From assembly GCA_029263235.1 (NCBI GenBank), contig JAJCXW010000200.1, positions 11,978 through 75,977 on the forward strand: 64,000 nucleotides of DNA, given 5' to 3'. A model generated the notes under the pieces. The model saw only the letters and a program-made list of their open reading frames with translations, was not told where the DNA came from and did not search any database. Within the stretch, counting starts at the first letter, position 1, and every line of letters begins with the position of its first letter. Of the stretch, positions 1-64,000 are shown in pieces. This DNA comes from Acidimicrobiales bacterium (GTDB taxonomy: Bacteria > Actinomycetota > Acidimicrobiia > Acidimicrobiales > Aldehydirespiratoraceae). The position numbers and the translations under genes are program-made.

Positions 1-2646
<2,646 letters not shown>

Positions 2647-2820
2647 GAACAGGTGTTCGGCAGCCTACATGCGGCGCCAACACTCGCTTCGACGGTAGCG
2701 AACCCGGGAGCATCCAAGAGGGAGTATCAAAGGATTGGTCCTCAACACCGACTGTCTGAATGCCGACAGGTACTCTCGATCAGACAATCAGCAGATAACC
2801 AGCAACGAAAGAGATCCAAG

Positions 2821-3510
2821 ATGCGTCGACTAATCATCGTGTCCGTAGTCATCACGTTGTTCGCGACGGCGTGCGGCGACAGCGGCGGCGGACTCGCCGC
2901 CGGACTGGGTGGTGGGGGCAACTGGTGCGACCTCGCCATCGATATCGAGGATTCCAGCGACGAGCTGGACGATCCCTCGGCCGAGGGAATCCGCCGATTC
3001 GCCGACCAGATCGATGCCGCGAAGGACTCCGCCCCTTCCGAAATCCGCTCCGACGTGAAGCTCTTGGCTGACTTCATCGGCGACCTGGCCGACGCCGTGG
3101 ACGCCAACGACGGCAACATCATCTTGGCGTTCGACGACATGACCGCCCAGCTCACCGATCCCAGCTTCGAAGAGGCCGGCGACCGGATCAGCGCCTACAA
3201 CGAACGCGAATGCGGGATAGTCGACGACAGCTCTCCGGACACATTCGACGACGACGAGGGCGATGGCGACGGTGACGGCGGGATCTTCGGCGATGTCGAT
3301 CCCGACGACGAAGTCGACGACTTCGACGATTCTGACATCCCCCAGGAAGGGATCATCGCTGGGCTGGCCGACAGCCTCGGTATCACCGACGAACAGGCTC
3401 GCTGCTTGGTCACCAAGGTCGACTTTCTCGAAGATGTCGAGCCCGACCTCTCTGTGCTGTTCGACGTGTTCGGCGACTGCGGCATCGATCCGCTGAGTTT
3501 GGGCGGCTGA
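2821..3510 (+). CDS. Acidic lipoprotein, function unknown
   Basis: MRRLIIVSVVITLFATACGD is a signal peptide plus lipobox Cys. The mature part is very D/E-rich. I rejected the ORF-track start at 2626 because that extension has no signal peptide. Confidence 0.6.
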   Translation: MRRLIIVSVVITLFATACGDSGGGLAAGLGGGGNWCDLAIDIEDSSDELDDPSAEGIRRFADQIDAAKDSAPSEIRSDVKLLADFIGDLADAVDANDGNIILAFDDMTAQLTDPSFEEAGDRISAYNERECGIVDDSSPDTFDDDEGDGDGDGGIFGDVDPDDEVDDFDDSDIPQEGIIAGLADSLGITDEQARCLVTKVDFLEDVEPDLSVLFDVFGDCGIDPLSLGG

Positions 3511-3530
3511 GCCCACACCACCACCGACGG

Positions 3531-4850
3531 TCAGTCCCCGAAGTCGGGATTCCAGGCGTAGCGCAGAGCGCGCGGTAGCGCCCAGATCCCGGCTTCGGTG
3601 AGCTGTCCCTCTCGGCTCACCCCGATCTCCTGCCACATCTGGCCACACACCTCCAAGGCCCACTCGACCCGCTGACGATCACTCTTGGGGATGCTGGAAG
3701 TGACCTCAGGGCAGGAGTTGATGAGGTCCACAAGGTGTGACGATGCGGCGGCCGCTCCCTCCCCTTCTCGCACGAGGCCGAGCACGACCCCCAGCCAGTC
3801 GGCCCACTCCAGAATGGCCACGGCTTCGCGAGCATCACCATCGAGCGGCTCCATCCGACTGGGGGCCACTGAGGCCGCCAGCGCTGCCAGCACCACCTGA
3901 TCGTCGGGTTCGTCGAGGTCGACCGGCCCACGCGACGCTGCCAACCACTGGGCAACCGAACCATCGCTCCGAGCGGCGACACGCAGTCGGTCGGCAGCGA
4001 CGGCCACGCCCTCCGGCGCAGGGACCGACTCAGACCCAGCCTGGCCCAGAGCGCGGTCCAGGACATCAAGCGCGAACGCGTTGTCGTCCGGGTTGCGTTC
4101 GGGAAGATCCGGGACCTCGTCGACGGTCCGAACCGGTACGACCCAGGAGTGATCCACGAGTGTCGACAGACGGGCCACGATCAGACGCCCGTTGATCACG
4201 AGCGACTCACTGGGCCTCTCGGTGACCGACATCGCATCAGCGACCCGCCGAGCGAGCGGGATCGGATCGTGGGGCTCGACGTGGAGATCGACATCGGGAT
4301 CCTCCGCCAATTCGACCACGTCGGAAGGGCCAACCGTGATGTCGCCGAGCATCTCGGGGTGACCGGGTATGAGGTCGATTGCCAGGGCATGGCCCGCGCC
4401 CGAGGAATCGGCGAAGCGAAACACCGCCGACACGCCCCTTCGATTCGTGAAGATCCACGCCCCGTCGCATCGCGAGGTGCCCAGCGAACTCAGCCAGCCC
4501 GGAACGTCGGGTCCAGAGCCGCCCGACTCGCCCGACTCCGCGGTCTCCCCTGCTTCTCCGGTCGCTGCGGCCCCTGCGGTTGCTCCGGTCTCTGCGATCC
4601 CTGCGATCCCTGCGATCCCTGGCGATGGCTGCGAAACTGCCCGAACCGCGGCGGCCACAACCGAGGCCTGAACTCCTGGGGTGGAGTCGAGAACATGGAG
4701 CAGCAGCGCTTCGGGTGGCCCGACGACGACTTCGGCGGCCATCGCCATGAGGTCGCTGGCCCACACCTCGGCCCGAGGTGCGTCGAGATCGTGGAGGGCC
4801 GCGGCCTGCTCTATGGCCTGTTCAACCAGGGCCGACAATGATTCGCTCAC
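3531..4850 (-). CDS. Hypothetical acidic protein (439 aa)
   Basis: Frame of the 535-aa ORF, trimmed to the in-frame GTG at 4850 so it does not overlap divergent fpg. Codon bias is coding-like. Contains a (GIA)3 linker. I recognise no family. Confidence 0.6.
   Translation of the reverse strand: MSESLSALVEQAIEQAAALHDLDAPRAEVWASDLMAMAAEVVVGPPEALLLHVLDSTPGVQASVVAAAVRAVSQPSPGIAGIAGIAETGATAGAAATGEAGETAESGESGGSGPDVPGWLSSLGTSRCDGAWIFTNRRGVSAVFRFADSSGAGHALAIDLIPGHPEMLGDITVGPSDVVELAEDPDVDLHVEPHDPIPLARRVADAMSVTERPSESLVINGRLIVARLSTLVDHSWVVPVRTVDEVPDLPERNPDDNAFALDVLDRALGQAGSESVPAPEGVAVAADRLRVAARSDGSVAQWLAASRGPVDLDEPDDQVVLAALAASVAPSRMEPLDGDAREAVAILEWADWLGVVLGLVREGEGAAAASSHLVDLINSCPEVTSSIPKSDRQRVEWALEVCGQMWQEIGVSREGQLTEAGIWALPRALRYAWNPDFGD
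4592..4618. repeat. 9-bp tandem repeat ctgcgatcc x3 (perfect)
   Basis: Read directly. Encodes GIAGIAGIA in the 439-aa hypothetical protein. Confidence 0.95.
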
Positions 4851-4920
4851 GAGACCGCGAGGATACTGGGCCCCGAGCCAGCCCGAGCCTGAAGCAATCC
4901 CGAAGCAATAGGGTCTTGCC

Positions 4921-5742
4921 GTGCCCGAACTACCCGAGGTCGAGACGATCAGAGTCCAGCTCAAGCCCCGGCTGCTCGACTCGTCGATAGTCGACGCCGG
5001 CTCCCACTGGTCGGCCAAGTTCACACCGGCGATGGAAGCAGTCGGCAGCGAGCTCGTCGACATCAGACGGCGAGGCAAGTACCTCATCTTCGAAGTCGAC
5101 AGCGGCAGCACCAGCGACCTTGGGCATGACCTGATCATCCATCTGGGAATGACTGGTCGCCTCGCCGTGGTCAGCGAAGCCGATCTTGATCATCCTCATC
5201 TGCGGGCATGGTGGCGGCTCGCCGATGGCGACACCTTGACCTTCCACGACGCTCGGCGCTTCGGCCGGATCCATTGGGTGCCGCGAGGCCACTATGCCGG
5301 CATCGCCACACTCGCGGCGCTCGGGCCCGAACCATTCGATGAAGAGTTCACGGCCCAGCACCTACTCGAGGCCACCAAGCGGAGTGCCCGCCACCTCAAG
5401 ACACAGATCCTCTCGCAGCGCCCCGTCGCCGGGGTGGGCAACATATATGCCGACGAGGCGTTCTGGATGGCCCGTATCAACCCCGCGGCCCGGCAACTGT
5501 CGAAGCCAAGGGCGATCCGACTGGTCGAGGCGATCCGCGTCGCTCTGCAGTCCGGGCTCGACAACGGAGGCACGACCCTGCGCGACTACGTCGACTCGCA
5601 GGGACAAACGGGCGAGAATCAACATCGCCTGTTTTGCTACGGACGTAGCGGCGAACCCTGCGAACGCTGCAGCACCATCATGCGCCGTCGCGAACTCGAC
5701 GGACGGGGCACCACATGGTGCCCCGTGTGTCAGGCCCGCTGA
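4921..5742 (+). CDS. mutM: Formamidopyrimidine-DNA glycosylase (Fpg/MutM)
   Basis: N-terminal PELPEVE (catalytic Pro2/Glu3) and a C-terminal zinc finger CERC...CPVC. GTG start. Confidence 0.9.
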   Translation: MPELPEVETIRVQLKPRLLDSSIVDAGSHWSAKFTPAMEAVGSELVDIRRRGKYLIFEVDSGSTSDLGHDLIIHLGMTGRLAVVSEADLDHPHLRAWWRLADGDTLTFHDARRFGRIHWVPRGHYAGIATLAALGPEPFDEEFTAQHLLEATKRSARHLKTQILSQRPVAGVGNIYADEAFWMARINPAARQLSKPRAIRLVEAIRVALQSGLDNGGTTLRDYVDSQGQTGENQHRLFCYGRSGEPCERCSTIMRRRELDGRGTTWCPVCQAR

Positions 5743-6296
5743 CTCCCCGACCGGCCGGCTGCTCCAGGCGACACTCTGAGCAAGGCCAGTAGGGCTCCGG
5801 CCACCACGCCCACGACCACCACGAACAACAAGCCGCCGAGAGGCTGCGAGTCCATCACGTCGACCGGGGTATCGGCCCCAACCGCTGCGACGCTCACCGC
5901 AGCGAGCACTAGATCGATAGCGAGATGCACCGCCGACGGAGGCGTGTCGGCACTTCCGAAACACGCACAGCTCGACAAGCCGAGCCTCATCGCTCGACCC
6001 ACCAGCCCAGCGAACAACAGATACAACGCGGCAACCACCAATGCCGGGAAGGTGCCACCGACCACCAGCCCGACCACCCCGACCGCGATCTCGAATCCTC
6101 CGATGAGCCGTACTGCCCCATTCTGCCGTGGCCCGACACCAGAACCAGAACTAGAACCAGAACCGATGCTGCCTAGGAACTCGACGGTGGGAGCCGGATC
6201 ACGCACCTTCAAAAGTCCCGAAACGATGAGCAGCACCGCGGCCGCCGCGTGAACTCCACTCACCGCGTCGATCACCAGGCCCATCACCATGCCCAT
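5730..6296 (-). CDS. MauE/DoxX-like polytopic membrane protein
   Basis: Four hydrophobic helices. LLIVSGLLKVRDP resembles the MauE/DoxX first helix. Start is uncertain (ATGs at 6296, 6344, 6395). Contains a GSGSSSGSG loop. Confidence 0.5.
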   Translation of the reverse strand: MGMVMGLVIDAVSGVHAAAAVLLIVSGLLKVRDPAPTVEFLGSIGSGSSSGSGVGPRQNGAVRLIGGFEIAVGVVGLVVGGTFPALVVAALYLLFAGLVGRAMRLGLSSCACFGSADTPPSAVHLAIDLVLAAVSVAAVGADTPVDVMDSQPLGGLLFVVVVGVVAGALLALLRVSPGAAGRSGSQRA

Positions 6297-6418
6297 CACC
6301 GGTCCATCACCAGATCCATCACTTGACCATATGGTCGCCGGCATGGTTGTAGACAGCCGGTCGCATCCTCGATTTGTTGCGATGCGGTGCCGCAATCCCC
6401 CGCCACTACGGTGAACAG

Positions 6419-7708
6419 ATGGCAGGTGAGCGACCCGACTTCTACGACCTCATCGCCTCGAACCGGCGACGCACCTGGCTGCTGATGTTCGCCTTCTTCG
6501 TACTGCTCGTGCTGGTCGGCACGTTCGTGTCGTTGTTTCTCGGACTCGGGTTGATCGGCACGTTCATTGCCGCCGCCGTGGCCGTGTGGATCACCGTCGG
6601 CTCCTACTACAAGGGCGACACGCTGGCGCTGCGATCCACCCGGGCGGTGCCGGCCCCACGAACGGAGTACCCACGGCTCCACAATCTCGTCGAGGAGATC
6701 TCGCTCGCGGCCGGCATCACCCCACCGGCGTTGTATGTGGTGCACGACCCTTCACCCAACGCTTTCGCCACTGGACGCGACCCGGAGCACGCCTCCGTGG
6801 CGGTGACGACCGGGCTCATCGACAAGATGAACCGGGCCGAACTGGAGGGGGTCCTCGCCCACGAGATTGCCCACGTTCGCAACCGCGACACGCTCGTCAT
6901 GACCGTGGCGGTGGCCACGGCCGGCTCGATCGCCTTCGTGTCCGACATCTTCTGGCGAATGCTCTACTGGGGGGCGCTGGCCGGCGGAGGTGCGTCGCGT
7001 CGACGACGCTCCAACAACCAATCCTCGGGAGCCAATCCACTGATCCTGATCGGCTTTCTGGTCGTTGTGATCCTCGCCCCGCTGGCGGCCGCTCTTCTCA
7101 AGGCGGCGGTGTCTCGCAGCCGTGAGTCCCTGGCCGACGCCACCGCCGTGGAGTTCACCCGCTATCCGAGCGGACTGCGCCAGGCGCTGGAGAAGCTCGA
7201 TGCCGACATCACCGTGGTGACCCGCACGTCGCACGCCACATCTCATCTCTGGATCGAATCTCCCGACGACCACGAGACCAAGGCCAAGGGCCGACGCTTC
7301 AACGACATGTTCAACACCCACCCCCCGCTGAGCGAGCGAATCGGCATCCTGCGGGCCATGGAAGGGCTTCCTCCCTACGAAGGGCCGGATCCGGCAGTGG
7401 CCGAGTCGCTCCGCACGCTTCAGGAGAGCAGCTGGGAATCGTCACCTCAGGGAATCGGTTCCCAGTCCCGCCGTCCCGCTGCCAACCCCGGCTACAAGCC
7501 GGCATCGTCCTCGGTCAACCTCCAATCGATATTCGGCGGCGCCGGAGAGGTCGCCCATTCCGACCCCGATCCGACCCATGCACCTGCCGGCTGGTACGCC
7601 GAGCCGTCGGGTGAGACCGGAGTCCTGCGCTACTGGGACGGCTCGACCTGGACACCACACCGACACGTCATCCCCGACGGCAACCAGCTACGACCCCCGG
7701 CCCGATGA
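6419..7708 (+). CDS. htpX: HtpX-type M48 zinc metalloprotease with a C-terminal DUF2510-like extension
   Basis: HEIAHVRNRD (HExxH), N-terminal TM pair, distal Glu region NTHPPLSERI. An extra ~130-aa tail ends in GWYAEPSGETGVLRYWDGSTWTPH. Confidence 0.85.
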   Translation: MAGERPDFYDLIASNRRRTWLLMFAFFVLLVLVGTFVSLFLGLGLIGTFIAAAVAVWITVGSYYKGDTLALRSTRAVPAPRTEYPRLHNLVEEISLAAGITPPALYVVHDPSPNAFATGRDPEHASVAVTTGLIDKMNRAELEGVLAHEIAHVRNRDTLVMTVAVATAGSIAFVSDIFWRMLYWGALAGGGASRRRRSNNQSSGANPLILIGFLVVVILAPLAAALLKAAVSRSRESLADATAVEFTRYPSGLRQALEKLDADITVVTRTSHATSHLWIESPDDHETKAKGRRFNDMFNTHPPLSERIGILRAMEGLPPYEGPDPAVAESLRTLQESSWESSPQGIGSQSRRPAANPGYKPASSSVNLQSIFGGAGEVAHSDPDPTHAPAGWYAEPSGETGVLRYWDGSTWTPHRHVIPDGNQLRPPAR

Positions 7709-8355
7709 GCAGCCCAGACACCAGCAGCGATCAGAGTCCCGGTCGAGACACCGTTGGCGTGGGCCCTCACCCCCGGCCATGGCCCGACGATCCCAGACTC
7801 GACCCGTCGCTTCTGGCCGACGGCGACCGGCGCAACGTCTCCGACCGCTACCGCTACTGGACGGTCGAGGCGATCGTCGCCGATCTCGACACCCGGCGTC
7901 ACCCGTTCCACGTCGCGATCGAAAACTGGGAACACGACCACAACATCGGCACCGTCGTTCGCACCGCTAACGCCTTTCTGGCCCGCGAGATCCACATCGT
8001 GGGCAAGCGGCGATGGAACCGGCGCGGGGCGATGATGACCAACGTCTACCAACACGTCGTGAAGCACCCCACCATCGACGATCTCGTCGAGTGGGCCGAG
8101 TCCGAACAGCTCCCGATCATCGGCATCGACAATGTCGAAGGAGCAGTGCCCCTGGAGAGCTCTCAACTACCGGAGCGCTGCGTGATGTTGTTCGGGCAGG
8201 AAGGGCCAGGGCTGAGTGAGCCGGCCAAGAACGCAGCCGAGATGGTCTGCTCGATCTCGCAGTACGGCTCGACCCGATCGATCAACGCCGGGGTCGCCGC
8301 CGGGATCGCCATGCATTCATGGATTCAGCGCTGGGCCGAACTCCCGCCAGCTTGA
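7705..8355 (+). CDS. SpoU/TrmH-family RNA 2'-O-methyltransferase
   Basis: SpoU motifs NIGTVVRTANAF, LFGQEGPGLS and SINAGVAAGIAMH. ATGA overlap with the htpX stop. Confidence 0.8.
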   Translation: MSSPDTSSDQSPGRDTVGVGPHPRPWPDDPRLDPSLLADGDRRNVSDRYRYWTVEAIVADLDTRRHPFHVAIENWEHDHNIGTVVRTANAFLAREIHIVGKRRWNRRGAMMTNVYQHVVKHPTIDDLVEWAESEQLPIIGIDNVEGAVPLESSQLPERCVMLFGQEGPGLSEPAKNAAEMVCSISQYGSTRSINAGVAAGIAMHSWIQRWAELPPA

Positions 8356-8378
8356 GGGTGGCTCAGCCCTCGACCAGA

Positions 8379-8756
8379 TCAGCCCTCAACCAACGAGGTG
8401 AGTTCATCGTCGCTGGGAATCTCGACCCCGGGGACGTAGTAGGTGTAGAGGCCCTGCACGGCCCGTTCGAGATCGGCCCAATCCGTGTTGGACGACTCAG
8501 TGTCAGACGACTCAGTGTCAGACGACCCAGGGTCGGACAGTTGAGCGGTGACCATCGATCCGTAGATGTGAACCGAAGCAACCCCACCGGCGTCGAACAG
8601 ACGCTTGGCGAGACGGTCGGGAGGGCGATCACCGGTGATCTCGGTGTCGGCGTCGTAGCGTTCGTGACCCATGCCGGTGAGGCTGCGGTTGAGTTCGAAG
8701 CGAACGATGCCGGGCCGGGGCGAGGCGGTTCGTATGAGCGTGACTGGTTGTCCCAT
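8379..8756 (-). CDS. Nfu/NifU N-terminal-domain-like small protein
   Basis: The pattern RPGIVRFELN...LAKRLFDAGGVASVHIYGSMVTAQL...W..LE resembles the Nfu_N scaffold domain. Contains the SSDTE tandem repeat. Confidence 0.45.
   Translation of the reverse strand: MGQPVTLIRTASPRPGIVRFELNRSLTGMGHERYDADTEITGDRPPDRLAKRLFDAGGVASVHIYGSMVTAQLSDPGSSDTESSDTESSNTDWADLERAVQGLYTYYVPGVEIPSDDELTSLVEG
8491..8535. repeat. 15-bp tandem repeat gacgactcagtgtca x2 plus one degenerate copy
   Basis: Read directly. Encodes SSDTESSDTESSNTD in the Nfu_N-like protein. Confidence 0.9.
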
Positions 8757-8786
8757 GACGAATCGCAGACTAGCGGGACACTCGGC

Positions 8787-9152
8787 CTAGCGGGATGTTC
8801 TGCGCCAAGCCCACGCCGCCGTGCCGATCGAAACAGTCGCCAGAACGGCATGCACGATCTTGAAGCCCACCGAGTGATCACGAAATGAGATCAGCACGAC
8901 ACGGATGAGCCAGTAGCCGGTGGTCCACGCCGCGAACGCCGCCATTGTTGGTAGCAGATCGGGGCGGCCGGTACGCACGCTGACGATCAGCACCAGCGCC
9001 AACGCCACAAAAATGAACACCGGGAATATCCGCAGGACGACATCGCCGACCGATAGATCGTCCTCGGTGAAGATGAGCCTGGTGCGGGTGGCCCACATGA
9101 ACAGAGTCCAGGCGATCACCGTGTAGACCGCGGCCCGGGCTGAAGCAAGCAT
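8787..9152 (-). CDS. Small 4-TM membrane protein, unknown function
   Basis: About 121 aa, four hydrophobic segments, ATG at 9152 (the track start at 9155 is TTG). Confidence 0.5.
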   Translation of the reverse strand: MLASARAAVYTVIAWTLFMWATRTRLIFTEDDLSVGDVVLRIFPVFIFVALALVLIVSVRTGRPDLLPTMAAFAAWTTGYWLIRVVLISFRDHSVGFKIVHAVLATVSIGTAAWAWRRTSR

Positions 9153-9161
9153 CAAGACAGT

Positions 9162-9195
9162 CCCACCATCAAAACAGCCCCACCATCAAAACAGC
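9162..9195. repeat. Perfect 17-bp tandem duplication (cccaccatcaaaacagc x2)
   Basis: Read directly: 9162-9178 is identical to 9179-9195. The second copy contains the rnhB stop (TGA, 9188-9186). Confidence 0.95.
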
Positions 9196-9908
9196 TCTAT
9201 TTGGGGCTCGGCTCCGGGATCGACCCTTGGGGTACGCGACCATCGCAGATCGTCCATGAACGACCAGCTTCGTCGATGCACCGAGCACGGGCCCATGGCG
9301 GCGAGTGCCGCCTTGTGGCGCGGACACGGATAGCCCTTGTTGGAGGCCATGTTGTAGCCGGGATGTTGCACGTGGAGCTTCCGCATGAGTCGATCCCTGG
9401 TGACTTTGGCGATGATCGACGCCGCCGCAATCGACAAGCTGATCGTGTCGCCCTTGACGATAGTGGTGGTGTCGATGCCATCGACGAACCTCCAGTTGCC
9501 GTCGACCAGCACATGGTCGACCGGCACGGCCAGACCATCGATAGCCCGACGCGCCGCCAGTTTCTGAGCGGCCGACATCCCCAGCGAGTCGCACTCGGCC
9601 GGCGATGCATGGCCGACCGAAATATGGTGGGCCCAGTCGACGACGCGGTCGTGCATGACCTCGCGTTCGGACTCCGTGAGCATCTTCGAATCGCGCACCT
9701 TGTAGAGCCTGCGATCTCGCGGCACGATCACCGCGGCAAGGGTGAGGGGGCCGGCCCACGACCCTCGTCCCACCTCGTCGATTCCCGCCACAAATCGATG
9801 TCCTGTATTCCAGAGATCATGCTCGAAGTCGAGACCAGGCGAGCGCCCCTTGAGCGAAGCCCGAAGAGAGGAGGATCGAGAGGAGGATCGAGGTGAGGAT
9901 CCGGCCAC
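9186..9908 (-). CDS. rnhB: Ribonuclease HII
   Basis: GIDEVGRGSWAGPL (DEDD active-site start), VRDSKMLTE, VDGN, AASIIAKVTRD, SNKGYP. Trimmed to the GTG at 9908, just after the upstream stop (9915-9913). The 380-aa track ORF is an Arg-rich N-terminal extension. Confidence 0.88.
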   Translation of the reverse strand: MAGSSPRSSSRSSSLRASLKGRSPGLDFEHDLWNTGHRFVAGIDEVGRGSWAGPLTLAAVIVPRDRRLYKVRDSKMLTESEREVMHDRVVDWAHHISVGHASPAECDSLGMSAAQKLAARRAIDGLAVPVDHVLVDGNWRFVDGIDTTTIVKGDTISLSIAAASIIAKVTRDRLMRKLHVQHPGYNMASNKGYPCPRHKAALAAMGPCSVHRRSWSFMDDLRWSRTPRVDPGAEPQIELF

Positions 9909-9912
9909 AGTT

Positions 9913-11568
9913 TCAGCCTTGGGCAATTGGCGCGGCCAGAAGCGCCTCTGATTGGCGTTCCGACGACGACCACGTCGGGTCGAGTCCCGAGCAGGTGATC
10001 CTGGCGGTCTCCGGGCCACCATCACGTTCCCAGAGGAGGGCCGGGCGGGCCCCGTGCCATCGGAGGCTGAACGACATCGTGCCGACATGGGTAACGAGGC
10101 CGCGCACATCGACGGTCTGCCCCAGCCAACTGGCTGGAACCGTCGGCAACAAGTCGACATAGCAGTCCTCCAACGGTCCGAGCAGACGATCGAGAACCGC
10201 CACCGCTCCCCGCGCCACCGGTGAACTCGGCCCGGCGGGCCCGGCTGACCCGGCTGGCCCGACTGACCCGGCCGAGTCTGCTGATGCTGCCCCTGCCGTC
10301 TGCCTCGGCCTGTTCTCGCTACTCCCACTGTTCCGGCGCGCAGCCAGCTGGCGCAGGTCGGCGGCCAGCCGAGAGTTGTTGCTTGCCGGAATCCGGTCCT
10401 GGTCCTGGCCCAGATTCAACTCCAGAGCCAGCGCCGCGGCCGATAGCGATGCCGAGTCGAGGGCATCGCCGGCAGAGTCGATCAGACCGCCGATCAGAAG
10501 GTCGAGACCCGACTCCTCGCCGGCCCGGAGCTCTCTCGATGCCAGCGCCAAGATTGCCGCGTTGGCAGTGGGCCCTTCCAGCAGCCCGTCCTCGGCCGCC
10601 ACAACGAGGGCTTGTCTGGCTCGATCGGCTTCGCCGTGAAGGCCTGCCGTGTCGAGGTGGGGGGCGGCTTCGGCTGCAACCAGCAGATCGGCCGAGCCGG
10701 CCGCCACCACCAGGTCGGGAACCACCCGTCGCCACGCCTCGCCCAGCTGCTTGTCGGGGACCTCGATCGTGGCGGCATTTCGAGTCACCGCCCGCCAGCC
10801 AGAAGCCAGATCGGCCGGTCTCACCGAAGCAACACCAGTGATCGGGTCAGTCGGAGCAGCCGGGTCAGCCGGGTTAGTCGGGTCGGTCGGGTCAGCCGGG
10901 CCGGGAATCACCATCATCAGCGATGCTTGGTGAGGCAAGGCGAACACCATTCCCGATTGGCCCCCCGACTCGTCGACATCGACTCCTGCCGACCGTGCTG
11001 TGGGTTCGTCGGCAATCTCTCGCCAGGCTCCGGCCGTCACCGCCCCGGCCCCACGAAACGGCGCGAGGATCACGCCGCTGTCGAGACGCATCTCAGACCT
11101 GTCGACGGTGAGGCGACTGGTCCGGCCCCGTCCACCAGTCCCCGACACATGCATCACACATCCCAAGGCGACACCACTCGGAGAGGCATTGACGAACTCG
11201 ACGACCAGGGTTCGGTCCAAGCCATCGACCGCCGAGCCGACCCGACAGATCAAGTCCCCACCCGGAATCCGCATAGCGGTCTCGAACACGGGAGTGTCGT
11301 CGATGCGGGTCTGACGAACCGCCGCTTCGTCGTGGGCAATGTGCCAACGATCATCGGCTCCGGCGCCCCATTCAAATCGCCAGGAGCCATCGAGCGCACC
11401 GATCGTGCCATCCGGCCCGACGATCGCCGTCGGCCCGTCGACATCACCGATGATCGTGCCTGTGATCGTTTCTGTGATCGGCTCAGCCCCGCCATCGTTC
11501 GCCCGGCGCGGCCAGATCGACTTACCCAACCTGATTGACCTGATTGACCTGATTGGTCCAGCCGGCAT
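9913..11568 (-). CDS. Hypothetical protein (551 aa) translationally coupled between gpsA and rnhB
   Basis: The ATG shares one base with the gpsA stop (cTGATGcc). Coding-like bias. Three internal 9-bp repeat arrays. I recognise no family. Confidence 0.65.
   Translation of the reverse strand: MPAGPIRSIRSIRLGKSIWPRRANDGGAEPITETITGTIIGDVDGPTAIVGPDGTIGALDGSWRFEWGAGADDRWHIAHDEAAVRQTRIDDTPVFETAMRIPGGDLICRVGSAVDGLDRTLVVEFVNASPSGVALGCVMHVSGTGGRGRTSRLTVDRSEMRLDSGVILAPFRGAGAVTAGAWREIADEPTARSAGVDVDESGGQSGMVFALPHQASLMMVIPGPADPTDPTNPADPAAPTDPITGVASVRPADLASGWRAVTRNAATIEVPDKQLGEAWRRVVPDLVVAAGSADLLVAAEAAPHLDTAGLHGEADRARQALVVAAEDGLLEGPTANAAILALASRELRAGEESGLDLLIGGLIDSAGDALDSASLSAAALALELNLGQDQDRIPASNNSRLAADLRQLAARRNSGSSENRPRQTAGAASADSAGSVGPAGSAGPAGPSSPVARGAVAVLDRLLGPLEDCYVDLLPTVPASWLGQTVDVRGLVTHVGTMSFSLRWHGARPALLWERDGGPETARITCSGLDPTWSSSERQSEALLAAPIAQG
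10229..10273. repeat. Five imperfect 9-bp units (ggcccggcg/ggcccggct/gacccggct/ggcccgact/gacccggcc)
   Basis: Read directly. Encodes SAGSVGPAGSAGPAGP in the 551-aa protein. Confidence 0.85.
10843..10896. repeat. Six imperfect 9-bp units (cgggtcagy-like)
   Basis: Read directly. Encodes PADPTDPTNPADPAAPTDP in the 551-aa protein. Confidence 0.8.
11531..11557. repeat. 9-bp tandem repeat ctgattgac x2 plus one degenerate copy
   Basis: Read directly. Encodes IRSIRSIR at residues 6-13 of the 551-aa protein. Confidence 0.9.
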
Positions 11569-12569
11569 CAGTCGGGGGCGTGCTCACTGGTGGCGGGTCG
11601 ACGGACCAGTCCACGGTAGGCATCGGTGGCGCTCCGGCCCTCTTCGACCACGGCCCTCATCTCCTCGGCGATCGGCATGCTCACGCCATGGATCCGGCCC
11701 AGTTCGCAGACAATCGGAGCCGACTTCACGCCCTCCGCGACCTGATTCATCTCTTCGATGATCTCGTCGAGGGGACGCCCGCGGCCAAGCTGCTCGCCGA
11801 CGTATCGGTTGCGACTCTGCGGGCTGATACAGGTAGCGATCAGATCGCCGAGACCAGCCAGACCGGCGAACGTGGCAGCCTCACCACCCATCGCCACTCC
11901 CAGACGGGTCAGTTCCGCCAGTCCTCGGGTGATCACCGCGGCGCGGGTGTTGTCGCCGGTCTCGAGACCGTCGGCCATGCCAGCGGCGAGGGCGATCACG
12001 TTCTTGAGGGCCCCTCCGAGCTCGCTGCCGATCACGTCCTGGTTGGTGTAGACCCGGAACAGTTGCGATGAGAACACGTCCTGTAGTCGCACGGCAATCG
12101 TGGGGTCGGTCATCGCCACCACTGCGGCGGCGGCGTTGCCGGCAAGAATCTCCTTGGCCAGGTTGGGTCCGGTGAGAACACCGACCGGATGACCGGGCAA
12201 CTCCTCCTCGGCCAGTTCGGTCATGCGCTTTCCGGTTCCGAGTTCGAGGCCCTTGGCCAATGACACGACCGGCACCCACGGCCGGAGGTAGGGCGCGACG
12301 TCTCGAAGCGTGTCCCGGAACCCCTTCGAGGGCACTCCCATCACCAGCAGATCGGCGGCTCCCACCACCGACGCCAGGTCGGTCGAGGAAGTGAGGCCGG
12401 GGTGGAGCTTGTATCCCTCGAGGTAGCGGGGGTTCTCGTGGTCCGAATTGATCGCGGCGGCGACATCCTCGCGGCGGCTGTGAAGAACCGTCTCGGTGTT
12501 GTGGGCGCACAGATGGGCGACGGTGGTGCCCCAGGACCCGGCTCCGATCACGGCTACTCGTATGTGCAT
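11568..12569 (-). CDS. gpsA: NAD(P)H-dependent glycerol-3-phosphate dehydrogenase
   Basis: MHIRVAVIGAGSWGTTVA (GxGxxG), GALKNVIALAAG, later conserved blocks. ATG at 12569. The upstream part of the 392-aa ORF was rejected. Confidence 0.9.
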   Translation of the reverse strand: MHIRVAVIGAGSWGTTVAHLCAHNTETVLHSRREDVAAAINSDHENPRYLEGYKLHPGLTSSTDLASVVGAADLLVMGVPSKGFRDTLRDVAPYLRPWVPVVSLAKGLELGTGKRMTELAEEELPGHPVGVLTGPNLAKEILAGNAAAAVVAMTDPTIAVRLQDVFSSQLFRVYTNQDVIGSELGGALKNVIALAAGMADGLETGDNTRAAVITRGLAELTRLGVAMGGEAATFAGLAGLGDLIATCISPQSRNRYVGEQLGRGRPLDEIIEEMNQVAEGVKSAPIVCELGRIHGVSMPIAEEMRAVVEEGRSATDAYRGLVRRPATSEHAPD

Positions 12570-12623
12570 CCAGTCACCATAGACGGACCCGACCCAGCCG
12601 GCCCTGGCCCATAGACTTTCCAC

Positions 12624-13310
12624 GTGACTCCAGACATCGCAGGCACAACAGGCAGAGCAGGCAGAGTCGTGTTGATTCCGATCAGATCGTTTGACGATGC
12701 CAAGTCGCGTCTGGCTGGTGCACTGTCGGCCGAGGATCGACGCCACCTGGCGCGGGCAATGGCCGAGGTCGTGGTGAGAGCGGCCCGCGATCTACCCGTA
12801 TGGATCGTGACCGACAACGCCGATGTGGCTGAGTGGGCACCAACGGTCGACGCCAAGGCAGTGGCGGTCGACCGCACCGGACTCACGAGTTCGATCGCCG
12901 CGGCTACCCAGATGGCTTCGGATCAGGGGTTCGCCCGCACGATCATCGCCCATGGCGACCTTCCCTACGCCGTTGATCTCACCATCGTCGATGGGCCCGG
13001 CCTGGCCATCTCCCCCGACCGGCGGCGCGACGGCTCCAACGTGCTGTCGGTCCCGACCGATGCGGGGTTTCGCTTTGCCTACGGTCCGGGTTCGTTCCAC
13101 GCTCACCTAGCCGAGGCCGACCGCCTCGGACTCGTGGTCAATGTCGTCGACATCCCCGGTCTGGCGTGGGACATCGACGATCCGGAGGACCTGCCCCCCG
13201 ACTGGGCCGAGCTGATTGTCAGAAGCCAGTCGGGAGCCAGCCAGCCGGACCAGCCCAGCCAGCCGGGCCAGACCAGCCAAGCAAGAGAGGCCGACCACGG
13301 TGCGAATTGA
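12624..13310 (+). CDS. cofC: 2-phospho-L-lactate/EPPG guanylyltransferase (F420 biosynthesis, CofC/FbiD)
   Basis: VVLIPIRSFDDAKSRL, AHGDLP, DRRRDGSNVL and FRFAYGPGSFHAHL are typical CofC blocks. GTG start. S/Q/P-rich tail. Confidence 0.8.
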   Translation: MTPDIAGTTGRAGRVVLIPIRSFDDAKSRLAGALSAEDRRHLARAMAEVVVRAARDLPVWIVTDNADVAEWAPTVDAKAVAVDRTGLTSSIAAATQMASDQGFARTIIAHGDLPYAVDLTIVDGPGLAISPDRRRDGSNVLSVPTDAGFRFAYGPGSFHAHLAEADRLGLVVNVVDIPGLAWDIDDPEDLPPDWAELIVRSQSGASQPDQPSQPGQTSQAREADHGAN

Positions 13311-14043
13311 TCTACCAGTACCGGAGGTCGCCTTGGCGATCGCCGCCCATCCCGACGATGTCGAGTTCGACTGCGGCGCCACCTTCGCCAAGTGGTCGGA
13401 GGCCGGAACGGTCGTTCATCACCTCATCTGCACCGACGGATCGAAGGGGTCGTGGGATTCGTCGGTCGACACCGCTGCTCTGGTTGCGCTGCGCCGCGTC
13501 GAGCAATCGGAGGCGGCCCGCCGTCTGGGCTCGACCGGTGAGGTTCGGTTCCTCGAGCAGGTCGACGGGGAACTCGGCCATGGCCTCGATCTGCGGGGCG
13601 AGGTTGCCCGGGTCATACGCGAGCTGAAGCCGCAGGTCGTGCTGGGGCACGATCCCTGGCGTCGTTGGAGAATCCACCCCGACCATCGCGCCGCCGGCTG
13701 GCTCGCTGTCGAGGGAGTCGTGGCGGCACGAGACCCTCACTTCTATCCCGAGCAAGGAATCGCTCATCATCGGCCCGACTCGCTTCTCTTGTTCGACACC
13801 GACGGCGCCGACCACGTCGAGATGGTCGCTCAGCGCCATGTCGATGCCAAGATCGATGCGTTGCTGGCCCACGAGAGCCAGTTCGAGACCACGTTGTACA
13901 TCGATCTGGCCGAGGACGATGCCGACAAGCAGACCTCTCAGTCGGCCGAATTCGGTAAGCGAATGATCGACGAGTGCCGCGAGGCCGGCCGCCTGGCCGG
14001 TGTGCCTCTCGCCGAAGCATTCCATCTCATCGACGACATCTGA
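13300..14043 (+). CDS. PIG-L/LmbE-family N-acetylglucosaminyl deacetylase
   Basis: AIAAHPDDVEFDCG and HPDHRAAG motifs. The in-frame GTG at 13300 overlaps the cofC stop by 11 nt. Confidence 0.8.
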   Translation: MRIDLPVPEVALAIAAHPDDVEFDCGATFAKWSEAGTVVHHLICTDGSKGSWDSSVDTAALVALRRVEQSEAARRLGSTGEVRFLEQVDGELGHGLDLRGEVARVIRELKPQVVLGHDPWRRWRIHPDHRAAGWLAVEGVVAARDPHFYPEQGIAHHRPDSLLLFDTDGADHVEMVAQRHVDAKIDALLAHESQFETTLYIDLAEDDADKQTSQSAEFGKRMIDECREAGRLAGVPLAEAFHLIDDI

Positions 14044-14106
14044 ATCCCACAAACGACAGGATCGGCATTGTCTGAGATGGTGCCAGTGCCGGCACCGTTT
14101 GATTAG

Positions 14107-14141
14107 GCCAAGCCAAGCCAAGCCAAGTCAGGTCAGGTCAG
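14107..14141. repeat. Back-to-back pentanucleotide arrays (GCCAA)4(GTCAG)3
   Basis: Read directly. On the minus strand (CTGAC)3 gives a TGA in all three frames, and the last one is the stop of the hydrolase gene. Confidence 0.95.
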
Positions 14142-15034
14142 CGAGCGAGCAGGTCGTCGATCAGGCCGGCCATCTCTATGGGCTTGTCGCCCTGGATCGA
14201 ATGTCCGGCCCCGGCGACCACGATGTGGACCGTGTCGGGGCGTCGCCTCATCCATTCCTCGACATCTTCTTCGCCGACCACACTCCACTTCCCGCCCTGC
14301 CAGAGGGTGATCGGTACCTGAACCATGTCGACCTCCGCCCACAGGTCGCTGAACGCCACTGGATTGTCATTGCCTGCAGCAGAATCAGCTCTGATGCGGT
14401 CCCAGCGCCAGGTCCAACGACCGTCGGCCATCTCGTAGGCGTTGTGGAGCACTCCTCGCCGGAGCGACTGCTCGCTGCGGCCTTTGTTGAACTCGATGGT
14501 TCGGCCGAGGATCTCATCGAAGTCGGCGAAGTACTCGGGGCCATCGACAAAGGCGACGATCGGCTCGGCTTTGGCCCGGTCGGTGCCAGGGGTGACGTCG
14601 ACGACACCGAGTCGCCGAACCAGCTCGGGATGTTCGGCCGCCAGACAGATGGCGGTCATCCCACCCAACGACATGCCGACCACGGCCTCGGCCTCCGGCG
14701 CCAGTTGCCGGACCATCACCGCGATGTCGTCGGCCATGTCGATCGGTGAATAGGAGTGGCTGGGCCGATGATCGGAGTGTCCGTGGCCGGGAAGATCGAT
14801 CGCCAACAGCGGCCGACCGAGCGCCAAGGCAACGGTGTCCCAGGTGTGAGCATTCTGCGCACCGCCGTGTATGAGCACGACCTCGGGTGGCTCTGTCCCC
14901 CAGACCAGAGCGGAGAGACCGATTCCCGACGCCAGCATGATCGTCTCGCGCCGAACCGAAGGCGGGCCGTCGAAAGCGATGTCGTACTCCTCGGCGTTCT
15001 CGTGGAACATTCCGAACTCGTCGTATGCGGCCAT
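14138..15034 (-). CDS. Alpha/beta-fold hydrolase
   Basis: VVLIHGGAQNAHTWD, nucleophile elbow GMSLGG, C-terminal GAGHSIQ. Confidence 0.8.
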   Translation of the reverse strand: MAAYDEFGMFHENAEEYDIAFDGPPSVRRETIMLASGIGLSALVWGTEPPEVVLIHGGAQNAHTWDTVALALGRPLLAIDLPGHGHSDHRPSHSYSPIDMADDIAVMVRQLAPEAEAVVGMSLGGMTAICLAAEHPELVRRLGVVDVTPGTDRAKAEPIVAFVDGPEYFADFDEILGRTIEFNKGRSEQSLRRGVLHNAYEMADGRWTWRWDRIRADSAAGNDNPVAFSDLWAEVDMVQVPITLWQGGKWSVVGEEDVEEWMRRRPDTVHIVVAGAGHSIQGDKPIEMAGLIDDLLAR

Positions 15035-15043
15035 ATCGGGACG

Positions 15044-16249
15044 CTAGCCCGGCTTCGCTGGCCGCCGGCCGGTTGGCCGACAGACCCAGGTGCCGTCGGA
15101 TTGTCGGTGCAAACGGATGTGGCCCTCGTGGAGCAGCGTGTGACACCGGGGGCACAGAAGAACCAGCATGTCGAGGTCGGTGTTGCCGCCCTCTTGCCAT
15201 TCGCGAACATGGTGGGTGTGGCAGCGGTTGGTCGGGGCGTTGCAGTTGACGCAGCCGCCGTCTCTCACCGAGGCCATCAGCCGTTGTGAGCCGTTGGCGA
15301 GCCGACGGCTTCGTCCGACCCACAGCGGCCGGCCCGGCCCATTGAACAGTGCGCCCTGCCAGGTGGTGTCGGCGGGCAGATGGTCGAGCACCATGGCGGG
15401 GATGGGCCCGGAATCGAGGATCTCGCATCGCCCCTCAGGATTGGTGCCGTCGACGACTCCAACGTCGGCGACGACAACGACCGTGGTGACCACTCGGCCG
15501 GACTTCGGAGACGATTCGGTGTTGTCGGGCGGGTGCGAACTGGCCGCACCGAGGAGCCTCGCCACCGCGTCGCACCTACGTTGGGCGGGAGTGCGGATGT
15601 CGTCTGGACAGCCGTCGCGGCCTCCGTCGCTTCGCCACAGCGCATCGGTCTCGGCATCGAGCCGGGCCAGCGCTCCGGCCCCGGCGACCGGATCGAACTC
15701 GGCGTGCACGACGACCATTCCGCCGTCGCCGGTGAACCAGCATCCCTGACGCTCCTGAATCTGACCCTGCAGAACCTTCTCGAGGTCGGCGGAACTCTGA
15801 CGGCCACGAGTCCAGTTTCGAATCTCGCGGGCTGCCATGTCGGCGGGCCGTGAGCCAACGAGATCGAGCAGCTTGGTGTCGGCATCGACGGCTTCGGCGC
15901 CAGCGGACTCGGCGGCACGAACCAGAGAGTCGACCGCCTCGACCGGAATGAGTCCGGCCTCGAGGCCCTCGGACACGTTGGGCATCGCTGCCAGGGTCTC
16001 GGCTCGGCGACTCCTCTTCTTGGCCTCGCGGTCGCTGCAATGGGTGGCGGACCTCAAGACCACCGCGGCATCGGCGCCACGATCGCCGAGCTGGGAGATC
16101 GCACCGGCGAACCGAGCCTCGACGGCATCGAGCGTGCCACGTAGTCGGCCGAGCGCCGACAGTCCGTCGACCAGCCCACCACGAGACAGCCCAGCCGGAG
16201 ACAGGGCACGCACCTCCTCGGTAACCCGATCGAAGACGTCATCGAACAT
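15044..16249 (-). CDS. DUF222-domain HNH endonuclease (13E12-repeat-like family)
   Basis: N-terminal DUF222-like helical region (LDAVEARFAG..., PNVSEGLEAGLIPVEAV). C-terminal HNH: CNAPTNRCHTHHVREWQEGGNTDLDMLVLLCPRCHTLLH. ATG at 16249. Confidence 0.8.
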   Translation of the reverse strand: MFDDVFDRVTEEVRALSPAGLSRGGLVDGLSALGRLRGTLDAVEARFAGAISQLGDRGADAAVVLRSATHCSDREAKKRSRRAETLAAMPNVSEGLEAGLIPVEAVDSLVRAAESAGAEAVDADTKLLDLVGSRPADMAAREIRNWTRGRQSSADLEKVLQGQIQERQGCWFTGDGGMVVVHAEFDPVAGAGALARLDAETDALWRSDGGRDGCPDDIRTPAQRRCDAVARLLGAASSHPPDNTESSPKSGRVVTTVVVVADVGVVDGTNPEGRCEILDSGPIPAMVLDHLPADTTWQGALFNGPGRPLWVGRSRRLANGSQRLMASVRDGGCVNCNAPTNRCHTHHVREWQEGGNTDLDMLVLLCPRCHTLLHEGHIRLHRQSDGTWVCRPTGRRPAKPG

Positions 16250-16300
16250 GTGTACGACACTAAGGAAGAGGTGTGACATTCTCGGCTGGCGGGTCGAAAT

Positions 16301-16894
16301 ATGTTGATGTGTGTCAACCCAGCGACCGTGGCTCTGCGTGATACTCCCGTGGATGCGGATCAGACCGAACTCGATCAGCGCGAACACGCGCTCGTGACCG
16401 AGCCCGTTGATGTGATCGGGTTCGACGACTGGTACCGCCGCGAGTTTCGCCCGGTGGTCGCACTGGTGTTCACACTGTCCGGTAGCTCGGGCGCCGCCGA
16501 AGAGCTTGCCCAGGACGCGTTCATCGAAGCGCACCGGCGCTGGAAGTCGATCTCCGGCTACGACGACCCCGGTGCATGGGTCCGCAAAGTGGCCATGAAC
16601 AAGGCCCGCTCAAGACTCCGCCGCCGAGCCGCCGAGGCCCGGGCCTACGCCCGCCACGCCGGCAGGCACCGCCAGCTCCCTCACGAGATGACCGACCCCG
16701 CCACCGAGTTCTGGAACGAGGTGAGGGCACTTCCCCGCCAGCAGACGGCAGTCGTGGCCCTCCACTATCTCGACAACCGCCCGGTCACCGAAATCGCCGC
16801 GATTCTCGGCATCTCGCCAGGAACCGTCAAGACCCACATGCATCGCGCCCGCGCCACTCTCGCCACTCGCCTCGACTGCTCGGAGGAGATATGA
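16301..16894 (+). CDS. ECF-type sigma-70 family RNA polymerase sigma factor
   Basis: Region 2 (AEELAQDAFIEAHRRW, DPGAWVRKVAMN) and region 4 HTH (VTEIAAILGISPGTVKTHMHRARATL). The start is uncertain (TTG 16301, ATG 16304, or later). Confidence 0.85.
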   Translation: MLMCVNPATVALRDTPVDADQTELDQREHALVTEPVDVIGFDDWYRREFRPVVALVFTLSGSSGAAEELAQDAFIEAHRRWKSISGYDDPGAWVRKVAMNKARSRLRRRAAEARAYARHAGRHRQLPHEMTDPATEFWNEVRALPRQQTAVVALHYLDNRPVTEIAAILGISPGTVKTHMHRARATLATRLDCSEEI

Positions 16895-18009
16895 ATCGCC
16901 TGGAGGATCTCGCCCACCATTCCGTCGGATCGGCTCACGACAGCGTGGCGGACCTGCCCATTCCTCCGACACCGGGCCAAGGCACGTCGCGCCGCGTGGC
17001 AGCCGCAGCGGTGGCCCTCGCCGGCGCAGCCGCAATCATCGCGCTGATCGCCTCTTCGGGTGGCGGTCAGACCCCGGTGGACGTCACCGCCTCGCCGACA
17101 TCGCTTCCCGGGAACACCACCAGCGCACTTCCCGCCGCCGATGGAGGCCCCTACTTCGAGTTCGACGTACCAGAGGGCTGGACTCTCACGGTTCGCACAG
17201 GCACCAACGATCCGGCGGGGATCGCGAGAGTCAGTGCCTCCCAGTTCTACGGCGCCGGCTCCGGGAATCTTCCATTCAGGGATGCCGACCTGGCGATCAC
17301 AATCATCGAACTTCCCGAACGTATTGGCCAGGACGAGTCGGTTGGTGGTGACGTCATCGTCCGCGGTCACTCAGGCGCGTCCTCCAGTGAAGCCGGAGGT
17401 CTCGAGTCGATACGTTGGTTTGAGCGTGGGAATCTCATGCTCGGGTTACGGTCGCAACACTACGACGCCAACGAGATGATCGGGATCGCCGCCAGCATCT
17501 CCGTCGACGGCTTCAGCGTGACACTCCCGGATCCGCCCGACAGCTTGGCGCTCGTCGCCTCGATCGGATGGTCGAACTCCGACGAGTCACATCTCACTGA
17601 TATCTGGGCCATCTCCATCACCGATCCCGACTCTCGGACGAGCATGCTCCTGTCCTCGATTCAGACACATTCCGGGCTGCTCGAACTCGACACCTATCCA
17701 GATCCATCTACAAGGAGGGTCGAGGTCGCCGTGCGCGGCACGCTGGGCGTGCTGGGGCGAGAAACTCCCGACGCGAGCGGACAGGAATCGTCCTCCATTC
17801 TCTGGATTGAGGAAGGCCAGGCAATGATCCTCACCATTGATGGAGCCGGCGATCCCGTGGACGTTGCCAACTCACTCCATCGAATCAGCAGGACTCGATT
17901 CGAGGAGCTGCTCGCCGCCCATCCGGCTCCGATGAGCATCAATCCCCTCGTTCCGTCAGCCGAACCCGATCCCGTTGATTCGTCAGTCAAAGAGGATCAA
18001 ACCCCCTGA
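16891..18009 (+). CDS. Sigma-coupled single-pass membrane protein (putative atypical anti-sigma) with two DUF4367-like modules
   Basis: ATGA overlap with the sigma stop. About 35-aa cytoplasmic head, TM AAAAVALAGAAAIIALIA, then two similar modules (VIVRG...SIRWFERGNLMLGL and VAVRG...SILWIEEGQAMILTI). Confidence 0.6.
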   Translation: MNRLEDLAHHSVGSAHDSVADLPIPPTPGQGTSRRVAAAAVALAGAAAIIALIASSGGGQTPVDVTASPTSLPGNTTSALPAADGGPYFEFDVPEGWTLTVRTGTNDPAGIARVSASQFYGAGSGNLPFRDADLAITIIELPERIGQDESVGGDVIVRGHSGASSSEAGGLESIRWFERGNLMLGLRSQHYDANEMIGIAASISVDGFSVTLPDPPDSLALVASIGWSNSDESHLTDIWAISITDPDSRTSMLLSSIQTHSGLLELDTYPDPSTRRVEVAVRGTLGVLGRETPDASGQESSSILWIEEGQAMILTIDGAGDPVDVANSLHRISRTRFEELLAAHPAPMSINPLVPSAEPDPVDSSVKEDQTP

Positions 18010-18023
18010 GACCCTCCGCCGAC

Positions 18024-18875
18024 TCAGCCGGCGGCGGCTCGGCTGCTTCGCCTCACCCGGCGGGTGGCGGCGCCGACCACCGGGTCCCAGCCGAACATCC
18101 TCCATGCCACGAGCGCTCCGATCGCAGCCCAGATCACCATCACCCCGAGATGCCCCCACTCGATGGCGGGCGCCTCGCTGAACGGGCTCATGGCCTCGCC
18201 GAACGACAGCGCGAAGTGTTTGAGCGGGAAGACGTTTCCCAGCAACTCGAGCCAGTCGGGTACATCACGCGACTCGCCCAGGCTGACGAACACCTGCGAC
18301 ACGAATGCCAACGGAAGGATCGTGGAGTTGGCGATTCCGGGAGCGGCTGCGGCCGACCTGGCGACAGCCGCCAACGCCACGCCGAGGAGGGCGAAGCAGA
18401 TGGTGCCGACCACGAAGGCAAGAGCAGCGGCCGGCATCTTCGCCGCCTCGATGTTGACGTCGTAGGCCAGGACTCCGAGGCCGACCATCACCACGGTGGA
18501 AACGAAAGCGATCCACACCCCCGACAGGACCACTCCGGCGAGATACATCCACGGTGGCAGCGGCGTGCCACGCACCCTCTTCAGGATTCCTTCGTCGCGG
18601 CGCATCGAGAGATTCATTCCGATGTTGGTGTAGGTCGCGGATGCCGCCGCAAACACGGCCAGACCGGGGGCATAGAACTGAGCCGTCTTCACGCTGCCGT
18701 AGGTGGTGTCGATGGTGTCGTTTCCGAACAGGGCCACGAACAGCACCAGCATGATCATGGGTAGTCCGAGCGTGAAGAACGCCCCGACCGGGACACGCCA
18801 GAAGGCCCGATTCTGAGCCCGGGTCTGCCGCCAGAGCATCGAGACCGTTGAGACCACCGAAATGCGCCCGCTCAT
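18024..18875 (-). CDS. ABC-2 type transporter permease
   Basis: Six predicted TM helices and a 4-nt overlap with the upstream ATPase gene. Confidence 0.8.
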   Translation of the reverse strand: MSGRISVVSTVSMLWRQTRAQNRAFWRVPVGAFFTLGLPMIMLVLFVALFGNDTIDTTYGSVKTAQFYAPGLAVFAAASATYTNIGMNLSMRRDEGILKRVRGTPLPPWMYLAGVVLSGVWIAFVSTVVMVGLGVLAYDVNIEAAKMPAAALAFVVGTICFALLGVALAAVARSAAAAPGIANSTILPLAFVSQVFVSLGESRDVPDWLELLGNVFPLKHFALSFGEAMSPFSEAPAIEWGHLGVMVIWAAIGALVAWRMFGWDPVVGAATRRVRRSSRAAAG

Positions 18876-19798
18876 GATTCGGCCTCGCCGTCGTCCTGGG
18901 CCAGCAGGTCGAGATAGGCATCTTCAAGGCCGCCTCTGCTGACGGTGAGGCCCTCGAGTTCGACCCCTCTGGCCATCGCCCACGATGTGAGGTGAGCCAG
19001 GTCGGCGGTGGGCGAAGGCGTGACGACCTCGATCTCGCGGGACCTTCCGACGACCCTGCCCACCAGTGGTTCGAGGAGGTCGCCGGCGGGACTGTCGACC
19101 AACGGCAGCCGGAACGTGATCTTGGTATCGGTGGATGCGGCGTTTCGAAGATCGTCGGGCGTTCCCACCGCCACGATCCGTCCCTCGTTGAGGACCGCCA
19201 CCCGATCGGCGAGATGTTCGGCCTCGTCGAGGTAGTGGGTGGTGAGCACGATCGTGCGTCCGAGGCTGGTGAGGTTGTCGATCAGTTCCCAGCTGCGTCG
19301 ACGAGCCCCCGGATCGAATCCGGTGGTGGGTTCGTCGAGGAAGATCAGGTCGGGGTCGCCCACCAGACCGAGAGCCAGATCAACCCGCCGCTGTTGGCCG
19401 CCCGACAGCGTGGAGACCCGATCATCGGCCTTTTCGTCGAGCCCCACCAGTTCGATCAACTCGTCGACATCGCGGCGGCGGGTGTACGACGCCCGATAGA
19501 GCTCGAGCACTTCGCGCACTGATAGCTCACGGTCGATTCCGGACGACTGCAGGACGATCCCGAACCGGTCGCGCATGGCACGGCCACCGCTCGCCGGGTC
19601 GAAGCCCAGCACCGAAACCTCGCCTGAGGTCCGCTTACGGTGACCCTCGAGGATCTCGATCGTGGTGGTCTTCCCCGCCCCGTTGGGACCGAGGAGGGCG
19701 AACACCTCTCCCTCTTCGATGTCGAACGACATGCCGTCGACAGCGCGCGACGACCCGTATGTCTTCACGAGGTCGCGGACCTCGATGGCTGCGCTCAT
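18872..19798 (-). CDS. ABC transporter ATP-binding protein (DrrA/CcmA-like)
   Basis: Walker A GPNGAGKTT, signature LSGGQQRR, Walker B LIFLDEPTTGFD. Confidence 0.9.
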   Translation of the reverse strand: MSAAIEVRDLVKTYGSSRAVDGMSFDIEEGEVFALLGPNGAGKTTTIEILEGHRKRTSGEVSVLGFDPASGGRAMRDRFGIVLQSSGIDRELSVREVLELYRASYTRRRDVDELIELVGLDEKADDRVSTLSGGQQRRVDLALGLVGDPDLIFLDEPTTGFDPGARRRSWELIDNLTSLGRTIVLTTHYLDEAEHLADRVAVLNEGRIVAVGTPDDLRNAASTDTKITFRLPLVDSPAGDLLEPLVGRVVGRSREIEVVTPSPTADLAHLTSWAMARGVELEGLTVSRGGLEDAYLDLLAQDDGEAES

Positions 19799-19800
19799 GT

Positions 19801-20418
19801 TCAGCCGAGCGCGGGATTCAACGTGTAGGTGCCGGTGATCGACGACGACGCCAACACCCGGCCCGACATGGCGGCCCGTAGCTCAGCAATGCCGTAGCCG
19901 GTGGCGAGACCCAGCGAGTCGGTGTCGATGGCGTGCACCGAATAGACGTAGTGGTGAACGATCTCGTCGTTGGATGGCGGGCACGGCCCGTCGTAGCCGA
20001 AGTAGGTGCCGCCCATGTCGGGGTCGCCCTCGAACCAGCCGGTGTAGTCGTTGCGGCCGCGAGCACCGCCGCATGCTCCCCCGTCGACCGACTTGCCCCT
20101 CGCCACGATGCCGTCGGCCTCCGCGCCTTCGTCGAGTCCGGTGCACGACGCCGGTATGTCGGCCAGAAGCCAGTGGACGAACTCGACGCGGGGCAGGCTC
20201 GCCGGCACCGTGCGACCCTCGACGTTGACGTCGGTTCCGTCCGACGGGCAGTCGGGGTCTGAGCACGTGATGACGAACGATCGGGTGCCGTCGGGGGCTC
20301 CGGTCCAAGAAATCTTGGGACTCAGGTTGTCGCCCATCTCGGCTCCGGCGCAGAACGCGAATTTCGACGGAATCGGCTCACCGTCGCTGATACCACCAAT
20401 CTGAATCTCGAAGCTCAT
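19801..20418 (-). CDS. YbhB/YbcL-family PEBP (Raf-kinase-inhibitor-like) protein
   Basis: YDGPCPPSNDEIVHHYVYSVHAID. ATG at 20418 is preceded by GGAGGAG. 2 nt separate its stop from the ABC ATPase start. Confidence 0.8.
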   Translation of the reverse strand: MSFEIQIGGISDGEPIPSKFAFCAGAEMGDNLSPKISWTGAPDGTRSFVITCSDPDCPSDGTDVNVEGRTVPASLPRVEFVHWLLADIPASCTGLDEGAEADGIVARGKSVDGGACGGARGRNDYTGWFEGDPDMGGTYFGYDGPCPPSNDEIVHHYVYSVHAIDTDSLGLATGYGIAELRAAMSGRVLASSSITGTYTLNPALG

Positions 20419-20497
20419 GTCTCCTCCTTCGTCGACACTCCGCAATCTAGCCACCCGGCGACCCCCACAACGGAGCGGGCTCCGGCATCATGTACCG

Positions 20498-20890
20498 ATG
20501 CAACCGCTGCCCGGGATGAGCATCGTCGGAGAGTACCCGAGTCGTCTCGGTGCCGATCTGGCCTCCGCGCTTCTGCTCGAGGCTGGTTTCGAATCGACTG
20601 TGCTCGGCGACCCGGCCTACAGCGTCGCTCCTCATCACGTGGTGGAGCGCAGCTTCAGGATCGCGGTGCGCGACGAAGTGGCCGACATCGCCGTGACGCT
20701 GCTCACCGACGACCGGGCCGTCGACGATGAAGCCGAGCTCCTCGACTCGATTCTTCACATGCACCGCTTCGCCGATCGCCCGAAATGGGTTCGATGGTCG
20801 ACGGTGATAGTTCTCGTGTCGTTCGCCGGTCCGATCCTGGCGTTGGCGAGCCTGCTGCTGCTTGACACGGCCAACGGCCTCTTCCCCTGA
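20498..20890 (+). CDS. DUF2007-like small protein with a C-terminal TM helix
   Basis: SRLGADLASALLLEAGFESTVLGD resembles the DUF2007 fold signature. TM is VIVLVSFAGPILALASLLLL. ATG at 20498. Confidence 0.45.
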   Translation: MQPLPGMSIVGEYPSRLGADLASALLLEAGFESTVLGDPAYSVAPHHVVERSFRIAVRDEVADIAVTLLTDDRAVDDEAELLDSILHMHRFADRPKWVRWSTVIVLVSFAGPILALASLLLLDTANGLFP

Positions 20891-20902
20891 TCCCGACCCG
20901 AC

Positions 20903-21304
20903 TCAAGCCCCTCGAACTGACATACCCAGAGCGCGGGCCGTGTGGGCCTGACGAAGATCGAAGGTGAGGATGGCGGTGCCGGCACCGGCTCTCTGCGCGG
21001 CCGCCAGATGGATCGAGTCGAGTGATCGACACAGGGTCTGCTCGGCGATGATGGCGGCCTCACCGCAGGTGACCGCATCGAGTGCCACCAACGCGAAGGC
21101 ATCGAGGTCGGTGGCGAAGCGGCGGCGGGCATCGGCGAGTGACGACCCCTCGAGGAGCCGTGCCAAGTTTCGGCGAACCTCGATTTCGGTGATCCGGGAG
21201 GTGATCAGCACCGGATCCGAAGCCATCAGTTCGACGGATAGAGGCGAGTCGTGTTCGTCGACGTAGCGCTTGAGTAGAGCGCTCGTGTCGACGTAGAGAG
21301 TCAT
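20903..21304 (-). CDS. vapC: PIN-domain ribonuclease toxin VapC
   Basis: MTLYVDTSALL (Asp6), TEIEV, SLDSIHLA, TFD acidic quartet. 4-nt overlap with the antitoxin gene. Confidence 0.85.
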   Translation of the reverse strand: MTLYVDTSALLKRYVDEHDSPLSVELMASDPVLITSRITEIEVRRNLARLLEGSSLADARRRFATDLDAFALVALDAVTCGEAAIIAEQTLCRSLDSIHLAAAQRAGAGTAILTFDLRQAHTARALGMSVRGA

Positions 21305-21555
21305 CCACGGTCCTCGTCGAGAACATCGAGAACCGACCGGCTGGAGCGATGCCGCGACACGTCCTCGAGATGGGTACGACGGGCCGGCTCAATCCATCCC
21401 TCTTCGACGCCGCGTTCGACAGCGGAGGTCTCCGGTAGCGCGACGATGCGCGCAATCGGAGTGCCTCTGTCGGTGACGATCACCTGTTGACCACTGGCCG
21501 CCAGACCGAGGTACTCCGATAGTTTCGCCTTCAGTTCCCGAACTCCGACATCCAT
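21301..21555 (-). CDS. vapB: Phd/YefM-type antitoxin (VapB)
   Basis: VRELKAKLSEYLGLAASGQQVIVTDRGTPIARIV is the classic Phd/YefM N-terminus. Confidence 0.8.
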   Translation of the reverse strand: MDVGVRELKAKLSEYLGLAASGQQVIVTDRGTPIARIVALPETSAVERGVEEGWIEPARRTHLEDVSRHRSSRSVLDVLDEDRG

Positions 21556-21587
21556 GTAGTCACATTATCATTCCAATGTGACTACAT
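21554..21587. promoter_or_regulatory. Perfect 13-bp inverted repeat (ATGTAGTCACATT n8 AATGTGACTACAT), probable vapBC operator
   Basis: Read directly. The left arm overlaps the vapB start codon. The local sequence is AT-rich in a GC-rich genome. No U-tract follows on the minus strand. Confidence 0.6.
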
Positions 21588-21621
21588 CAATCGGCAGCCG
21601 AGCGATACCCGCCAATAGCGC

Positions 21622-22662
<1,041 letters not shown>

Positions 22663-22722
22663 CCTTTTCTTGAGACTCTTCTTGGATTTGTGAGACTTGT
22701 TCGGTGTTGATCTTGGTCCGGT

Positions 22723-23220
22723 TCAGGATTTCTCTTCGAGGCTCGGCAGAGCCACCCGTCCGGTTCGCTGGAGTTCGACTATGCCGTAAGGACGAAGAAG
22801 TTCCTCGAATTCGTCGAGACGGGCCGGGCGGGCAGCCAGCGAGAGCATCATCTCGCGTTGGTTCTCGTTGAGGACGTACGCCCGGAATTCATCAACCAGT
22901 TCGAGAACCGTGCTCCGGTGGCCCTCCTCCACCTCGACGGTCACGAGCATCAGCTCGCGATCGACCGACGACTGCGGATCGAGCTCACGAATGTTGACGA
23001 CATTGATGAGCTTGTCGAGCTGCTTCACGACCTGTTCGAGCGGAGCTGACTCCACATCCACGGTGAACGTGATTCGGCTGAAGCTCTCGTCGTCGGTGGG
23101 AGCCACCGCGAGCGATTCGATGTTGAAGCCACGCCGGGAAAAGAGTCCCGCAACGCGTGCGAGCACGCCGGGCTTGTTCTCGACGGTGGTGACGATCGTG
23201 TGGAACCTGTTGTGAGGCAT
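22723..23220 (-). CDS. ilvN: Acetolactate synthase small (regulatory) subunit
   Basis: ACT domain HTIVTTVENKPGVLARVAGLFSRRGFNIESLAV. ATG at 23220. The 299-aa track ORF is an upstream extension into ilvB. Confidence 0.92.
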   Translation of the reverse strand: MPHNRFHTIVTTVENKPGVLARVAGLFSRRGFNIESLAVAPTDDESFSRITFTVDVESAPLEQVVKQLDKLINVVNIRELDPQSSVDRELMLVTVEVEEGHRSTVLELVDEFRAYVLNENQREMMLSLAARPARLDEFEELLRPYGIVELQRTGRVALPSLEEKS

Positions 23221-23222
23221 CT

Positions 23223-24986
23223 TCACTCCCCTCGCTGTGCCGGGTGAACGACGACATCGGAATTGGTACGGCCCGACGGGACCATCGGGAACACGTTCTC
23301 CCGGGGGTCGGTGCGGAACTCGACGACCACCGGACGGTCGTTGATCTCGTTGGCTTCGGCGATCGCCGGGGCGACCTCCTCGGGCGAATCGACTCTGATT
23401 GCAGCGCATCCCATTGCTTCGGACCATTTGACGTAGTTGGGCACGTCGGGGCCGAGCTCGACGCCGCTGAAACGTTCGTCGTAAAAGAGATCCTGCCACT
23501 GACGGACCATGCCGAGGTAGCCATTGTTGAGCAGAGCCACCTTGATCGGGATCTTCGACACCGAAGCGGTGACCAGCTCCTGGGCGGTCATCTGGAAACA
23601 TCCGTCGCCATCGATGGCCCACACACGACGGTCGGGCATTCCGACCTTCGCTCCGATCGCGGCCGGAATCGAGAATCCCATCGTTCCCAGACCACCCGAG
23701 TTGATCCAGGTATAGGGATGATCGAACTTCCAGTACTGGCTGGCGTACATCTGATGTTGGCCAACCCCCGACGCCACGATCGTGTCGGCCGGATTGGAGT
23801 CACGCAGCTGCTCGATGACGTATTGCGGTTTCAGGAGATCGCCGGGTTGCGACTGTTCGTAGAACATCGGGAATCGCTCCTGCCAGCCCGACAGGGTGGA
23901 TCGCCAAGCGCCACGCTCGGCCTGAGATTCGACGCCCATCTCCTTCGTGCACTCGATGAGGGCCTCGATCACCAGCTTGGCGTCGCCGCGAACACCGACA
24001 TCAACCTTTCGGACCTTGCCGATCTCGGCCTCGTCGATGTCGACATGGACGATCTTGGCGTCGGGGGCGAACCCATCGAGTCGGCCGGTCACCCGATCAT
24101 CGAATCGGGCGCCGAGCGAAACCAGCAGGTCGGACTCTTGGAGAGCGCTGACAGCCGTGTAGTTACCGTGCATGCCGGGCATGCCCAAGCAGAGTTCGTG
24201 GCTGTCGGGGAAGGCGCCCCGGGCCATGAGTGTGGTGACGACTGGAATTCCGGTGAGCTCGGCGAACTCGAGCAGCACCTCGGCGGCTCGTGCCTTGAGA
24301 ATTCCTCCGCCCACGTAGAGCACCGGACGCACCGCGTCACGGATCAATTCGGTCGCCGCTCTCACCGCGTCAGGGTCGCCGGTGCCGGCTGGGCGGTAAC
24401 CGGGCAGCTCCATGTCGGAATCGCGGGCCTCGTACCACTGCATCGCCGAACGGGGGTTGTTCGCGTCGACGATGTCCTTCGGTATGTCGATCAGAACCGG
24501 GCCGGGGCGGCCCGTCGTGGCGATGTGGAACGCTTCGTGGACGATCCGCGGAATGTCGGCCGCTTCGGTGACCAAGAAGTTGTGCTTGGTGACGGCCATG
24601 GTTATGCCGGTGGTGTCGCACTCTTGGAAGGCGTCGGTTCCGATGGCGGCGTAGGGCACCTGACCGGTGATGCACACCATCGGCACCGAATCGATGTGGG
24701 CGTCGCAGAGGGGTGTGACGATGTTGGTGGCACCAGGCCCGCTGGTGACGAGGGCAACACCCGGACGCCCGGTGGCGTGGGCGTAGCCCTGAGCCATGTG
24801 CCCGGCCCCCTGCTCGTGGCGCACGAGAATGTGACGCATCGACGAGTCGAGGATCGGGTCGTAGATCGGGAGGGTGGCACCACCCGGGAGACCGAACACG
24901 ACATCGACACCCTCGCGTTCGAGCGCCCGTACGAGCGCCACGCCGCCATTGATGGTGTCGCCTGGTGCGGGGGTGTCTGTGGTCAT
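23223..24986 (-). CDS. ilvB: Acetolactate synthase large subunit
   Basis: GLPGGATLPIYD, ThDP motif GLGTMGFSIPAAIGAK...IDGDGCFQM...NNGYLGMVRQWQ. ATG at 24986. Confidence 0.95.
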   Translation of the reverse strand: MTTDTPAPGDTINGGVALVRALEREGVDVVFGLPGGATLPIYDPILDSSMRHILVRHEQGAGHMAQGYAHATGRPGVALVTSGPGATNIVTPLCDAHIDSVPMVCITGQVPYAAIGTDAFQECDTTGITMAVTKHNFLVTEAADIPRIVHEAFHIATTGRPGPVLIDIPKDIVDANNPRSAMQWYEARDSDMELPGYRPAGTGDPDAVRAATELIRDAVRPVLYVGGGILKARAAEVLLEFAELTGIPVVTTLMARGAFPDSHELCLGMPGMHGNYTAVSALQESDLLVSLGARFDDRVTGRLDGFAPDAKIVHVDIDEAEIGKVRKVDVGVRGDAKLVIEALIECTKEMGVESQAERGAWRSTLSGWQERFPMFYEQSQPGDLLKPQYVIEQLRDSNPADTIVASGVGQHQMYASQYWKFDHPYTWINSGGLGTMGFSIPAAIGAKVGMPDRRVWAIDGDGCFQMTAQELVTASVSKIPIKVALLNNGYLGMVRQWQDLFYDERFSGVELGPDVPNYVKWSEAMGCAAIRVDSPEEVAPAIAEANEINDRPVVVEFRTDPRENVFPMVPSGRTNSDVVVHPAQRGE

Positions 24987-25050
24987 GCTTTGCTCCGGAT
25001 CGGGGCTTGGACGGACAGTGTTGTCGAGATTCGGGTTTGGGATTCGTTGG

Positions 25051-25086
25051 GCCGAAAACACGAAACGACCTCCCACTGGGAGGTCG
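25051..25086 (-). terminator. Intrinsic terminator/attenuator hairpin in the ilvB leader
   Basis: On the minus strand: CGACCTCCC-agt-GGGAGGTCG (9-bp perfect stem, 25066-25086) followed by TTTCGTGTTTTCGG. Located ~65-100 nt upstream of the ilvB ATG. Confidence 0.7.
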
Positions 25087-25119
25087 TGGCGCACAGTCGG
25101 CTCGGAACGCGAGCGTGCG

Positions 25120-25164
25120 CTAGCTGGTACCTACTACAAGTCGGATCACGGCGACGCTGCTCAC
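25120..25164 (-). CDS. ilvB leader peptide (branched-chain amino acid attenuation)
   Basis: Hand-read ORF GTG AGC AGC GTC GCC GTG ATC CGA CTT GTA GTA GGT ACC AGC TAG gives (M)SSVAVIRLVVGTS*. The Val/Ile/Leu run uses the rare codons CTT and GTA. Start is uncertain (an in-frame TTG lies 9 nt upstream, and an internal GTG would give MIRLVVGTS). Confidence 0.55.
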   Translation of the reverse strand: MSSVAVIRLVVGTS

Positions 25165-25220
25165 GGTCGACAAGTATGACGGGTCATCGTCGCTGTGGCA
25201 ACGCGGCTCGCCCGTCTCTC

Positions 25221-27203
25221 TCAGGGTTCATCGGGTTGGAGGAGCCAGCCCTCGACCAGCGGAGCGATCACTTCGATGGCCAGAGGCTCCGACGCGTCGA
25301 GATCGACATGGAGTCCGTCCGATCTCGGATACGTCCCATCGGACCCTGATTCGTCGAGCACTCGACCCAGATCAAACAGCGCGACATCAGACTCGGCGGC
25401 CGCTAGTTCGGTGACGAAAGAGTTGTAGACGGCCAGTCGCACCGGGTCGGCCATCGATCCGAATAGACCATGACGCTCCGGATCGAGAATCTGTGGTGCG
25501 GTGGTGAGAACCAGCACCGCACCCAGCGAGCGAGCCTCGTCGATTCGGGCGTCGTAGACCTGACGCAGACTCTCCATCAGGTCGGGGTCGAGAACCGAAG
25601 CCCAAGTGCCATCGGGTCGTTGGTGGTCGGCCAACACCGATCCGTGGTCGATCATCAGCACGAGATCGGGAACTGCCACCAACTGGTGGACGCCTATCCG
25701 GCAGGGACTTTCGAAACTGAACTCCCCGAGGTAGCCGTAGGTGACCTTGTAGGTCCTCCACTCGGTGAGCGGGTCGATCAGAGCCGAGCAACCCTCGACC
25801 GAACCGTCGATCACCGCCATTGTCTGGCTGGTGTCGCCATATGTCCGCAGCCCGGCCGCTATCTGTGTGGCCGTCGAGTCGCCGATCACGGCCACCGTCG
25901 GTACCTCGGGAATGGTGCTCTCCGGAACGGTGGTGACGACGACCGCTGATGCCGATACTGGTCCCGTGGCCGATGTGGCTGAAGTGGTCGATGGGGCCGC
26001 GGCGTCTGAATCGGACGTGGCGATCCACGCCGGCAGAGAAGCGGCCTGAGCCGAGTCGGCGAGACCGAGGGGCCGGTCGAGAACCAGACCCAGTCCGCCG
26101 GCGACCAGTGCCAGAACAAGTGCTGCGGCTCCCAGAGAAGCCAACGGCCGCGAGATCCGGCGTTGGCGCCGAATCGGATCCTCGACGAGGCGGTAGGAGA
26201 TCTCGGCCAGACCCAGAGTCAGAGCGAGGATGACCACCGGATGGAGATCGGTCAGCACGATCAGGGGCCAGTGAAACAGGTAGATGGCATACGAACGCAG
26301 ACCCAGCCACCTCCACAGACCGTTCGACATCAAGCGGGAGTACCTGTCGTCACGCAGACAGGCCACGATCAGCACGACCCATGCGACCGAGATCGCCGCC
26401 GGGAGCCCGCGAAAGACGATCGATGACGACTCCCCCACTGTGAACACGGCGTAGACGCTCACCGCCGCGGCGATCGGCCACAGCCGTGCCGCTTTGACCA
26501 CGCCGGGGCGGCGTCGCACGGCCAGCGCCAAGGCTGCTCCGGCCACGATCTCGGCGGCTCTCACCGGGCTGGCGAAATATGAGTCGGCCGAATCCCACCA
26601 CACGATCTGACCGAGCGCTGCGATCAGCGCTCCTCCGGCCACCACCGCAACCGGACGCCTCGTCCACGCGATCAGCAGCGGAATGGTGAGATAGAACTGC
26701 TCCTCGATCGCCAGCGACCACATGTGGGCAAGGGGCTTCACCGATTGATCGAAGATGGCGCCGTATCCGTCGGAGCTGGCCATCTCACGCCAGTTGGCGC
26801 TGTTGAGAACGGCCCAGAATCCGTCGAGCGCCACCCTTCGAGCCGAGTCGTGCTCGACGACCAGCACTGCGGCCACGACCACCCCGATGGTGATCAGTCC
26901 GGCGGGCAGGAGTCGCCTGACCCGTCGACGGTAGAACCGGAGGAGGTCCACCGAACCGTCCGAGAGTTCATCGTCGAGCAGTCCCACGACGAGGAACCCC
27001 GAAAGGGAGAAGAAGAGGCTGACCCCCAGCCATCCGCCTGTCATGGTGTCGGGCCACAGGTGGTAGATCACGACCGCCACCACCGCGAATCCCCGTAGCC
27101 CGTCGAGCGCGGGAATGTGAATCCCCGGACCCACGAGGCGAGAGTCCTCGTCGGCCGGACCGTCGGGAGACGGCTCTACGGAATCAATTGACGTGTCGAG
27201 CAT
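25221..27203 (-). CDS. Acyltransferase-3 (OafA/OatA-like) membrane O-acyltransferase with a C-terminal SGNH domain
   Basis: LDGLRGFAVVAVVIYH start of the AT3 domain and about 10 TM helices. C-terminal SGNH blocks VAVIGDSTA (GDS) and SDGLHVD (DxxH). Confidence 0.85.
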   Translation of the reverse strand: MLDTSIDSVEPSPDGPADEDSRLVGPGIHIPALDGLRGFAVVAVVIYHLWPDTMTGGWLGVSLFFSLSGFLVVGLLDDELSDGSVDLLRFYRRRVRRLLPAGLITIGVVVAAVLVVEHDSARRVALDGFWAVLNSANWREMASSDGYGAIFDQSVKPLAHMWSLAIEEQFYLTIPLLIAWTRRPVAVVAGGALIAALGQIVWWDSADSYFASPVRAAEIVAGAALALAVRRRPGVVKAARLWPIAAAVSVYAVFTVGESSSIVFRGLPAAISVAWVVLIVACLRDDRYSRLMSNGLWRWLGLRSYAIYLFHWPLIVLTDLHPVVILALTLGLAEISYRLVEDPIRRQRRISRPLASLGAAALVLALVAGGLGLVLDRPLGLADSAQAASLPAWIATSDSDAAAPSTTSATSATGPVSASAVVVTTVPESTIPEVPTVAVIGDSTATQIAAGLRTYGDTSQTMAVIDGSVEGCSALIDPLTEWRTYKVTYGYLGEFSFESPCRIGVHQLVAVPDLVLMIDHGSVLADHQRPDGTWASVLDPDLMESLRQVYDARIDEARSLGAVLVLTTAPQILDPERHGLFGSMADPVRLAVYNSFVTELAAAESDVALFDLGRVLDESGSDGTYPRSDGLHVDLDASEPLAIEVIAPLVEGWLLQPDEP

Positions 27204-27288
27204 GGCGATCTTGGAGGTAGGGCAGAACCGAGAGTACCGGCCTGCTCTCGACCATCCCCTTCGGAGATGGTCTGTCTACGCTGCGGCG

Positions 27289-28641
27289 ATGAAACCAACA
27301 GGGGGGCGCCGAATCCGGGGGTGGGGTGCCGACGACCGGGAGATTCTGAGGCTGGCTCTCCCCTCGCTCGGCGCTCTGATTGCCGAACCCCTCTACGTTC
27401 TGGCCGACACCGCTGTCGTGGGGCGACTCGGAACCGAACAGCTGGGAGGGCTCGCCATTGCCTCGTCGTTGCTCCTGATCGGCCACGCCGTGTTCATCTT
27501 CCTGGCCTACGGCACCACCTCAGCGGTGGCCCGGCTACTCGGGGCAGGAGAGGGACGACGGGCCGCTCATCAGGCTGTACAGAGCGTTTGGCTCGCCTTG
27601 TCGATCGGAGCGGTGTTCTCACTCGTGATCCTCGCGTTGTCGGGGCCGCTCGTCGGGCTGATGGGTGCCGGAGGAGCCATTCGTACCAACGCTCTCATCT
27701 ACCTTCGCTTCAGTCTTCTGGGGGTGCCGGCAATGCTGGTGAGCCTGGCCGGAGTCGGCTACCTGAGAGGCCTTCAGGACACCCGCAGACCGCTGCAAGT
27801 GGCAGTTGGGACGGCCCTGTTCAATCTGGTGGCCGAGATCATTCTCATTCACGGGTTCGGGTTCGGGATCGGAGCATCGGCGCTCACCACGGTGGCCGCT
27901 CAGGTCATCTCCGCCGTCATCTACATCGGCTGGATACGCAAGGCCGTGGGCGAGCACCGGGTCGGCCTCCGGCCGGAACGATCGGCGATGTTCCGGCTCG
28001 CCGGAGATGGCGTCGACCTCTTCATCCGTACCGCCGCGCTACGAGGCGGCCTGACCGTGACCCTCGCCGTCGCGTCGCGGATCGGGCCCGACGACTTGGC
28101 GGCCCACGAGATCGCGTTCGAGATATGGATGGTGATGGTGTTGGCTCTCGACGCGGTGGCCATCGCCGCTCAGGCCCTCGTGGGTCGGGCTCTCGGAGCC
28201 GGAGATGCCGACGGGGCGAGAGCGATCGGCCGACGGGCCATCACGTGGGGGGCGGTCGCCGGTGTGGCGTTGGGCGGTACGGCGCTCGTCTTCTCGCCGC
28301 TCCTGCCGTCGATCTTCAGCAACGACCCTGCGGTCACCGGGCTGGCGTCGTTCCTGTTGATCCACGTGGCGTTGTCGCAACCGATCGGTGGCGTCGTGTT
28401 CGCGCTCGACGGGGTCCTGATCGGAGCAGGCGATCTTCGCTATCTGGCCTTCGCCATGGTGGCGGCCACAGTTGGTCTGACCGGCTTCGGTCTGCTGGTG
28501 CTCGTCACCGACGCCGGTATCGGCTGGTTGTGGGCCGGTCTCGAGATCTGGCTGGTGCTCCGGATGGTCACGCTGCTCATTCGCTTTCGAGGAACCGGTT
28601 GGCAGGTTCTCGGGTCCAGTCGCCAAGGCGAAGGCCAATAG
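27289..28641 (+). CDS. MATE-family efflux transporter (DinF-like)
   Basis: ILRLALPSLGALIAEPLYVLADTAVVGRLG and 12 predicted TM helices. ATG at 27289. Confidence 0.85.
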   Translation: MKPTGGRRIRGWGADDREILRLALPSLGALIAEPLYVLADTAVVGRLGTEQLGGLAIASSLLLIGHAVFIFLAYGTTSAVARLLGAGEGRRAAHQAVQSVWLALSIGAVFSLVILALSGPLVGLMGAGGAIRTNALIYLRFSLLGVPAMLVSLAGVGYLRGLQDTRRPLQVAVGTALFNLVAEIILIHGFGFGIGASALTTVAAQVISAVIYIGWIRKAVGEHRVGLRPERSAMFRLAGDGVDLFIRTAALRGGLTVTLAVASRIGPDDLAAHEIAFEIWMVMVLALDAVAIAAQALVGRALGAGDADGARAIGRRAITWGAVAGVALGGTALVFSPLLPSIFSNDPAVTGLASFLLIHVALSQPIGGVVFALDGVLIGAGDLRYLAFAMVAATVGLTGFGLLVLVTDAGIGWLWAGLEIWLVLRMVTLLIRFRGTGWQVLGSSRQGEGQ

Positions 28642-28670
28642 GGCGGCAACCGGTGGGGCGTCGGTCTGGT

Positions 28671-30124
28671 TCAGCCTGCCGAACGCTGGGCCAAGAGTTC
28701 GGCCACGGCCCGACCGTCGGCCTGCCCCCTGGTGGAACGCATGATCTCACCGGTGAAGAAACCCTGCATCTTCTTGCGGTCGCCATCGTCTCCACCGACG
28801 AAACGAGTCCACTCATCAGGATGTTCGGCAATCAGCTGATCGACGATCCCGGCGAGATCATCGGTGGGCATGGCCTCGAATCCGCGGCTCTCGGCGATCG
28901 GCCCGGGCTCTCCGCCGGTGTCGACCATTTCGGAGAGCACCTGCTTGACCTGCGTCGCGGTGAGTTCGCCCGTCGTCTCCATCCGGATCAGGTCGGCGAG
29001 CGCACCGGCAGTGATCTTCGAGAAATCGTCGACGGCGAGGTCGTGCTGCAGACGGGTGACCACCTTTTCGGGATCGGCACCCTCACCGATGGCGGCTATC
29101 GCCAGTTCGTCCTGACCCCGATCGACGAGTGTGGCGATCACGTCGACAGAGACAGATGCCGCCGGAACAAGTTGCCTCAGGGCAGTGCGACGCGCCGAAG
29201 GACGGGCCGGCATGGCATCGTCGATAGTCGCTATCTCCGCGGCGCTCGGAACCAACCGAACCAGATCGGGTTCCTGGAAGTAGCGGTAGTCGTCGGCGTC
29301 TTCCTTCGACCGGCCCGGGGTCGAACGGCCGGCCGCCTCGTCCCAATGACGGGTCTCCTGGCGAGGACTCTCGCCGTTGGAGTAGAGGTCGATCTGGCGC
29401 AGGGCTTCATATTCGATGGCTCGTCCCATCGACCGAATCGAGTTGATGTTCTTGAGCTCACACCGGGTGCGAAGTTCCTCGCTACCCATCGGACGCACCG
29501 AGACGTTGGCATCGACCCTCATCGAGCCTTCCTCCATGCGGGCATCGGACACCGCGATCGCGAGAAGAATGTCGCGTAGTCCGCTCACGTAGGCCTTGGC
29601 GTGCTCGATCGTGTCGAGGCACGGATGACTCACGATCTCGACCAACGGCACTCCGGCCCGGTTGTAATCGACCAGGGAGTGAACGGCATCGTTGATCCGA
29701 CCGCCGCCACCAACGTGGGTCGACTTACCGGTGTCCTCCTCGATGTGGGCTCTCTCGACCCCGACTCTGAACCCGTCGGCCAGCATGAGCTCACCATCGA
29801 AGCTGGTGGGCTGGTCGTATTGGGTCGTCTGATAGTCCTTGGGCATGTCGGGGTAGAAGTAGTTCTTCCTGGCCATCACCGACGGACCGACCTCGCATTG
29901 CAGAGCCCGACCGAGCTGCATTGCGTACTTCACGGCCGTGCCGTTGATGACCGGCAGCGATCCCGGCAGACCGAGACAGACCGGACAGATGTTGGTGTTG
30001 GGTTCGCTGCCGAACTGATTCGCGCATCCGCAGAACAATTTGGTGGCGGTGGCCAACTCGACGTGGACTTCCAGACCAACCACCAGCTCCCAGCCTTCGG
30101 GCAATGTGGGTTCGATCAACCAGG

Positions 30125-30128
<4 letters not shown>
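28671..30128 (-). CDS. gatB: Asp/Glu-tRNA amidotransferase subunit B
   Basis: [19 protein letters not shown] and a full-length GatB with a YqeY-like tail. Confidence 0.95.
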
Positions 30129-31569
<1,441 letters not shown>

Positions 31570-31573
<4 letters not shown>

Positions 31574-31872
31574 GGTTCTTCTCCCAGAACCGGGGGCACT
31601 CGAAACATGTGATCCTCCGCGAACGGGGCCTGAGCCAGCACCTCGTCGCGGTCGATCGAAGGAGTGATCTCGTCGGCCCGAAACACGTTCACGAGAGGAA
31701 GCGGATGCGAGGTCGGGGGCACGTCGTCGACCTCGAGCGATTCGACGTCGGCAGCGTGCTCGAGCACTCGGGCCAACTGCTCGGTGAAGGCGTCGACCTC
31801 GTCGGGCGCCAACTCGAGACGAGCCAGCCTGGCGACGTGGATGACCTCGTCACGGGTGATGCGATCAGACAT
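31570..31872 (-). CDS. gatC: Asp/Glu-tRNA amidotransferase subunit C
   Basis: [21 protein letters not shown]..., 100 aa. The track ORF (179 aa) was trimmed to the ATG at 31872. Confidence 0.9.
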
Positions 31873-31914
31873 GGGGGCAAAGGATAGAGGCGGTCGCGGT
31901 CTACGCTGCGGGAC

Positions 31915-32343
31915 GTGTCCCCCCATCCCTTCCTCAGCTCCGACTGGATCACCGCGGTGAAGGCCATCCGCGACGAATACGGGGACGCTGTCGGGCCTCA
32001 GGCCATCGACCTCGCAGCCAACGTGGTCATCACCTCGACTCCGTTCGACGCCGATGTCAGAGGACACCTCGACGCCAGAGGGTCGACCATCATGCTCGAG
32101 GAAGGCCACCTCGACGATCCTGATTTCACCATCGAGATGCCCTACGACGTGGCCCGCCAGATATTCGTGGATCGAGATCCGCAGGCACTGATTCCGGTGC
32201 TTTTCGGCGGCAAGGTGAAACTCACCGGCGACTCCTCGAAGATTCTTCTTCTGGCCGGAGCGTTCGTTCCTCCGGAGCCGGGATCCGACGCCGCCGCAGT
32301 GCCCCGGGAAGTCCTCACGAGGATCGACACCGTCACCGAATGA
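31915..32343 (+). CDS. SCP2 sterol-carrier-like domain protein
   Basis: LFGGKVKLTGDSSKILLLAG is a typical SCP2 C-terminal block. GTG start. Confidence 0.65.
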   Translation: MSPHPFLSSDWITAVKAIRDEYGDAVGPQAIDLAANVVITSTPFDADVRGHLDARGSTIMLEEGHLDDPDFTIEMPYDVARQIFVDRDPQALIPVLFGGKVKLTGDSSKILLLAGAFVPPEPGSDAAAVPREVLTRIDTVTE

Positions 32344-32352
32344 CCGTTTGGC

Positions 32353-34221
32353 TCAACCCTTGAGCTGAGTGGCGATCACGACCTCGGTGCCGAACGCGTG
32401 GACTTCGTCGGCCGGGGGGTCGGTGGCCAATACCGGCAGAGCGACGTTGCCCTGAACAAGGGTGACCACGAACCCATCGGCTTGAAGAATCGCAGTGGCT
32501 TCGCTGACATCGAGGCCGATCACGTTGGGGATCGGACGAGGCGCCGGCCCGTCGGAAACGACTACCTCGACGGTGGTGCCACGATCCTCCAACGCTCCCG
32601 GCGACGGCAGGAAGTCGATCACACTCCCAGCCGGGACACTCTCGGAATTGCGATGGCTCTCTACCGGGCTGAACCCGGCCAGCAACAGCAGGTCGGTGGC
32701 CTCGGCCACGTCGAGGCTCACGGGCACATCAGGAACAAACCTTCGGGCCGGCCCGTCGGACACCAACAGGTCGATCGAGGTTCCGGGATCGAGTTCGGTC
32801 ACTCCGGCGGCCAGCCCGACATCGATCACCTGATCGGGCGGAGCCGTCTCGCTGTGCTCCCGGCTGACTCGGCCGACCTCCAGGCCAACCACTTCGAGAC
32901 GGTCGGTTGCCTCATCGAGTGATACACCGATAAGTGTCGGCACGACCACCAGTTCCTCACCGAGCGAGACGTAAATCGTCACGGTCTCGCCCTCTTCGAG
33001 AGTGGTGCCCGCAACCGGCTCGGTGCTGACCACCTCCCCTTCAACCGTGCCCGCCTCACGAACATCTACCACTTCGAGTAGCCAACCGAGCTCTTCGATC
33101 TGCAGGGTTGCTCCGGCCTGGTCGACTCCCGCCATGTCGGGAATCGGATGGGCGACGGGCTGGCTGGCCAGCCACACCGCGGTTCCTCCTGCCGTGGCCA
33201 GGGCCACCAACAAGACCGCGGCCGCCATCCACGGCCAACGCCGCCGGCGGCCTCGCACTCGCCGCGTGCCGCGGGCGGGTGGTGGAGAATCATCGGATTC
33301 GGAAGCGGGGACCTCGCCCAGGCGAGTGGCATCGTTGGCAGCCCGGGCCGAATCGGGGTCGAGCGCCCCGACCAGTGGAATCGGATCGGGGCGCGAGAGC
33401 GAAGATGCCGATTGCATGAGCAACGAAACGAACTCTCCAGCGGAGGGCCGATCCTCGGGACGAAGCGAACCGGCGCGGCGCAACGCGCCCTGCATCGGGC
33501 CGGTGTCGAGATGCGGTTCGAAGGGAGCATCGGCTCGGGCCATCAACGTGGCGACAGCGGTGTCGGACACAAAGGGAACTTCCCCGGAGACGATCTCGTT
33601 GATCACCAGCGCCAGAGCGTAGACATCGGCGGGCGGCCCGACCCGCTCACCACGAGCCTGTTCGGGAGCGGCGTATCGAACCGTGCCGACCATCGACGAA
33701 TCGGGTTCGGTCCAGCCAGCCTCAGCCAGGGCTCGGGCCAGCCCGAAGTCGGCGATCCGCAGGCGGGCTCCCTCGCCGAACAGAAGATTGGCGGGCTTGA
33801 TGTCGCGGTGCACCAAGCCTTGTTGGTGGGCGTACTCGAGTCCCCGGCCGGCCTCGAGCCCTATGAGCAGCCCCTGCGAGGGGGTGAGGAGAGTTCCGGA
33901 CGCCAGGATCGAGGCGAGGCTGCCGCCCGCCAAGTACTCGGTGACCAGATACGGCACCTCGTCGTGACCCCAGTCGTAGACCCCGAGAACGTGAGGATGG
34001 TTGAGAGATGCAGCTGAGTGGGCCTCAGCCCGAAAGCGTCGGAGGAAGGTGTCGTCGTCGGCAAGCGCTTCGTGCAGGATCTTGATTGCCACCCGGCGTC
34101 GGAGAGTGACATCGTCGGCGAGGAACACTCGGGCGGAAGCGCCGGTGCCTATGGGCGCGACAATGCGGTAGCGGCCTCCCAGCACTCGGCCGATCTCACC
34201 ATCTAGGTCTCCAATCGTCAT
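32353..34221 (-). CDS. Ser/Thr protein kinase with four extracellular PASTA domains (PknB-like)
   Basis: GTGASARVF...AIK, HRDIKPANLL, DFGLAR, then a TM (WMAAAVLLVALATAGGTAVWLA). Four PASTA starts follow: IPDMAGV, VPTLIGV, VPDVPVS, IPNVIGL. Confidence 0.9.
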   Translation of the reverse strand: MTIGDLDGEIGRVLGGRYRIVAPIGTGASARVFLADDVTLRRRVAIKILHEALADDDTFLRRFRAEAHSAASLNHPHVLGVYDWGHDEVPYLVTEYLAGGSLASILASGTLLTPSQGLLIGLEAGRGLEYAHQQGLVHRDIKPANLLFGEGARLRIADFGLARALAEAGWTEPDSSMVGTVRYAAPEQARGERVGPPADVYALALVINEIVSGEVPFVSDTAVATLMARADAPFEPHLDTGPMQGALRRAGSLRPEDRPSAGEFVSLLMQSASSLSRPDPIPLVGALDPDSARAANDATRLGEVPASESDDSPPPARGTRRVRGRRRRWPWMAAAVLLVALATAGGTAVWLASQPVAHPIPDMAGVDQAGATLQIEELGWLLEVVDVREAGTVEGEVVSTEPVAGTTLEEGETVTIYVSLGEELVVVPTLIGVSLDEATDRLEVVGLEVGRVSREHSETAPPDQVIDVGLAAGVTELDPGTSIDLLVSDGPARRFVPDVPVSLDVAEATDLLLLAGFSPVESHRNSESVPAGSVIDFLPSPGALEDRGTTVEVVVSDGPAPRPIPNVIGLDVSEATAILQADGFVVTLVQGNVALPVLATDPPADEVHAFGTEVVIATQLKG

Positions 34222-34239
34222 CTCTCAAAACGTAGCCCC

Positions 34240-34716
34240 ATGAGAGCCGCCGACGGTGGCTTCTACCCGAGCCGTACACTCCCGAGCGTGACAAGACGGA
34301 GCAAGACCATTTTCGCTGCCCTCCTGCTCTCCGGAATGTCGATGTTCGTCATTGCCGGTCTGATCGGCCGCGACAGTGCCACTGACGTGTCGGTCTCGCA
34401 GAATCCCGCCATCGATGAGCTGATTCCCAACCGAGGCGATGAGGTGTTGCAACAAGCATCCGTCGGTATCGATCTGGCGCCGGAGTTCCGCCTTCTTTCA
34501 CTCGTGATCTCACCCAATCTCAACTGCACCGGTGGGGTCGAGGTGATCGACTTCACCAACCAGCTCGAGGGACTCAACCGATACGTCTATGTGGCTGACT
34601 CAGGCAAGCCTCTCGGGTCCCTGTCGGCGGACGACAACTGTGCGGTAGCGATCTTCGAAGAGACATCACGACCGGGCTCCACGCAGAGAATCGACTGGCA
34701 ATTCACGGTCAACTGA
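34240..34716 (+). CDS. Small N-terminally anchored exported protein, unknown function
   Basis: TM IFAALLLSGMSMFVIAGLIG followed by ~110 aa of beta-rich sequence with two Cys. Only 18 bp from the divergent kinase start. Confidence 0.5.
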   Translation: MRAADGGFYPSRTLPSVTRRSKTIFAALLLSGMSMFVIAGLIGRDSATDVSVSQNPAIDELIPNRGDEVLQQASVGIDLAPEFRLLSLVISPNLNCTGGVEVIDFTNQLEGLNRYVYVADSGKPLGSLSADDNCAVAIFEETSRPGSTQRIDWQFTVN

Positions 34717-34783
34717 GCAGCCCCCAGCGGCGGCGGGGCCGCATCGACCACAGGACAAGACCGATTTCTCTAGGATCCAGCAG

Positions 34784-36040
34784 ATGAAGTTCAGAGCCTG
34801 GCTGGCGCTGCTGGTCGTCTCCTCAGTTGTCGCCACATCCGTCGCCGCGGCCGGCGAAGTCGAGGATGCGGTGGCCGCGACCAGCCACACTCCCGCCCAG
34901 TACGCGGCCACCCTTGATCTGGCCGAACTCGATGGTCTGGCACCGTTGGGCCCCCCACCTGTGATCACCGGCGACATCGCTCTCGATGCTCGGATTCGAG
35001 CAATCGCGGAGGCGCGTGGCTACAGGCTCCGACCGAGTCCGGGCCGGCCGCTCATGACCGTCGACGGCCGCTTTCTTCAGCCGGAGGCCGCGGCGGGGTG
35101 GATGTCGTTGAAGGCAGCCGCGGCCGCCAACGGGCACTTTCTCTCTATCACCTCTGCCTACCGCGATGTCGCTTCGCAGTTCCGCAGCTTCCGGCAACGA
35201 CTCAACGGAACCTCCGATGCGTCGATCGACACCGCGCTGCGCACCGTCGCGGCACCGGGCTACTCGAAACACCACACCGGCTACACCATCGACATCAAGT
35301 CATCCACCGCATTCGGATTCGCGTTTCGCGGCTCGCCGGCCTACGCCTGGCTTGCGGCCGACAGTTTCGCCAATGCCAAGGCCCACGGCTGGATCCCCAG
35401 CTACCCAGAGGGCGCTGTTCTGGTAGGGCCCAACCCCGAACCCTGGGAGTTCGTCTGGGTCGGGTCGATCAACATCATCTGTGGCGACTTCCAGCCGACC
35501 GTCGATCGGCCGTTCTGCGACACCATCGGCTCGGCATTCGCGGCCGACATCAACTGGCTGATGGCCCAACAGATCACGGCCGGCTGCCGAGTCGACCGTT
35601 TCTGCACCTCGGGGCTTCTGACCCGGGCGGAGGCCGCCACCATGATGTGGAGGATGGTCGGGTCTCCGACCCAGGCAGCGACATCCACCGACTTCACCGA
35701 TGTACCCGGCCACGCCTTCTACGCGGTTCCGGTGCGATGGATGGTCGACAACGGCTACACCAGTGGCACAAGTACCACCACCTTCGAGCCCGACGAGCCG
35801 GCGACCCGGGCCCAGTTCGTCACCGTCCTCTGGAGACTGGCCGGGCAGCCCGAACCTCTCGAGCCCCTGCGATTCGACGACGTCAATCCAAGTGATTTCG
35901 CGGCTACGGCCATCACTTGGGCGGCCGAGTTGGGCATTACCCATGGCACCTCACTCACGAGTTTTTCTCCCGGATCCACCGCCAGCCGCGGCGAAGCCTC
36001 GGCCTTTCTGCATCGGTATTTCCTGGCCACGACCCTGTGA
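34784..36040 (+). CDS. Secreted VanY/M15B-type D-Ala-D-Ala carboxypeptidase fused to three SLH domains
   Basis: Signal peptide MKFRAWLALLVVSSVVATSVAAA. M15B motif GYSKHHTGYTIDI (SxHxxGxAxD). The region EPWEFVWVG occupies the place of the usual ExxH motif. Three SLH-like units (F.DV...W....G.T.G.....F.P....TRA). Confidence 0.8.
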   Translation: MKFRAWLALLVVSSVVATSVAAAGEVEDAVAATSHTPAQYAATLDLAELDGLAPLGPPPVITGDIALDARIRAIAEARGYRLRPSPGRPLMTVDGRFLQPEAAAGWMSLKAAAAANGHFLSITSAYRDVASQFRSFRQRLNGTSDASIDTALRTVAAPGYSKHHTGYTIDIKSSTAFGFAFRGSPAYAWLAADSFANAKAHGWIPSYPEGAVLVGPNPEPWEFVWVGSINIICGDFQPTVDRPFCDTIGSAFAADINWLMAQQITAGCRVDRFCTSGLLTRAEAATMMWRMVGSPTQAATSTDFTDVPGHAFYAVPVRWMVDNGYTSGTSTTTFEPDEPATRAQFVTVLWRLAGQPEPLEPLRFDDVNPSDFAATAITWAAELGITHGTSLTSFSPGSTASRGEASAFLHRYFLATTL

Positions 36041-36055
36041 TGGGATGATCGGCGG

Positions 36056-37090
36056 GTGAAAGAGCAGGTCCTACGGCGATGTCAGGATGCCCTCCCTGAA
36101 TGGAGGGGGCTCCACACCGACGACTTCGAGTTCGACGACCCCAAAGGGTTCTCGTCGTTCACGATGGGGGTCCGGAGCCGCCGCGACGTCGAGCCGCCAG
36201 CGGTGCTCTACCGGCATCTGGCCGGAAAGGAGAACGCCATTCTCGACTTCGACACTGAGCGGCGCACGTTTCTGCTGCTCGGACGGGAGAGGATCGCCGC
36301 CCACTGTCACCACTACGACAACACGTGTCGGATCGAAGCCTTCTACCGGGGACGCACCCTGACCGCCGACGACGTGTTCAACCCGGCACACCAACGAGGG
36401 GTCGCCGATCAGCTCTTCCGGTTCCACCAACTCGAGCCCGACGGCCTTCCGGACCGAACCTTCTTCGAGCTCCTTCACGAGCAGTGGGGTGAGATGGCCC
36501 GCTCGGTATTGGGCGAGCATCGATCAGAGTTCCCGCCCGATGAGCAAGCGTTGTGCGACGATCTCGACGCGATCCACCATCCCGACACGATCGCCAAGGT
36601 GCTGCGCTGCCTGCCCGACCGACCGCCGGTGTTCTGCCACAACGACACCTACCACGGCAACGTCATGCTGCTCGACGACGGATCCATCAAGCTGCTCGAC
36701 TTCGAATTCTCGTGTCTGAACCACATTGCTTTCGACTTCGCCAACCTGTTCGCCGAGACGGTCATGGAGCACGGTCTGGTCGATCCGCCGCATTTCCGAA
36801 TCGCCGAGCCTCGATTCACCGATGCCGACCTCGCTTCCTTGATCGGCTTCTACCTCGACAACATCGAGTTCGCTGGCACGGCCGAACGTTCCACCGAACT
36901 GTCGTTGCTGGTCGAGGAAACCCGTCGGGCCCTACTGCTCTCCGACTACATGTACGCCATGGCGGCGCTCCCACTCGCCCTCGAACCAATCCAGAAGATT
37001 CGTTTCATTCCCTACGCCCATCAACGGTTCCGGAAGTTCCTCGCTTCCTGGGATCGGGAGTTCGCTGATCAGGTCGACGGAGGTAGTTGA
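36056..37090 (+). CDS. Choline/ethanolamine-kinase-like (APH-fold) phosphotransferase
   Basis: Brenner motif HNDTYHGNVML and the metal-binding LLDFEFS. GTG start. Confidence 0.75.
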   Translation: MKEQVLRRCQDALPEWRGLHTDDFEFDDPKGFSSFTMGVRSRRDVEPPAVLYRHLAGKENAILDFDTERRTFLLLGRERIAAHCHHYDNTCRIEAFYRGRTLTADDVFNPAHQRGVADQLFRFHQLEPDGLPDRTFFELLHEQWGEMARSVLGEHRSEFPPDEQALCDDLDAIHHPDTIAKVLRCLPDRPPVFCHNDTYHGNVMLLDDGSIKLLDFEFSCLNHIAFDFANLFAETVMEHGLVDPPHFRIAEPRFTDADLASLIGFYLDNIEFAGTAERSTELSLLVEETRRALLLSDYMYAMAALPLALEPIQKIRFIPYAHQRFRKFLASWDREFADQVDGGS

Positions 37091-37094
37091 TTCC

Positions 37095-38195
37095 ATGCCC
37101 CTACCGTCGAGTCGCGACCGCGAACAGGTCCGTGCCGGACTGGCCGACTGGATTTCCGGTCAGGTCGGTGCGCTGGTCGAAATCGACCGACTCGATATTC
37201 CCGACGGTGCCGGCTTCTCGTCGGAGACCTATCTCTTCGATGCGACCTGGGCGGGCATGACCCACGCTCTTGTCTGCCGGATGGCACCCGAGACCGCTGA
37301 TATGCCGGTGTTCGCTAGCTACGACCTGGGTCTTCAGGTCGATTCGATGTCGATCGTGCGCGACCATGCCGCCGCGGTGCCGGTTCCCGAAGTCCGCTGG
37401 TTCGAGCCCTCGCCCCTGCCGCTCGGCGGCGAGTTCTACATCATGGATCGTGTCGCCGGCCGCGGCGCCCCCGACAATCCGCCCTACGTGTTCGGGTCCT
37501 GGGTCACCGAAGCCACCCCGGCTCAGCGGCGAGTGGTACAGGACCACTGCGCCGACCTGATGGCAGGAATCCACGCCATTGAAGTCGACGACCGTATCCA
37601 TACGATCCTGTCGCGCCCGAAATGGGGGGAAACCCCTCTCGATCAGCACCTAAATCATCAGCGCTGGTACTACGACTGGGCCAGAGGCGATCTCGACTTC
37701 CCATTGATCGAACGAGCCCTCGATTGGCTCGACTCCAATCGTCCAACCAGCGATCCAGTTGGAATCAACTGGGGCGACGCCCGTGTCGGAAACATCCTCT
37801 TCGACACCGAAGGAGCCTTCGAACCAACTGCGGTGGTCGACTGGGAGATGGCGTGCCTAGGGGCGCCCGCTGCCGATGTCACCTGGCAGCTGATGCTCCA
37901 CCACTTCTTCCTCGATGTTGCCGACGTGATGGGGATGGGCAACCCGGTTCCGGACTTCCTGCACGTCGCCGACTTCGTCGGACGATACGAGGCCACCGCC
38001 GGCCACCGCCTCACCGATCTCGAGTGGTACTACGTGTTCGGTCATCTCAGGTTCGCGATCATCACGCTGCGGACCAGCCGTAGGGCGATCCTCGCCGGCG
38101 ACATGCAACCCCACGACGACCCCCAGAATCTCGTCAACAATCGTCGGTTGCTCGAGGCTTCACTGGCCGGCTCGAATCCCTACTGGGATCTCTGA
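37095..38195 (+). CDS. Aminoglycoside-phosphotransferase-fold family protein
   Basis: INWGDARVGNILF (catalytic loop) and VVDWEMACLG (DxE metal site). 4 nt downstream of the previous kinase. Confidence 0.75.
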   Translation: MPLPSSRDREQVRAGLADWISGQVGALVEIDRLDIPDGAGFSSETYLFDATWAGMTHALVCRMAPETADMPVFASYDLGLQVDSMSIVRDHAAAVPVPEVRWFEPSPLPLGGEFYIMDRVAGRGAPDNPPYVFGSWVTEATPAQRRVVQDHCADLMAGIHAIEVDDRIHTILSRPKWGETPLDQHLNHQRWYYDWARGDLDFPLIERALDWLDSNRPTSDPVGINWGDARVGNILFDTEGAFEPTAVVDWEMACLGAPAADVTWQLMLHHFFLDVADVMGMGNPVPDFLHVADFVGRYEATAGHRLTDLEWYYVFGHLRFAIITLRTSRRAILAGDMQPHDDPQNLVNNRRLLEASLAGSNPYWDL

Positions 38196-38219
38196 GCAAC
38201 CAGGGACGGCGATATCCGC

Positions 38220-40316
<2,097 letters not shown>

Positions 40317-40363
40317 CTACTCGGCCGCGGTGACACCGTTGGCTGCCGCAGGGCTCCACCACG

Positions 40364-41302
40364 GTGGCGATACGGTGGTCGGCCTTGACCACCCATCCCG
40401 GTACCGAAGACCCGACGCTGTCCTCGGGACGACTCCAGAGAGCAGCGTTGGCAGCCGGTCCCGTGGCTGTTTGGGCAGCTCAGCCCTTCACCTCCGGAGA
40501 GCTGATCGGCGAGGCGCTGGATCCCACCCGCAACGGATTCCGCGGCGCGGTGTCGTGGATGGCGTGGATCGCCTGGGCTGTGGTGCTGCTGGCACTGACG
40601 ATTCCACGACCACCCGCTCTCACCCTGGGCCGTATCGGGTCAGCGGCAGCGTTTCCTGCCGCCATCTGGGCTGCTCTCGAAATCGACTCCAACTCGATCA
40701 TCCTGGTCGGACTGATCGCCGCGGCAATCGCTGGCCTGGTCCCGATGCTCGCGTCGGTCGGCGAGCGCTTCATCGACGGCGCCAGCTACGGCGACGAACG
40801 TCGTTTCGCCCTGAGGCCGCCCGGCACGGTGATGGCGATCCTCCTGCTGCCCACCTGGGCGTTCACCGTCGTCGCGATCTCACTCGGTCCGCTTCTTCTC
40901 GCCGACAGCCGTTGGATTCTCGGGGGGCTGGCCACTGCCCTCGGGATTCCGGGAGCCCTCGTGGGCTACCGGGCACTCAGCCGACTCACCGATCGTTTCC
41001 TCGTCATGGTTCCCAACGGACTTGTGATCCACGATCTCTCCCTGTTGGCCCAGCCGGTTCTGATCAATCGGAACCAGCTCGAGTCGATCGGTCCGGCTCG
41101 GGTCGATTCGGAAGCAGAGGACCTCACATCTCAGGCTCTCGGGCTGGCCCTCGAGGTGCGGCTCATCGAACCAATCACCCTGCCGATCGTGTCGGCTCGC
41201 GGACAGGCCGACGAACGTTCGATGAGGGCCCTGATGGTTTCGCCCAGCCGGCCGGCCGAGGTGCTGTCCACCGCCGCCGAGCGAGGCTTCGTCATCGGCT
41301 GA
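40364..41302 (+). CDS. Polytopic membrane protein with a C-terminal soluble (possibly bPH-like) domain, unknown function
   Basis: Four to five hydrophobic helices then ~110 aa of soluble sequence (RFLVMVPNGLVIHDLS...). Preferred over the Arg/Pro-rich alternative frame 40330..41445. GTG start is uncertain. Confidence 0.55.
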   Translation: MAIRWSALTTHPGTEDPTLSSGRLQRAALAAGPVAVWAAQPFTSGELIGEALDPTRNGFRGAVSWMAWIAWAVVLLALTIPRPPALTLGRIGSAAAFPAAIWAALEIDSNSIILVGLIAAAIAGLVPMLASVGERFIDGASYGDERRFALRPPGTVMAILLLPTWAFTVVAISLGPLLLADSRWILGGLATALGIPGALVGYRALSRLTDRFLVMVPNGLVIHDLSLLAQPVLINRNQLESIGPARVDSEAEDLTSQALGLALEVRLIEPITLPIVSARGQADERSMRALMVSPSRPAEVLSTAAERGFVIG

Positions 41303-41463
41303 CCCGCTGTTGCCGCTGGGATCGTGGCTCCCCGGCCAGACCCCAGCGGCGAGGGATCGCCGCAGAACTATTTCGTTGGTGTTCAAGCTCGCTACTCAGA
41401 GCGAACCACCATCTGGCGGAGCATCTCACAGGAATCGCCGCTTGACGTTGTGCAATTTGGTGC

Positions 41464-42345
41464 ATGCCATGCAACAATGGTGTCGTGGACAGCCCCAAAC
41501 CCGAGTCGGAGCTTCGCAGCGTCATATCGGACGGTTTGTCGCGCCTCGACCGTTCCCAGGGCGGCCGCTACATGTCGACCATCGCCCGACGCCTGGGGGT
41601 CGACCGGTCGACCGTGAGTCGATGGCGACAACACCAAGCGACCGCCCGACCGGACCATTGTGAGGAACTCGCCCGAAACTGGCCGAGTTTCTTCGATCTC
41701 GATCACCTCCTCGACCTCCACTACCGATCGCTGCAGATCGATCCGGTCAATTCCCGTCGAACCGCTGGCGTCGAGACATTCTTCGACACGGCATCTCTTC
41801 TGCGGGCGGCCACCGTAGACATTCTGGTTGATCCTCCCATCGCCACCGACCGTGTCATCCGCCTCGCCGCCTTCCATCTCGAACAGGTCGGAACTGACGC
41901 ATTGACAACAGATCGACTCTTCGCCGGCGAACCGGCTGAGCGACTTGTAGCCCTCAGAGAGTCGATAACAGAACGGGCCCAACAGGGCTGGGATGTCAAG
42001 GTGGTGATCAGCGCAGGCAACAGCGAGCGATTGGCATCGATCAACGGCATGGTGCGGGCGATCGACGGACCGGAGGTTGAAATCTTCGCCTACCCGTTCC
42101 GCGTGCCCCTCGTGATCGCCCCACTGATCATAGCGAACCGAACAGTCATATTCACCTACGATCACCGGCGGTGGGAGCTCCCCGGATCGGCGATGATCGT
42201 CAGATCACGTACGGCGGCCGACTGGGCCAGCCGATACTTCGATGAGCTGATATCGGACGCGCCGTTCCAGCTCCGCCGACCATCCGGCATCGATCAGTCC
42301 GAACTCGACCGTTTCGCACAGGCTATGGATCAGAGGCCCTACTGA
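41464..42345 (+). CDS. Orphan HTH-domain protein with an unrecognised ~220-aa C-terminal domain
   Basis: HTH YMSTIARRLGVDRSTVSRWRQ. Atypical codon use for this window (ATA x4, ACA x4, many CGA). The antisense 257-aa ORF looks non-coding. Confidence 0.65.
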   Translation: MPCNNGVVDSPKPESELRSVISDGLSRLDRSQGGRYMSTIARRLGVDRSTVSRWRQHQATARPDHCEELARNWPSFFDLDHLLDLHYRSLQIDPVNSRRTAGVETFFDTASLLRAATVDILVDPPIATDRVIRLAAFHLEQVGTDALTTDRLFAGEPAERLVALRESITERAQQGWDVKVVISAGNSERLASINGMVRAIDGPEVEIFAYPFRVPLVIAPLIIANRTVIFTYDHRRWELPGSAMIVRSRTAADWASRYFDELISDAPFQLRRPSGIDQSELDRFAQAMDQRPY

Positions 42346-42370
42346 ACCAGCGATCTGCCCCGGCCGAAGA

Positions 42371-43396
42371 TCAGGGACGAGCCGCGATGCCGCCACCGAT
42401 CACCGTGTCGTCGGAGTAGGCGACAACACTCTGACCCATGGCAATCCGGCGATGCGGCTGGTCCCAGCGAACCGTCATCGTCGCCACGTCGATCTGACCG
42501 CGGGCGGGGACTCCGTGGGCCGAACACTGCACGTCGACCGATCCCGTGGACGGCTCGTCGAACCACTGCCACGACTCGAGGTTGGTCGACGCCGTATCGA
42601 GCGAAGACCGCTCACCCACGGTGACGACCGCCGACGCCGTATCGATGTCGATCACATAGTGGGGGTCGGTTCCGCCCACGAGCCCGAGACCCTTGCGTTG
42701 CCCGATGGTCACCAACTCCACAGCGTCGACCGAACCCACTTCATGGCCCTCGGAGTCGACGACCTTTCCTCGTCGCAGCGGAATGCGATCGCCGAGAAAC
42801 AACGCTCGGCCGTGCTGATTGGTGATGAAGCACACGTCCTGGCTCTCGGGCTTGGTGGCCGTGCGAAGACCCATGTCGGCAGCGATGCGTCGAACATCGG
42901 CCTTGGTCATCGAACCGACCGGCAGCATCAAGCGGTCGAGCACCGGCTGGTCGAGGACATGCAGCACATATGACTGGTCCTTGCCCGGGTCGGCCCCGCG
43001 GGCGAGCCTCGATCCTCGAGCCGTTTGCACGATCCGGGCGTGGTGGCCGGTGGCGATGCGGGAGAAACCGAGCGCCTCGGCCCGGTTGAGAAGCCGGTCG
43101 AACTTGAGGTGTCGATTGCATTCGATGCACGGGTTGGGGGTCCGTCCGGCGGCATGGTCGGCGGCATACGGCGCGACCACATCGCGCTCGAAATCGTCGC
43201 CGAAATTGAACACGTGGTGCTCGATACCGAGTTGATCTGCGACACGACGAGCGTCGTCGACGTCGCTGACCGCGCAACATCCCGTGTCGCTCTCACCGCC
43301 CCACAGCTTCATGGTGACCGCCACGATCTCGTGTCCGGCCTCCTGGAGAATCGCCGCCGCCACCGACGAGTCGACACCGCCCGACATGGCAACCAT
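42371..43396 (-). CDS. mnmA: tRNA 2-thiouridine(34) synthase
   Basis: PP-loop VAMSGGVDSSVAA and full-length MnmA blocks. ATG at 43396 (alternative GTG at 43432, just after the upstream stop). Confidence 0.9.
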   Translation of the reverse strand: MVAMSGGVDSSVAAAILQEAGHEIVAVTMKLWGGESDTGCCAVSDVDDARRVADQLGIEHHVFNFGDDFERDVVAPYAADHAAGRTPNPCIECNRHLKFDRLLNRAEALGFSRIATGHHARIVQTARGSRLARGADPGKDQSYVLHVLDQPVLDRLMLPVGSMTKADVRRIAADMGLRTATKPESQDVCFITNQHGRALFLGDRIPLRRGKVVDSEGHEVGSVDAVELVTIGQRKGLGLVGGTDPHYVIDIDTASAVVTVGERSSLDTASTNLESWQWFDEPSTGSVDVQCSAHGVPARGQIDVATMTVRWDQPHRRIAMGQSVVAYSDDTVIGGGIAARP

Positions 43397-43434
43397 CACC
43401 GGTCCGTTGGGCCGTTCGCCCACCGGCGACACGA

Positions 43435-44598
43435 TCAGCCCCCGCCGAAACGAGTCAGACGCTCCACGGCCTGGGGGATCAGCCGGAGCGCCGAATCCAC
43501 ATCGGCACGTGTGCTCGACGGCCCCAACGACAATCTCAGCGATCCGATCGCCAGATCGCGTGGAATACCCATCGACGCCAACACGTGGGACGGCTCTTGT
43601 GCCCCCGCCGAGCACGACGACGCTGCCGAGGCACGAAGACCGTGCGAATCGAGCAGGAACAGAAGGGCTTCGGCCTCGACCTGACGCAGACAGACATGCG
43701 CGAATCCGGCGGCAATGTGCGACATGTCGCCCTCGGGCGCGGCGCTGACCACCACCTGATCGCCGAGTCCGGCCACGAGTCCGTCCAGGAGACGATCACG
43801 AAGCTTCCGGACACGTGCCACATCGTCGTGGCGGACTCGGACCGTTGCATCGACCGCCGCCGCCAGAGCGACCGCCCCAGCCACATCGGGAGTCCCGGCC
43901 CGGCGACCCTGCTCCTGTCCCCCACCGAGAATCAGGGGATCGAGCTCCAGCCCACCGCGCACGATCAATGCGCCCGTGCCGACCGGGCCGCCGATCTTGT
44001 GTCCGGTGATCGAGATGAGATCGAACTCCTGGGTGGCGTCGGCGACATCGAGCCACTGCACGGCCTGAACCGCGTCGGTGTGCAACAGGGCACCTGGAGA
44101 TCGTTCCCGCACGGTTTCGGCGATCTCACCCAGCGGCGCCACAACGCCGATCTCGTTGTTGACCGCCATCACCGAGACGAGCGATACATCGGCGGCGGAG
44201 CCGAGAATCTCCGCCAGGTGACCCACATCGGGAACCCCATCGGGTCTGAGACGAAAGGTGAGTCCCCCGGCGTGCTCCACCGGCTCGAGCACAGCATGAT
44301 GCTCTCCGGCGCTGCAGACAACGGTGCCCCCACGTGAAGCCAACACTCCTCTGACCGCGAGATTATCGGCCTCGGATCCTCCGCTGGTGAACACCACCTC
44401 CGAAGCCTCACAGCCAATGGCTGCGGCTACGACGTCGCGTGCGTCGTCGAGAGCTCTCCGGGCGTCTCGAGAAGCCTTGTGGGCACCGGTGGGGTTGGCT
44501 TGGTGCAGGTTCGAGGCGGCGATCCATGCGTCGCGGGCCTCGTCGCGCAACGGCGAACTGGCTGCATGATCAAGGTAGATCTCATCGCCGTCCATCAC
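43435..44598 (-). CDS. Class V PLP-dependent cysteine desulfurase (IscS/NifS-like)
   Basis: PLP-Lys context ITGHKIGGPVGTGAL and a Cys loop SSCSAGAQEPSHVL. Immediately upstream of mnmA. Confidence 0.88.
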   Translation of the reverse strand: MMDGDEIYLDHAASSPLRDEARDAWIAASNLHQANPTGAHKASRDARRALDDARDVVAAAIGCEASEVVFTSGGSEADNLAVRGVLASRGGTVVCSAGEHHAVLEPVEHAGGLTFRLRPDGVPDVGHLAEILGSAADVSLVSVMAVNNEIGVVAPLGEIAETVRERSPGALLHTDAVQAVQWLDVADATQEFDLISITGHKIGGPVGTGALIVRGGLELDPLILGGGQEQGRRAGTPDVAGAVALAAAVDATVRVRHDDVARVRKLRDRLLDGLVAGLGDQVVVSAAPEGDMSHIAAGFAHVCLRQVEAEALLFLLDSHGLRASAASSCSAGAQEPSHVLASMGIPRDLAIGSLRLSLGPSSTRADVDSALRLIPQAVERLTRFGGG

Positions 44599-44631
44599 AG
44601 CAGCCTATGGACTCGAGCAACCGGCCCGGAC

Positions 44632-45411
44632 TCAGGTTCCGGGAGGCGGCGGCAACGACGATTGCGGCGGAGTCTCCGATTCCTGCTGTACGCGAGATGC
44701 CACACATGCCAGCCAGGTTTCGGGATGCAGCCCCTCGGGAGCTGGAGCATCGATGCTGGTGGACACCCGATCGGCGAGCTGAGTGGCCAACATGACCCGC
44801 GAATCATCGGAAAGTTCGGGTACTCGGATGATGAACGATCGGATCAGGGCGGTCTGGGAGATGTCGAGCGACGAGATGTCGAGCGAATCGACGATCGGAT
44901 GCATTCCCCACGGAGTGGGGATGTCGACCTCACGCTCGGCGATCGTCGAACGGCTCTGACGTTCCCGCACGACATAGGTGCCGGCTGCCATGTCGCCGAG
45001 TCGTTGCCCCTCGGCGTTGGTCAGCGCCGATACCACGGCGGCCCCGCCGAACGTGATCAGAATATCGATGATCTGCATCATGCTCCGGATGGCCGAATGG
45101 CGCAGCCTTACAGGTCCACCCTCGACGGTGATCACTCTCAGCCCCACTGCATATTTGCCGACGGTTCTCCCCCGCCAAATCGTCTCGAGAGCCATCGGGT
45201 AGAGAAACACCAGAGCGAAGACGAGGATCAACACGATGACCAAGGCGAACGTGGTGGATGCCACAGCAAGAGCGACGGCAAGGTTGGAGAACACTCCGAG
45301 CGCCACGACCAAAATGAAGGTGTCGATCATCCGCGCCAGCATCCGAGACGCGATACCAGCTCTCTCGAAGTCGAGTATCACCCCTTCGGGTGTGACTATC
45401 CCTCTCTCCAC
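44632..45411 (-). CDS. RDD-family membrane protein
   Basis: RMLARMIDTFILVVALGVF... then the RDD-type TM pair, and a soluble C-terminal half. GTG at 45411 chosen to avoid overlap with the divergent gene. Confidence 0.65.
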   Translation of the reverse strand: MERGIVTPEGVILDFERAGIASRMLARMIDTFILVVALGVFSNLAVALAVASTTFALVIVLILVFALVFLYPMALETIWRGRTVGKYAVGLRVITVEGGPVRLRHSAIRSMMQIIDILITFGGAAVVSALTNAEGQRLGDMAAGTYVVRERQSRSTIAEREVDIPTPWGMHPIVDSLDISSLDISQTALIRSFIIRVPELSDDSRVMLATQLADRVSTSIDAPAPEGLHPETWLACVASRVQQESETPPQSSLPPPPGT

Positions 45412-45432
45412 ACGATCTAACCTAGGCCCACA

Positions 45433-46467
45433 GTGGACGTCGATCAGTTCATCCGTCGAAACGAACCGGCATGGCAACGTCTGAGTGAGGTCACTCGATT
45501 GGTTCGTTCGCGTCGCTCCTCCAAGCGGCTCAACGGCGCCGAACTCGACGAGACCATCGAGCTCTACCAGCGGGTTTCGGCCCATCTCAGCTACTCACGC
45601 ACCTGGTACGGCGATGCTCCGATCACGTCGAGGCTGACCAGCCTCGTGGGCGATGCCAGAGCCGCCATCTACGGCCCCGGCGATCGCGGCGGAAACGCTC
45701 TGCTCAGATTCTTCTCACGCGAGTTCCCGGCGGCCGTGTGGCGGGGCCGGAAGTTTGTGCTGATAGCGGCCATGCTCCTACTGATCCCCGCTATCTACGT
45801 GGGGACCTGGATGACATTCTCCGACTCGGCCCTCGATGCGGCCGCCCCTTCGGCTCTACGCGAGTCCTATGTGCAGCAAGACTTCGCCGACTACTACTCC
45901 TCTCAACCCGCCGCCGAGTTCTCCACTCAGGTTCTCGTCAACAACATCCAGGTCTCATTCCTTGCCTACGCCATGGGGATCTTCGCCGGGGTGGGAACGA
46001 TCATCGTGCTGGTGGTCAACGGACTCGGGATCGGCCAGGCCGGAGGTCTGTTCCACGCAGCCGGGGAAGCACCACGATTCTGGGGATTGATACTCCCCCA
46101 TGGGTTGATCGAGATCACCGCGGTCTGCGTGGCCGGAGGAGCCGGACTCCAACTTGGGTGGGCGCTCATCAGCCCGGGTGATCACAGCCGGTCGGAGGCC
46201 GTGGCCCACGAGGGTCGCCATTCAGTGCCAGTGGTGGTCGGGCTCATCCTGGTGTTCATCATCGCCGGGCTGATCGAAGGCTTCGTGACCCCGAGCCCCC
46301 TCCCCACCTGGACCCGAGTCGGAATCGGAGTGGTGGTGGAGTCGACATTCATCCTCTATGTCGTGGGCTATGGCCGTCGAGCCGAAGCGGAGCTCGATCG
46401 GGCTGAACGCTCAGAGACGGCCGGTCGCCTTCACGTTGAGGTAGATGTCGGCCAGTCGGCCGGGTAG
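45433..46467 (+). CDS. SpoIIM-like (stage II sporulation protein M family) polytopic membrane protein
   Basis: MDVDQFIRRNEPAWQRLSEV helical head, then ~6 TM with GLILPHGLIEITAVCVAGGAG, typical of the family. Confidence 0.7.
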   Translation: MDVDQFIRRNEPAWQRLSEVTRLVRSRRSSKRLNGAELDETIELYQRVSAHLSYSRTWYGDAPITSRLTSLVGDARAAIYGPGDRGGNALLRFFSREFPAAVWRGRKFVLIAAMLLLIPAIYVGTWMTFSDSALDAAAPSALRESYVQQDFADYYSSQPAAEFSTQVLVNNIQVSFLAYAMGIFAGVGTIIVLVVNGLGIGQAGGLFHAAGEAPRFWGLILPHGLIEITAVCVAGGAGLQLGWALISPGDHSRSEAVAHEGRHSVPVVVGLILVFIIAGLIEGFVTPSPLPTWTRVGIGVVVESTFILYVVGYGRRAEAELDRAERSETAGRLHVEVDVGQSAG

Positions 46468-47730
46468 CTCTCCGGCCGGAGCGTCGACAACCAGAGCACC
46501 GAGGGATCGCAGCCCAGTAGCCGCCCGCTCACGATCCTTCAGAGCAGCTGCTGCCGCCGCCCGGCGTCGAGCCTGATCGCCGTCGGTCACCTCGCCCCGC
46601 GCCCAACCCACCACAGCGGGGTCGCTGGAGGCGGCCACCACGACCAGATGGGTCTTCGTCACGAGAGGCAGCGCCGGCAACAGGGTCTCGGTGACGACCT
46701 GAGCCACAAGGTCGGTGTGGATCACCAGCATGGTGCGCCTACGAAACCGGGCGAGAGTCGAGGCGAACGCGCTCTTGTAGTCGGACTCCACCAACGCTGG
46801 TTCGATGTCGAACATGGCGGACGTGACCGCCCCCAGCTGCGATCGTCGATTCGACGCCGCCAGCACCGTGTGCACGCTTCGGTCGAAGACCACGAGGCCA
46901 CACCGGTCGCCGATACCAGTGGCCACTGCCGTGAGGGTCATCGCCGCGTCCATGGCGTGTTCCAGACGGGGGACCTTCTCGACTCTTCCGGCCATCACCC
47001 GACCGGAATCGAGGAGATTGACCACCGTCTGGTTTCGCTCGGCACGAAAGGTGCGAACGATCGGATGACCAGCACGCGCCGTTGCCGCCCAGTCGACCCT
47101 CCTCGACTCGTCGTCGACCGTGTATTCACGAAGCTGATCAAACTCTGTGCCTGATCCGCGCAGCTTCGACGACCGAACACCGACGTGCAGAAGGCGAGCC
47201 CGATTGATCCGGATCTCGGCTTCCTTCCACGATCGGAAGTAGGGGTGAACCCGAATCTCCGCGGGTACCTGACGAATGCCTTGCCGGGCCATCAACCCGA
47301 GTCGTCCCTCGGCTCGAATCACCACCTCCGACACCTCAAACCTTCCGCGGCGGGCCGGCCGTACGGAGTTCCTCAACTCCGCTGTGGTGCGAGGTGGAAT
47401 CTCGAGGACAGACCTTCGGATTGTCGGCTGGAGTGAGGGCGCCAACTCATCGGCGACTCCGACCCGGAGGGTGCGATCGAGGGGATTCGACACGAACCAC
47501 GTGGCCTCGGACTCTCCCCCCATCGTGGCTATCATTGGAAGGTCGCGGCGAAACCCGACGGAATCAGGGGCCGGGGCGCTGACGAAGTCCTGCAGCGCCA
47601 GACCAAGCGACAGCAACAGCCAGCCCACCAGGGTCACCGGAGCAAGGTCGGGGGCCGCCACGGCCACCGCAATCTGCGCCACAGCGCCAACCGCTACGAG
47701 GACGGCCAGCCGACGGGTGGGCACGGGCAC
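46411..47730 (-). CDS. DUF58-family (VWA-like) protein, MoxR partner
   Basis: N-terminal TM pair and the DUF58 core GSGTEFDQLREYTVDDESRRVDWAATAR. Its 3' end overlaps the convergent SpoIIM-like gene by 57 nt. Confidence 0.85.
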   Translation of the reverse strand: MPVPTRRLAVLVAVGAVAQIAVAVAAPDLAPVTLVGWLLLSLGLALQDFVSAPAPDSVGFRRDLPMIATMGGESEATWFVSNPLDRTLRVGVADELAPSLQPTIRRSVLEIPPRTTAELRNSVRPARRGRFEVSEVVIRAEGRLGLMARQGIRQVPAEIRVHPYFRSWKEAEIRINRARLLHVGVRSSKLRGSGTEFDQLREYTVDDESRRVDWAATARAGHPIVRTFRAERNQTVVNLLDSGRVMAGRVEKVPRLEHAMDAAMTLTAVATGIGDRCGLVVFDRSVHTVLAASNRRSQLGAVTSAMFDIEPALVESDYKSAFASTLARFRRRTMLVIHTDLVAQVVTETLLPALPLVTKTHLVVVAASSDPAVVGWARGEVTDGDQARRRAAAAAALKDRERAATGLRSLGALVVDAPAGELPGRLADIYLNVKATGRL

Positions 47731-47742
47731 GATCGAGTCCCG

Positions 47743-48735
47743 TCAGCGGGGAACGGGTGTTGAGGCCAGGACAGAGTCGAGGACGGTCTCCACCGAGACA
47801 CCCTCGAGCTCGAGTTCGGGGCGCAGCAGTAGCCGGTGGCCCAGAGCGGGGCGAGCAATGGTCTTGACCTCGTCGGGAGTCACGAAGTCGCGGCCCGACA
47901 GCCAGGCCCAGGCCTTGGAGGCGTGAAGATGCGCCGCCGCCCCGCGGGGCGAGACTCCGAGCAACACCGCCGGATGTTCACGGGTCGCCCGGGCCAAATC
48001 GATCACGTAGCGCCGCACTGGGTCCTCCACGCGGAGGTCGACGATCGCACGACGGCCTGCCTCGAGATCGGCCACAGTGGCCACCGGGGTCACGCCGGCT
48101 CCAGAAATATCGTGGGGATCGAATCCCTCGTCGTGGCGTCGAACCACCTCTAGTTCCTGTTCGGCCGACGGATAGCCGACATCGAGCTTGAACATGAAAC
48201 GGTCGAGCTGAGCTTCGGGCAGCGGGTAGGTGCCTTCGTACTCGATCGGGTTCTGGGTGGCGATCACCACAAACGGCGACGGCAGAGGTCTGGTGACTCC
48301 ATCACCGGAGACCTGCCGTTCCTCCATCGCTTCGAGCAGGGCAGCCTGGGTCTTGGGTGGGGTGCGATTGATCTCGTCGGCGATCAACAGGTTGGTGAAG
48401 ACCGGGCCCTGACGGAACCTGAAGTCGCCTGTCCGGTCTAGGACGAGTTGGCCGAGCACATCGGAGGGCATCAGGTCGGGGGTGAACTGCACTCTCTTCA
48501 CATCCAGATCGAGAGCAGCTCCGAGTGTTTTCACCACAAGCGTTTTGGCGACCCCCGGCACCCCTTCCAGAAGTACGTGGCCCTTGACGAGAATCGCGGC
48601 GATCAGCCCGGAGACGATGCCGTCCTGGCCGACCACGACCTTGGAGACCTCGCGACGGACCGCTCGCACCGCGTCCAGAGATGAGTTGGCCGATGCGTCG
48701 GGCTCACCACCGATCGGATCGTCGGAATCAGTCAT
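47743..48735 (-). CDS. MoxR-family AAA+ ATPase
   Basis: Walker A GVPGVAKT, Walker B LLIADEINR, ATQNPIEYEGTYPLPEAQLDRF. ATG at 48735 overlaps the upstream stop by 8 nt. Confidence 0.92.
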   Translation of the reverse strand: MTDSDDPIGGEPDASANSSLDAVRAVRREVSKVVVGQDGIVSGLIAAILVKGHVLLEGVPGVAKTLVVKTLGAALDLDVKRVQFTPDLMPSDVLGQLVLDRTGDFRFRQGPVFTNLLIADEINRTPPKTQAALLEAMEERQVSGDGVTRPLPSPFVVIATQNPIEYEGTYPLPEAQLDRFMFKLDVGYPSAEQELEVVRRHDEGFDPHDISGAGVTPVATVADLEAGRRAIVDLRVEDPVRRYVIDLARATREHPAVLLGVSPRGAAAHLHASKAWAWLSGRDFVTPDEVKTIARPALGHRLLLRPELELEGVSVETVLDSVLASTPVPR

Positions 48736-49879
48736 CCTGAACCTCCTGGCACATTTGATCGAGTAGCCGAGCGAACTCGACGAGCTCACGGTCGTCGCGA
48801 ACATCGGTGGTCTTCAACACACGTATGATGGCATCAGCTTCCAGTTGGGACCGCGACTCCGCGATCTCGGCCAGCCGTTGGTCGGACACGTTCGGCGGCA
48901 GCCCGAGGGTTCGACTCAGATCTGTCCGGAATCCGGCCACCAGATGATCGACCGTCGCTGGCTGACCGAGCCGTCCGAGAAGACGGCCCCGAGCCAACAC
49001 CAGTTCGCTGCCGGCGATCTTCACCGGTTGGTCATCAGCAATCGGCCGGCCCAACCGTCTCGACTTGGCCAGCACGTACACGAGCCACGCCAGCGCCAGA
49101 TCGAGGGCCACCCAGCGCAAGTACTCGGGCATGAGATCGAACAGGCTTCGCGAGCCGTCACCGACTCGTCGGGCCCGACGCGGCGATCCATCTGGGGCCG
49201 GAGTGGCTGTGAACTCCGGTGCCCTCAGCGAACGACGGAGAACCGCCACAGCGGTATCGGAGGTCGGCGCCATGAGAGCGACCGCCAACACAGAGTTGTC
49301 GGCTTCGTCGAGGAGGTCGTTGTCGAACCCGCCACCCCCTCCGATCGATATCACCACACCATCGCCCCTACGACGGAGGTCGACGAAGGATGCGGACCGG
49401 TCGCCGAAACAGTGCCCGTCGGAGCCGGTGCTGTCGTAGAGAATCGCGCCCCGCACTCTCACGGTTTCGACTCCGCTGAGATCGCCAAGGTCGCCGAGGT
49501 CGCAGGATCCTCGGCCCAGCTCCGGCAGATCACCGTCCTCCGACGACTCGACGCCGGCGATCTCGGGCACGAACGGGGATCCCGGGTCGGTCACCACCAG
49601 CACGCCGCCGGCGAACACCCACGAATCGAGAGCCACTGTGGCTGTGAGATCGAGCCGGTCGACGAGGAGGACGGCCACCTCGACCTCCGGGCCGGGGACC
49701 TCTCCGAGGACCCGGGTCGGGATCGCGTACTCCTCGAGCAGCAGCACCAGGGCCTTGGCTCCGTCGGGATTGGTGCTGTCCGGGTCGAGCACCTCGGAGG
49801 AACGGGCACCGATGATCACGATCAGCAGCATTCCGACGGCGAGTACACCACCAATGACGAATCGGCCTCGCCGGGTCAT
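48728..49879 (-). CDS. DUF4350-like bitopic membrane protein
   Basis: N-terminal TM (FVIGGVLAVGMLLIVIIGA), ~230-aa exported domain, second TM (WVALDLALAWLVYVLA), cytoplasmic tail. Position between DUF4129 and MoxR is typical for this family. Confidence 0.65.
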   Translation of the reverse strand: MTRRGRFVIGGVLAVGMLLIVIIGARSSEVLDPDSTNPDGAKALVLLLEEYAIPTRVLGEVPGPEVEVAVLLVDRLDLTATVALDSWVFAGGVLVVTDPGSPFVPEIAGVESSEDGDLPELGRGSCDLGDLGDLSGVETVRVRGAILYDSTGSDGHCFGDRSASFVDLRRRGDGVVISIGGGGGFDNDLLDEADNSVLAVALMAPTSDTAVAVLRRSLRAPEFTATPAPDGSPRRARRVGDGSRSLFDLMPEYLRWVALDLALAWLVYVLAKSRRLGRPIADDQPVKIAGSELVLARGRLLGRLGQPATVDHLVAGFRTDLSRTLGLPPNVSDQRLAEIAESRSQLEADAIIRVLKTTDVRDDRELVEFARLLDQMCQEVQDD

Positions 49880-50562
49880 CGGGGCGTCGTCCCGACCAAG
49901 AGATCGGACTGGGCCAACAGCAGAGCAACCACTCGCCTGGCCTCCTCGAGCTCGGCCGCTCCGACCGGCTCGTCGCCGTAGTAGGCCTTCTCGAACGACA
50001 TCGTCACCTGATCGAAATCGACCGCTGAATCCGGCCGAACCTGTCCGAATTCCACTCGGTATTCGCCGGTGGTGCGCCCCGGCACGTCGAGCAGCACACC
50101 CTGTTGGATGAGGCTCGCCACCAAGTGCCGGTATCGCGCCATGAGGGCCTGCTTGAAGCGTCGGTCACGTTCGGCATTCTCGGCCGCCTCGATCAGGTCG
50201 GCGGGGTTGGAGACCTCGCCGAAGAGGACGACGATTCCATCGCCCACCTCGGGAGCCTTTCTCGCCCGGGCGGCTCTCCAGATTGCTCTGATGGCCAAGA
50301 ACAGCAGCAGAGCAGCGAACCCGATCAGCAAGACCTGGAAGACCTGACCCACGAACCCGGTGCCTGATCCCGAGCCCCCGAAGATACCGCCGAAGATGCC
50401 GGCCAACGTCGACGAGATCCAGTCGACGACACGTTCGAAGATGCTTCGATGGTCGCCGAATTCGGGCCGTTGGAGGATCTGTCGGGCCGACTCTCGGATT
50501 CGATCCGGGTCGTCGTTGGTGACCGGCAATCCGATCGTCGCCACCGTTGATGTCGCGGTCAT
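49876..50562 (-). CDS. DUF4129-like membrane-anchored protein
   Basis: TM VFQVLLIGFAALLLFLAIRAIW followed by a helical C-terminal domain (ALMARYRHLVASLIQQGVLLDVPGRTTGEY). ATGA overlaps at both ends. Confidence 0.65.
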   Translation of the reverse strand: MTATSTVATIGLPVTNDDPDRIRESARQILQRPEFGDHRSIFERVVDWISSTLAGIFGGIFGGSGSGTGFVGQVFQVLLIGFAALLLFLAIRAIWRAARARKAPEVGDGIVVLFGEVSNPADLIEAAENAERDRRFKQALMARYRHLVASLIQQGVLLDVPGRTTGEYRVEFGQVRPDSAVDFDQVTMSFEKAYYGDEPVGAAELEEARRVVALLLAQSDLLVGTTPR

Positions 50563-51542
50563 CGCGGGAACCGGTCGGCCATTGCCAGCTGAATGTCGAT
50601 TCCCTCTCGACGAATCCTCAGATCGAGATAGAAGGCGACGGTGGCAGCGGCAAGGAAGCTCGTCGACACGACACCACTGATCACTCCCCCGAGCGCCACG
50701 AGCACCCAACCTCCGTTGACTCCGATGACCAGTCCCAGAAGGGTCGGCAGCCCGCCCAACACCGCTCCGAGCACGGTGGCCACCAGGCCCGAGAACACGA
50801 AGAAGACCATCGCCGGCACGTAGCGCCCCCGCACGAGCCGTACCGATCGCTTGATCGCGGTGATTGGTCCGGCCTGCTCGACCGCCACCACGGGAGCGAC
50901 CACCAGCATCAGGACCGCCACGAGAAACGAGCCGATCAGTAGTCCGAACACGGCCAGAATCTCAAGGACGTGGACCAGAAACCACGCGATGAGCACGACA
51001 TGGATACGGCGACCGACCCCGAGAAGCAGTTCGGTCACGTCGGGATCCCGATCGGAGTACCAGGCGGCCACCAAGCCACCGATGGCCACGGCCGACAAGG
51101 CTTGGATCACCGACCCGGAGACGATCCCCACGACCGTCGAGTCGACGCGGCCGCTCAACGGTCCCGACGCGACGGTGGGGTCGCTGAACAGAAACTGACT
51201 GTCGAATCCGACCGAATCGCGTCGAAGGTAGGCCATCACCACCGCGACCGGAACCTGGAGCACCGCCACCAGACCGAGCAGCAGACCCGGGCGGGCCCGA
51301 ATCAACGAGAAGCCCGAGTCCAGGATCTCGAGCACCGACTGCGGGCGCAGCGGCAGCGGCCGGGGCATGGCATCGGGGTCGCCCCCGCCCGGAGACGACG
51401 GTGCAGAGCCGAAGAACGATTGAGGTGCCGGGGCCGACGGCTGCTCGACCCGAGAACCGGGAGCCGCCCATTGATCGTTCAATTCGCCTCCCGCATGCGT
51501 TGCCTGGTCCCGGCCCGACCCGACGCCGGACCGCTCCATCAT
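50559..51542 (-). CDS. Polytopic membrane protein with a Pro-rich N-terminus (GPDPase-membrane-domain-like), first gene of the MoxR operon
   Basis: About 6 TM helices after a ~70-aa P/S/G-rich head. Start ATG at 51542 or 51539. Confidence 0.6.
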   Translation of the reverse strand: MMERSGVGSGRDQATHAGGELNDQWAAPGSRVEQPSAPAPQSFFGSAPSSPGGGDPDAMPRPLPLRPQSVLEILDSGFSLIRARPGLLLGLVAVLQVPVAVVMAYLRRDSVGFDSQFLFSDPTVASGPLSGRVDSTVVGIVSGSVIQALSAVAIGGLVAAWYSDRDPDVTELLLGVGRRIHVVLIAWFLVHVLEILAVFGLLIGSFLVAVLMLVVAPVVAVEQAGPITAIKRSVRLVRGRYVPAMVFFVFSGLVATVLGAVLGGLPTLLGLVIGVNGGWVLVALGGVISGVVSTSFLAAATVAFYLDLRIRREGIDIQLAMADRFPR

Positions 51543-51564
51543 GCAACACGGCACACTGGGGGTG

Positions 51565-52320
51565 ATGCAGGGCTACCGATCCGACACCTACGGCGAGAGC
51601 TTCGCCGATGTCTACGACGACTGGTACGGCGAGGTGAGCGACGCGCCGGCAACTGTCGCCAAGATCCTCTCGATGGCTTCGGGAGGGGCCATGCTCGAAC
51701 TCGGAGTGGGTACGGGCCGCCTCGCCATCCCCTTGGCCGAGGCCGGCGCGGAGGTGGTGGGAGTCGACGCGTCGATACCGATGATCGAGAGGCTGGAGGC
51801 GAAGCCCGGCGGACGGCTCGTGAAGACGATCGTCGCCGACATGGCCGAGTTGCCGTTGAGATCAGACCAGTTCTCCGTGGCGTTCGCGGCGTTCAACACG
51901 TTCTTCAATCTCCCCACCGAGGCCGAGCAGTTGCGGTGTCTGGAGCGTCTCGCCGACACGATCCAGCCGGGGGGCGCCCTGGTCATCGAGGGCTTCGTTC
52001 CCCCTGAGGAGGGGCTCGCCGACAGTGGCGTGTCGGTTAGGGACGTGACCCTGGATGCGGCGGTTCTGTCGGTGTCGCGCCACGACCCCATCGATCAGAC
52101 GATCATGGGTCAACACATCGAGATCAACAGCTCCGGAGTTCGGATGCGTCCGTGGATGATCCACTACCTGACACCGAGGCAGCTCGATTCACTCGCGGTA
52201 AGTGCCGGGTTCGTGCTTGAAGACCGCTGGGGCGGCTGGGTCGACGAGCCTTTCGAACCGACGGGCGAGAGGCACGTGAGTGTCTACCGCCGGGTTCAGA
52301 AAATCGGATCGGCCCACTGA
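51565..52320 (+). CDS. Class I SAM-dependent methyltransferase
   Basis: Motif I MLELGVGTGRLAIPLA...VVGVDAS. Start is ATG 51565 (or 51541). Confidence 0.8.
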   Translation: MQGYRSDTYGESFADVYDDWYGEVSDAPATVAKILSMASGGAMLELGVGTGRLAIPLAEAGAEVVGVDASIPMIERLEAKPGGRLVKTIVADMAELPLRSDQFSVAFAAFNTFFNLPTEAEQLRCLERLADTIQPGGALVIEGFVPPEEGLADSGVSVRDVTLDAAVLSVSRHDPIDQTIMGQHIEINSSGVRMRPWMIHYLTPRQLDSLAVSAGFVLEDRWGGWVDEPFEPTGERHVSVYRRVQKIGSAH

Positions 52321-53180
52321 GACGCGGCCCAGATCGAACCCAACACGAACATCGCCGACATGAGGACCACGCCGGCATGAGCCGACCACTCGGGAAGGTT
52401 GGCGCGTACCACCCCGATGTAGAGAGCGGCCACCAGTGCTCCGGCGACCAGCCCACCGATGTGGCCCCCGATCGACACGCCCGGAATCAGAAAAGTGAAC
52501 GCCAAGTTGATGAGCATCACCCCACCCAGCCCTGATTGCCAGATGCTGATCCCCGACTTGCGTTGGATGACGATGATCGCGCCGAGCAAACCGAACACTG
52601 CCCCGGACGCCCCGATGGTTGGGGTTTGAGGGCTGACGAGCAGCACTCCCAGCGATCCACCGAGCATCGAAGCGAAATAGAGGCCGACGAAACGCGGCCA
52701 GCCAAGCGCCCGTTCGAGCTGTGGTCCCAGGATCCACAGGGCGAACATGTTGAACCCGATGTGCATGATGCCGTCGTGGAGGAATCCCGAGGTGATCAGT
52801 CGGTAGTACTCGCCTTCATCGACACCAAGACCTTCGACGCTGGTGCCGACCCGTTGGATCGCGGACGCGAACAGCGCACCGTCGCGCAGCGCCTCGTTTC
52901 CGAGCCGCAAGAATGATCCACCCATGTAGACCGAAACGAGGACACCCAGCAGATTGAGGCCGATCAGGATCTTGGTCACGATCGGATCAAATGCGACCGG
53001 ACCACGGATCACCCGTTGCGCTCCAGCTCCGAAACACTCTGGACAATGAAAGCCCACCGATGCCTGGTGCATGCACTCCGTGCAGATCGGTCTGCCGCAT
53101 CGCTGGCAGTTCACTCCTGCCGGACGGTGTTGGTGCCGATAGCAACTCGTGGCATTTGATTCGTCGTTCTGGGATTCCAC
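52296..53180 (-). CDS. Rhomboid-family intramembrane serine protease with an N-terminal zinc ribbon
   Basis: CYRHQ...CQRCGRPICTECM...CPEC, rhomboid HxxxN region (GFLHDGIMHIGFNM), catalytic GASGAVFGL and GGHIGG. Start is GTG 53180 or ATG 53240. Confidence 0.85.
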   Translation of the reverse strand: MESQNDESNATSCYRHQHRPAGVNCQRCGRPICTECMHQASVGFHCPECFGAGAQRVIRGPVAFDPIVTKILIGLNLLGVLVSVYMGGSFLRLGNEALRDGALFASAIQRVGTSVEGLGVDEGEYYRLITSGFLHDGIMHIGFNMFALWILGPQLERALGWPRFVGLYFASMLGGSLGVLLVSPQTPTIGASGAVFGLLGAIIVIQRKSGISIWQSGLGGVMLINLAFTFLIPGVSIGGHIGGLVAGALVAALYIGVVRANLPEWSAHAGVVLMSAMFVLGSIWAASQWADPIF

Positions 53181-53199
53181 GCCGCCGACAGTACCGGCG

Positions 53200-55827
53200 A
53201 TGAGGGACTCAGGCGCGGGTCTGGTTTCAGCGGCGACCATCGATCCGGCTGTAGGTTCGGAGACCGTGGAACACGCCGCTTTGTTCACCGAGCAACTCGA
53301 GGACCGCCTCGACCAGTTGGCGCGCACTCCGATGCTGCTCGTGGCCTGCGACTACGACGGCACGATTGCTCCGATAGTCGACGACCCGATGAAGGCCCTT
53401 CCTCTTCGCGAGACCGCGGTTGCACTTCGCAACATCGCCAACCTCCCCCACACCCACGTAGCCGTGATCTCCGGCCGGTCGCTCCGCGATCTCGCCGCTC
53501 TGTCCCGCCTTCCCGTCGAGATCCATCTCGTGGGATCCCACGGCACCGAATTCGACATCGACTTCGCGCTCGACCTCGATCCCGGGCTACGGGAGAAACG
53601 CCACGATCTGGTTGCCGGGCTCCACGACGCCTGTGACGAATTCGAAGGAGTCACGCTCGAGAAGAAGCCGACATCGGTGGCTGTTCACTACCGAATGGTG
53701 TCCGACAGCAAGGTGGAGGCGTTGCTGGAGAGAGTTGCTGGCGTGGCCGACATGATCGGCGATGTCACCGTCAGGCACGCCAAGATGGTCTGCGAACTCC
53801 TCTTGGTGCCAACCGACAAGGGTGAGGCCCTCGCCACGGTGAGAGGAACCGTAGGCGCCAACGCCGTCATGTTCCTCGGCGACGACATAACCGACGAGGA
53901 CGCGTTCGCCACCCTCCACGGCCCCGATATGGGGGTGAAGGTGGGAGATGGCGACACGTCGGCTCCCTACCGGATCGATTCGCCTCAGGATGTCGCGGTG
54001 CTGCTGGCGACACTGTGCGCCAAGCGAGCCGATTGGCTCGCCGGGGCCGGCGTCACCCCGATCGAGGCTCACTCGTTGCTGTCGGACCAGCGAACTGCAG
54101 CTCTGGTCACCCCCGACGCCCGAATCTCCTGGATGTGCGTTCCCAGGATCGATTCATCAGCCATCTTCGCCGAACTCCTCGGTGGGCCCGGAGCAGGCCA
54201 CTTCTCGGTCGAGGCCACCGGCACCAACTCGGCACCAGTGCAGACCTACGCCGGCGATTCGCTCGTGCTCCAGACCTCTTGGCCCGACGTCAAGGTCACC
54301 GACTATCTCGATTGCTCCGATGGCCGGCCCGACCGGATCTCGGGCCGCACCGACCTGGTACGGGTGATCGAGGGTGACGGCACGGCACGGATCGAATTCG
54401 CTCCCCGGCTCGACTTCGGCAGATTCCCCACTCAGCTCGAAGTTCGTGAAGGTGGCCTCGAAGTCGTCAATGCCACCGACCTGGTGGTTCTGAGATCACC
54501 GGGGGTCAGTTGGACGGTCGAGGACGCCGGTGTGCATCAGACCGCTTGGGCCGAAGTCGACCTCTCGGCCGGCTCCGTGACGCTCGAACTCAGATGCGGC
54601 ACGGCATCCATGCGCCCCGACCACAGCGACGAACAAACCCGCCGCAACTCCACCTCCGCCTACTGGTCCGACTGGGTCGATCGCCTCGACATTCCGGAAT
54701 CGGCCTCCGATCTCGTGCGCCGCTCCGCCCTCACTCTGAAGGCCCTCTGCTACGGGCCCACTGGAGCGATTCTCGCCGCTCCCACCACCAGTCTCCCCGA
54801 GTTCCTCGGAGGAGTTCGCAACTGGGACTACCGCTACTGCTGGATCCGCGATGCCTCACTAACCGCGGGTGCGTTGGTGAGGCTCGGGTCGATCGGCGAG
54901 GCCATGAATCTCCTCGACTGGCTGCTCCAGGTTCTCGAGACCATCGACACCGGACCGGAGAGACTCTCACCGCTCTATACCGTCAACGGCCACCAACTCC
55001 CGCCCGAAGCCACCATCGAAGAGCTTCCCGGATACGCGGGCTCTCGCCCCGTGAGAGTCGGAAACGCCGCCGATCACCAGGTCCAGCTCGACGTGTTCGG
55101 ACCGGTCGTCGATCTCATTCACCGCCTCGGAGAGGTCGACGCTCCGCTGTCGGCCCGACACTGGCGACTCGTCGAAGATCTGGTTGGCGCGGTGCGGCAA
55201 CGTTGGTCCGAGCCCGATCAGGGCATCTGGGAGATCAGAGCGGCCCCCCGACACCACGTCTACTCAAAGGTCATGTGTTGGGTCACCGTCGATCGGGCCG
55301 TTCATGTGGCCGAAAACGTGTTCGGTCGTGAACGCCCCGAGTGGAAAACGCTCCGCGATCTGATTGCCGACGACATCCTTCACAACGGGTGGAAGGAAGA
55401 GGTCGGAGCATTCACGGCCGCCTACGACGGCACCGACCTCGATGCCTCGGTTCTCATGGTCGGCCTGTCGGGTCTGGTCAAGCCCGACGATCCGAGATTC
55501 CAGTCGACCGTCGCTGCGGTCGAAGCCTCTCTCGGCGAAGGTCCGACTGTCTACCGCTACCGCCACGACGACGGTTTGCCGGGGAAGGAGGGCGGGTTCA
55601 ACATGATGACCTCGTGGCTCATCGACTCGAAGATCCTGATCGGCGACACGGCCGACGCCAGAGTTCTGTTCGAGCAACTCGTCGAACTGGCCGGGCCCAC
55701 CGGGTTGATGGCCGAAGAATACGATCCGGTGACCAGACGGGCACTGGGCAACCATCCTCAGGCCTACTCCCACCTGGGCTTGGTGCACAACGCCTGCAAC
55801 CTGAACGGCGCCCGGATCAGAGACTGA
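53200..55827 (+). CDS. Fusion protein: trehalose-6-phosphate phosphatase (HAD-IIB, OtsB) plus a GH15 glucoamylase/trehalase-like domain
   Basis: HAD motifs LLVACDYDGT, VISGRS, KPTSVAVHY, FLGDDITDEDAF. GH15 blocks follow: VRNWDYRYCWIRDASLT and LMAEEYDPVTRRALGNHPQAYSHLGLV. Start is uncertain (53149 or 53200). Confidence 0.85.
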   Translation: MRDSGAGLVSAATIDPAVGSETVEHAALFTEQLEDRLDQLARTPMLLVACDYDGTIAPIVDDPMKALPLRETAVALRNIANLPHTHVAVISGRSLRDLAALSRLPVEIHLVGSHGTEFDIDFALDLDPGLREKRHDLVAGLHDACDEFEGVTLEKKPTSVAVHYRMVSDSKVEALLERVAGVADMIGDVTVRHAKMVCELLLVPTDKGEALATVRGTVGANAVMFLGDDITDEDAFATLHGPDMGVKVGDGDTSAPYRIDSPQDVAVLLATLCAKRADWLAGAGVTPIEAHSLLSDQRTAALVTPDARISWMCVPRIDSSAIFAELLGGPGAGHFSVEATGTNSAPVQTYAGDSLVLQTSWPDVKVTDYLDCSDGRPDRISGRTDLVRVIEGDGTARIEFAPRLDFGRFPTQLEVREGGLEVVNATDLVVLRSPGVSWTVEDAGVHQTAWAEVDLSAGSVTLELRCGTASMRPDHSDEQTRRNSTSAYWSDWVDRLDIPESASDLVRRSALTLKALCYGPTGAILAAPTTSLPEFLGGVRNWDYRYCWIRDASLTAGALVRLGSIGEAMNLLDWLLQVLETIDTGPERLSPLYTVNGHQLPPEATIEELPGYAGSRPVRVGNAADHQVQLDVFGPVVDLIHRLGEVDAPLSARHWRLVEDLVGAVRQRWSEPDQGIWEIRAAPRHHVYSKVMCWVTVDRAVHVAENVFGRERPEWKTLRDLIADDILHNGWKEEVGAFTAAYDGTDLDASVLMVGLSGLVKPDDPRFQSTVAAVEASLGEGPTVYRYRHDDGLPGKEGGFNMMTSWLIDSKILIGDTADARVLFEQLVELAGPTGLMAEEYDPVTRRALGNHPQAYSHLGLVHNACNLNGARIRD

Positions 55828-56077
55828 CGGGACTCTCGCTCATGCCCACGGAGTTGATCTCGATCACCTCTGTGACTCCATCGACACGGTCTTTCATGAT
55901 TCGCTCTATGCCGGCCTTGAGTGTCTGGGTCGATGCCGGACAGGTCACACAGGCTCCCTGGAGCTCAACGGTGACCACGCCGGTCGTCTCGTCCACATCG
56001 ATCAACTGGATGTCGCCCGCATCGGCCTGAATCGCCGGCCGGATCACTGCGATCACCTTCTCGACCTTCTCACGCAC
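55817..56077 (-). CDS. NifU C-terminal-domain (Nfu-type) Fe-S cluster carrier
   Basis: IRPAIQADAGDIQLIDV...VTVELQGACVTCPAS (CxxC). Confidence 0.85.
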   Translation of the reverse strand: MREKVEKVIAVIRPAIQADAGDIQLIDVDETTGVVTVELQGACVTCPASTQTLKAGIERIMKDRVDGVTEVIEINSVGMSESPVSL

Positions 56078-56119
56078 GTTGATCTCCGAGGGTTCTGTCG
56101 GGATTGACCCGGGCTGACA

Positions 56120-56356
56120 TTGTCGCAGCTGATGGCCTCAACGCCGACGCCCCACCGCGCATTCCACCCCTATGCTGCAGCGGTGGATGCGAGCGCTTCG
56201 GTCACAGCCGTGATGTTGGCCCACGCGGGCGGATGGGACGAACTGGCCCTGGTGGTAGTACCGCTGGCGGTGTTCAGCCTTCTGCTGCTGGTGGCCCGCA
56301 ATCGGGCCCGAACCATTGCTGATGCCCAAGCCTCGCCGCCGCTCGAAGAGGATTGA
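56120..56356 (+). CDS. Possible small single-TM protein
   Basis: Only ORF filling the nifU-murA gap. TM LALVVVPLAVFSLLLLVA followed by RNRAR. The start is very uncertain. Confidence 0.3.
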   Translation: MSQLMASTPTPHRAFHPYAAAVDASASVTAVMLAHAGGWDELALVVVPLAVFSLLLLVARNRARTIADAQASPPLEED

Positions 56357-56383
56357 GACTCTGACCATCGGGTCGAGTTGCAT

Positions 56384-57652
56384 TCACTCAGCAACGACAT
56401 TGGCGCCCAGCCCCGAGAGCTTTCCGGCGAGGTCTTCGTAGCCCCTCGCAATGTGTTCGGCGTCGGAGACGATCGTGGACCCCTCGGCCCCCAGACCGGC
56501 AACCACAAGCGCGGCGCCCGCACGAATGTCGTGGGCCTTCACCGGCGCACCGGACAATCGCTCGACCCCGCGCACCACAGCATGGTGGGTGTCGGTGCGG
56601 ATGTCGGCACCCATGCGTCGGAGTTCGTCGACATAGCGGAAGCGGCCGGCAAACAGATTCTCGGTGACGATTCCCACGCCTTCGGTGGTGGACAGCAGAG
56701 CCACGAGGAACGGCATGAAGTCGGTGGCCAGACCCGGATACGGAAGGGTCGGGCAATCCACCGATCGCAGTCGCGGCGGAGCGAGAACCCACAGTCCGTC
56801 GGCATCGCTCGAGATTCGCATGCCCATCTCGCCGAGCTTTTCGCAGAGCATCGCCATGTGCTCATGGCGAGCGTCCTTGATCGTGATCTCGCCACCGGTG
56901 GTGCCAACGGCCGCCAGATAGGTGGCGGTCTCGACCCGATCGGGGATCACACAATGGTCGGCGGCGTGCATCTCCCCAACTCCATCGATCGTCAGGGTGG
57001 GCGACCCCGATCCGATCACGCTGGCCCCCATCTTGTTGAGGAGCTCACAGAGATCGGCGATCTCAGGTTCGCGAGCCGCGTTCTCGATCACGGTGACGCC
57101 TTCGGCCAGAACCGCAGCCATCAAGATGTTCTCGGTGGCTCCAACACTCGGAAACTCGAGCTTGATCCGAGATCCGACCAACCGATCGGTGGTCGCCTGG
57201 ATGTAGCCGTGGACCGTCTCGAACTCCGCTCCGAGCTCTCGGAGGCCACTCACGTGCATGTCGATCGGTCGGGGCCCGAAGTCGTCGCCACCGGGAAGAG
57301 CCACCCGAGCTTCATGGCATCGACCAAGGAGCGGGCCGAGAACGACGATGGACGCACGGAACTTCTCGACCAACTCGTAAGGGGCGACCGGTTCGATCTC
57401 GGCAGGAACCTCGATGACCAGGTCGGGGGTCGGTTCGGCTTCTTCCCACCCGACGGTGCATCCCGTGGCCCGCAGGACGTCGGCCATGAGCGCTACATCA
57501 GTGATCTGGGGGATGTTGCAGAAACGGTAGGTCCCTTCCGCCAACAGAGCCGCTGCCATCAGTTTCAGGGCCGAGTTCTTTGCCCCACCAACTCGCACCA
57601 CGCCCTCGAGGGGCTGTCCGCCGGTGACGATCAATCGGGAGAAGGGGCTCAT
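56384..57652 (-). CDS. murA: UDP-N-acetylglucosamine 1-carboxyvinyltransferase (Asp-type active site)
   Basis: VGGAKNSALKLMAAALL. The active-site loop LPGGDDFGPRPIDMH has Asp where E. coli has Cys115. Confidence 0.93.
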   Translation of the reverse strand: MSPFSRLIVTGGQPLEGVVRVGGAKNSALKLMAAALLAEGTYRFCNIPQITDVALMADVLRATGCTVGWEEAEPTPDLVIEVPAEIEPVAPYELVEKFRASIVVLGPLLGRCHEARVALPGGDDFGPRPIDMHVSGLRELGAEFETVHGYIQATTDRLVGSRIKLEFPSVGATENILMAAVLAEGVTVIENAAREPEIADLCELLNKMGASVIGSGSPTLTIDGVGEMHAADHCVIPDRVETATYLAAVGTTGGEITIKDARHEHMAMLCEKLGEMGMRISSDADGLWVLAPPRLRSVDCPTLPYPGLATDFMPFLVALLSTTEGVGIVTENLFAGRFRYVDELRRMGADIRTDTHHAVVRGVERLSGAPVKAHDIRAGAALVVAGLGAEGSTIVSDAEHIARGYEDLAGKLSGLGANVVAE

Positions 57653-57712
57653 CGAGGCCGGGTCGCTATTGGACATCATTCGAAGTCTGCCAGACAACAG
57701 CACCCGTTCGGT

Positions 57713-58027
57713 TCAACCGGCAACAACACGCAGGGTCGCCGTGGCTGCCATGGCCGCCACCACCACAACCACGAACGGGGCTCTGCGGCTCACCGCCACC
57801 ACCGATACCAGTAGGCCGCCGAGGCGAGCATCGATGCTGATGCTCTGATCCGAGCCCAGCGTCTGCACGACTATCAGCGCCGCGAACAACGCCGCCGGGA
57901 TGAGAGCCGTCAACTCCGCCATCCGGCCGGCAACACGTCCGGTTCGATGGCCCGCCAGTCCGAACACGCCGAGGACCTTGAAGCCATAGGCCCCCGCTAT
58001 CAGGACGGAGATCATGAGCCAGCTCAT
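57713..58027 (-). CDS. azlD: Branched-chain amino acid exporter small subunit AzlD
   Basis: 104-aa, 3-4 TM, ATGA overlap with azlC. The track ORF (176 aa) was trimmed. Confidence 0.75.
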   Translation of the reverse strand: MSWLMISVLIAGAYGFKVLGVFGLAGHRTGRVAGRMAELTALIPAALFAALIVVQTLGSDQSISIDARLGGLLVSVVAVSRRAPFVVVVVAAMAATATLRVVAG

Positions 58028-58704
58028 GGTTTGGTGCCGTTTGCGGTGGCACGGGTCGCGAGGATCGAGACCGGAACGACCGCCGTGGCCGCGACCAAGA
58101 GCGGAACTCCGGCCGGGGTGAGCGGTATCGCCACGATCGCCAGCCCGGCTCCGCCAAGGGCCGCGAATCGTCCCGGCGACGAGCGAAGATGGGGCACGAT
58201 CAATGCCACGAAAGCTGCCGGAAACGCTGCGTCGAGTCCCCACGTCTCGGGCTCACCCAATACCGATCCGATCAGGGATCCACCGACCGATCCGACGGCC
58301 CAGAACGACCAGAGCCACAAGCCCGTCCACCAGAAAGCGTCGCCGGCATCGTCTGAGGTGTCCTGAACCGAAGACATGGCCGTGGTCTCGTCGATGACGA
58401 AATGGGCACCCAACAGACGCCCGGCTGTGCTGCGAGGCATGCCTCGGGCCACGACCGGCCCGTAGAGGGCATTGCGAGCGGCCAGAAGCATCGCCGAACC
58501 AACCGCGGCGGCTCCCGATCCTCCTCCATCGATCACGCTCACCGCGGCGAACTGCGACGCTCCGGTGAATACGAGAGCCGACATGGCGACGACCTTCGCC
58601 AGCGACAATCCGGCAGCGTCGGCCAACACCCCGAAGGTGATGCCCACGATGCCCACGGCCACCGCCAGTACGAAGCCCTCCGATCGGTGGCTCGTCAGGG
58701 CCAC
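58024..58704 (-). CDS. azlC: AzlC-family branched-chain amino acid exporter
   Basis: GITFGVLADAAGLS..., FTGASQFAAV are typical AzlC blocks. The GTG at 58704 overlaps the upstream stop by 10 nt. Confidence 0.8.
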   Translation of the reverse strand: MALTSHRSEGFVLAVAVGIVGITFGVLADAAGLSLAKVVAMSALVFTGASQFAAVSVIDGGGSGAAAVGSAMLLAARNALYGPVVARGMPRSTAGRLLGAHFVIDETTAMSSVQDTSDDAGDAFWWTGLWLWSFWAVGSVGGSLIGSVLGEPETWGLDAAFPAAFVALIVPHLRSSPGRFAALGGAGLAIVAIPLTPAGVPLLVAATAVVPVSILATRATANGTKP

Positions 58705-59318
58705 GACAAGGCGGCACCGAGGCCGCTCACGAGCTCGAACAACTCGTCGCTGCAAGCATCGAAGACGTCCTGCTCGCCCGAAGCCGGATCGATGACCTCT
58801 TCCCAGTCCTCGATCACGTGGCCGCCGAGACCCAACGCCGCAATCCGCTCATCGAAGGCCTCGCGACTCAGGGGACGCGTCCCGGGCTCGAGGTTCTCGA
58901 CCACGCGACTCATGCTCGACGTGATGGCCAGACCCTCGGGATGGGTTCTCTGCATCCAGACCCGATGAAGAGGTTCCATCGCCAGAATCAGGCTCGCACG
59001 CGATACGTCGCCTTCGTCGAGTTGGTGGCTGCGATGCCACGGATCCTTCAAGCCGTGGCGATCGAGCGCTCTGCGAGTCCGAACGCTCATCGGCTGGCCG
59101 GGCAGAACATGGGTTCCGCCGCTGGAGATCATGAACCCGGACTCTTCTCCCAGGATCTGGCGGAGCATCGCCGCGGCCATCACCGACCGCGCAGCGTTGC
59201 CGGTGCAGAGAAACACGATCATCGGAGCAGTGCCGTCGTCGTCGACCTCACGGTTGATCGCCCGGAGCGCCTCCGCTATCGGATTCGACAATCGCTGTTG
59301 GGGATCGACTGGACTCAT
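58695..59318 (-). CDS. Low-molecular-weight phosphotyrosine phosphatase / ArsC-like protein
   Basis: P-loop VFLCTGNAARS (CX5R-S). Extra ~70-aa C-terminal region. Confidence 0.75.
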   Translation of the reverse strand: MSPVDPQQRLSNPIAEALRAINREVDDDGTAPMIVFLCTGNAARSVMAAAMLRQILGEESGFMISSGGTHVLPGQPMSVRTRRALDRHGLKDPWHRSHQLDEGDVSRASLILAMEPLHRVWMQRTHPEGLAITSSMSRVVENLEPGTRPLSREAFDERIAALGLGGHVIEDWEEVIDPASGEQDVFDACSDELFELVSGLGAALSWP

Positions 59319-59330
59319 GACTCGACGATT

Positions 59331-60044
59331 CTAGGCGGAGGGGTCCGGAGTCGAAGGAGGTGCCGTGTTCGGAGCCGACCCGGATGCTCGGCCTCGCATC
59401 GACCTTTCCATCCCGGCGAAGTCGACGCGAAGGAACACCGCTTCGGCCTCCGCTGTGAGCAACTCACGAGTCGAACCTGACGATGCCCCGGACCCGTGGA
59501 CCCGACAGTCGGCGCGCATCACCAGCCTCCGTTGGCGATCGTCGTGGACCCAGGATCGAAACTCCAGCTCCTCGCCGAGTGGAGTCGGCTTGCGGAACCT
59601 CACCACCAACCGACCAGTCACTCCGCCGGGCTTTCCGGTCAGACGCTGAGCAGCTCCGAGCATCTCATCGAACAGCCCGGCCACTACTCCCCCGTGGGTG
59701 GTGTGGGGCGGACCTTCGCGGAGCCGATCGAGCCTCACCCGGCCGATGAGAGCGGGCCGCCCGTCGTCGAGTTCGCCCATCGAGAAGTCGAGCGGCGGAG
59801 CCACGGCATTCAGGTCGCCGCTGAAGGGCGACAGGTCTCGGTTGCGGGCCTTCGTGGATTCTGACTGGTCGGACTCCTCGTACCATCGAAGCCGCTTGTC
59901 GCCTCGAGCCAATAGCTCACCGGCAGCCCGGAGATGGGCCAGGGCCTCGGTGCGGTCTTCCACACCGGCCTCATGGCCGTGGAGACAGGCGGCGAGCGAA
60001 CGCAACTCGGCAGCCAGCGCCGCTGATTCAGGATTCGTCGACAT
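59331..60044 (-). CDS. PaaI/hotdog-fold thioesterase with an N-terminal helical extension
   Basis: HGGVVAGLFDEMLG hotdog motif. ATG at 60044. The 429-aa track ORF is an upstream extension. Confidence 0.7.
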   Translation of the reverse strand: MSTNPESAALAAELRSLAACLHGHEAGVEDRTEALAHLRAAGELLARGDKRLRWYEESDQSESTKARNRDLSPFSGDLNAVAPPLDFSMGELDDGRPALIGRVRLDRLREGPPHTTHGGVVAGLFDEMLGAAQRLTGKPGGVTGRLVVRFRKPTPLGEELEFRSWVHDDRQRRLVMRADCRVHGSGASSGSTRELLTAEAEAVFLRVDFAGMERSMRGRASGSAPNTAPPSTPDPSA

Positions 60045-60164
60045 GCCACGGAGCGTAGGCCGACACCCGCTGCGTGGGACACCGGCTTCGATGCCGCTAG
60101 CCTGCTGCGCCGGTCGCTGCCCCGGCCGATTCAATGATCTCAACCCTCCTGCGAGGATTCCGAC

Positions 60165-61034
60165 ATGTTTGCGCGACTCAAATACGCGATGGCCGCTCTG
60201 GTCACCACGGCCGTGATCCTTCCGGCCATTCCAGCCTCCGCCGGCACCACCAGTGGGTTCGGCGACGTGGCCGACAATGCCTACTTCACCACCCCGATCA
60301 CTTGGCTCAACGACACCGGCATCACGAGTGGCGTGGAGTCGGGATGCTTCGGCCCGTTCGATGTGGTCACGCGAGGCCAGATAGCAGTGTTCCTCTTCGG
60401 GCTCGACCGGACCCTCGGCAACGCCCCAATCGCGGGACCCAATCCGTTCAAGGATGTCCGGGCCGACTATCAGATCGGTCCGGTTGGATGGCTGGCCGCT
60501 TCGAATATCACGAGCGGCGTCACGGTCGACACGTTCGAACCCGAGGCACCGATCACACGCGGCGACTTCGCGGCGCTGCTGTGGGCATACGCCGGTCAAC
60601 CCGAAGGCGCCCCCCGTCACAGTTTCATCGATGTCACTGCCTCCTACCAGCAGGCGCCGATCTCGTGGATGGCCCAGCGGGGCATCACCAAGGGCACGAC
60701 AACTGAGACATTCAGTCCCAATGGGTTGGTCAGCCGCGCCGAGGCCGCGACGTTCCTCTTCAACTACGCGTCGCCGACTTCGGTCCAGCCGGTCGGCACA
60801 TCATCAGACTGTCCCCGACCGCTGCGAAACGCTCTCATCTCGGCCGGACTGACCGTGGACGAGGCGACCTGCGCTACCCCTCATCTCAAGGAATTCTCGG
60901 TGGAATACCTCACCCAGGTCGTCAGCGGGGAAATCCCACCCACCACATCGCTGCTGGATGCACTTGTCACGATCCAGTCCAACGGGTGTCTCACCACCGA
61001 ACGGGTGGTCGAGCTCGTGCAGGCCTACTTCTGA
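60165..61034 (+). CDS. Secreted protein with three N-terminal SLH domains and a Cys-containing C-terminal domain
   Basis: Signal peptide ...AVILPAIPASA. SLH units begin FGDVADNAYF, FKDVRADYQI and FIDVTASYQQ, each with W....GIT.G....F.P....R. Confidence 0.8.
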   Translation: MFARLKYAMAALVTTAVILPAIPASAGTTSGFGDVADNAYFTTPITWLNDTGITSGVESGCFGPFDVVTRGQIAVFLFGLDRTLGNAPIAGPNPFKDVRADYQIGPVGWLAASNITSGVTVDTFEPEAPITRGDFAALLWAYAGQPEGAPRHSFIDVTASYQQAPISWMAQRGITKGTTTETFSPNGLVSRAEAATFLFNYASPTSVQPVGTSSDCPRPLRNALISAGLTVDEATCATPHLKEFSVEYLTQVVSGEIPPTTSLLDALVTIQSNGCLTTERVVELVQAYF

Positions 61035-61041
61035 CGTCTGG

Positions 61042-62043
61042 TCAGATCCCCAGAGAATCGGCAACCCGGTCTCTGTGGAAACCGGCATCTCCCCATGCCG
61101 ACGACAGAGCCCATCCCCGTTTGAGCCACAACTGCAGGTCGTACTCGATCGTGTAGCCGATGGCTCCGTGGCACTGCAGTGCGACACGACAAGCCCGATC
61201 AACGGCGTCCGACGCCACGGCCTTGGCCATCGACACGTCGCGCCGACGATCGAACATCGTTGTGGAGTCAGCACCGATCGACCAAGCTGCTCGGTACACG
61301 AGTGGAGCCGCGAAGTCGATGGCGATCCTCACGTCGGACAGCTGGTGCTTCACCGCTTGGTAGCTGCCGACAGGCTTGCCGAACTGGTGGCGGGTCCCGA
61401 CATAGTCCACCGTGGCATCGAGAAGCTTCCGGGCGACCCCCAGACACTGTGCTGCTGCGAACAGCACGGCACGGTCAGAGGCGACGCCAACGTCGGCGCC
61501 AACCAACACAGTGGCGTCAGCGACCTCGAAACCAACCTCACAAAGCCGGCGGCTCTGATCCACGGACGGCTGAGGTGTGAGAGTGGCTGCGCTCGACGGC
61601 ACTGCGTACAGCTCTCCTGACCGTTCCATCACCAGCAGGTCGGCGATCTCGGCGGCGAGCACATAGCGACCACCCGCCCCGAGCCCGATCGAGCACGTGA
61701 TGTCACCCGCGACCGCCGCTTGTGCCAAGTCGGTGGCACCTCCTTCGGCGAGGGCCGGAGCCGCCACGCCAGCATGCTCAGCCAAAGGCTCGGGCACGCC
61801 TGCATATCCGGCTTCCTCCAGCGGCCGCACCAGATCGATCTCGCCCATGGCCAGACCACCGACCGTCTCGGGAGCCAGCACCGCCATCACTCCGACCTCA
61901 CCGAGCGCCGACCACAGCCCCGGCACGCGACCGTCGTCACTGTCCCAGCTGGCCCGAACTGCTGCAGGCGAACATCTGTCGGACAGCAGGTCTCGCACTG
62001 TGTCGCGAAACATGTCCTGCTCGTCACTGAAGCTGAATCTCAT
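61042..62043 (-). CDS. Acyl-CoA dehydrogenase family protein, short (333 aa) partner
   Basis: MRFSFSDEQDMFRDTVRDLL start and CHGAIGYTIEYDLQLWLKR in the C-terminal domain. No YEGT-type Glu region visible. Confidence 0.8.
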   Translation of the reverse strand: MRFSFSDEQDMFRDTVRDLLSDRCSPAAVRASWDSDDGRVPGLWSALGEVGVMAVLAPETVGGLAMGEIDLVRPLEEAGYAGVPEPLAEHAGVAAPALAEGGATDLAQAAVAGDITCSIGLGAGGRYVLAAEIADLLVMERSGELYAVPSSAATLTPQPSVDQSRRLCEVGFEVADATVLVGADVGVASDRAVLFAAAQCLGVARKLLDATVDYVGTRHQFGKPVGSYQAVKHQLSDVRIAIDFAAPLVYRAAWSIGADSTTMFDRRRDVSMAKAVASDAVDRACRVALQCHGAIGYTIEYDLQLWLKRGWALSSAWGDAGFHRDRVADSLGI

Positions 62044-62047
62044 GCCA

Positions 62048-63220
62048 CTACCGCCGGGGCAGGCCGAGCACCCGCTCGGCGATGATGTTGCGTTGAATTT
62101 CGTTGGTCCCGGCGTATATCGGGCCGGAGAGAGCGAACACATACCCGTCGAGCCACGCGCCTCGTTCGACCGAATCTGGGGCGGCGGGCGCCAATTCGCC
62201 GCGATCACCCAGAAGCCTCATCGCCGTGGCGTGGAGCTCAACGTCCATCTCGGACCAGAAGACCTTCATCAGGCTGGCCTCCGAGCCGAGCTCGTCGCCG
62301 TCCATCAGCCTGGAAGCGGTGAAATAGGTCTGCCAGCGGTAGGCCTGGGCTCGGATCCACGCGTCGGTCACCTCGTCGCGGAGTCGGGGGTCGATCTGTT
62401 CACCCGAGTTCTGGAGTTCCGTCGCCAGGGCCCGGAGCCTCTCCGCGGCTGCCATGAAGCGGCCCGGGCTGCGAAGGTTGAGCCCACGTTCGGACCCGGC
62501 GGCTGCCATGGCCACCGCCCATCCCTGGCCTTCCTCGCCGAGGACGTTGTCGACCGAGACCCGGCAGTCATCGAAGAAGATCTCGGCGAATCCGGGTTCA
62601 CCGTCGAGTCGACCAATCGGTCTGCGTTCGAGCCCCGGGGCGTCGGCAGGCACGAGCAGATAGGTCAGTCCGCGGTGTCGTTCTTCGTCGGGGTCGGTTC
62701 TCACGATGCAGAAGATCCAGTCGGCCCACGCCCCCCGGGAGCACCACGTCTTCTGGCCGTTGATCACGAAGTGATCGCCGTCTCGAATGGCCCGCGTCTT
62801 GATTGCGGCCAGATCGCTTCCGGCGTCGGGCTCAGACCAGCCCTGGGCCCAGATGTCGGTGCCAGCCGCCATGCGCGGCAGGAAATGATCCTGCTGTTCG
62901 GTGGTTCCGAAATTGAAGATCGTCGGGGCGAGCAGGCTCACCCCGTTGGCGCTCACCCGACCCGGTACGCCCGAGAACCAGTACTCCTCCTCGTAGATGA
63001 GCCACTCCATCAGATCGCAGTCCCGCCCGCCGTAGGCGGAAGGCCACGCTGGCACCGACCAGCCACCGTCGAACAGGACCCGCTCCCACTCGCGGTGCTG
63101 TTCGAACCCGCCGGGCGTATCCATCGAACCGAGTGCCCGGTCGGGTTTGTTGTCGAGCAGCCATGTGCGGCATTCGTCGCGGAACGACTCGTAGCGCGGC
63201 GAAAGGTCGAGATCGATCAC
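62048..63220 (-). CDS. Acyl-CoA dehydrogenase family protein (390 aa)
   Basis: FVINGQKTWCS and PIYAGTNEIQRNIIAERVLGLP (Ala where MCAD-type enzymes have the catalytic Glu). 4 nt upstream of its partner. Confidence 0.85.
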   Translation of the reverse strand: MIDLDLSPRYESFRDECRTWLLDNKPDRALGSMDTPGGFEQHREWERVLFDGGWSVPAWPSAYGGRDCDLMEWLIYEEEYWFSGVPGRVSANGVSLLAPTIFNFGTTEQQDHFLPRMAAGTDIWAQGWSEPDAGSDLAAIKTRAIRDGDHFVINGQKTWCSRGAWADWIFCIVRTDPDEERHRGLTYLLVPADAPGLERRPIGRLDGEPGFAEIFFDDCRVSVDNVLGEEGQGWAVAMAAAGSERGLNLRSPGRFMAAAERLRALATELQNSGEQIDPRLRDEVTDAWIRAQAYRWQTYFTASRLMDGDELGSEASLMKVFWSEMDVELHATAMRLLGDRGELAPAAPDSVERGAWLDGYVFALSGPIYAGTNEIQRNIIAERVLGLPRR

Positions 63221-63978
63221 CGGAACCCGCTCTTGCGCACACCGTTCGGATCGAACACGTCGCGGATCAGCCTGAGTTCTTCGGCGTCCGGGATTCGGCT
63301 CTCAGGGACATCGCTGGGAATCGTCAGATCGAACGGTGTGGCGTCCACGATCTGATCGATCTCGACCCCCGGATGAACCGATCGGAGCCGCATCGTGTGG
63401 TCAGCGGTCTCGAAGTCGTAGGCGCCGAGGTTCGTGACGACCCGACGAATCTCGAAGAATCTGGCCGAGTCGCCGAGTTGGGCCAGCTTGTCGTATCCGG
63501 GTCCGGACACGACATCCACCTCGGTGGCGAAGGCCCGAGCCTGATCGGGGACCCAATACGTGGTGGCATGGTTGATGAGGTTGCCCGGGGCACCGCGCAG
63601 ACCGAGGAGTTGAGCCTTGGGCTTTCGGTACGGGCCGATAGCCGCGAAGTTCTGGTTGCCATGACGATCGATCTGACTGGCTCCCATCACCACGTGGCGC
63701 TTCCCCGACCAGACCTGGTCGAATACCGACCGGAACGGCATGTAGGCCTCGACCGTGAAGTCGCTCGGGTCGCCACCGAGCGGCAGATTCCCCGAAACCG
63801 CATAGGCGATGGTGTCGGTGAGCATCAGGTCGGGTTCGAAAGTGGCGCGGGCGAGCCGACCGGCGATCACCGGCACCGGCCCCATGGGATTGCAGAGCAC
63901 TTCCCCGTCGCCTCGGAAGGCCTCGGCGAGAGCGACGATGCAAATCTCGTCGAGGGTGGCGCGATCGTCGGACGTCAT
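63217..63978 (-). CDS. CoA-transferase family I, beta subunit
   Basis: EICIVALAEAFRGDGEVLCNPMG...VVMGASQIDRHGNQNF, typical of beta subunits of 3-oxoacid/IpdB-like CoA-transferases. Confidence 0.75.
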   Translation of the reverse strand: MTSDDRATLDEICIVALAEAFRGDGEVLCNPMGPVPVIAGRLARATFEPDLMLTDTIAYAVSGNLPLGGDPSDFTVEAYMPFRSVFDQVWSGKRHVVMGASQIDRHGNQNFAAIGPYRKPKAQLLGLRGAPGNLINHATTYWVPDQARAFATEVDVVSGPGYDKLAQLGDSARFFEIRRVVTNLGAYDFETADHTMRLRSVHPGVEIDQIVDATPFDLTIPSDVPESRIPDAEELRLIRDVFDPNGVRKSGFR

Positions 63979-64000
63979 GGCGTCGGGCCCTCGGCGGCGT
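63975..64000 (-). CDS. 3' end of an upstream gene (probably the CoA-transferase alpha subunit), truncated by the window edge
   Basis: Open frame ...AAEGPTP* whose TGA overlaps the next ATG (ATGA). Identity is inferred from context only. Confidence 0.3.

Follow-up and report, generated by a model that had tools for sequence, protein, structure and literature searches.

The window, a stretch of 64,000 nucleotides of contig JAJCXW010000200.1 from an Acidimicrobiales genome, carries a cluster of seven genes at positions 44632–51482. When the open reading frames and their junctions were read again, the seven genes proved to be real and correctly identified. Five of them form a chain on the minus strand, in which the stop codon of memX, the gene of a six-helix membrane protein, and the ATG of the DUF4129 gene (50562) share an ATGA overlap of 4 nt. 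The same 4-nt ATGA joins the DUF4129 gene to the ATG of the DUF4350 gene (49879), the stop of the latter (48728) overlaps the MoxR gene (ATG at 48735) by 8 nt, and 12 nt separate the MoxR stop (47743) from the GTG of the DUF58 gene (47730). The DUF58 gene (stop at 46411) is convergent with a SpoIIM-like gene (45433–46467), with an overlap of 57 nt, and the latter is divergent from an RDD gene. According to the direct reading of the sequence, the start codons of these two divergent genes are separated by a spacer of 21 bp (45412–45432), which is too short for two full promoters, so the promoters would overlap the coding sequences or the mRNAs would be leaderless. No terminator-like site was detected at the junctions of the chain in a scan of positions 44000–52500, the single match being inside the memX coding sequence.

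The open reading frames, overlaps, gap and spacer given by an earlier sequence-only reading of this DNA were borne out. The longest open reading frames were nonetheless too long for four genes, extending to 45585 (RDD), 48804 (MoxR), 50709 (DUF4129) and 51554 (memX). The family calls of that reading, made by eye, also proved right when the seven proteins were searched with profile HMMs, since Pfam recovered RDD, SpoIIM, DUF58, MoxR AAA_3 with its lid, DUF4350 and DUF4129; memX had no Pfam match of its own. Hydropathy agreed with the claim that every partner of the ATPase carries transmembrane helices, with two in DUF58, two in DUF4350, one or two in DUF4129, six in memX, five or six in SpoIIM and three in RDD. 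MoxR was the sole component with no credible membrane helix.

The MoxR gene (47743–48735, minus strand; AGGAGG upstream of the ATG) encodes a cytoplasmic AAA+ ATPase of 330 aa, matched by Pfam AAA_3 (9e-62) and AAA_lid_2 (3e-23) and, in the PDB, by 2R44 at 1e-76. The Walker A (GVPGVAKT), Walker B (ADEINR), ATQNP, LDRF and SPRG motifs were kept in 72 orthologs. The DUF58 gene (46411–47730, minus strand) encodes a protein of 439 aa (Pfam DUF58 1.4e-22; VWA_2 sub-threshold), for which the sequence search yielded no PDB relative. Its N-terminal hairpin of two predicted membrane helices (8–26 and 32–50) would place the vWA domain in the cytoplasm alongside MoxR. In this domain, the metal-binding MIDAS serines are replaced by D241-x-G243-[RK]244-x-M246, a non-canonical MIDAS position that was invariant in 76/76 sequences, including those of Rhizobium, Catenovulum and Prevotella.

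This replacement weakened the idea of a metal-insertion pair, that is, a classical MoxR/vWA activase that loads an enzyme with its metal or cofactor in the manner of NorQ/NorD, CoxD/E/F or CbbQ/O. The MoxR assignment, the vWA-type partner found by Pfam and the general view of the family agree with such an activase, but the MIDAS serines were missing from all the DUF58 sequences of the module, no metalloenzyme gene was conserved beside it in any phylum examined, and every partner is a membrane protein, which makes this explanation very improbable. The operons of the MoxR-proper (MRP) subfamily include the Bat operon of Bacteroides and Borrelia, RL3499–RL3502 of Rhizobium and moxR1-Rv1480-Rv1481 of M. 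tuberculosis. As in these operons, an AAA_3-type MoxR with 2R44 as its PDB relative is directly followed by DUF58 and accompanied by membrane-anchored partners (general description of the subfamily in PMC12067865). Nevertheless, the BatA/BatB-type vWA membrane proteins and the TPR proteins are absent here, the partners being DUF4350, DUF4129, memX, SpoIIM-like and RDD proteins, and the MIDAS serines are missing from DUF58. A role in anti-phage defence or conflict, as in the ternary MoxR-vWA systems of Kaur et al. (2020), was given only the slightest chance. The ATPase was also matched by the bpMoxR model of Pfam (1.4e-9), and such systems contain MoxR-vWA pairs, as cited in PMC12067865; however, AAA_3 scored far above bpMoxR (207 vs 38 bits), PADLOC matched 0/7 proteins, effector, beta-propeller and VMAP partners were absent by Pfam, and the neighbourhood is a stable, housekeeping one throughout the class, with no sign of mobility.

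The DUF4129 gene (49876–50562, minus strand), with ATGA overlaps at both ends, encodes a protein of 228 aa (Pfam DUF4129 2.7e-11). It has one membrane helix, or possibly two, and its helical DUF4129 domain at the C-terminus is cytoplasmic; the helix at 77–95 is followed by the basic stretch RAIWRAARARK. The DUF4350 protein (48728–49879, minus strand; 383 aa) matched its Pfam family at 1.3e-7, with a score of 32.6 bits that is barely over the cut-off of 30.4. It consists of an N-terminal membrane helix, an alpha/beta domain (approximately residues 30–220), a second membrane helix (252–275) and a helical domain (290–382). Foldseek matched its AlphaFold2 model (pLDDT 86.8) to the trimerisation domain of GH42 beta-galactosidase, GH164 and the N-terminal domain of IFT52 (5fms_B). 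In the model, a GIFT/GldG-like domain, apparently non-catalytic, lies outside the membrane and is joined by the second helix to a helical tail in the cytoplasm. The cysteines C126 (invariant) and C157 (nearly so) are consistent with this arrangement of outside domain, membrane helix and conserved cytoplasmic tail; just past the second helix, R275 is invariant and G277, P279, E282 and P285 are nearly invariant.

The remaining gene of the chain, memX (50559–51482, minus strand), had been placed at 50559–51542; the gene and its membrane topology stood, but the start at 51542 is probably wrong. The open reading frame could reach 51542 or 51554, and the start is probably the TTG at 51482, which yields 307 aa and was placed by ortholog alignment and an upstream GGGAGG box. 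The protein opens with a conserved (M)xDxW-x-PGS motif and a variable Pro/Ala/Ser linker and carries a conserved Y-x-D-x-R-x-R-x-E-G-x-D motif in its C-terminal part. GPDPase_memb was matched by 29 of 75 memX relatives, and DUF7847, UPF0259, DUF6159 or DUF975 by others; through these relatives, memX is linked to membrane domains of the GPDPase_memb/UPF0259/DUF975 group. At E<=1e-3, its family counts 35,081 cluster representatives. Its structure model (pLDDT 78, pTM 0.74) weakly resembled CTL1/PNS1 and CysZ, at a level that is not significant (E 0.1–1).

In TgpA-type transglutaminases, the DUF4129 domain lies at the end, past the last membrane helix, and the DUF4129 protein of the module would parallel this. 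The MoxR-DUF58-transglutaminase clusters, of the TgpA type or as in the bifidobacterial PFNA operon (PMC12067865), likewise combine a MoxR and DUF58 engine with a membrane protein bearing an outside domain. In contrast, no transglutaminase domain was found by Pfam in the module, whose outside domain is GIFT/GldG-like by prediction and non-catalytic-looking. In archaea, arCOG01314 (DUF4350), MoxR and vWA proteins were predicted to form a secretion or membrane-remodelling complex by Makarova, Galperin and Koonin (2015; PMC5898192). As here, the archaeal DUF4350 protein combines a signal-anchor and a GldG-like outside domain with a membrane helix at the C-terminus, and the neighbours of its gene encode a COG0714 ATPase and a protein of the vWA type. 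The archaeal neighbourhoods differ in adding S-layer/Ig-like membrane proteins (arCOG02884 and others), which are absent from the module, and the vWA protein is secreted according to PMC5898192, whereas the hairpin of two helices puts the vWA domain of the module in the cytoplasm. A term search of the main text of that paper found no mention of RDD, and literature searches for DUF4129 did not return it.

A secretion or surface-assembly system of the kind proposed by Makarova et al. (2015), in which the GldG-like domain would handle an exported polymer or protein while MoxR controls assembly, was judged unlikely. It would account for the fold of the outside domain, recovered both by Foldseek and by the HHpred result in PMC5898192, for the membrane nature of all the partners and for the weak likeness of memX to the transporter folds CTL1 and CysZ. 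Nevertheless, neither the window nor the related loci contained an exported substrate, an S-layer/Ig-like protein, a channel or an outer component, and the memX matches fall short of significance. Furthermore, MoxR ATPases have, to our knowledge, no role as translocation motors.

The SpoIIM-like gene (45433–46467, plus strand), whose GTG start was confirmed by alignment, encodes a membrane protein of 344 aa with five or six helices (Pfam SpoIIM 144.9 bits, 2.8e-42) and a cytoplasmic N-terminal helical domain; the precomputed Pfam assignments of its orthologs are DUF8413 and SpoIIM. Invariant polar residues of the membrane part include NN170-171, PHG222-224, E227, E282 and TPS286-288, and the last 24 residues or so, which run into the overlap with the DUF58 3' end, are unconserved. 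The sequence search found no PDB relative. This protein belongs to the same Pfam family as the polytopic SpoIIM of B. subtilis, which serves as a scaffold for the cell-wall hydrolases SpoIIP and SpoIID in the SpoIID/SpoIIM/SpoIIP engulfment complex (PMC5898192). It differs in its extra N-terminal DUF8413, its pairing with RDD and MoxR/DUF58, and its host, a member of Acidimicrobiia; Pfam matched no SpoIID or SpoIIP family among the seven proteins, and neither annotation occurred among the other genes listed around the related loci.

The RDD gene (44632–45411, minus strand; GTG start at 45411 set by ortholog conservation from residue 4) encodes a protein of 259 aa (Pfam RDD 6.5e-18), for which three membrane helices are predicted, with some 110 C-terminal residues in the cytoplasm. 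According to one report (PMC5996927), a member of the RDD family works as a Na+(Li+,K+)/H+ antiporter. Together with the weak fold resemblance of memX to CysZ and choline-transporter-like proteins, that report would suit a role in ion or small-solute transport, with RDD and memX as transporters assembled or gated by MoxR/DUF58. This explanation appears quite improbable, since that activity was reported only once, for a distant RDD member, the fold matches of memX lack significance, and the DUF4350 outside domain and the SpoIIM-like protein would be left unexplained.

Conservation of the cluster was surveyed in 59 evaluable species loci of Acidimicrobiia. The whole set, with all five chain genes, was present in 46 loci, and 6/59 had four of them. 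In the other seven, the order MnmA-IscS-RDD<->SpoIIM was kept at the orthologous position and the chain was absent within 9 kb. The same seven genes were also found in five metagenome loci, though DUF4350 identity was only 25–33%, and the DUF4129/DUF4350 and DUF4350/MoxR junctions were 4-nt overlaps in all five. The RDD gene adjoined the SpoIIM-like gene in every evaluable Acidimicrobiia locus (75/75), and insertions of 1–2.6 kb separated SpoIIM from DUF58 in several loci. As the flanks are conserved as well, with a methyltransferase at one end and IscS and MnmA at the other, part of the conservation within this class reflects inherited gene order.

Co-occurrence reached far beyond the Acidimicrobiales genome. 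The same families recurred in Nonomuraea, Nocardia, Rhizobium, Catenovulum and Prevotella, and this recurrence across phyla indicated that the arrangement is not due to chance; the coupling stayed tight despite a changed gene order, which argues for a functional unit. All seven genes were found in Nonomuraea (memX profile score 6e-43). In Rhizobium the order was DUF4129-DUF4350-MoxR-DUF58-SpoIIM-RDD, co-directional and with overlapping or abutting junctions, and Prevotella carried RDD<->SpoIIM, a six-helix protein, a one-helix protein, DUF4350 (2.6e-23), MoxR and DUF58. Beyond Actinomycetota, the putative memX and DUF4129 equivalents are weakly suggested by position, topology and low profile scores.

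These distributions bear on whether the cluster is instead two neighbouring units, a five-gene MoxR/DUF58 operon with memX, DUF4129 and DUF4350 as membrane clients and an independent SpoIIM-like/RDD pair, with no joint machine. Such a division is rather unlikely, although in the window the pair belongs to transcription units other than that of the chain (SpoIIM convergent to the chain, RDD divergent from SpoIIM), insertions separate it from DUF58 in several loci, and it occurs alone in the seven loci above and, outside Acidimicrobiia, in Bernardetia and Arthrobacter. Against it, SpoIIM and RDD belong to the same co-directional, overlapping string as MoxR and DUF58 in the Proteobacteria Rhizobium and Catenovulum, as does SpoIIM in Prevotella, and SpoIIM homologs beside vWA and COG0714 genes in bacteria were noted independently by Makarova et al. 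(PMC5898192). The solitary pairs show no strict need for the MoxR engine; the earlier proposal of one stoichiometric seven-part machine was borne out in part only.

The cluster had also been put forward as an undescribed system, which it is not, given the complex predicted by Makarova et al. (2015) and its correspondence, by published annotation, to Rv3689–Rv3695 of M. tuberculosis, the moxR2 locus. The product names there (PMC8191103) are membrane protein (Rv3689), DUF4350 (Rv3691), MoxR (Rv3692), DUF58 (Rv3693), SpoIIM on the opposite strand (Rv3694c) and RDD (Rv3695); Rv3690 would, by its position, be the DUF4129 gene. The annotated products of this locus and of its counterparts in M. chelonae and M. 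abscessus match those of the module, and the Nonomuraea and Nocardia sequences confirmed the set in their class, Actinomycetes. The flanks differ, with glpK in M. tuberculosis versus IscS/MnmA and the methyltransferase in Acidimicrobiia. The claim that no substrate, structure or phenotype has been assigned to the cluster agreed with the literature search, which found neither a paper assigning one nor a functional study of the cluster. Hints on the role of the moxR2 locus are limited to a divisome pull-down, a slow-growth TraSH hit and a single SNV carried by a mutant resistant to cycloserine.

We conclude that the product of the cluster is probably a cell-membrane machine powered by ATP. In the preferred reading, to which we give a probability of roughly 0.45, MoxR and DUF58 act as a cytoplasmic engine that remodels a membrane complex encoded with them and involved in the envelope. 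The module would comprise a MoxR hexamer with DUF58 as its membrane-tethered, vWA-type adaptor, the membrane proteins memX, DUF4129 and DUF4350, translated together with both, and the SpoIIM-like/RDD membrane pair. ATP hydrolysis by MoxR would be relayed to the membrane proteins by way of DUF58 together with the domains that DUF4129 and DUF4350 have in the cytoplasm, so that the complex is assembled or switched, and the signal may pass from inside to outside through the DUF4350 GIFT/GldG-like domain, presumably the sole large part of the complex beyond the cell membrane.

The output would be remodelling of the cell envelope, most likely by controlling a SpoIIM/RDD platform, which would position or regulate proteins that modify the cell wall. 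The module itself includes no hydrolase gene. A link to the cell wall is suggested by analogy with distant homologs and by one pull-down list: Rv3694c and Rv3695 were recovered together with Rv0954, a divisome protein (PMC8093794), an RDD protein of Campylobacter has a C40 peptidase as its predicted partner (PMC13181095), and RipA is reportedly assisted by MoxR1 (PMC12067865). In this reading, the locus is one copy of an ancient, multi-phylum module, for which the invariant D-x-G-[RK]-x-M of DUF58 and the predicted outside-domain, helix and tail architecture of DUF4350 are the new details provided here.

All seven ORFs of the earlier listing were present between 44632 and 51554 in the ORF listing of the window, and the seven-gene observation proved real in its ORFs, its junctions and its Pfam families. 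The families called by eye in the sequence-only reading were accurate, with Pfam confirming six of the seven proteins. The RDD protein matched RDD (PF06271; 6.5e-18, 65.8 bits against a cut-off of 24.1), the SpoIIM-like protein matched SpoIIM (PF01944; 2.8e-42, 144.9 bits against 26.9) over model positions 1–163 of 163, and the DUF58 protein matched DUF58 (PF01882; 1.4e-22, 80.4 bits against 23.4). MoxR carried AAA_3 (9e-62, 207 bits) and AAA_lid_2 (3e-23, 81.6 bits), and the DUF4129 protein matched its family (PF13559; 2.7e-11, 43.8 bits against 24.8) at residues 192–260 of the long ORF. The match of the DUF4350 protein was marginal (PF14258; 1.3e-7, 32.6 bits against 30.4), and PF14258 was a precomputed match on all 66 of its homologs. 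The seventh protein, named memX here (50559–51482, minus strand), reached no Pfam family above the cut-off and scored 10.1 bits against the 29.6 needed for the GPDPase_memb/UPF0259/DUF975-like domains. An NCBIfam search of the module proteins added nothing specific.

Five of the genes (memX, DUF4129, DUF4350, MoxR and DUF58) form a chain on the minus strand. The stop codon of memX overlaps the start of DUF4129 (ATG 50562) and that of DUF4129 the start of DUF4350 (ATG 49879), both as ATGA and both read base by base. DUF4350 ends at 48728, 8 nt inside MoxR (ATG 48735), whose start has AGGAGG directly upstream, and a gap of 12 nt separates the end of MoxR (47743) from the start of DUF58 (GTG 47730). 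The DUF58 stop (46411) lies within the convergent SpoIIM-like gene (end 46467), and the resulting 57-nt overlap (46411–46467) codes for the conserved DUF58 C-terminus on one strand and a non-conserved SpoIIM-like tail on the other. The starts of the RDD gene (GTG 45411) and the SpoIIM-like gene (GTG 45433) are 21 bp apart, as read directly from the sequence. The terminator scan found no terminator-like site at the gene junctions, its sole match in the region being inside the memX coding sequence; on the promoter side the scan was uninformative. Since the convergent overlap leaves no room for a terminator, the SpoIIM-like and DUF58 transcripts should overlap in antisense; these two genes also abut or overlap in other Acidimicrobiia loci, with offsets of −50 to about +100 nt in most. 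Long antisense ORFs (e.g., 48845–49981, plus strand) are a chance product of the 65% G+C, and neither Rfam nor tRNA scanning of the window gave a match.

The search with the profile of memX homologs, a six-helix membrane protein family, gathered 35,081 cluster representatives at E ≤ 1e-3 among 1.84 billion proteins. Among the 75 closest relatives (memX profile E ≤ 1e-58), 29 matched GPDPase_memb (best 9.7e-9), and others matched DUF7847, UPF0259, DUF6159, DUF975 or DUF7544. Because of these matches, memX appears to be a diverged member of the GPDPase_memb/UPF0259/DUF975 group of six-helix membrane domains. The ortholog alignment showed a conserved N-terminal (M)xDxW-x-PGS motif followed by a variable Pro/Ala/Ser linker. 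In the window this motif begins at TTG 51482 with GGGAGG upstream, and the start of memX is therefore most likely located there rather than at 51542 or 51554. A start at ATG 51368 was rejected because of the N-terminal D-x-W-x-PGS of the orthologs; codon-position statistics over codons 1–58 were ambiguous. The AlphaFold2 model of memX had a pLDDT of 78 and a pTM of 0.74, and Foldseek against the PDB returned only non-significant matches, with a weak likeness to choline-transporter-like proteins and CysZ (E 0.1–1). A role of the module as a transport regulator was considered improbable.

In the nearest genome locus, from an Acidimicrobiales MAG, the seven proteins were 83–95% identical to those of the window. 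Five metagenome loci whose DUF4350 proteins were only 25–33% identical had the complete seven-gene set of the window in unchanged order, with 4-nt overlaps at the DUF4129/DUF4350 and DUF4350/MoxR junctions in all five. A genome scan with the SpoIIM alignment, using one genome per species, kept 80 loci, all Acidimicrobiia-like, 59 of them with enough flanking sequence. All five chain genes were present in 46 of these 59 loci, four in 6 and none in 7, and the gene absent from four-gene loci was always DUF4129 or memX, both fast-evolving. The median identity to the window was 68% for MoxR, 55% for DUF58 and for SpoIIM, 42% for RDD and about 33–35% for DUF4350, DUF4129 and memX. The flanks were also conserved in the class, with a methyltransferase and a rhomboid gene on one side and IscS and MnmA on the other; hence, conservation within the class is by itself weak evidence for function.

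Several observations were made in these flanks. A class I SAM methyltransferase gene (51541–52320, plus strand) is divergent from memX and 58 bp from its proposed start; a memX start at 51542 or 51554 would instead leave no spacer between them or make them overlap slightly. The methyltransferase gene adjoined the module in the five metagenome loci and several Acidimicrobiia genome loci and was absent from the Rhizobium and Catenovulum loci described below. The rhomboid protease homolog (52296–53327, minus strand), whose N-terminus matches a B-box zinc finger weakly and below threshold, occupied the same upstream neighborhood in the metagenome loci L002–L005. An 892-aa protein (53149–55827, plus strand) joins a trehalose-phosphatase domain to a TREH_N and GH15 trehalase-like part; this fusion was also found in L002, and L003 and L004 had the TREH_N and GH15 part only.

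The main alternative to a single seven-gene module is that the RDD/SpoIIM pair constitutes a separate unit, often but not always adjacent to the chain. All 75 loci that could be evaluated for it had RDD beside the SpoIIM-like gene. In seven Acidimicrobiia loci (L028, L031, L044, L057, L059, L064 and L071, around 9001–9950 in each) the arrangement MnmA-IscS-RDD<->SpoIIM was kept at the orthologous position and synteny ended right after SpoIIM, neither the chain nor the methyltransferase being found within 9 kb downstream. The pair can thus exist without an adjacent MoxR chain, and only the pair was found in Bernardetia and Arthrobacter. A separate unit was judged unlikely.

Loci from other phyla were reached by tblastn of the SpoIIM-like protein against a plasmid collection, which holds mislabelled chromosomes as well as megaplasmids; some of its "plasmid" records are really chromosomes (Nonomuraea, 11.85 Mb; Nocardia, 2.66 Mb). 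Nonomuraea gerenzanensis (Streptosporangiales) had all seven genes in the order and on the strands of the window (memX, 6e-43). Nocardia farcinica had memX (2e-8), DUF4129 (1.4e-11), MoxR and DUF58, with the RDD/SpoIIM pair inverted. On a Rhizobium leguminosarum plasmid, the genes DUF805-DUF4129-DUF4350-MoxR-DUF58-SpoIIM-RDD were all co-directional with overlapping or abutting junctions, and Catenovulum adriaticum (Gammaproteobacteria) had co-directional, overlapping RDD-SpoIIM-hyp515-DUF4350-MoxR-DUF58. In Prevotella (Bacteroidota), RDD<->SpoIIM was found with a six-helix protein, a one-helix protein, DUF4350 (2.6e-23), MoxR and DUF58. The positional equivalents of memX and DUF4129 (Prevotella hyp336 and hyp204, Catenovulum hyp515) matched no significant Pfam family and scored weakly with Acidimicrobiia-only profiles; a wider memX profile gave E 0.002 in Catenovulum, E 8 in Prevotella and nothing in Bernardetia. 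The tight coupling of these families despite altered gene order is a classic sign of a functional module, and this co-occurrence across phyla is the decisive evidence that they probably form one.

In the N. farcinica NCTC11134 locus (L090, 4208–5869), the DUF4129-domain ORF extends about 230 residues further, to the MoxR start, and tblastn with the DUF4350 protein of the window gave no match there at E ≤ 0.01. These extra residues may represent a DUF4350 that has diverged or been shortened, or else result from a fusion or a frameshift in the assembly.

The MoxR gene adjoined the DUF58 gene in the window and in all related loci examined. All catalytic motifs of MoxR were kept, with GVPGVAKT, ADEINR, ATQNP, LDRF and SPRG conserved among 72 orthologs, and its sole PDB relative by sequence was the structural-genomics entry 2R44 (1e-76). 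Neither DUF58 nor the SpoIIM-like protein had a relative in the PDB by sequence search. By hydropathy, the DUF58 protein has a basic N-terminus followed by a two-helix membrane hairpin, which places its globular part in the cytoplasm, on the same side as MoxR. Where a canonical vWA domain has the MIDAS D-x-S-x-S, the DUF58 protein reads D241-S-G243-R244-V-M246, so that both serine positions are lost; the D, G, R/K and M were invariant or nearly so in 76 DUF58 sequences from four phyla or classes, including those of Rhizobium, Catenovulum and Prevotella. VWA_2 stayed below its cut-off on this protein (19.8 against 27 bits). With the MIDAS serines lost, use of a MIDAS metal by this putative adaptor is unlikely. 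A metal-insertion activase, a further role that could be considered for the module, is very improbable given this loss and the lack of an enzyme client.

The DUF4350 protein was modelled well by AlphaFold2 (pLDDT 86.8). The model has an N-terminal membrane helix, an alpha/beta domain (about residues 30–220), a membrane helix (252–275) and a cytoplasmic helical domain (290–382). The alpha/beta domain holds an invariant C126 and a nearly invariant C157, and a conserved R-R-L-G-x-P...E-x-Q-P motif directly follows the second membrane helix. Foldseek matched this domain to the GH42 trimerisation domain, GH164 and the IFT52 N-terminal GIFT domain (E 2e-4 to 1e-2), in agreement with the HHpred comparison that in 2015 likened DUF4350 (arCOG01314) to GldG (PMC5898192). 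The domain is therefore modelled as a flavodoxin-like alpha/beta fold of the GIFT/GldG kind that looks non-catalytic, and it is predicted to be the sole sizeable extramembrane part of the module on the outside. Word-indexed protein searches with DUF4350, both as a single sequence and as a profile, gave matches confined to the same clade, and tblastn against the plasmid collection gave none. The DUF4129 protein (228 aa) has a membrane helix at 77–95 by hydropathy; the strongly basic stretch that follows places the DUF4129 domain in the cytoplasm, and the N-terminal 76 residues may lie outside the membrane or form a second hairpin helix. Homology of the DUF4350 cytoplasmic tail to DUF4129 was rejected: in hhalign the soluble parts reached E 0.26, and only the membrane helix and basic stretch aligned (47% probability).

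The N-terminal domain of the SpoIIM-like protein carries a precomputed DUF8413 in orthologs and is cytoplasmic by prediction, and the alignment showed invariant polar residues within its membrane part (NN, PHG..E, E282 and TPS). The RDD protein carries a conserved GQRLGD..AGT motif and has, by hydropathy, three membrane helices and a cytoplasmic tail. Neither SpoIID nor SpoIIP was matched by Pfam in the seven module proteins, nor was either annotated among the called genes around related loci; the SpoIIM family occurs in many non-sporulating organisms (PMC5898192). In Bernardetia sp. (Bacteroidota; L087, 8001–9854), the SpoIIM-family protein (617 aa) is extended at its C-terminus by about 300 aa, which include at least four further membrane helices. 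A SpoIIM-memX fusion was unsupported here, the extension having no Pfam match and nothing with the memX profiles.

The proposal of an undescribed system did not hold, since the neighborhood is widely conserved, already annotated and partly discussed in print; the window copy adds no new kind of system. In a table for M. chelonae, a membrane protein, DUF4350, MoxR, DUF58, SpoIIM and RDD correspond to Rv3689, Rv3691, Rv3692 (moxR2), Rv3693, Rv3694c and Rv3695 (PMC8191103). Because these annotated products correspond, the cluster is, by published annotation only, the counterpart of the mycobacterial moxR2 locus Rv3689–Rv3695, with the same families in the same order; Nonomuraea, with all seven genes, and Nocardia back its presence in the class Actinomycetes. 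Full-text literature searches returned no functional study of the cluster. Separate reports give slight hints: Rv3694c and Rv3695 were recovered when the divisome protein Rv0954 was pulled down (PMC8093794), a TraSH screen in BCG found that slow growth requires Rv3691, and a D-cycloserine-resistant double mutant carried an SNV in Rv3690.

Makarova, Galperin and Koonin described DUF4350 (arCOG01314) as GldG-like and as sharing operons with genes for a COG0714 ATPase and a vWA protein, which they suggested form a new complex for secretion or membrane remodelling; they also noted that bacterial SpoIIM homologs adjoin vWA and COG0714 genes (PMC5898192). The window likewise has DUF4350, the ATPase and the vWA protein in one operon. 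The archaeal complex also includes S-layer/Ig-like membrane proteins (arCOG02884, arCOG03442, arCOG02487), whereas none was found among the seven proteins or the flanking genes of the window, and a secretion system as proposed in 2015 was considered decidedly unlikely. The module also differs from Bat/aerotolerance-type MRP operons, as neither the BatA/BatB vWA membrane protein nor the TPR protein architecture was found among its seven proteins. MoxR-vWA ternary conflict systems have an effector or beta-propeller/VMAP third component, and no such domain was present in the seven proteins. A defence system is hardly credible, with PADLOC giving no match for any module protein and a stable, housekeeping genomic context.

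The preferred explanation, with a probability of about 0.45, is that the MoxR/DUF58 engine acts upon the membrane proteins encoded alongside it, assembling or switching a membrane complex with an output at the envelope. The cytoplasmic engine would work via the cytoplasmic domains of DUF4129 and DUF4350, and the complex would include memX and usually the SpoIIM-like and RDD proteins. The observations behind it are the gene set, its coupling and spread, the motifs, the predicted fold and the hydropathy-based topology; from these we infer protein contacts and the direction of coupling. A cell-wall link is suggested by B. subtilis SpoIIM, by the Rv0954 pull-down and by a Campylobacter RDD protein predicted to pair with a C40 peptidase (PMC13181095). 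A more specific version, still doubtful, is that the seven families are one ancient, widespread inside-out membrane machine, in which a MoxR hexamer docked via the metal-site-less DUF58 vWA would pull the DUF4350/DUF4129 tails and switch the GIFT-like domain and a SpoIIM/RDD/memX platform, and thereby govern surface assembly or the hydrolases of the cell wall at the division site. If this is true, the large MoxR-DUF58 class would gain its first defined mechanism, and the moxR2 locus of M. tuberculosis a function.

To our knowledge, few bacterial AAA+ systems without a known job are as widespread as the MoxR/DUF58 operons. Several results are worth carrying forward: the MIDAS motif is replaced throughout the module, the DUF4350 model has three parts, memX can be placed with the GPDPase_memb group, and the RDD/SpoIIM pair is separable. 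Of these, the module-wide loss of the vWA metal site, the architecture of DUF4350 and the separable pair narrow the hypotheses. The module occurs in Actinomycetota (in M. tuberculosis by annotation), Alpha- and Gammaproteobacteria and Bacteroidota, and tractable hosts exist in M. smegmatis and in the Rhizobium plasmid copy; a function established in one such host would annotate thousands of genes.
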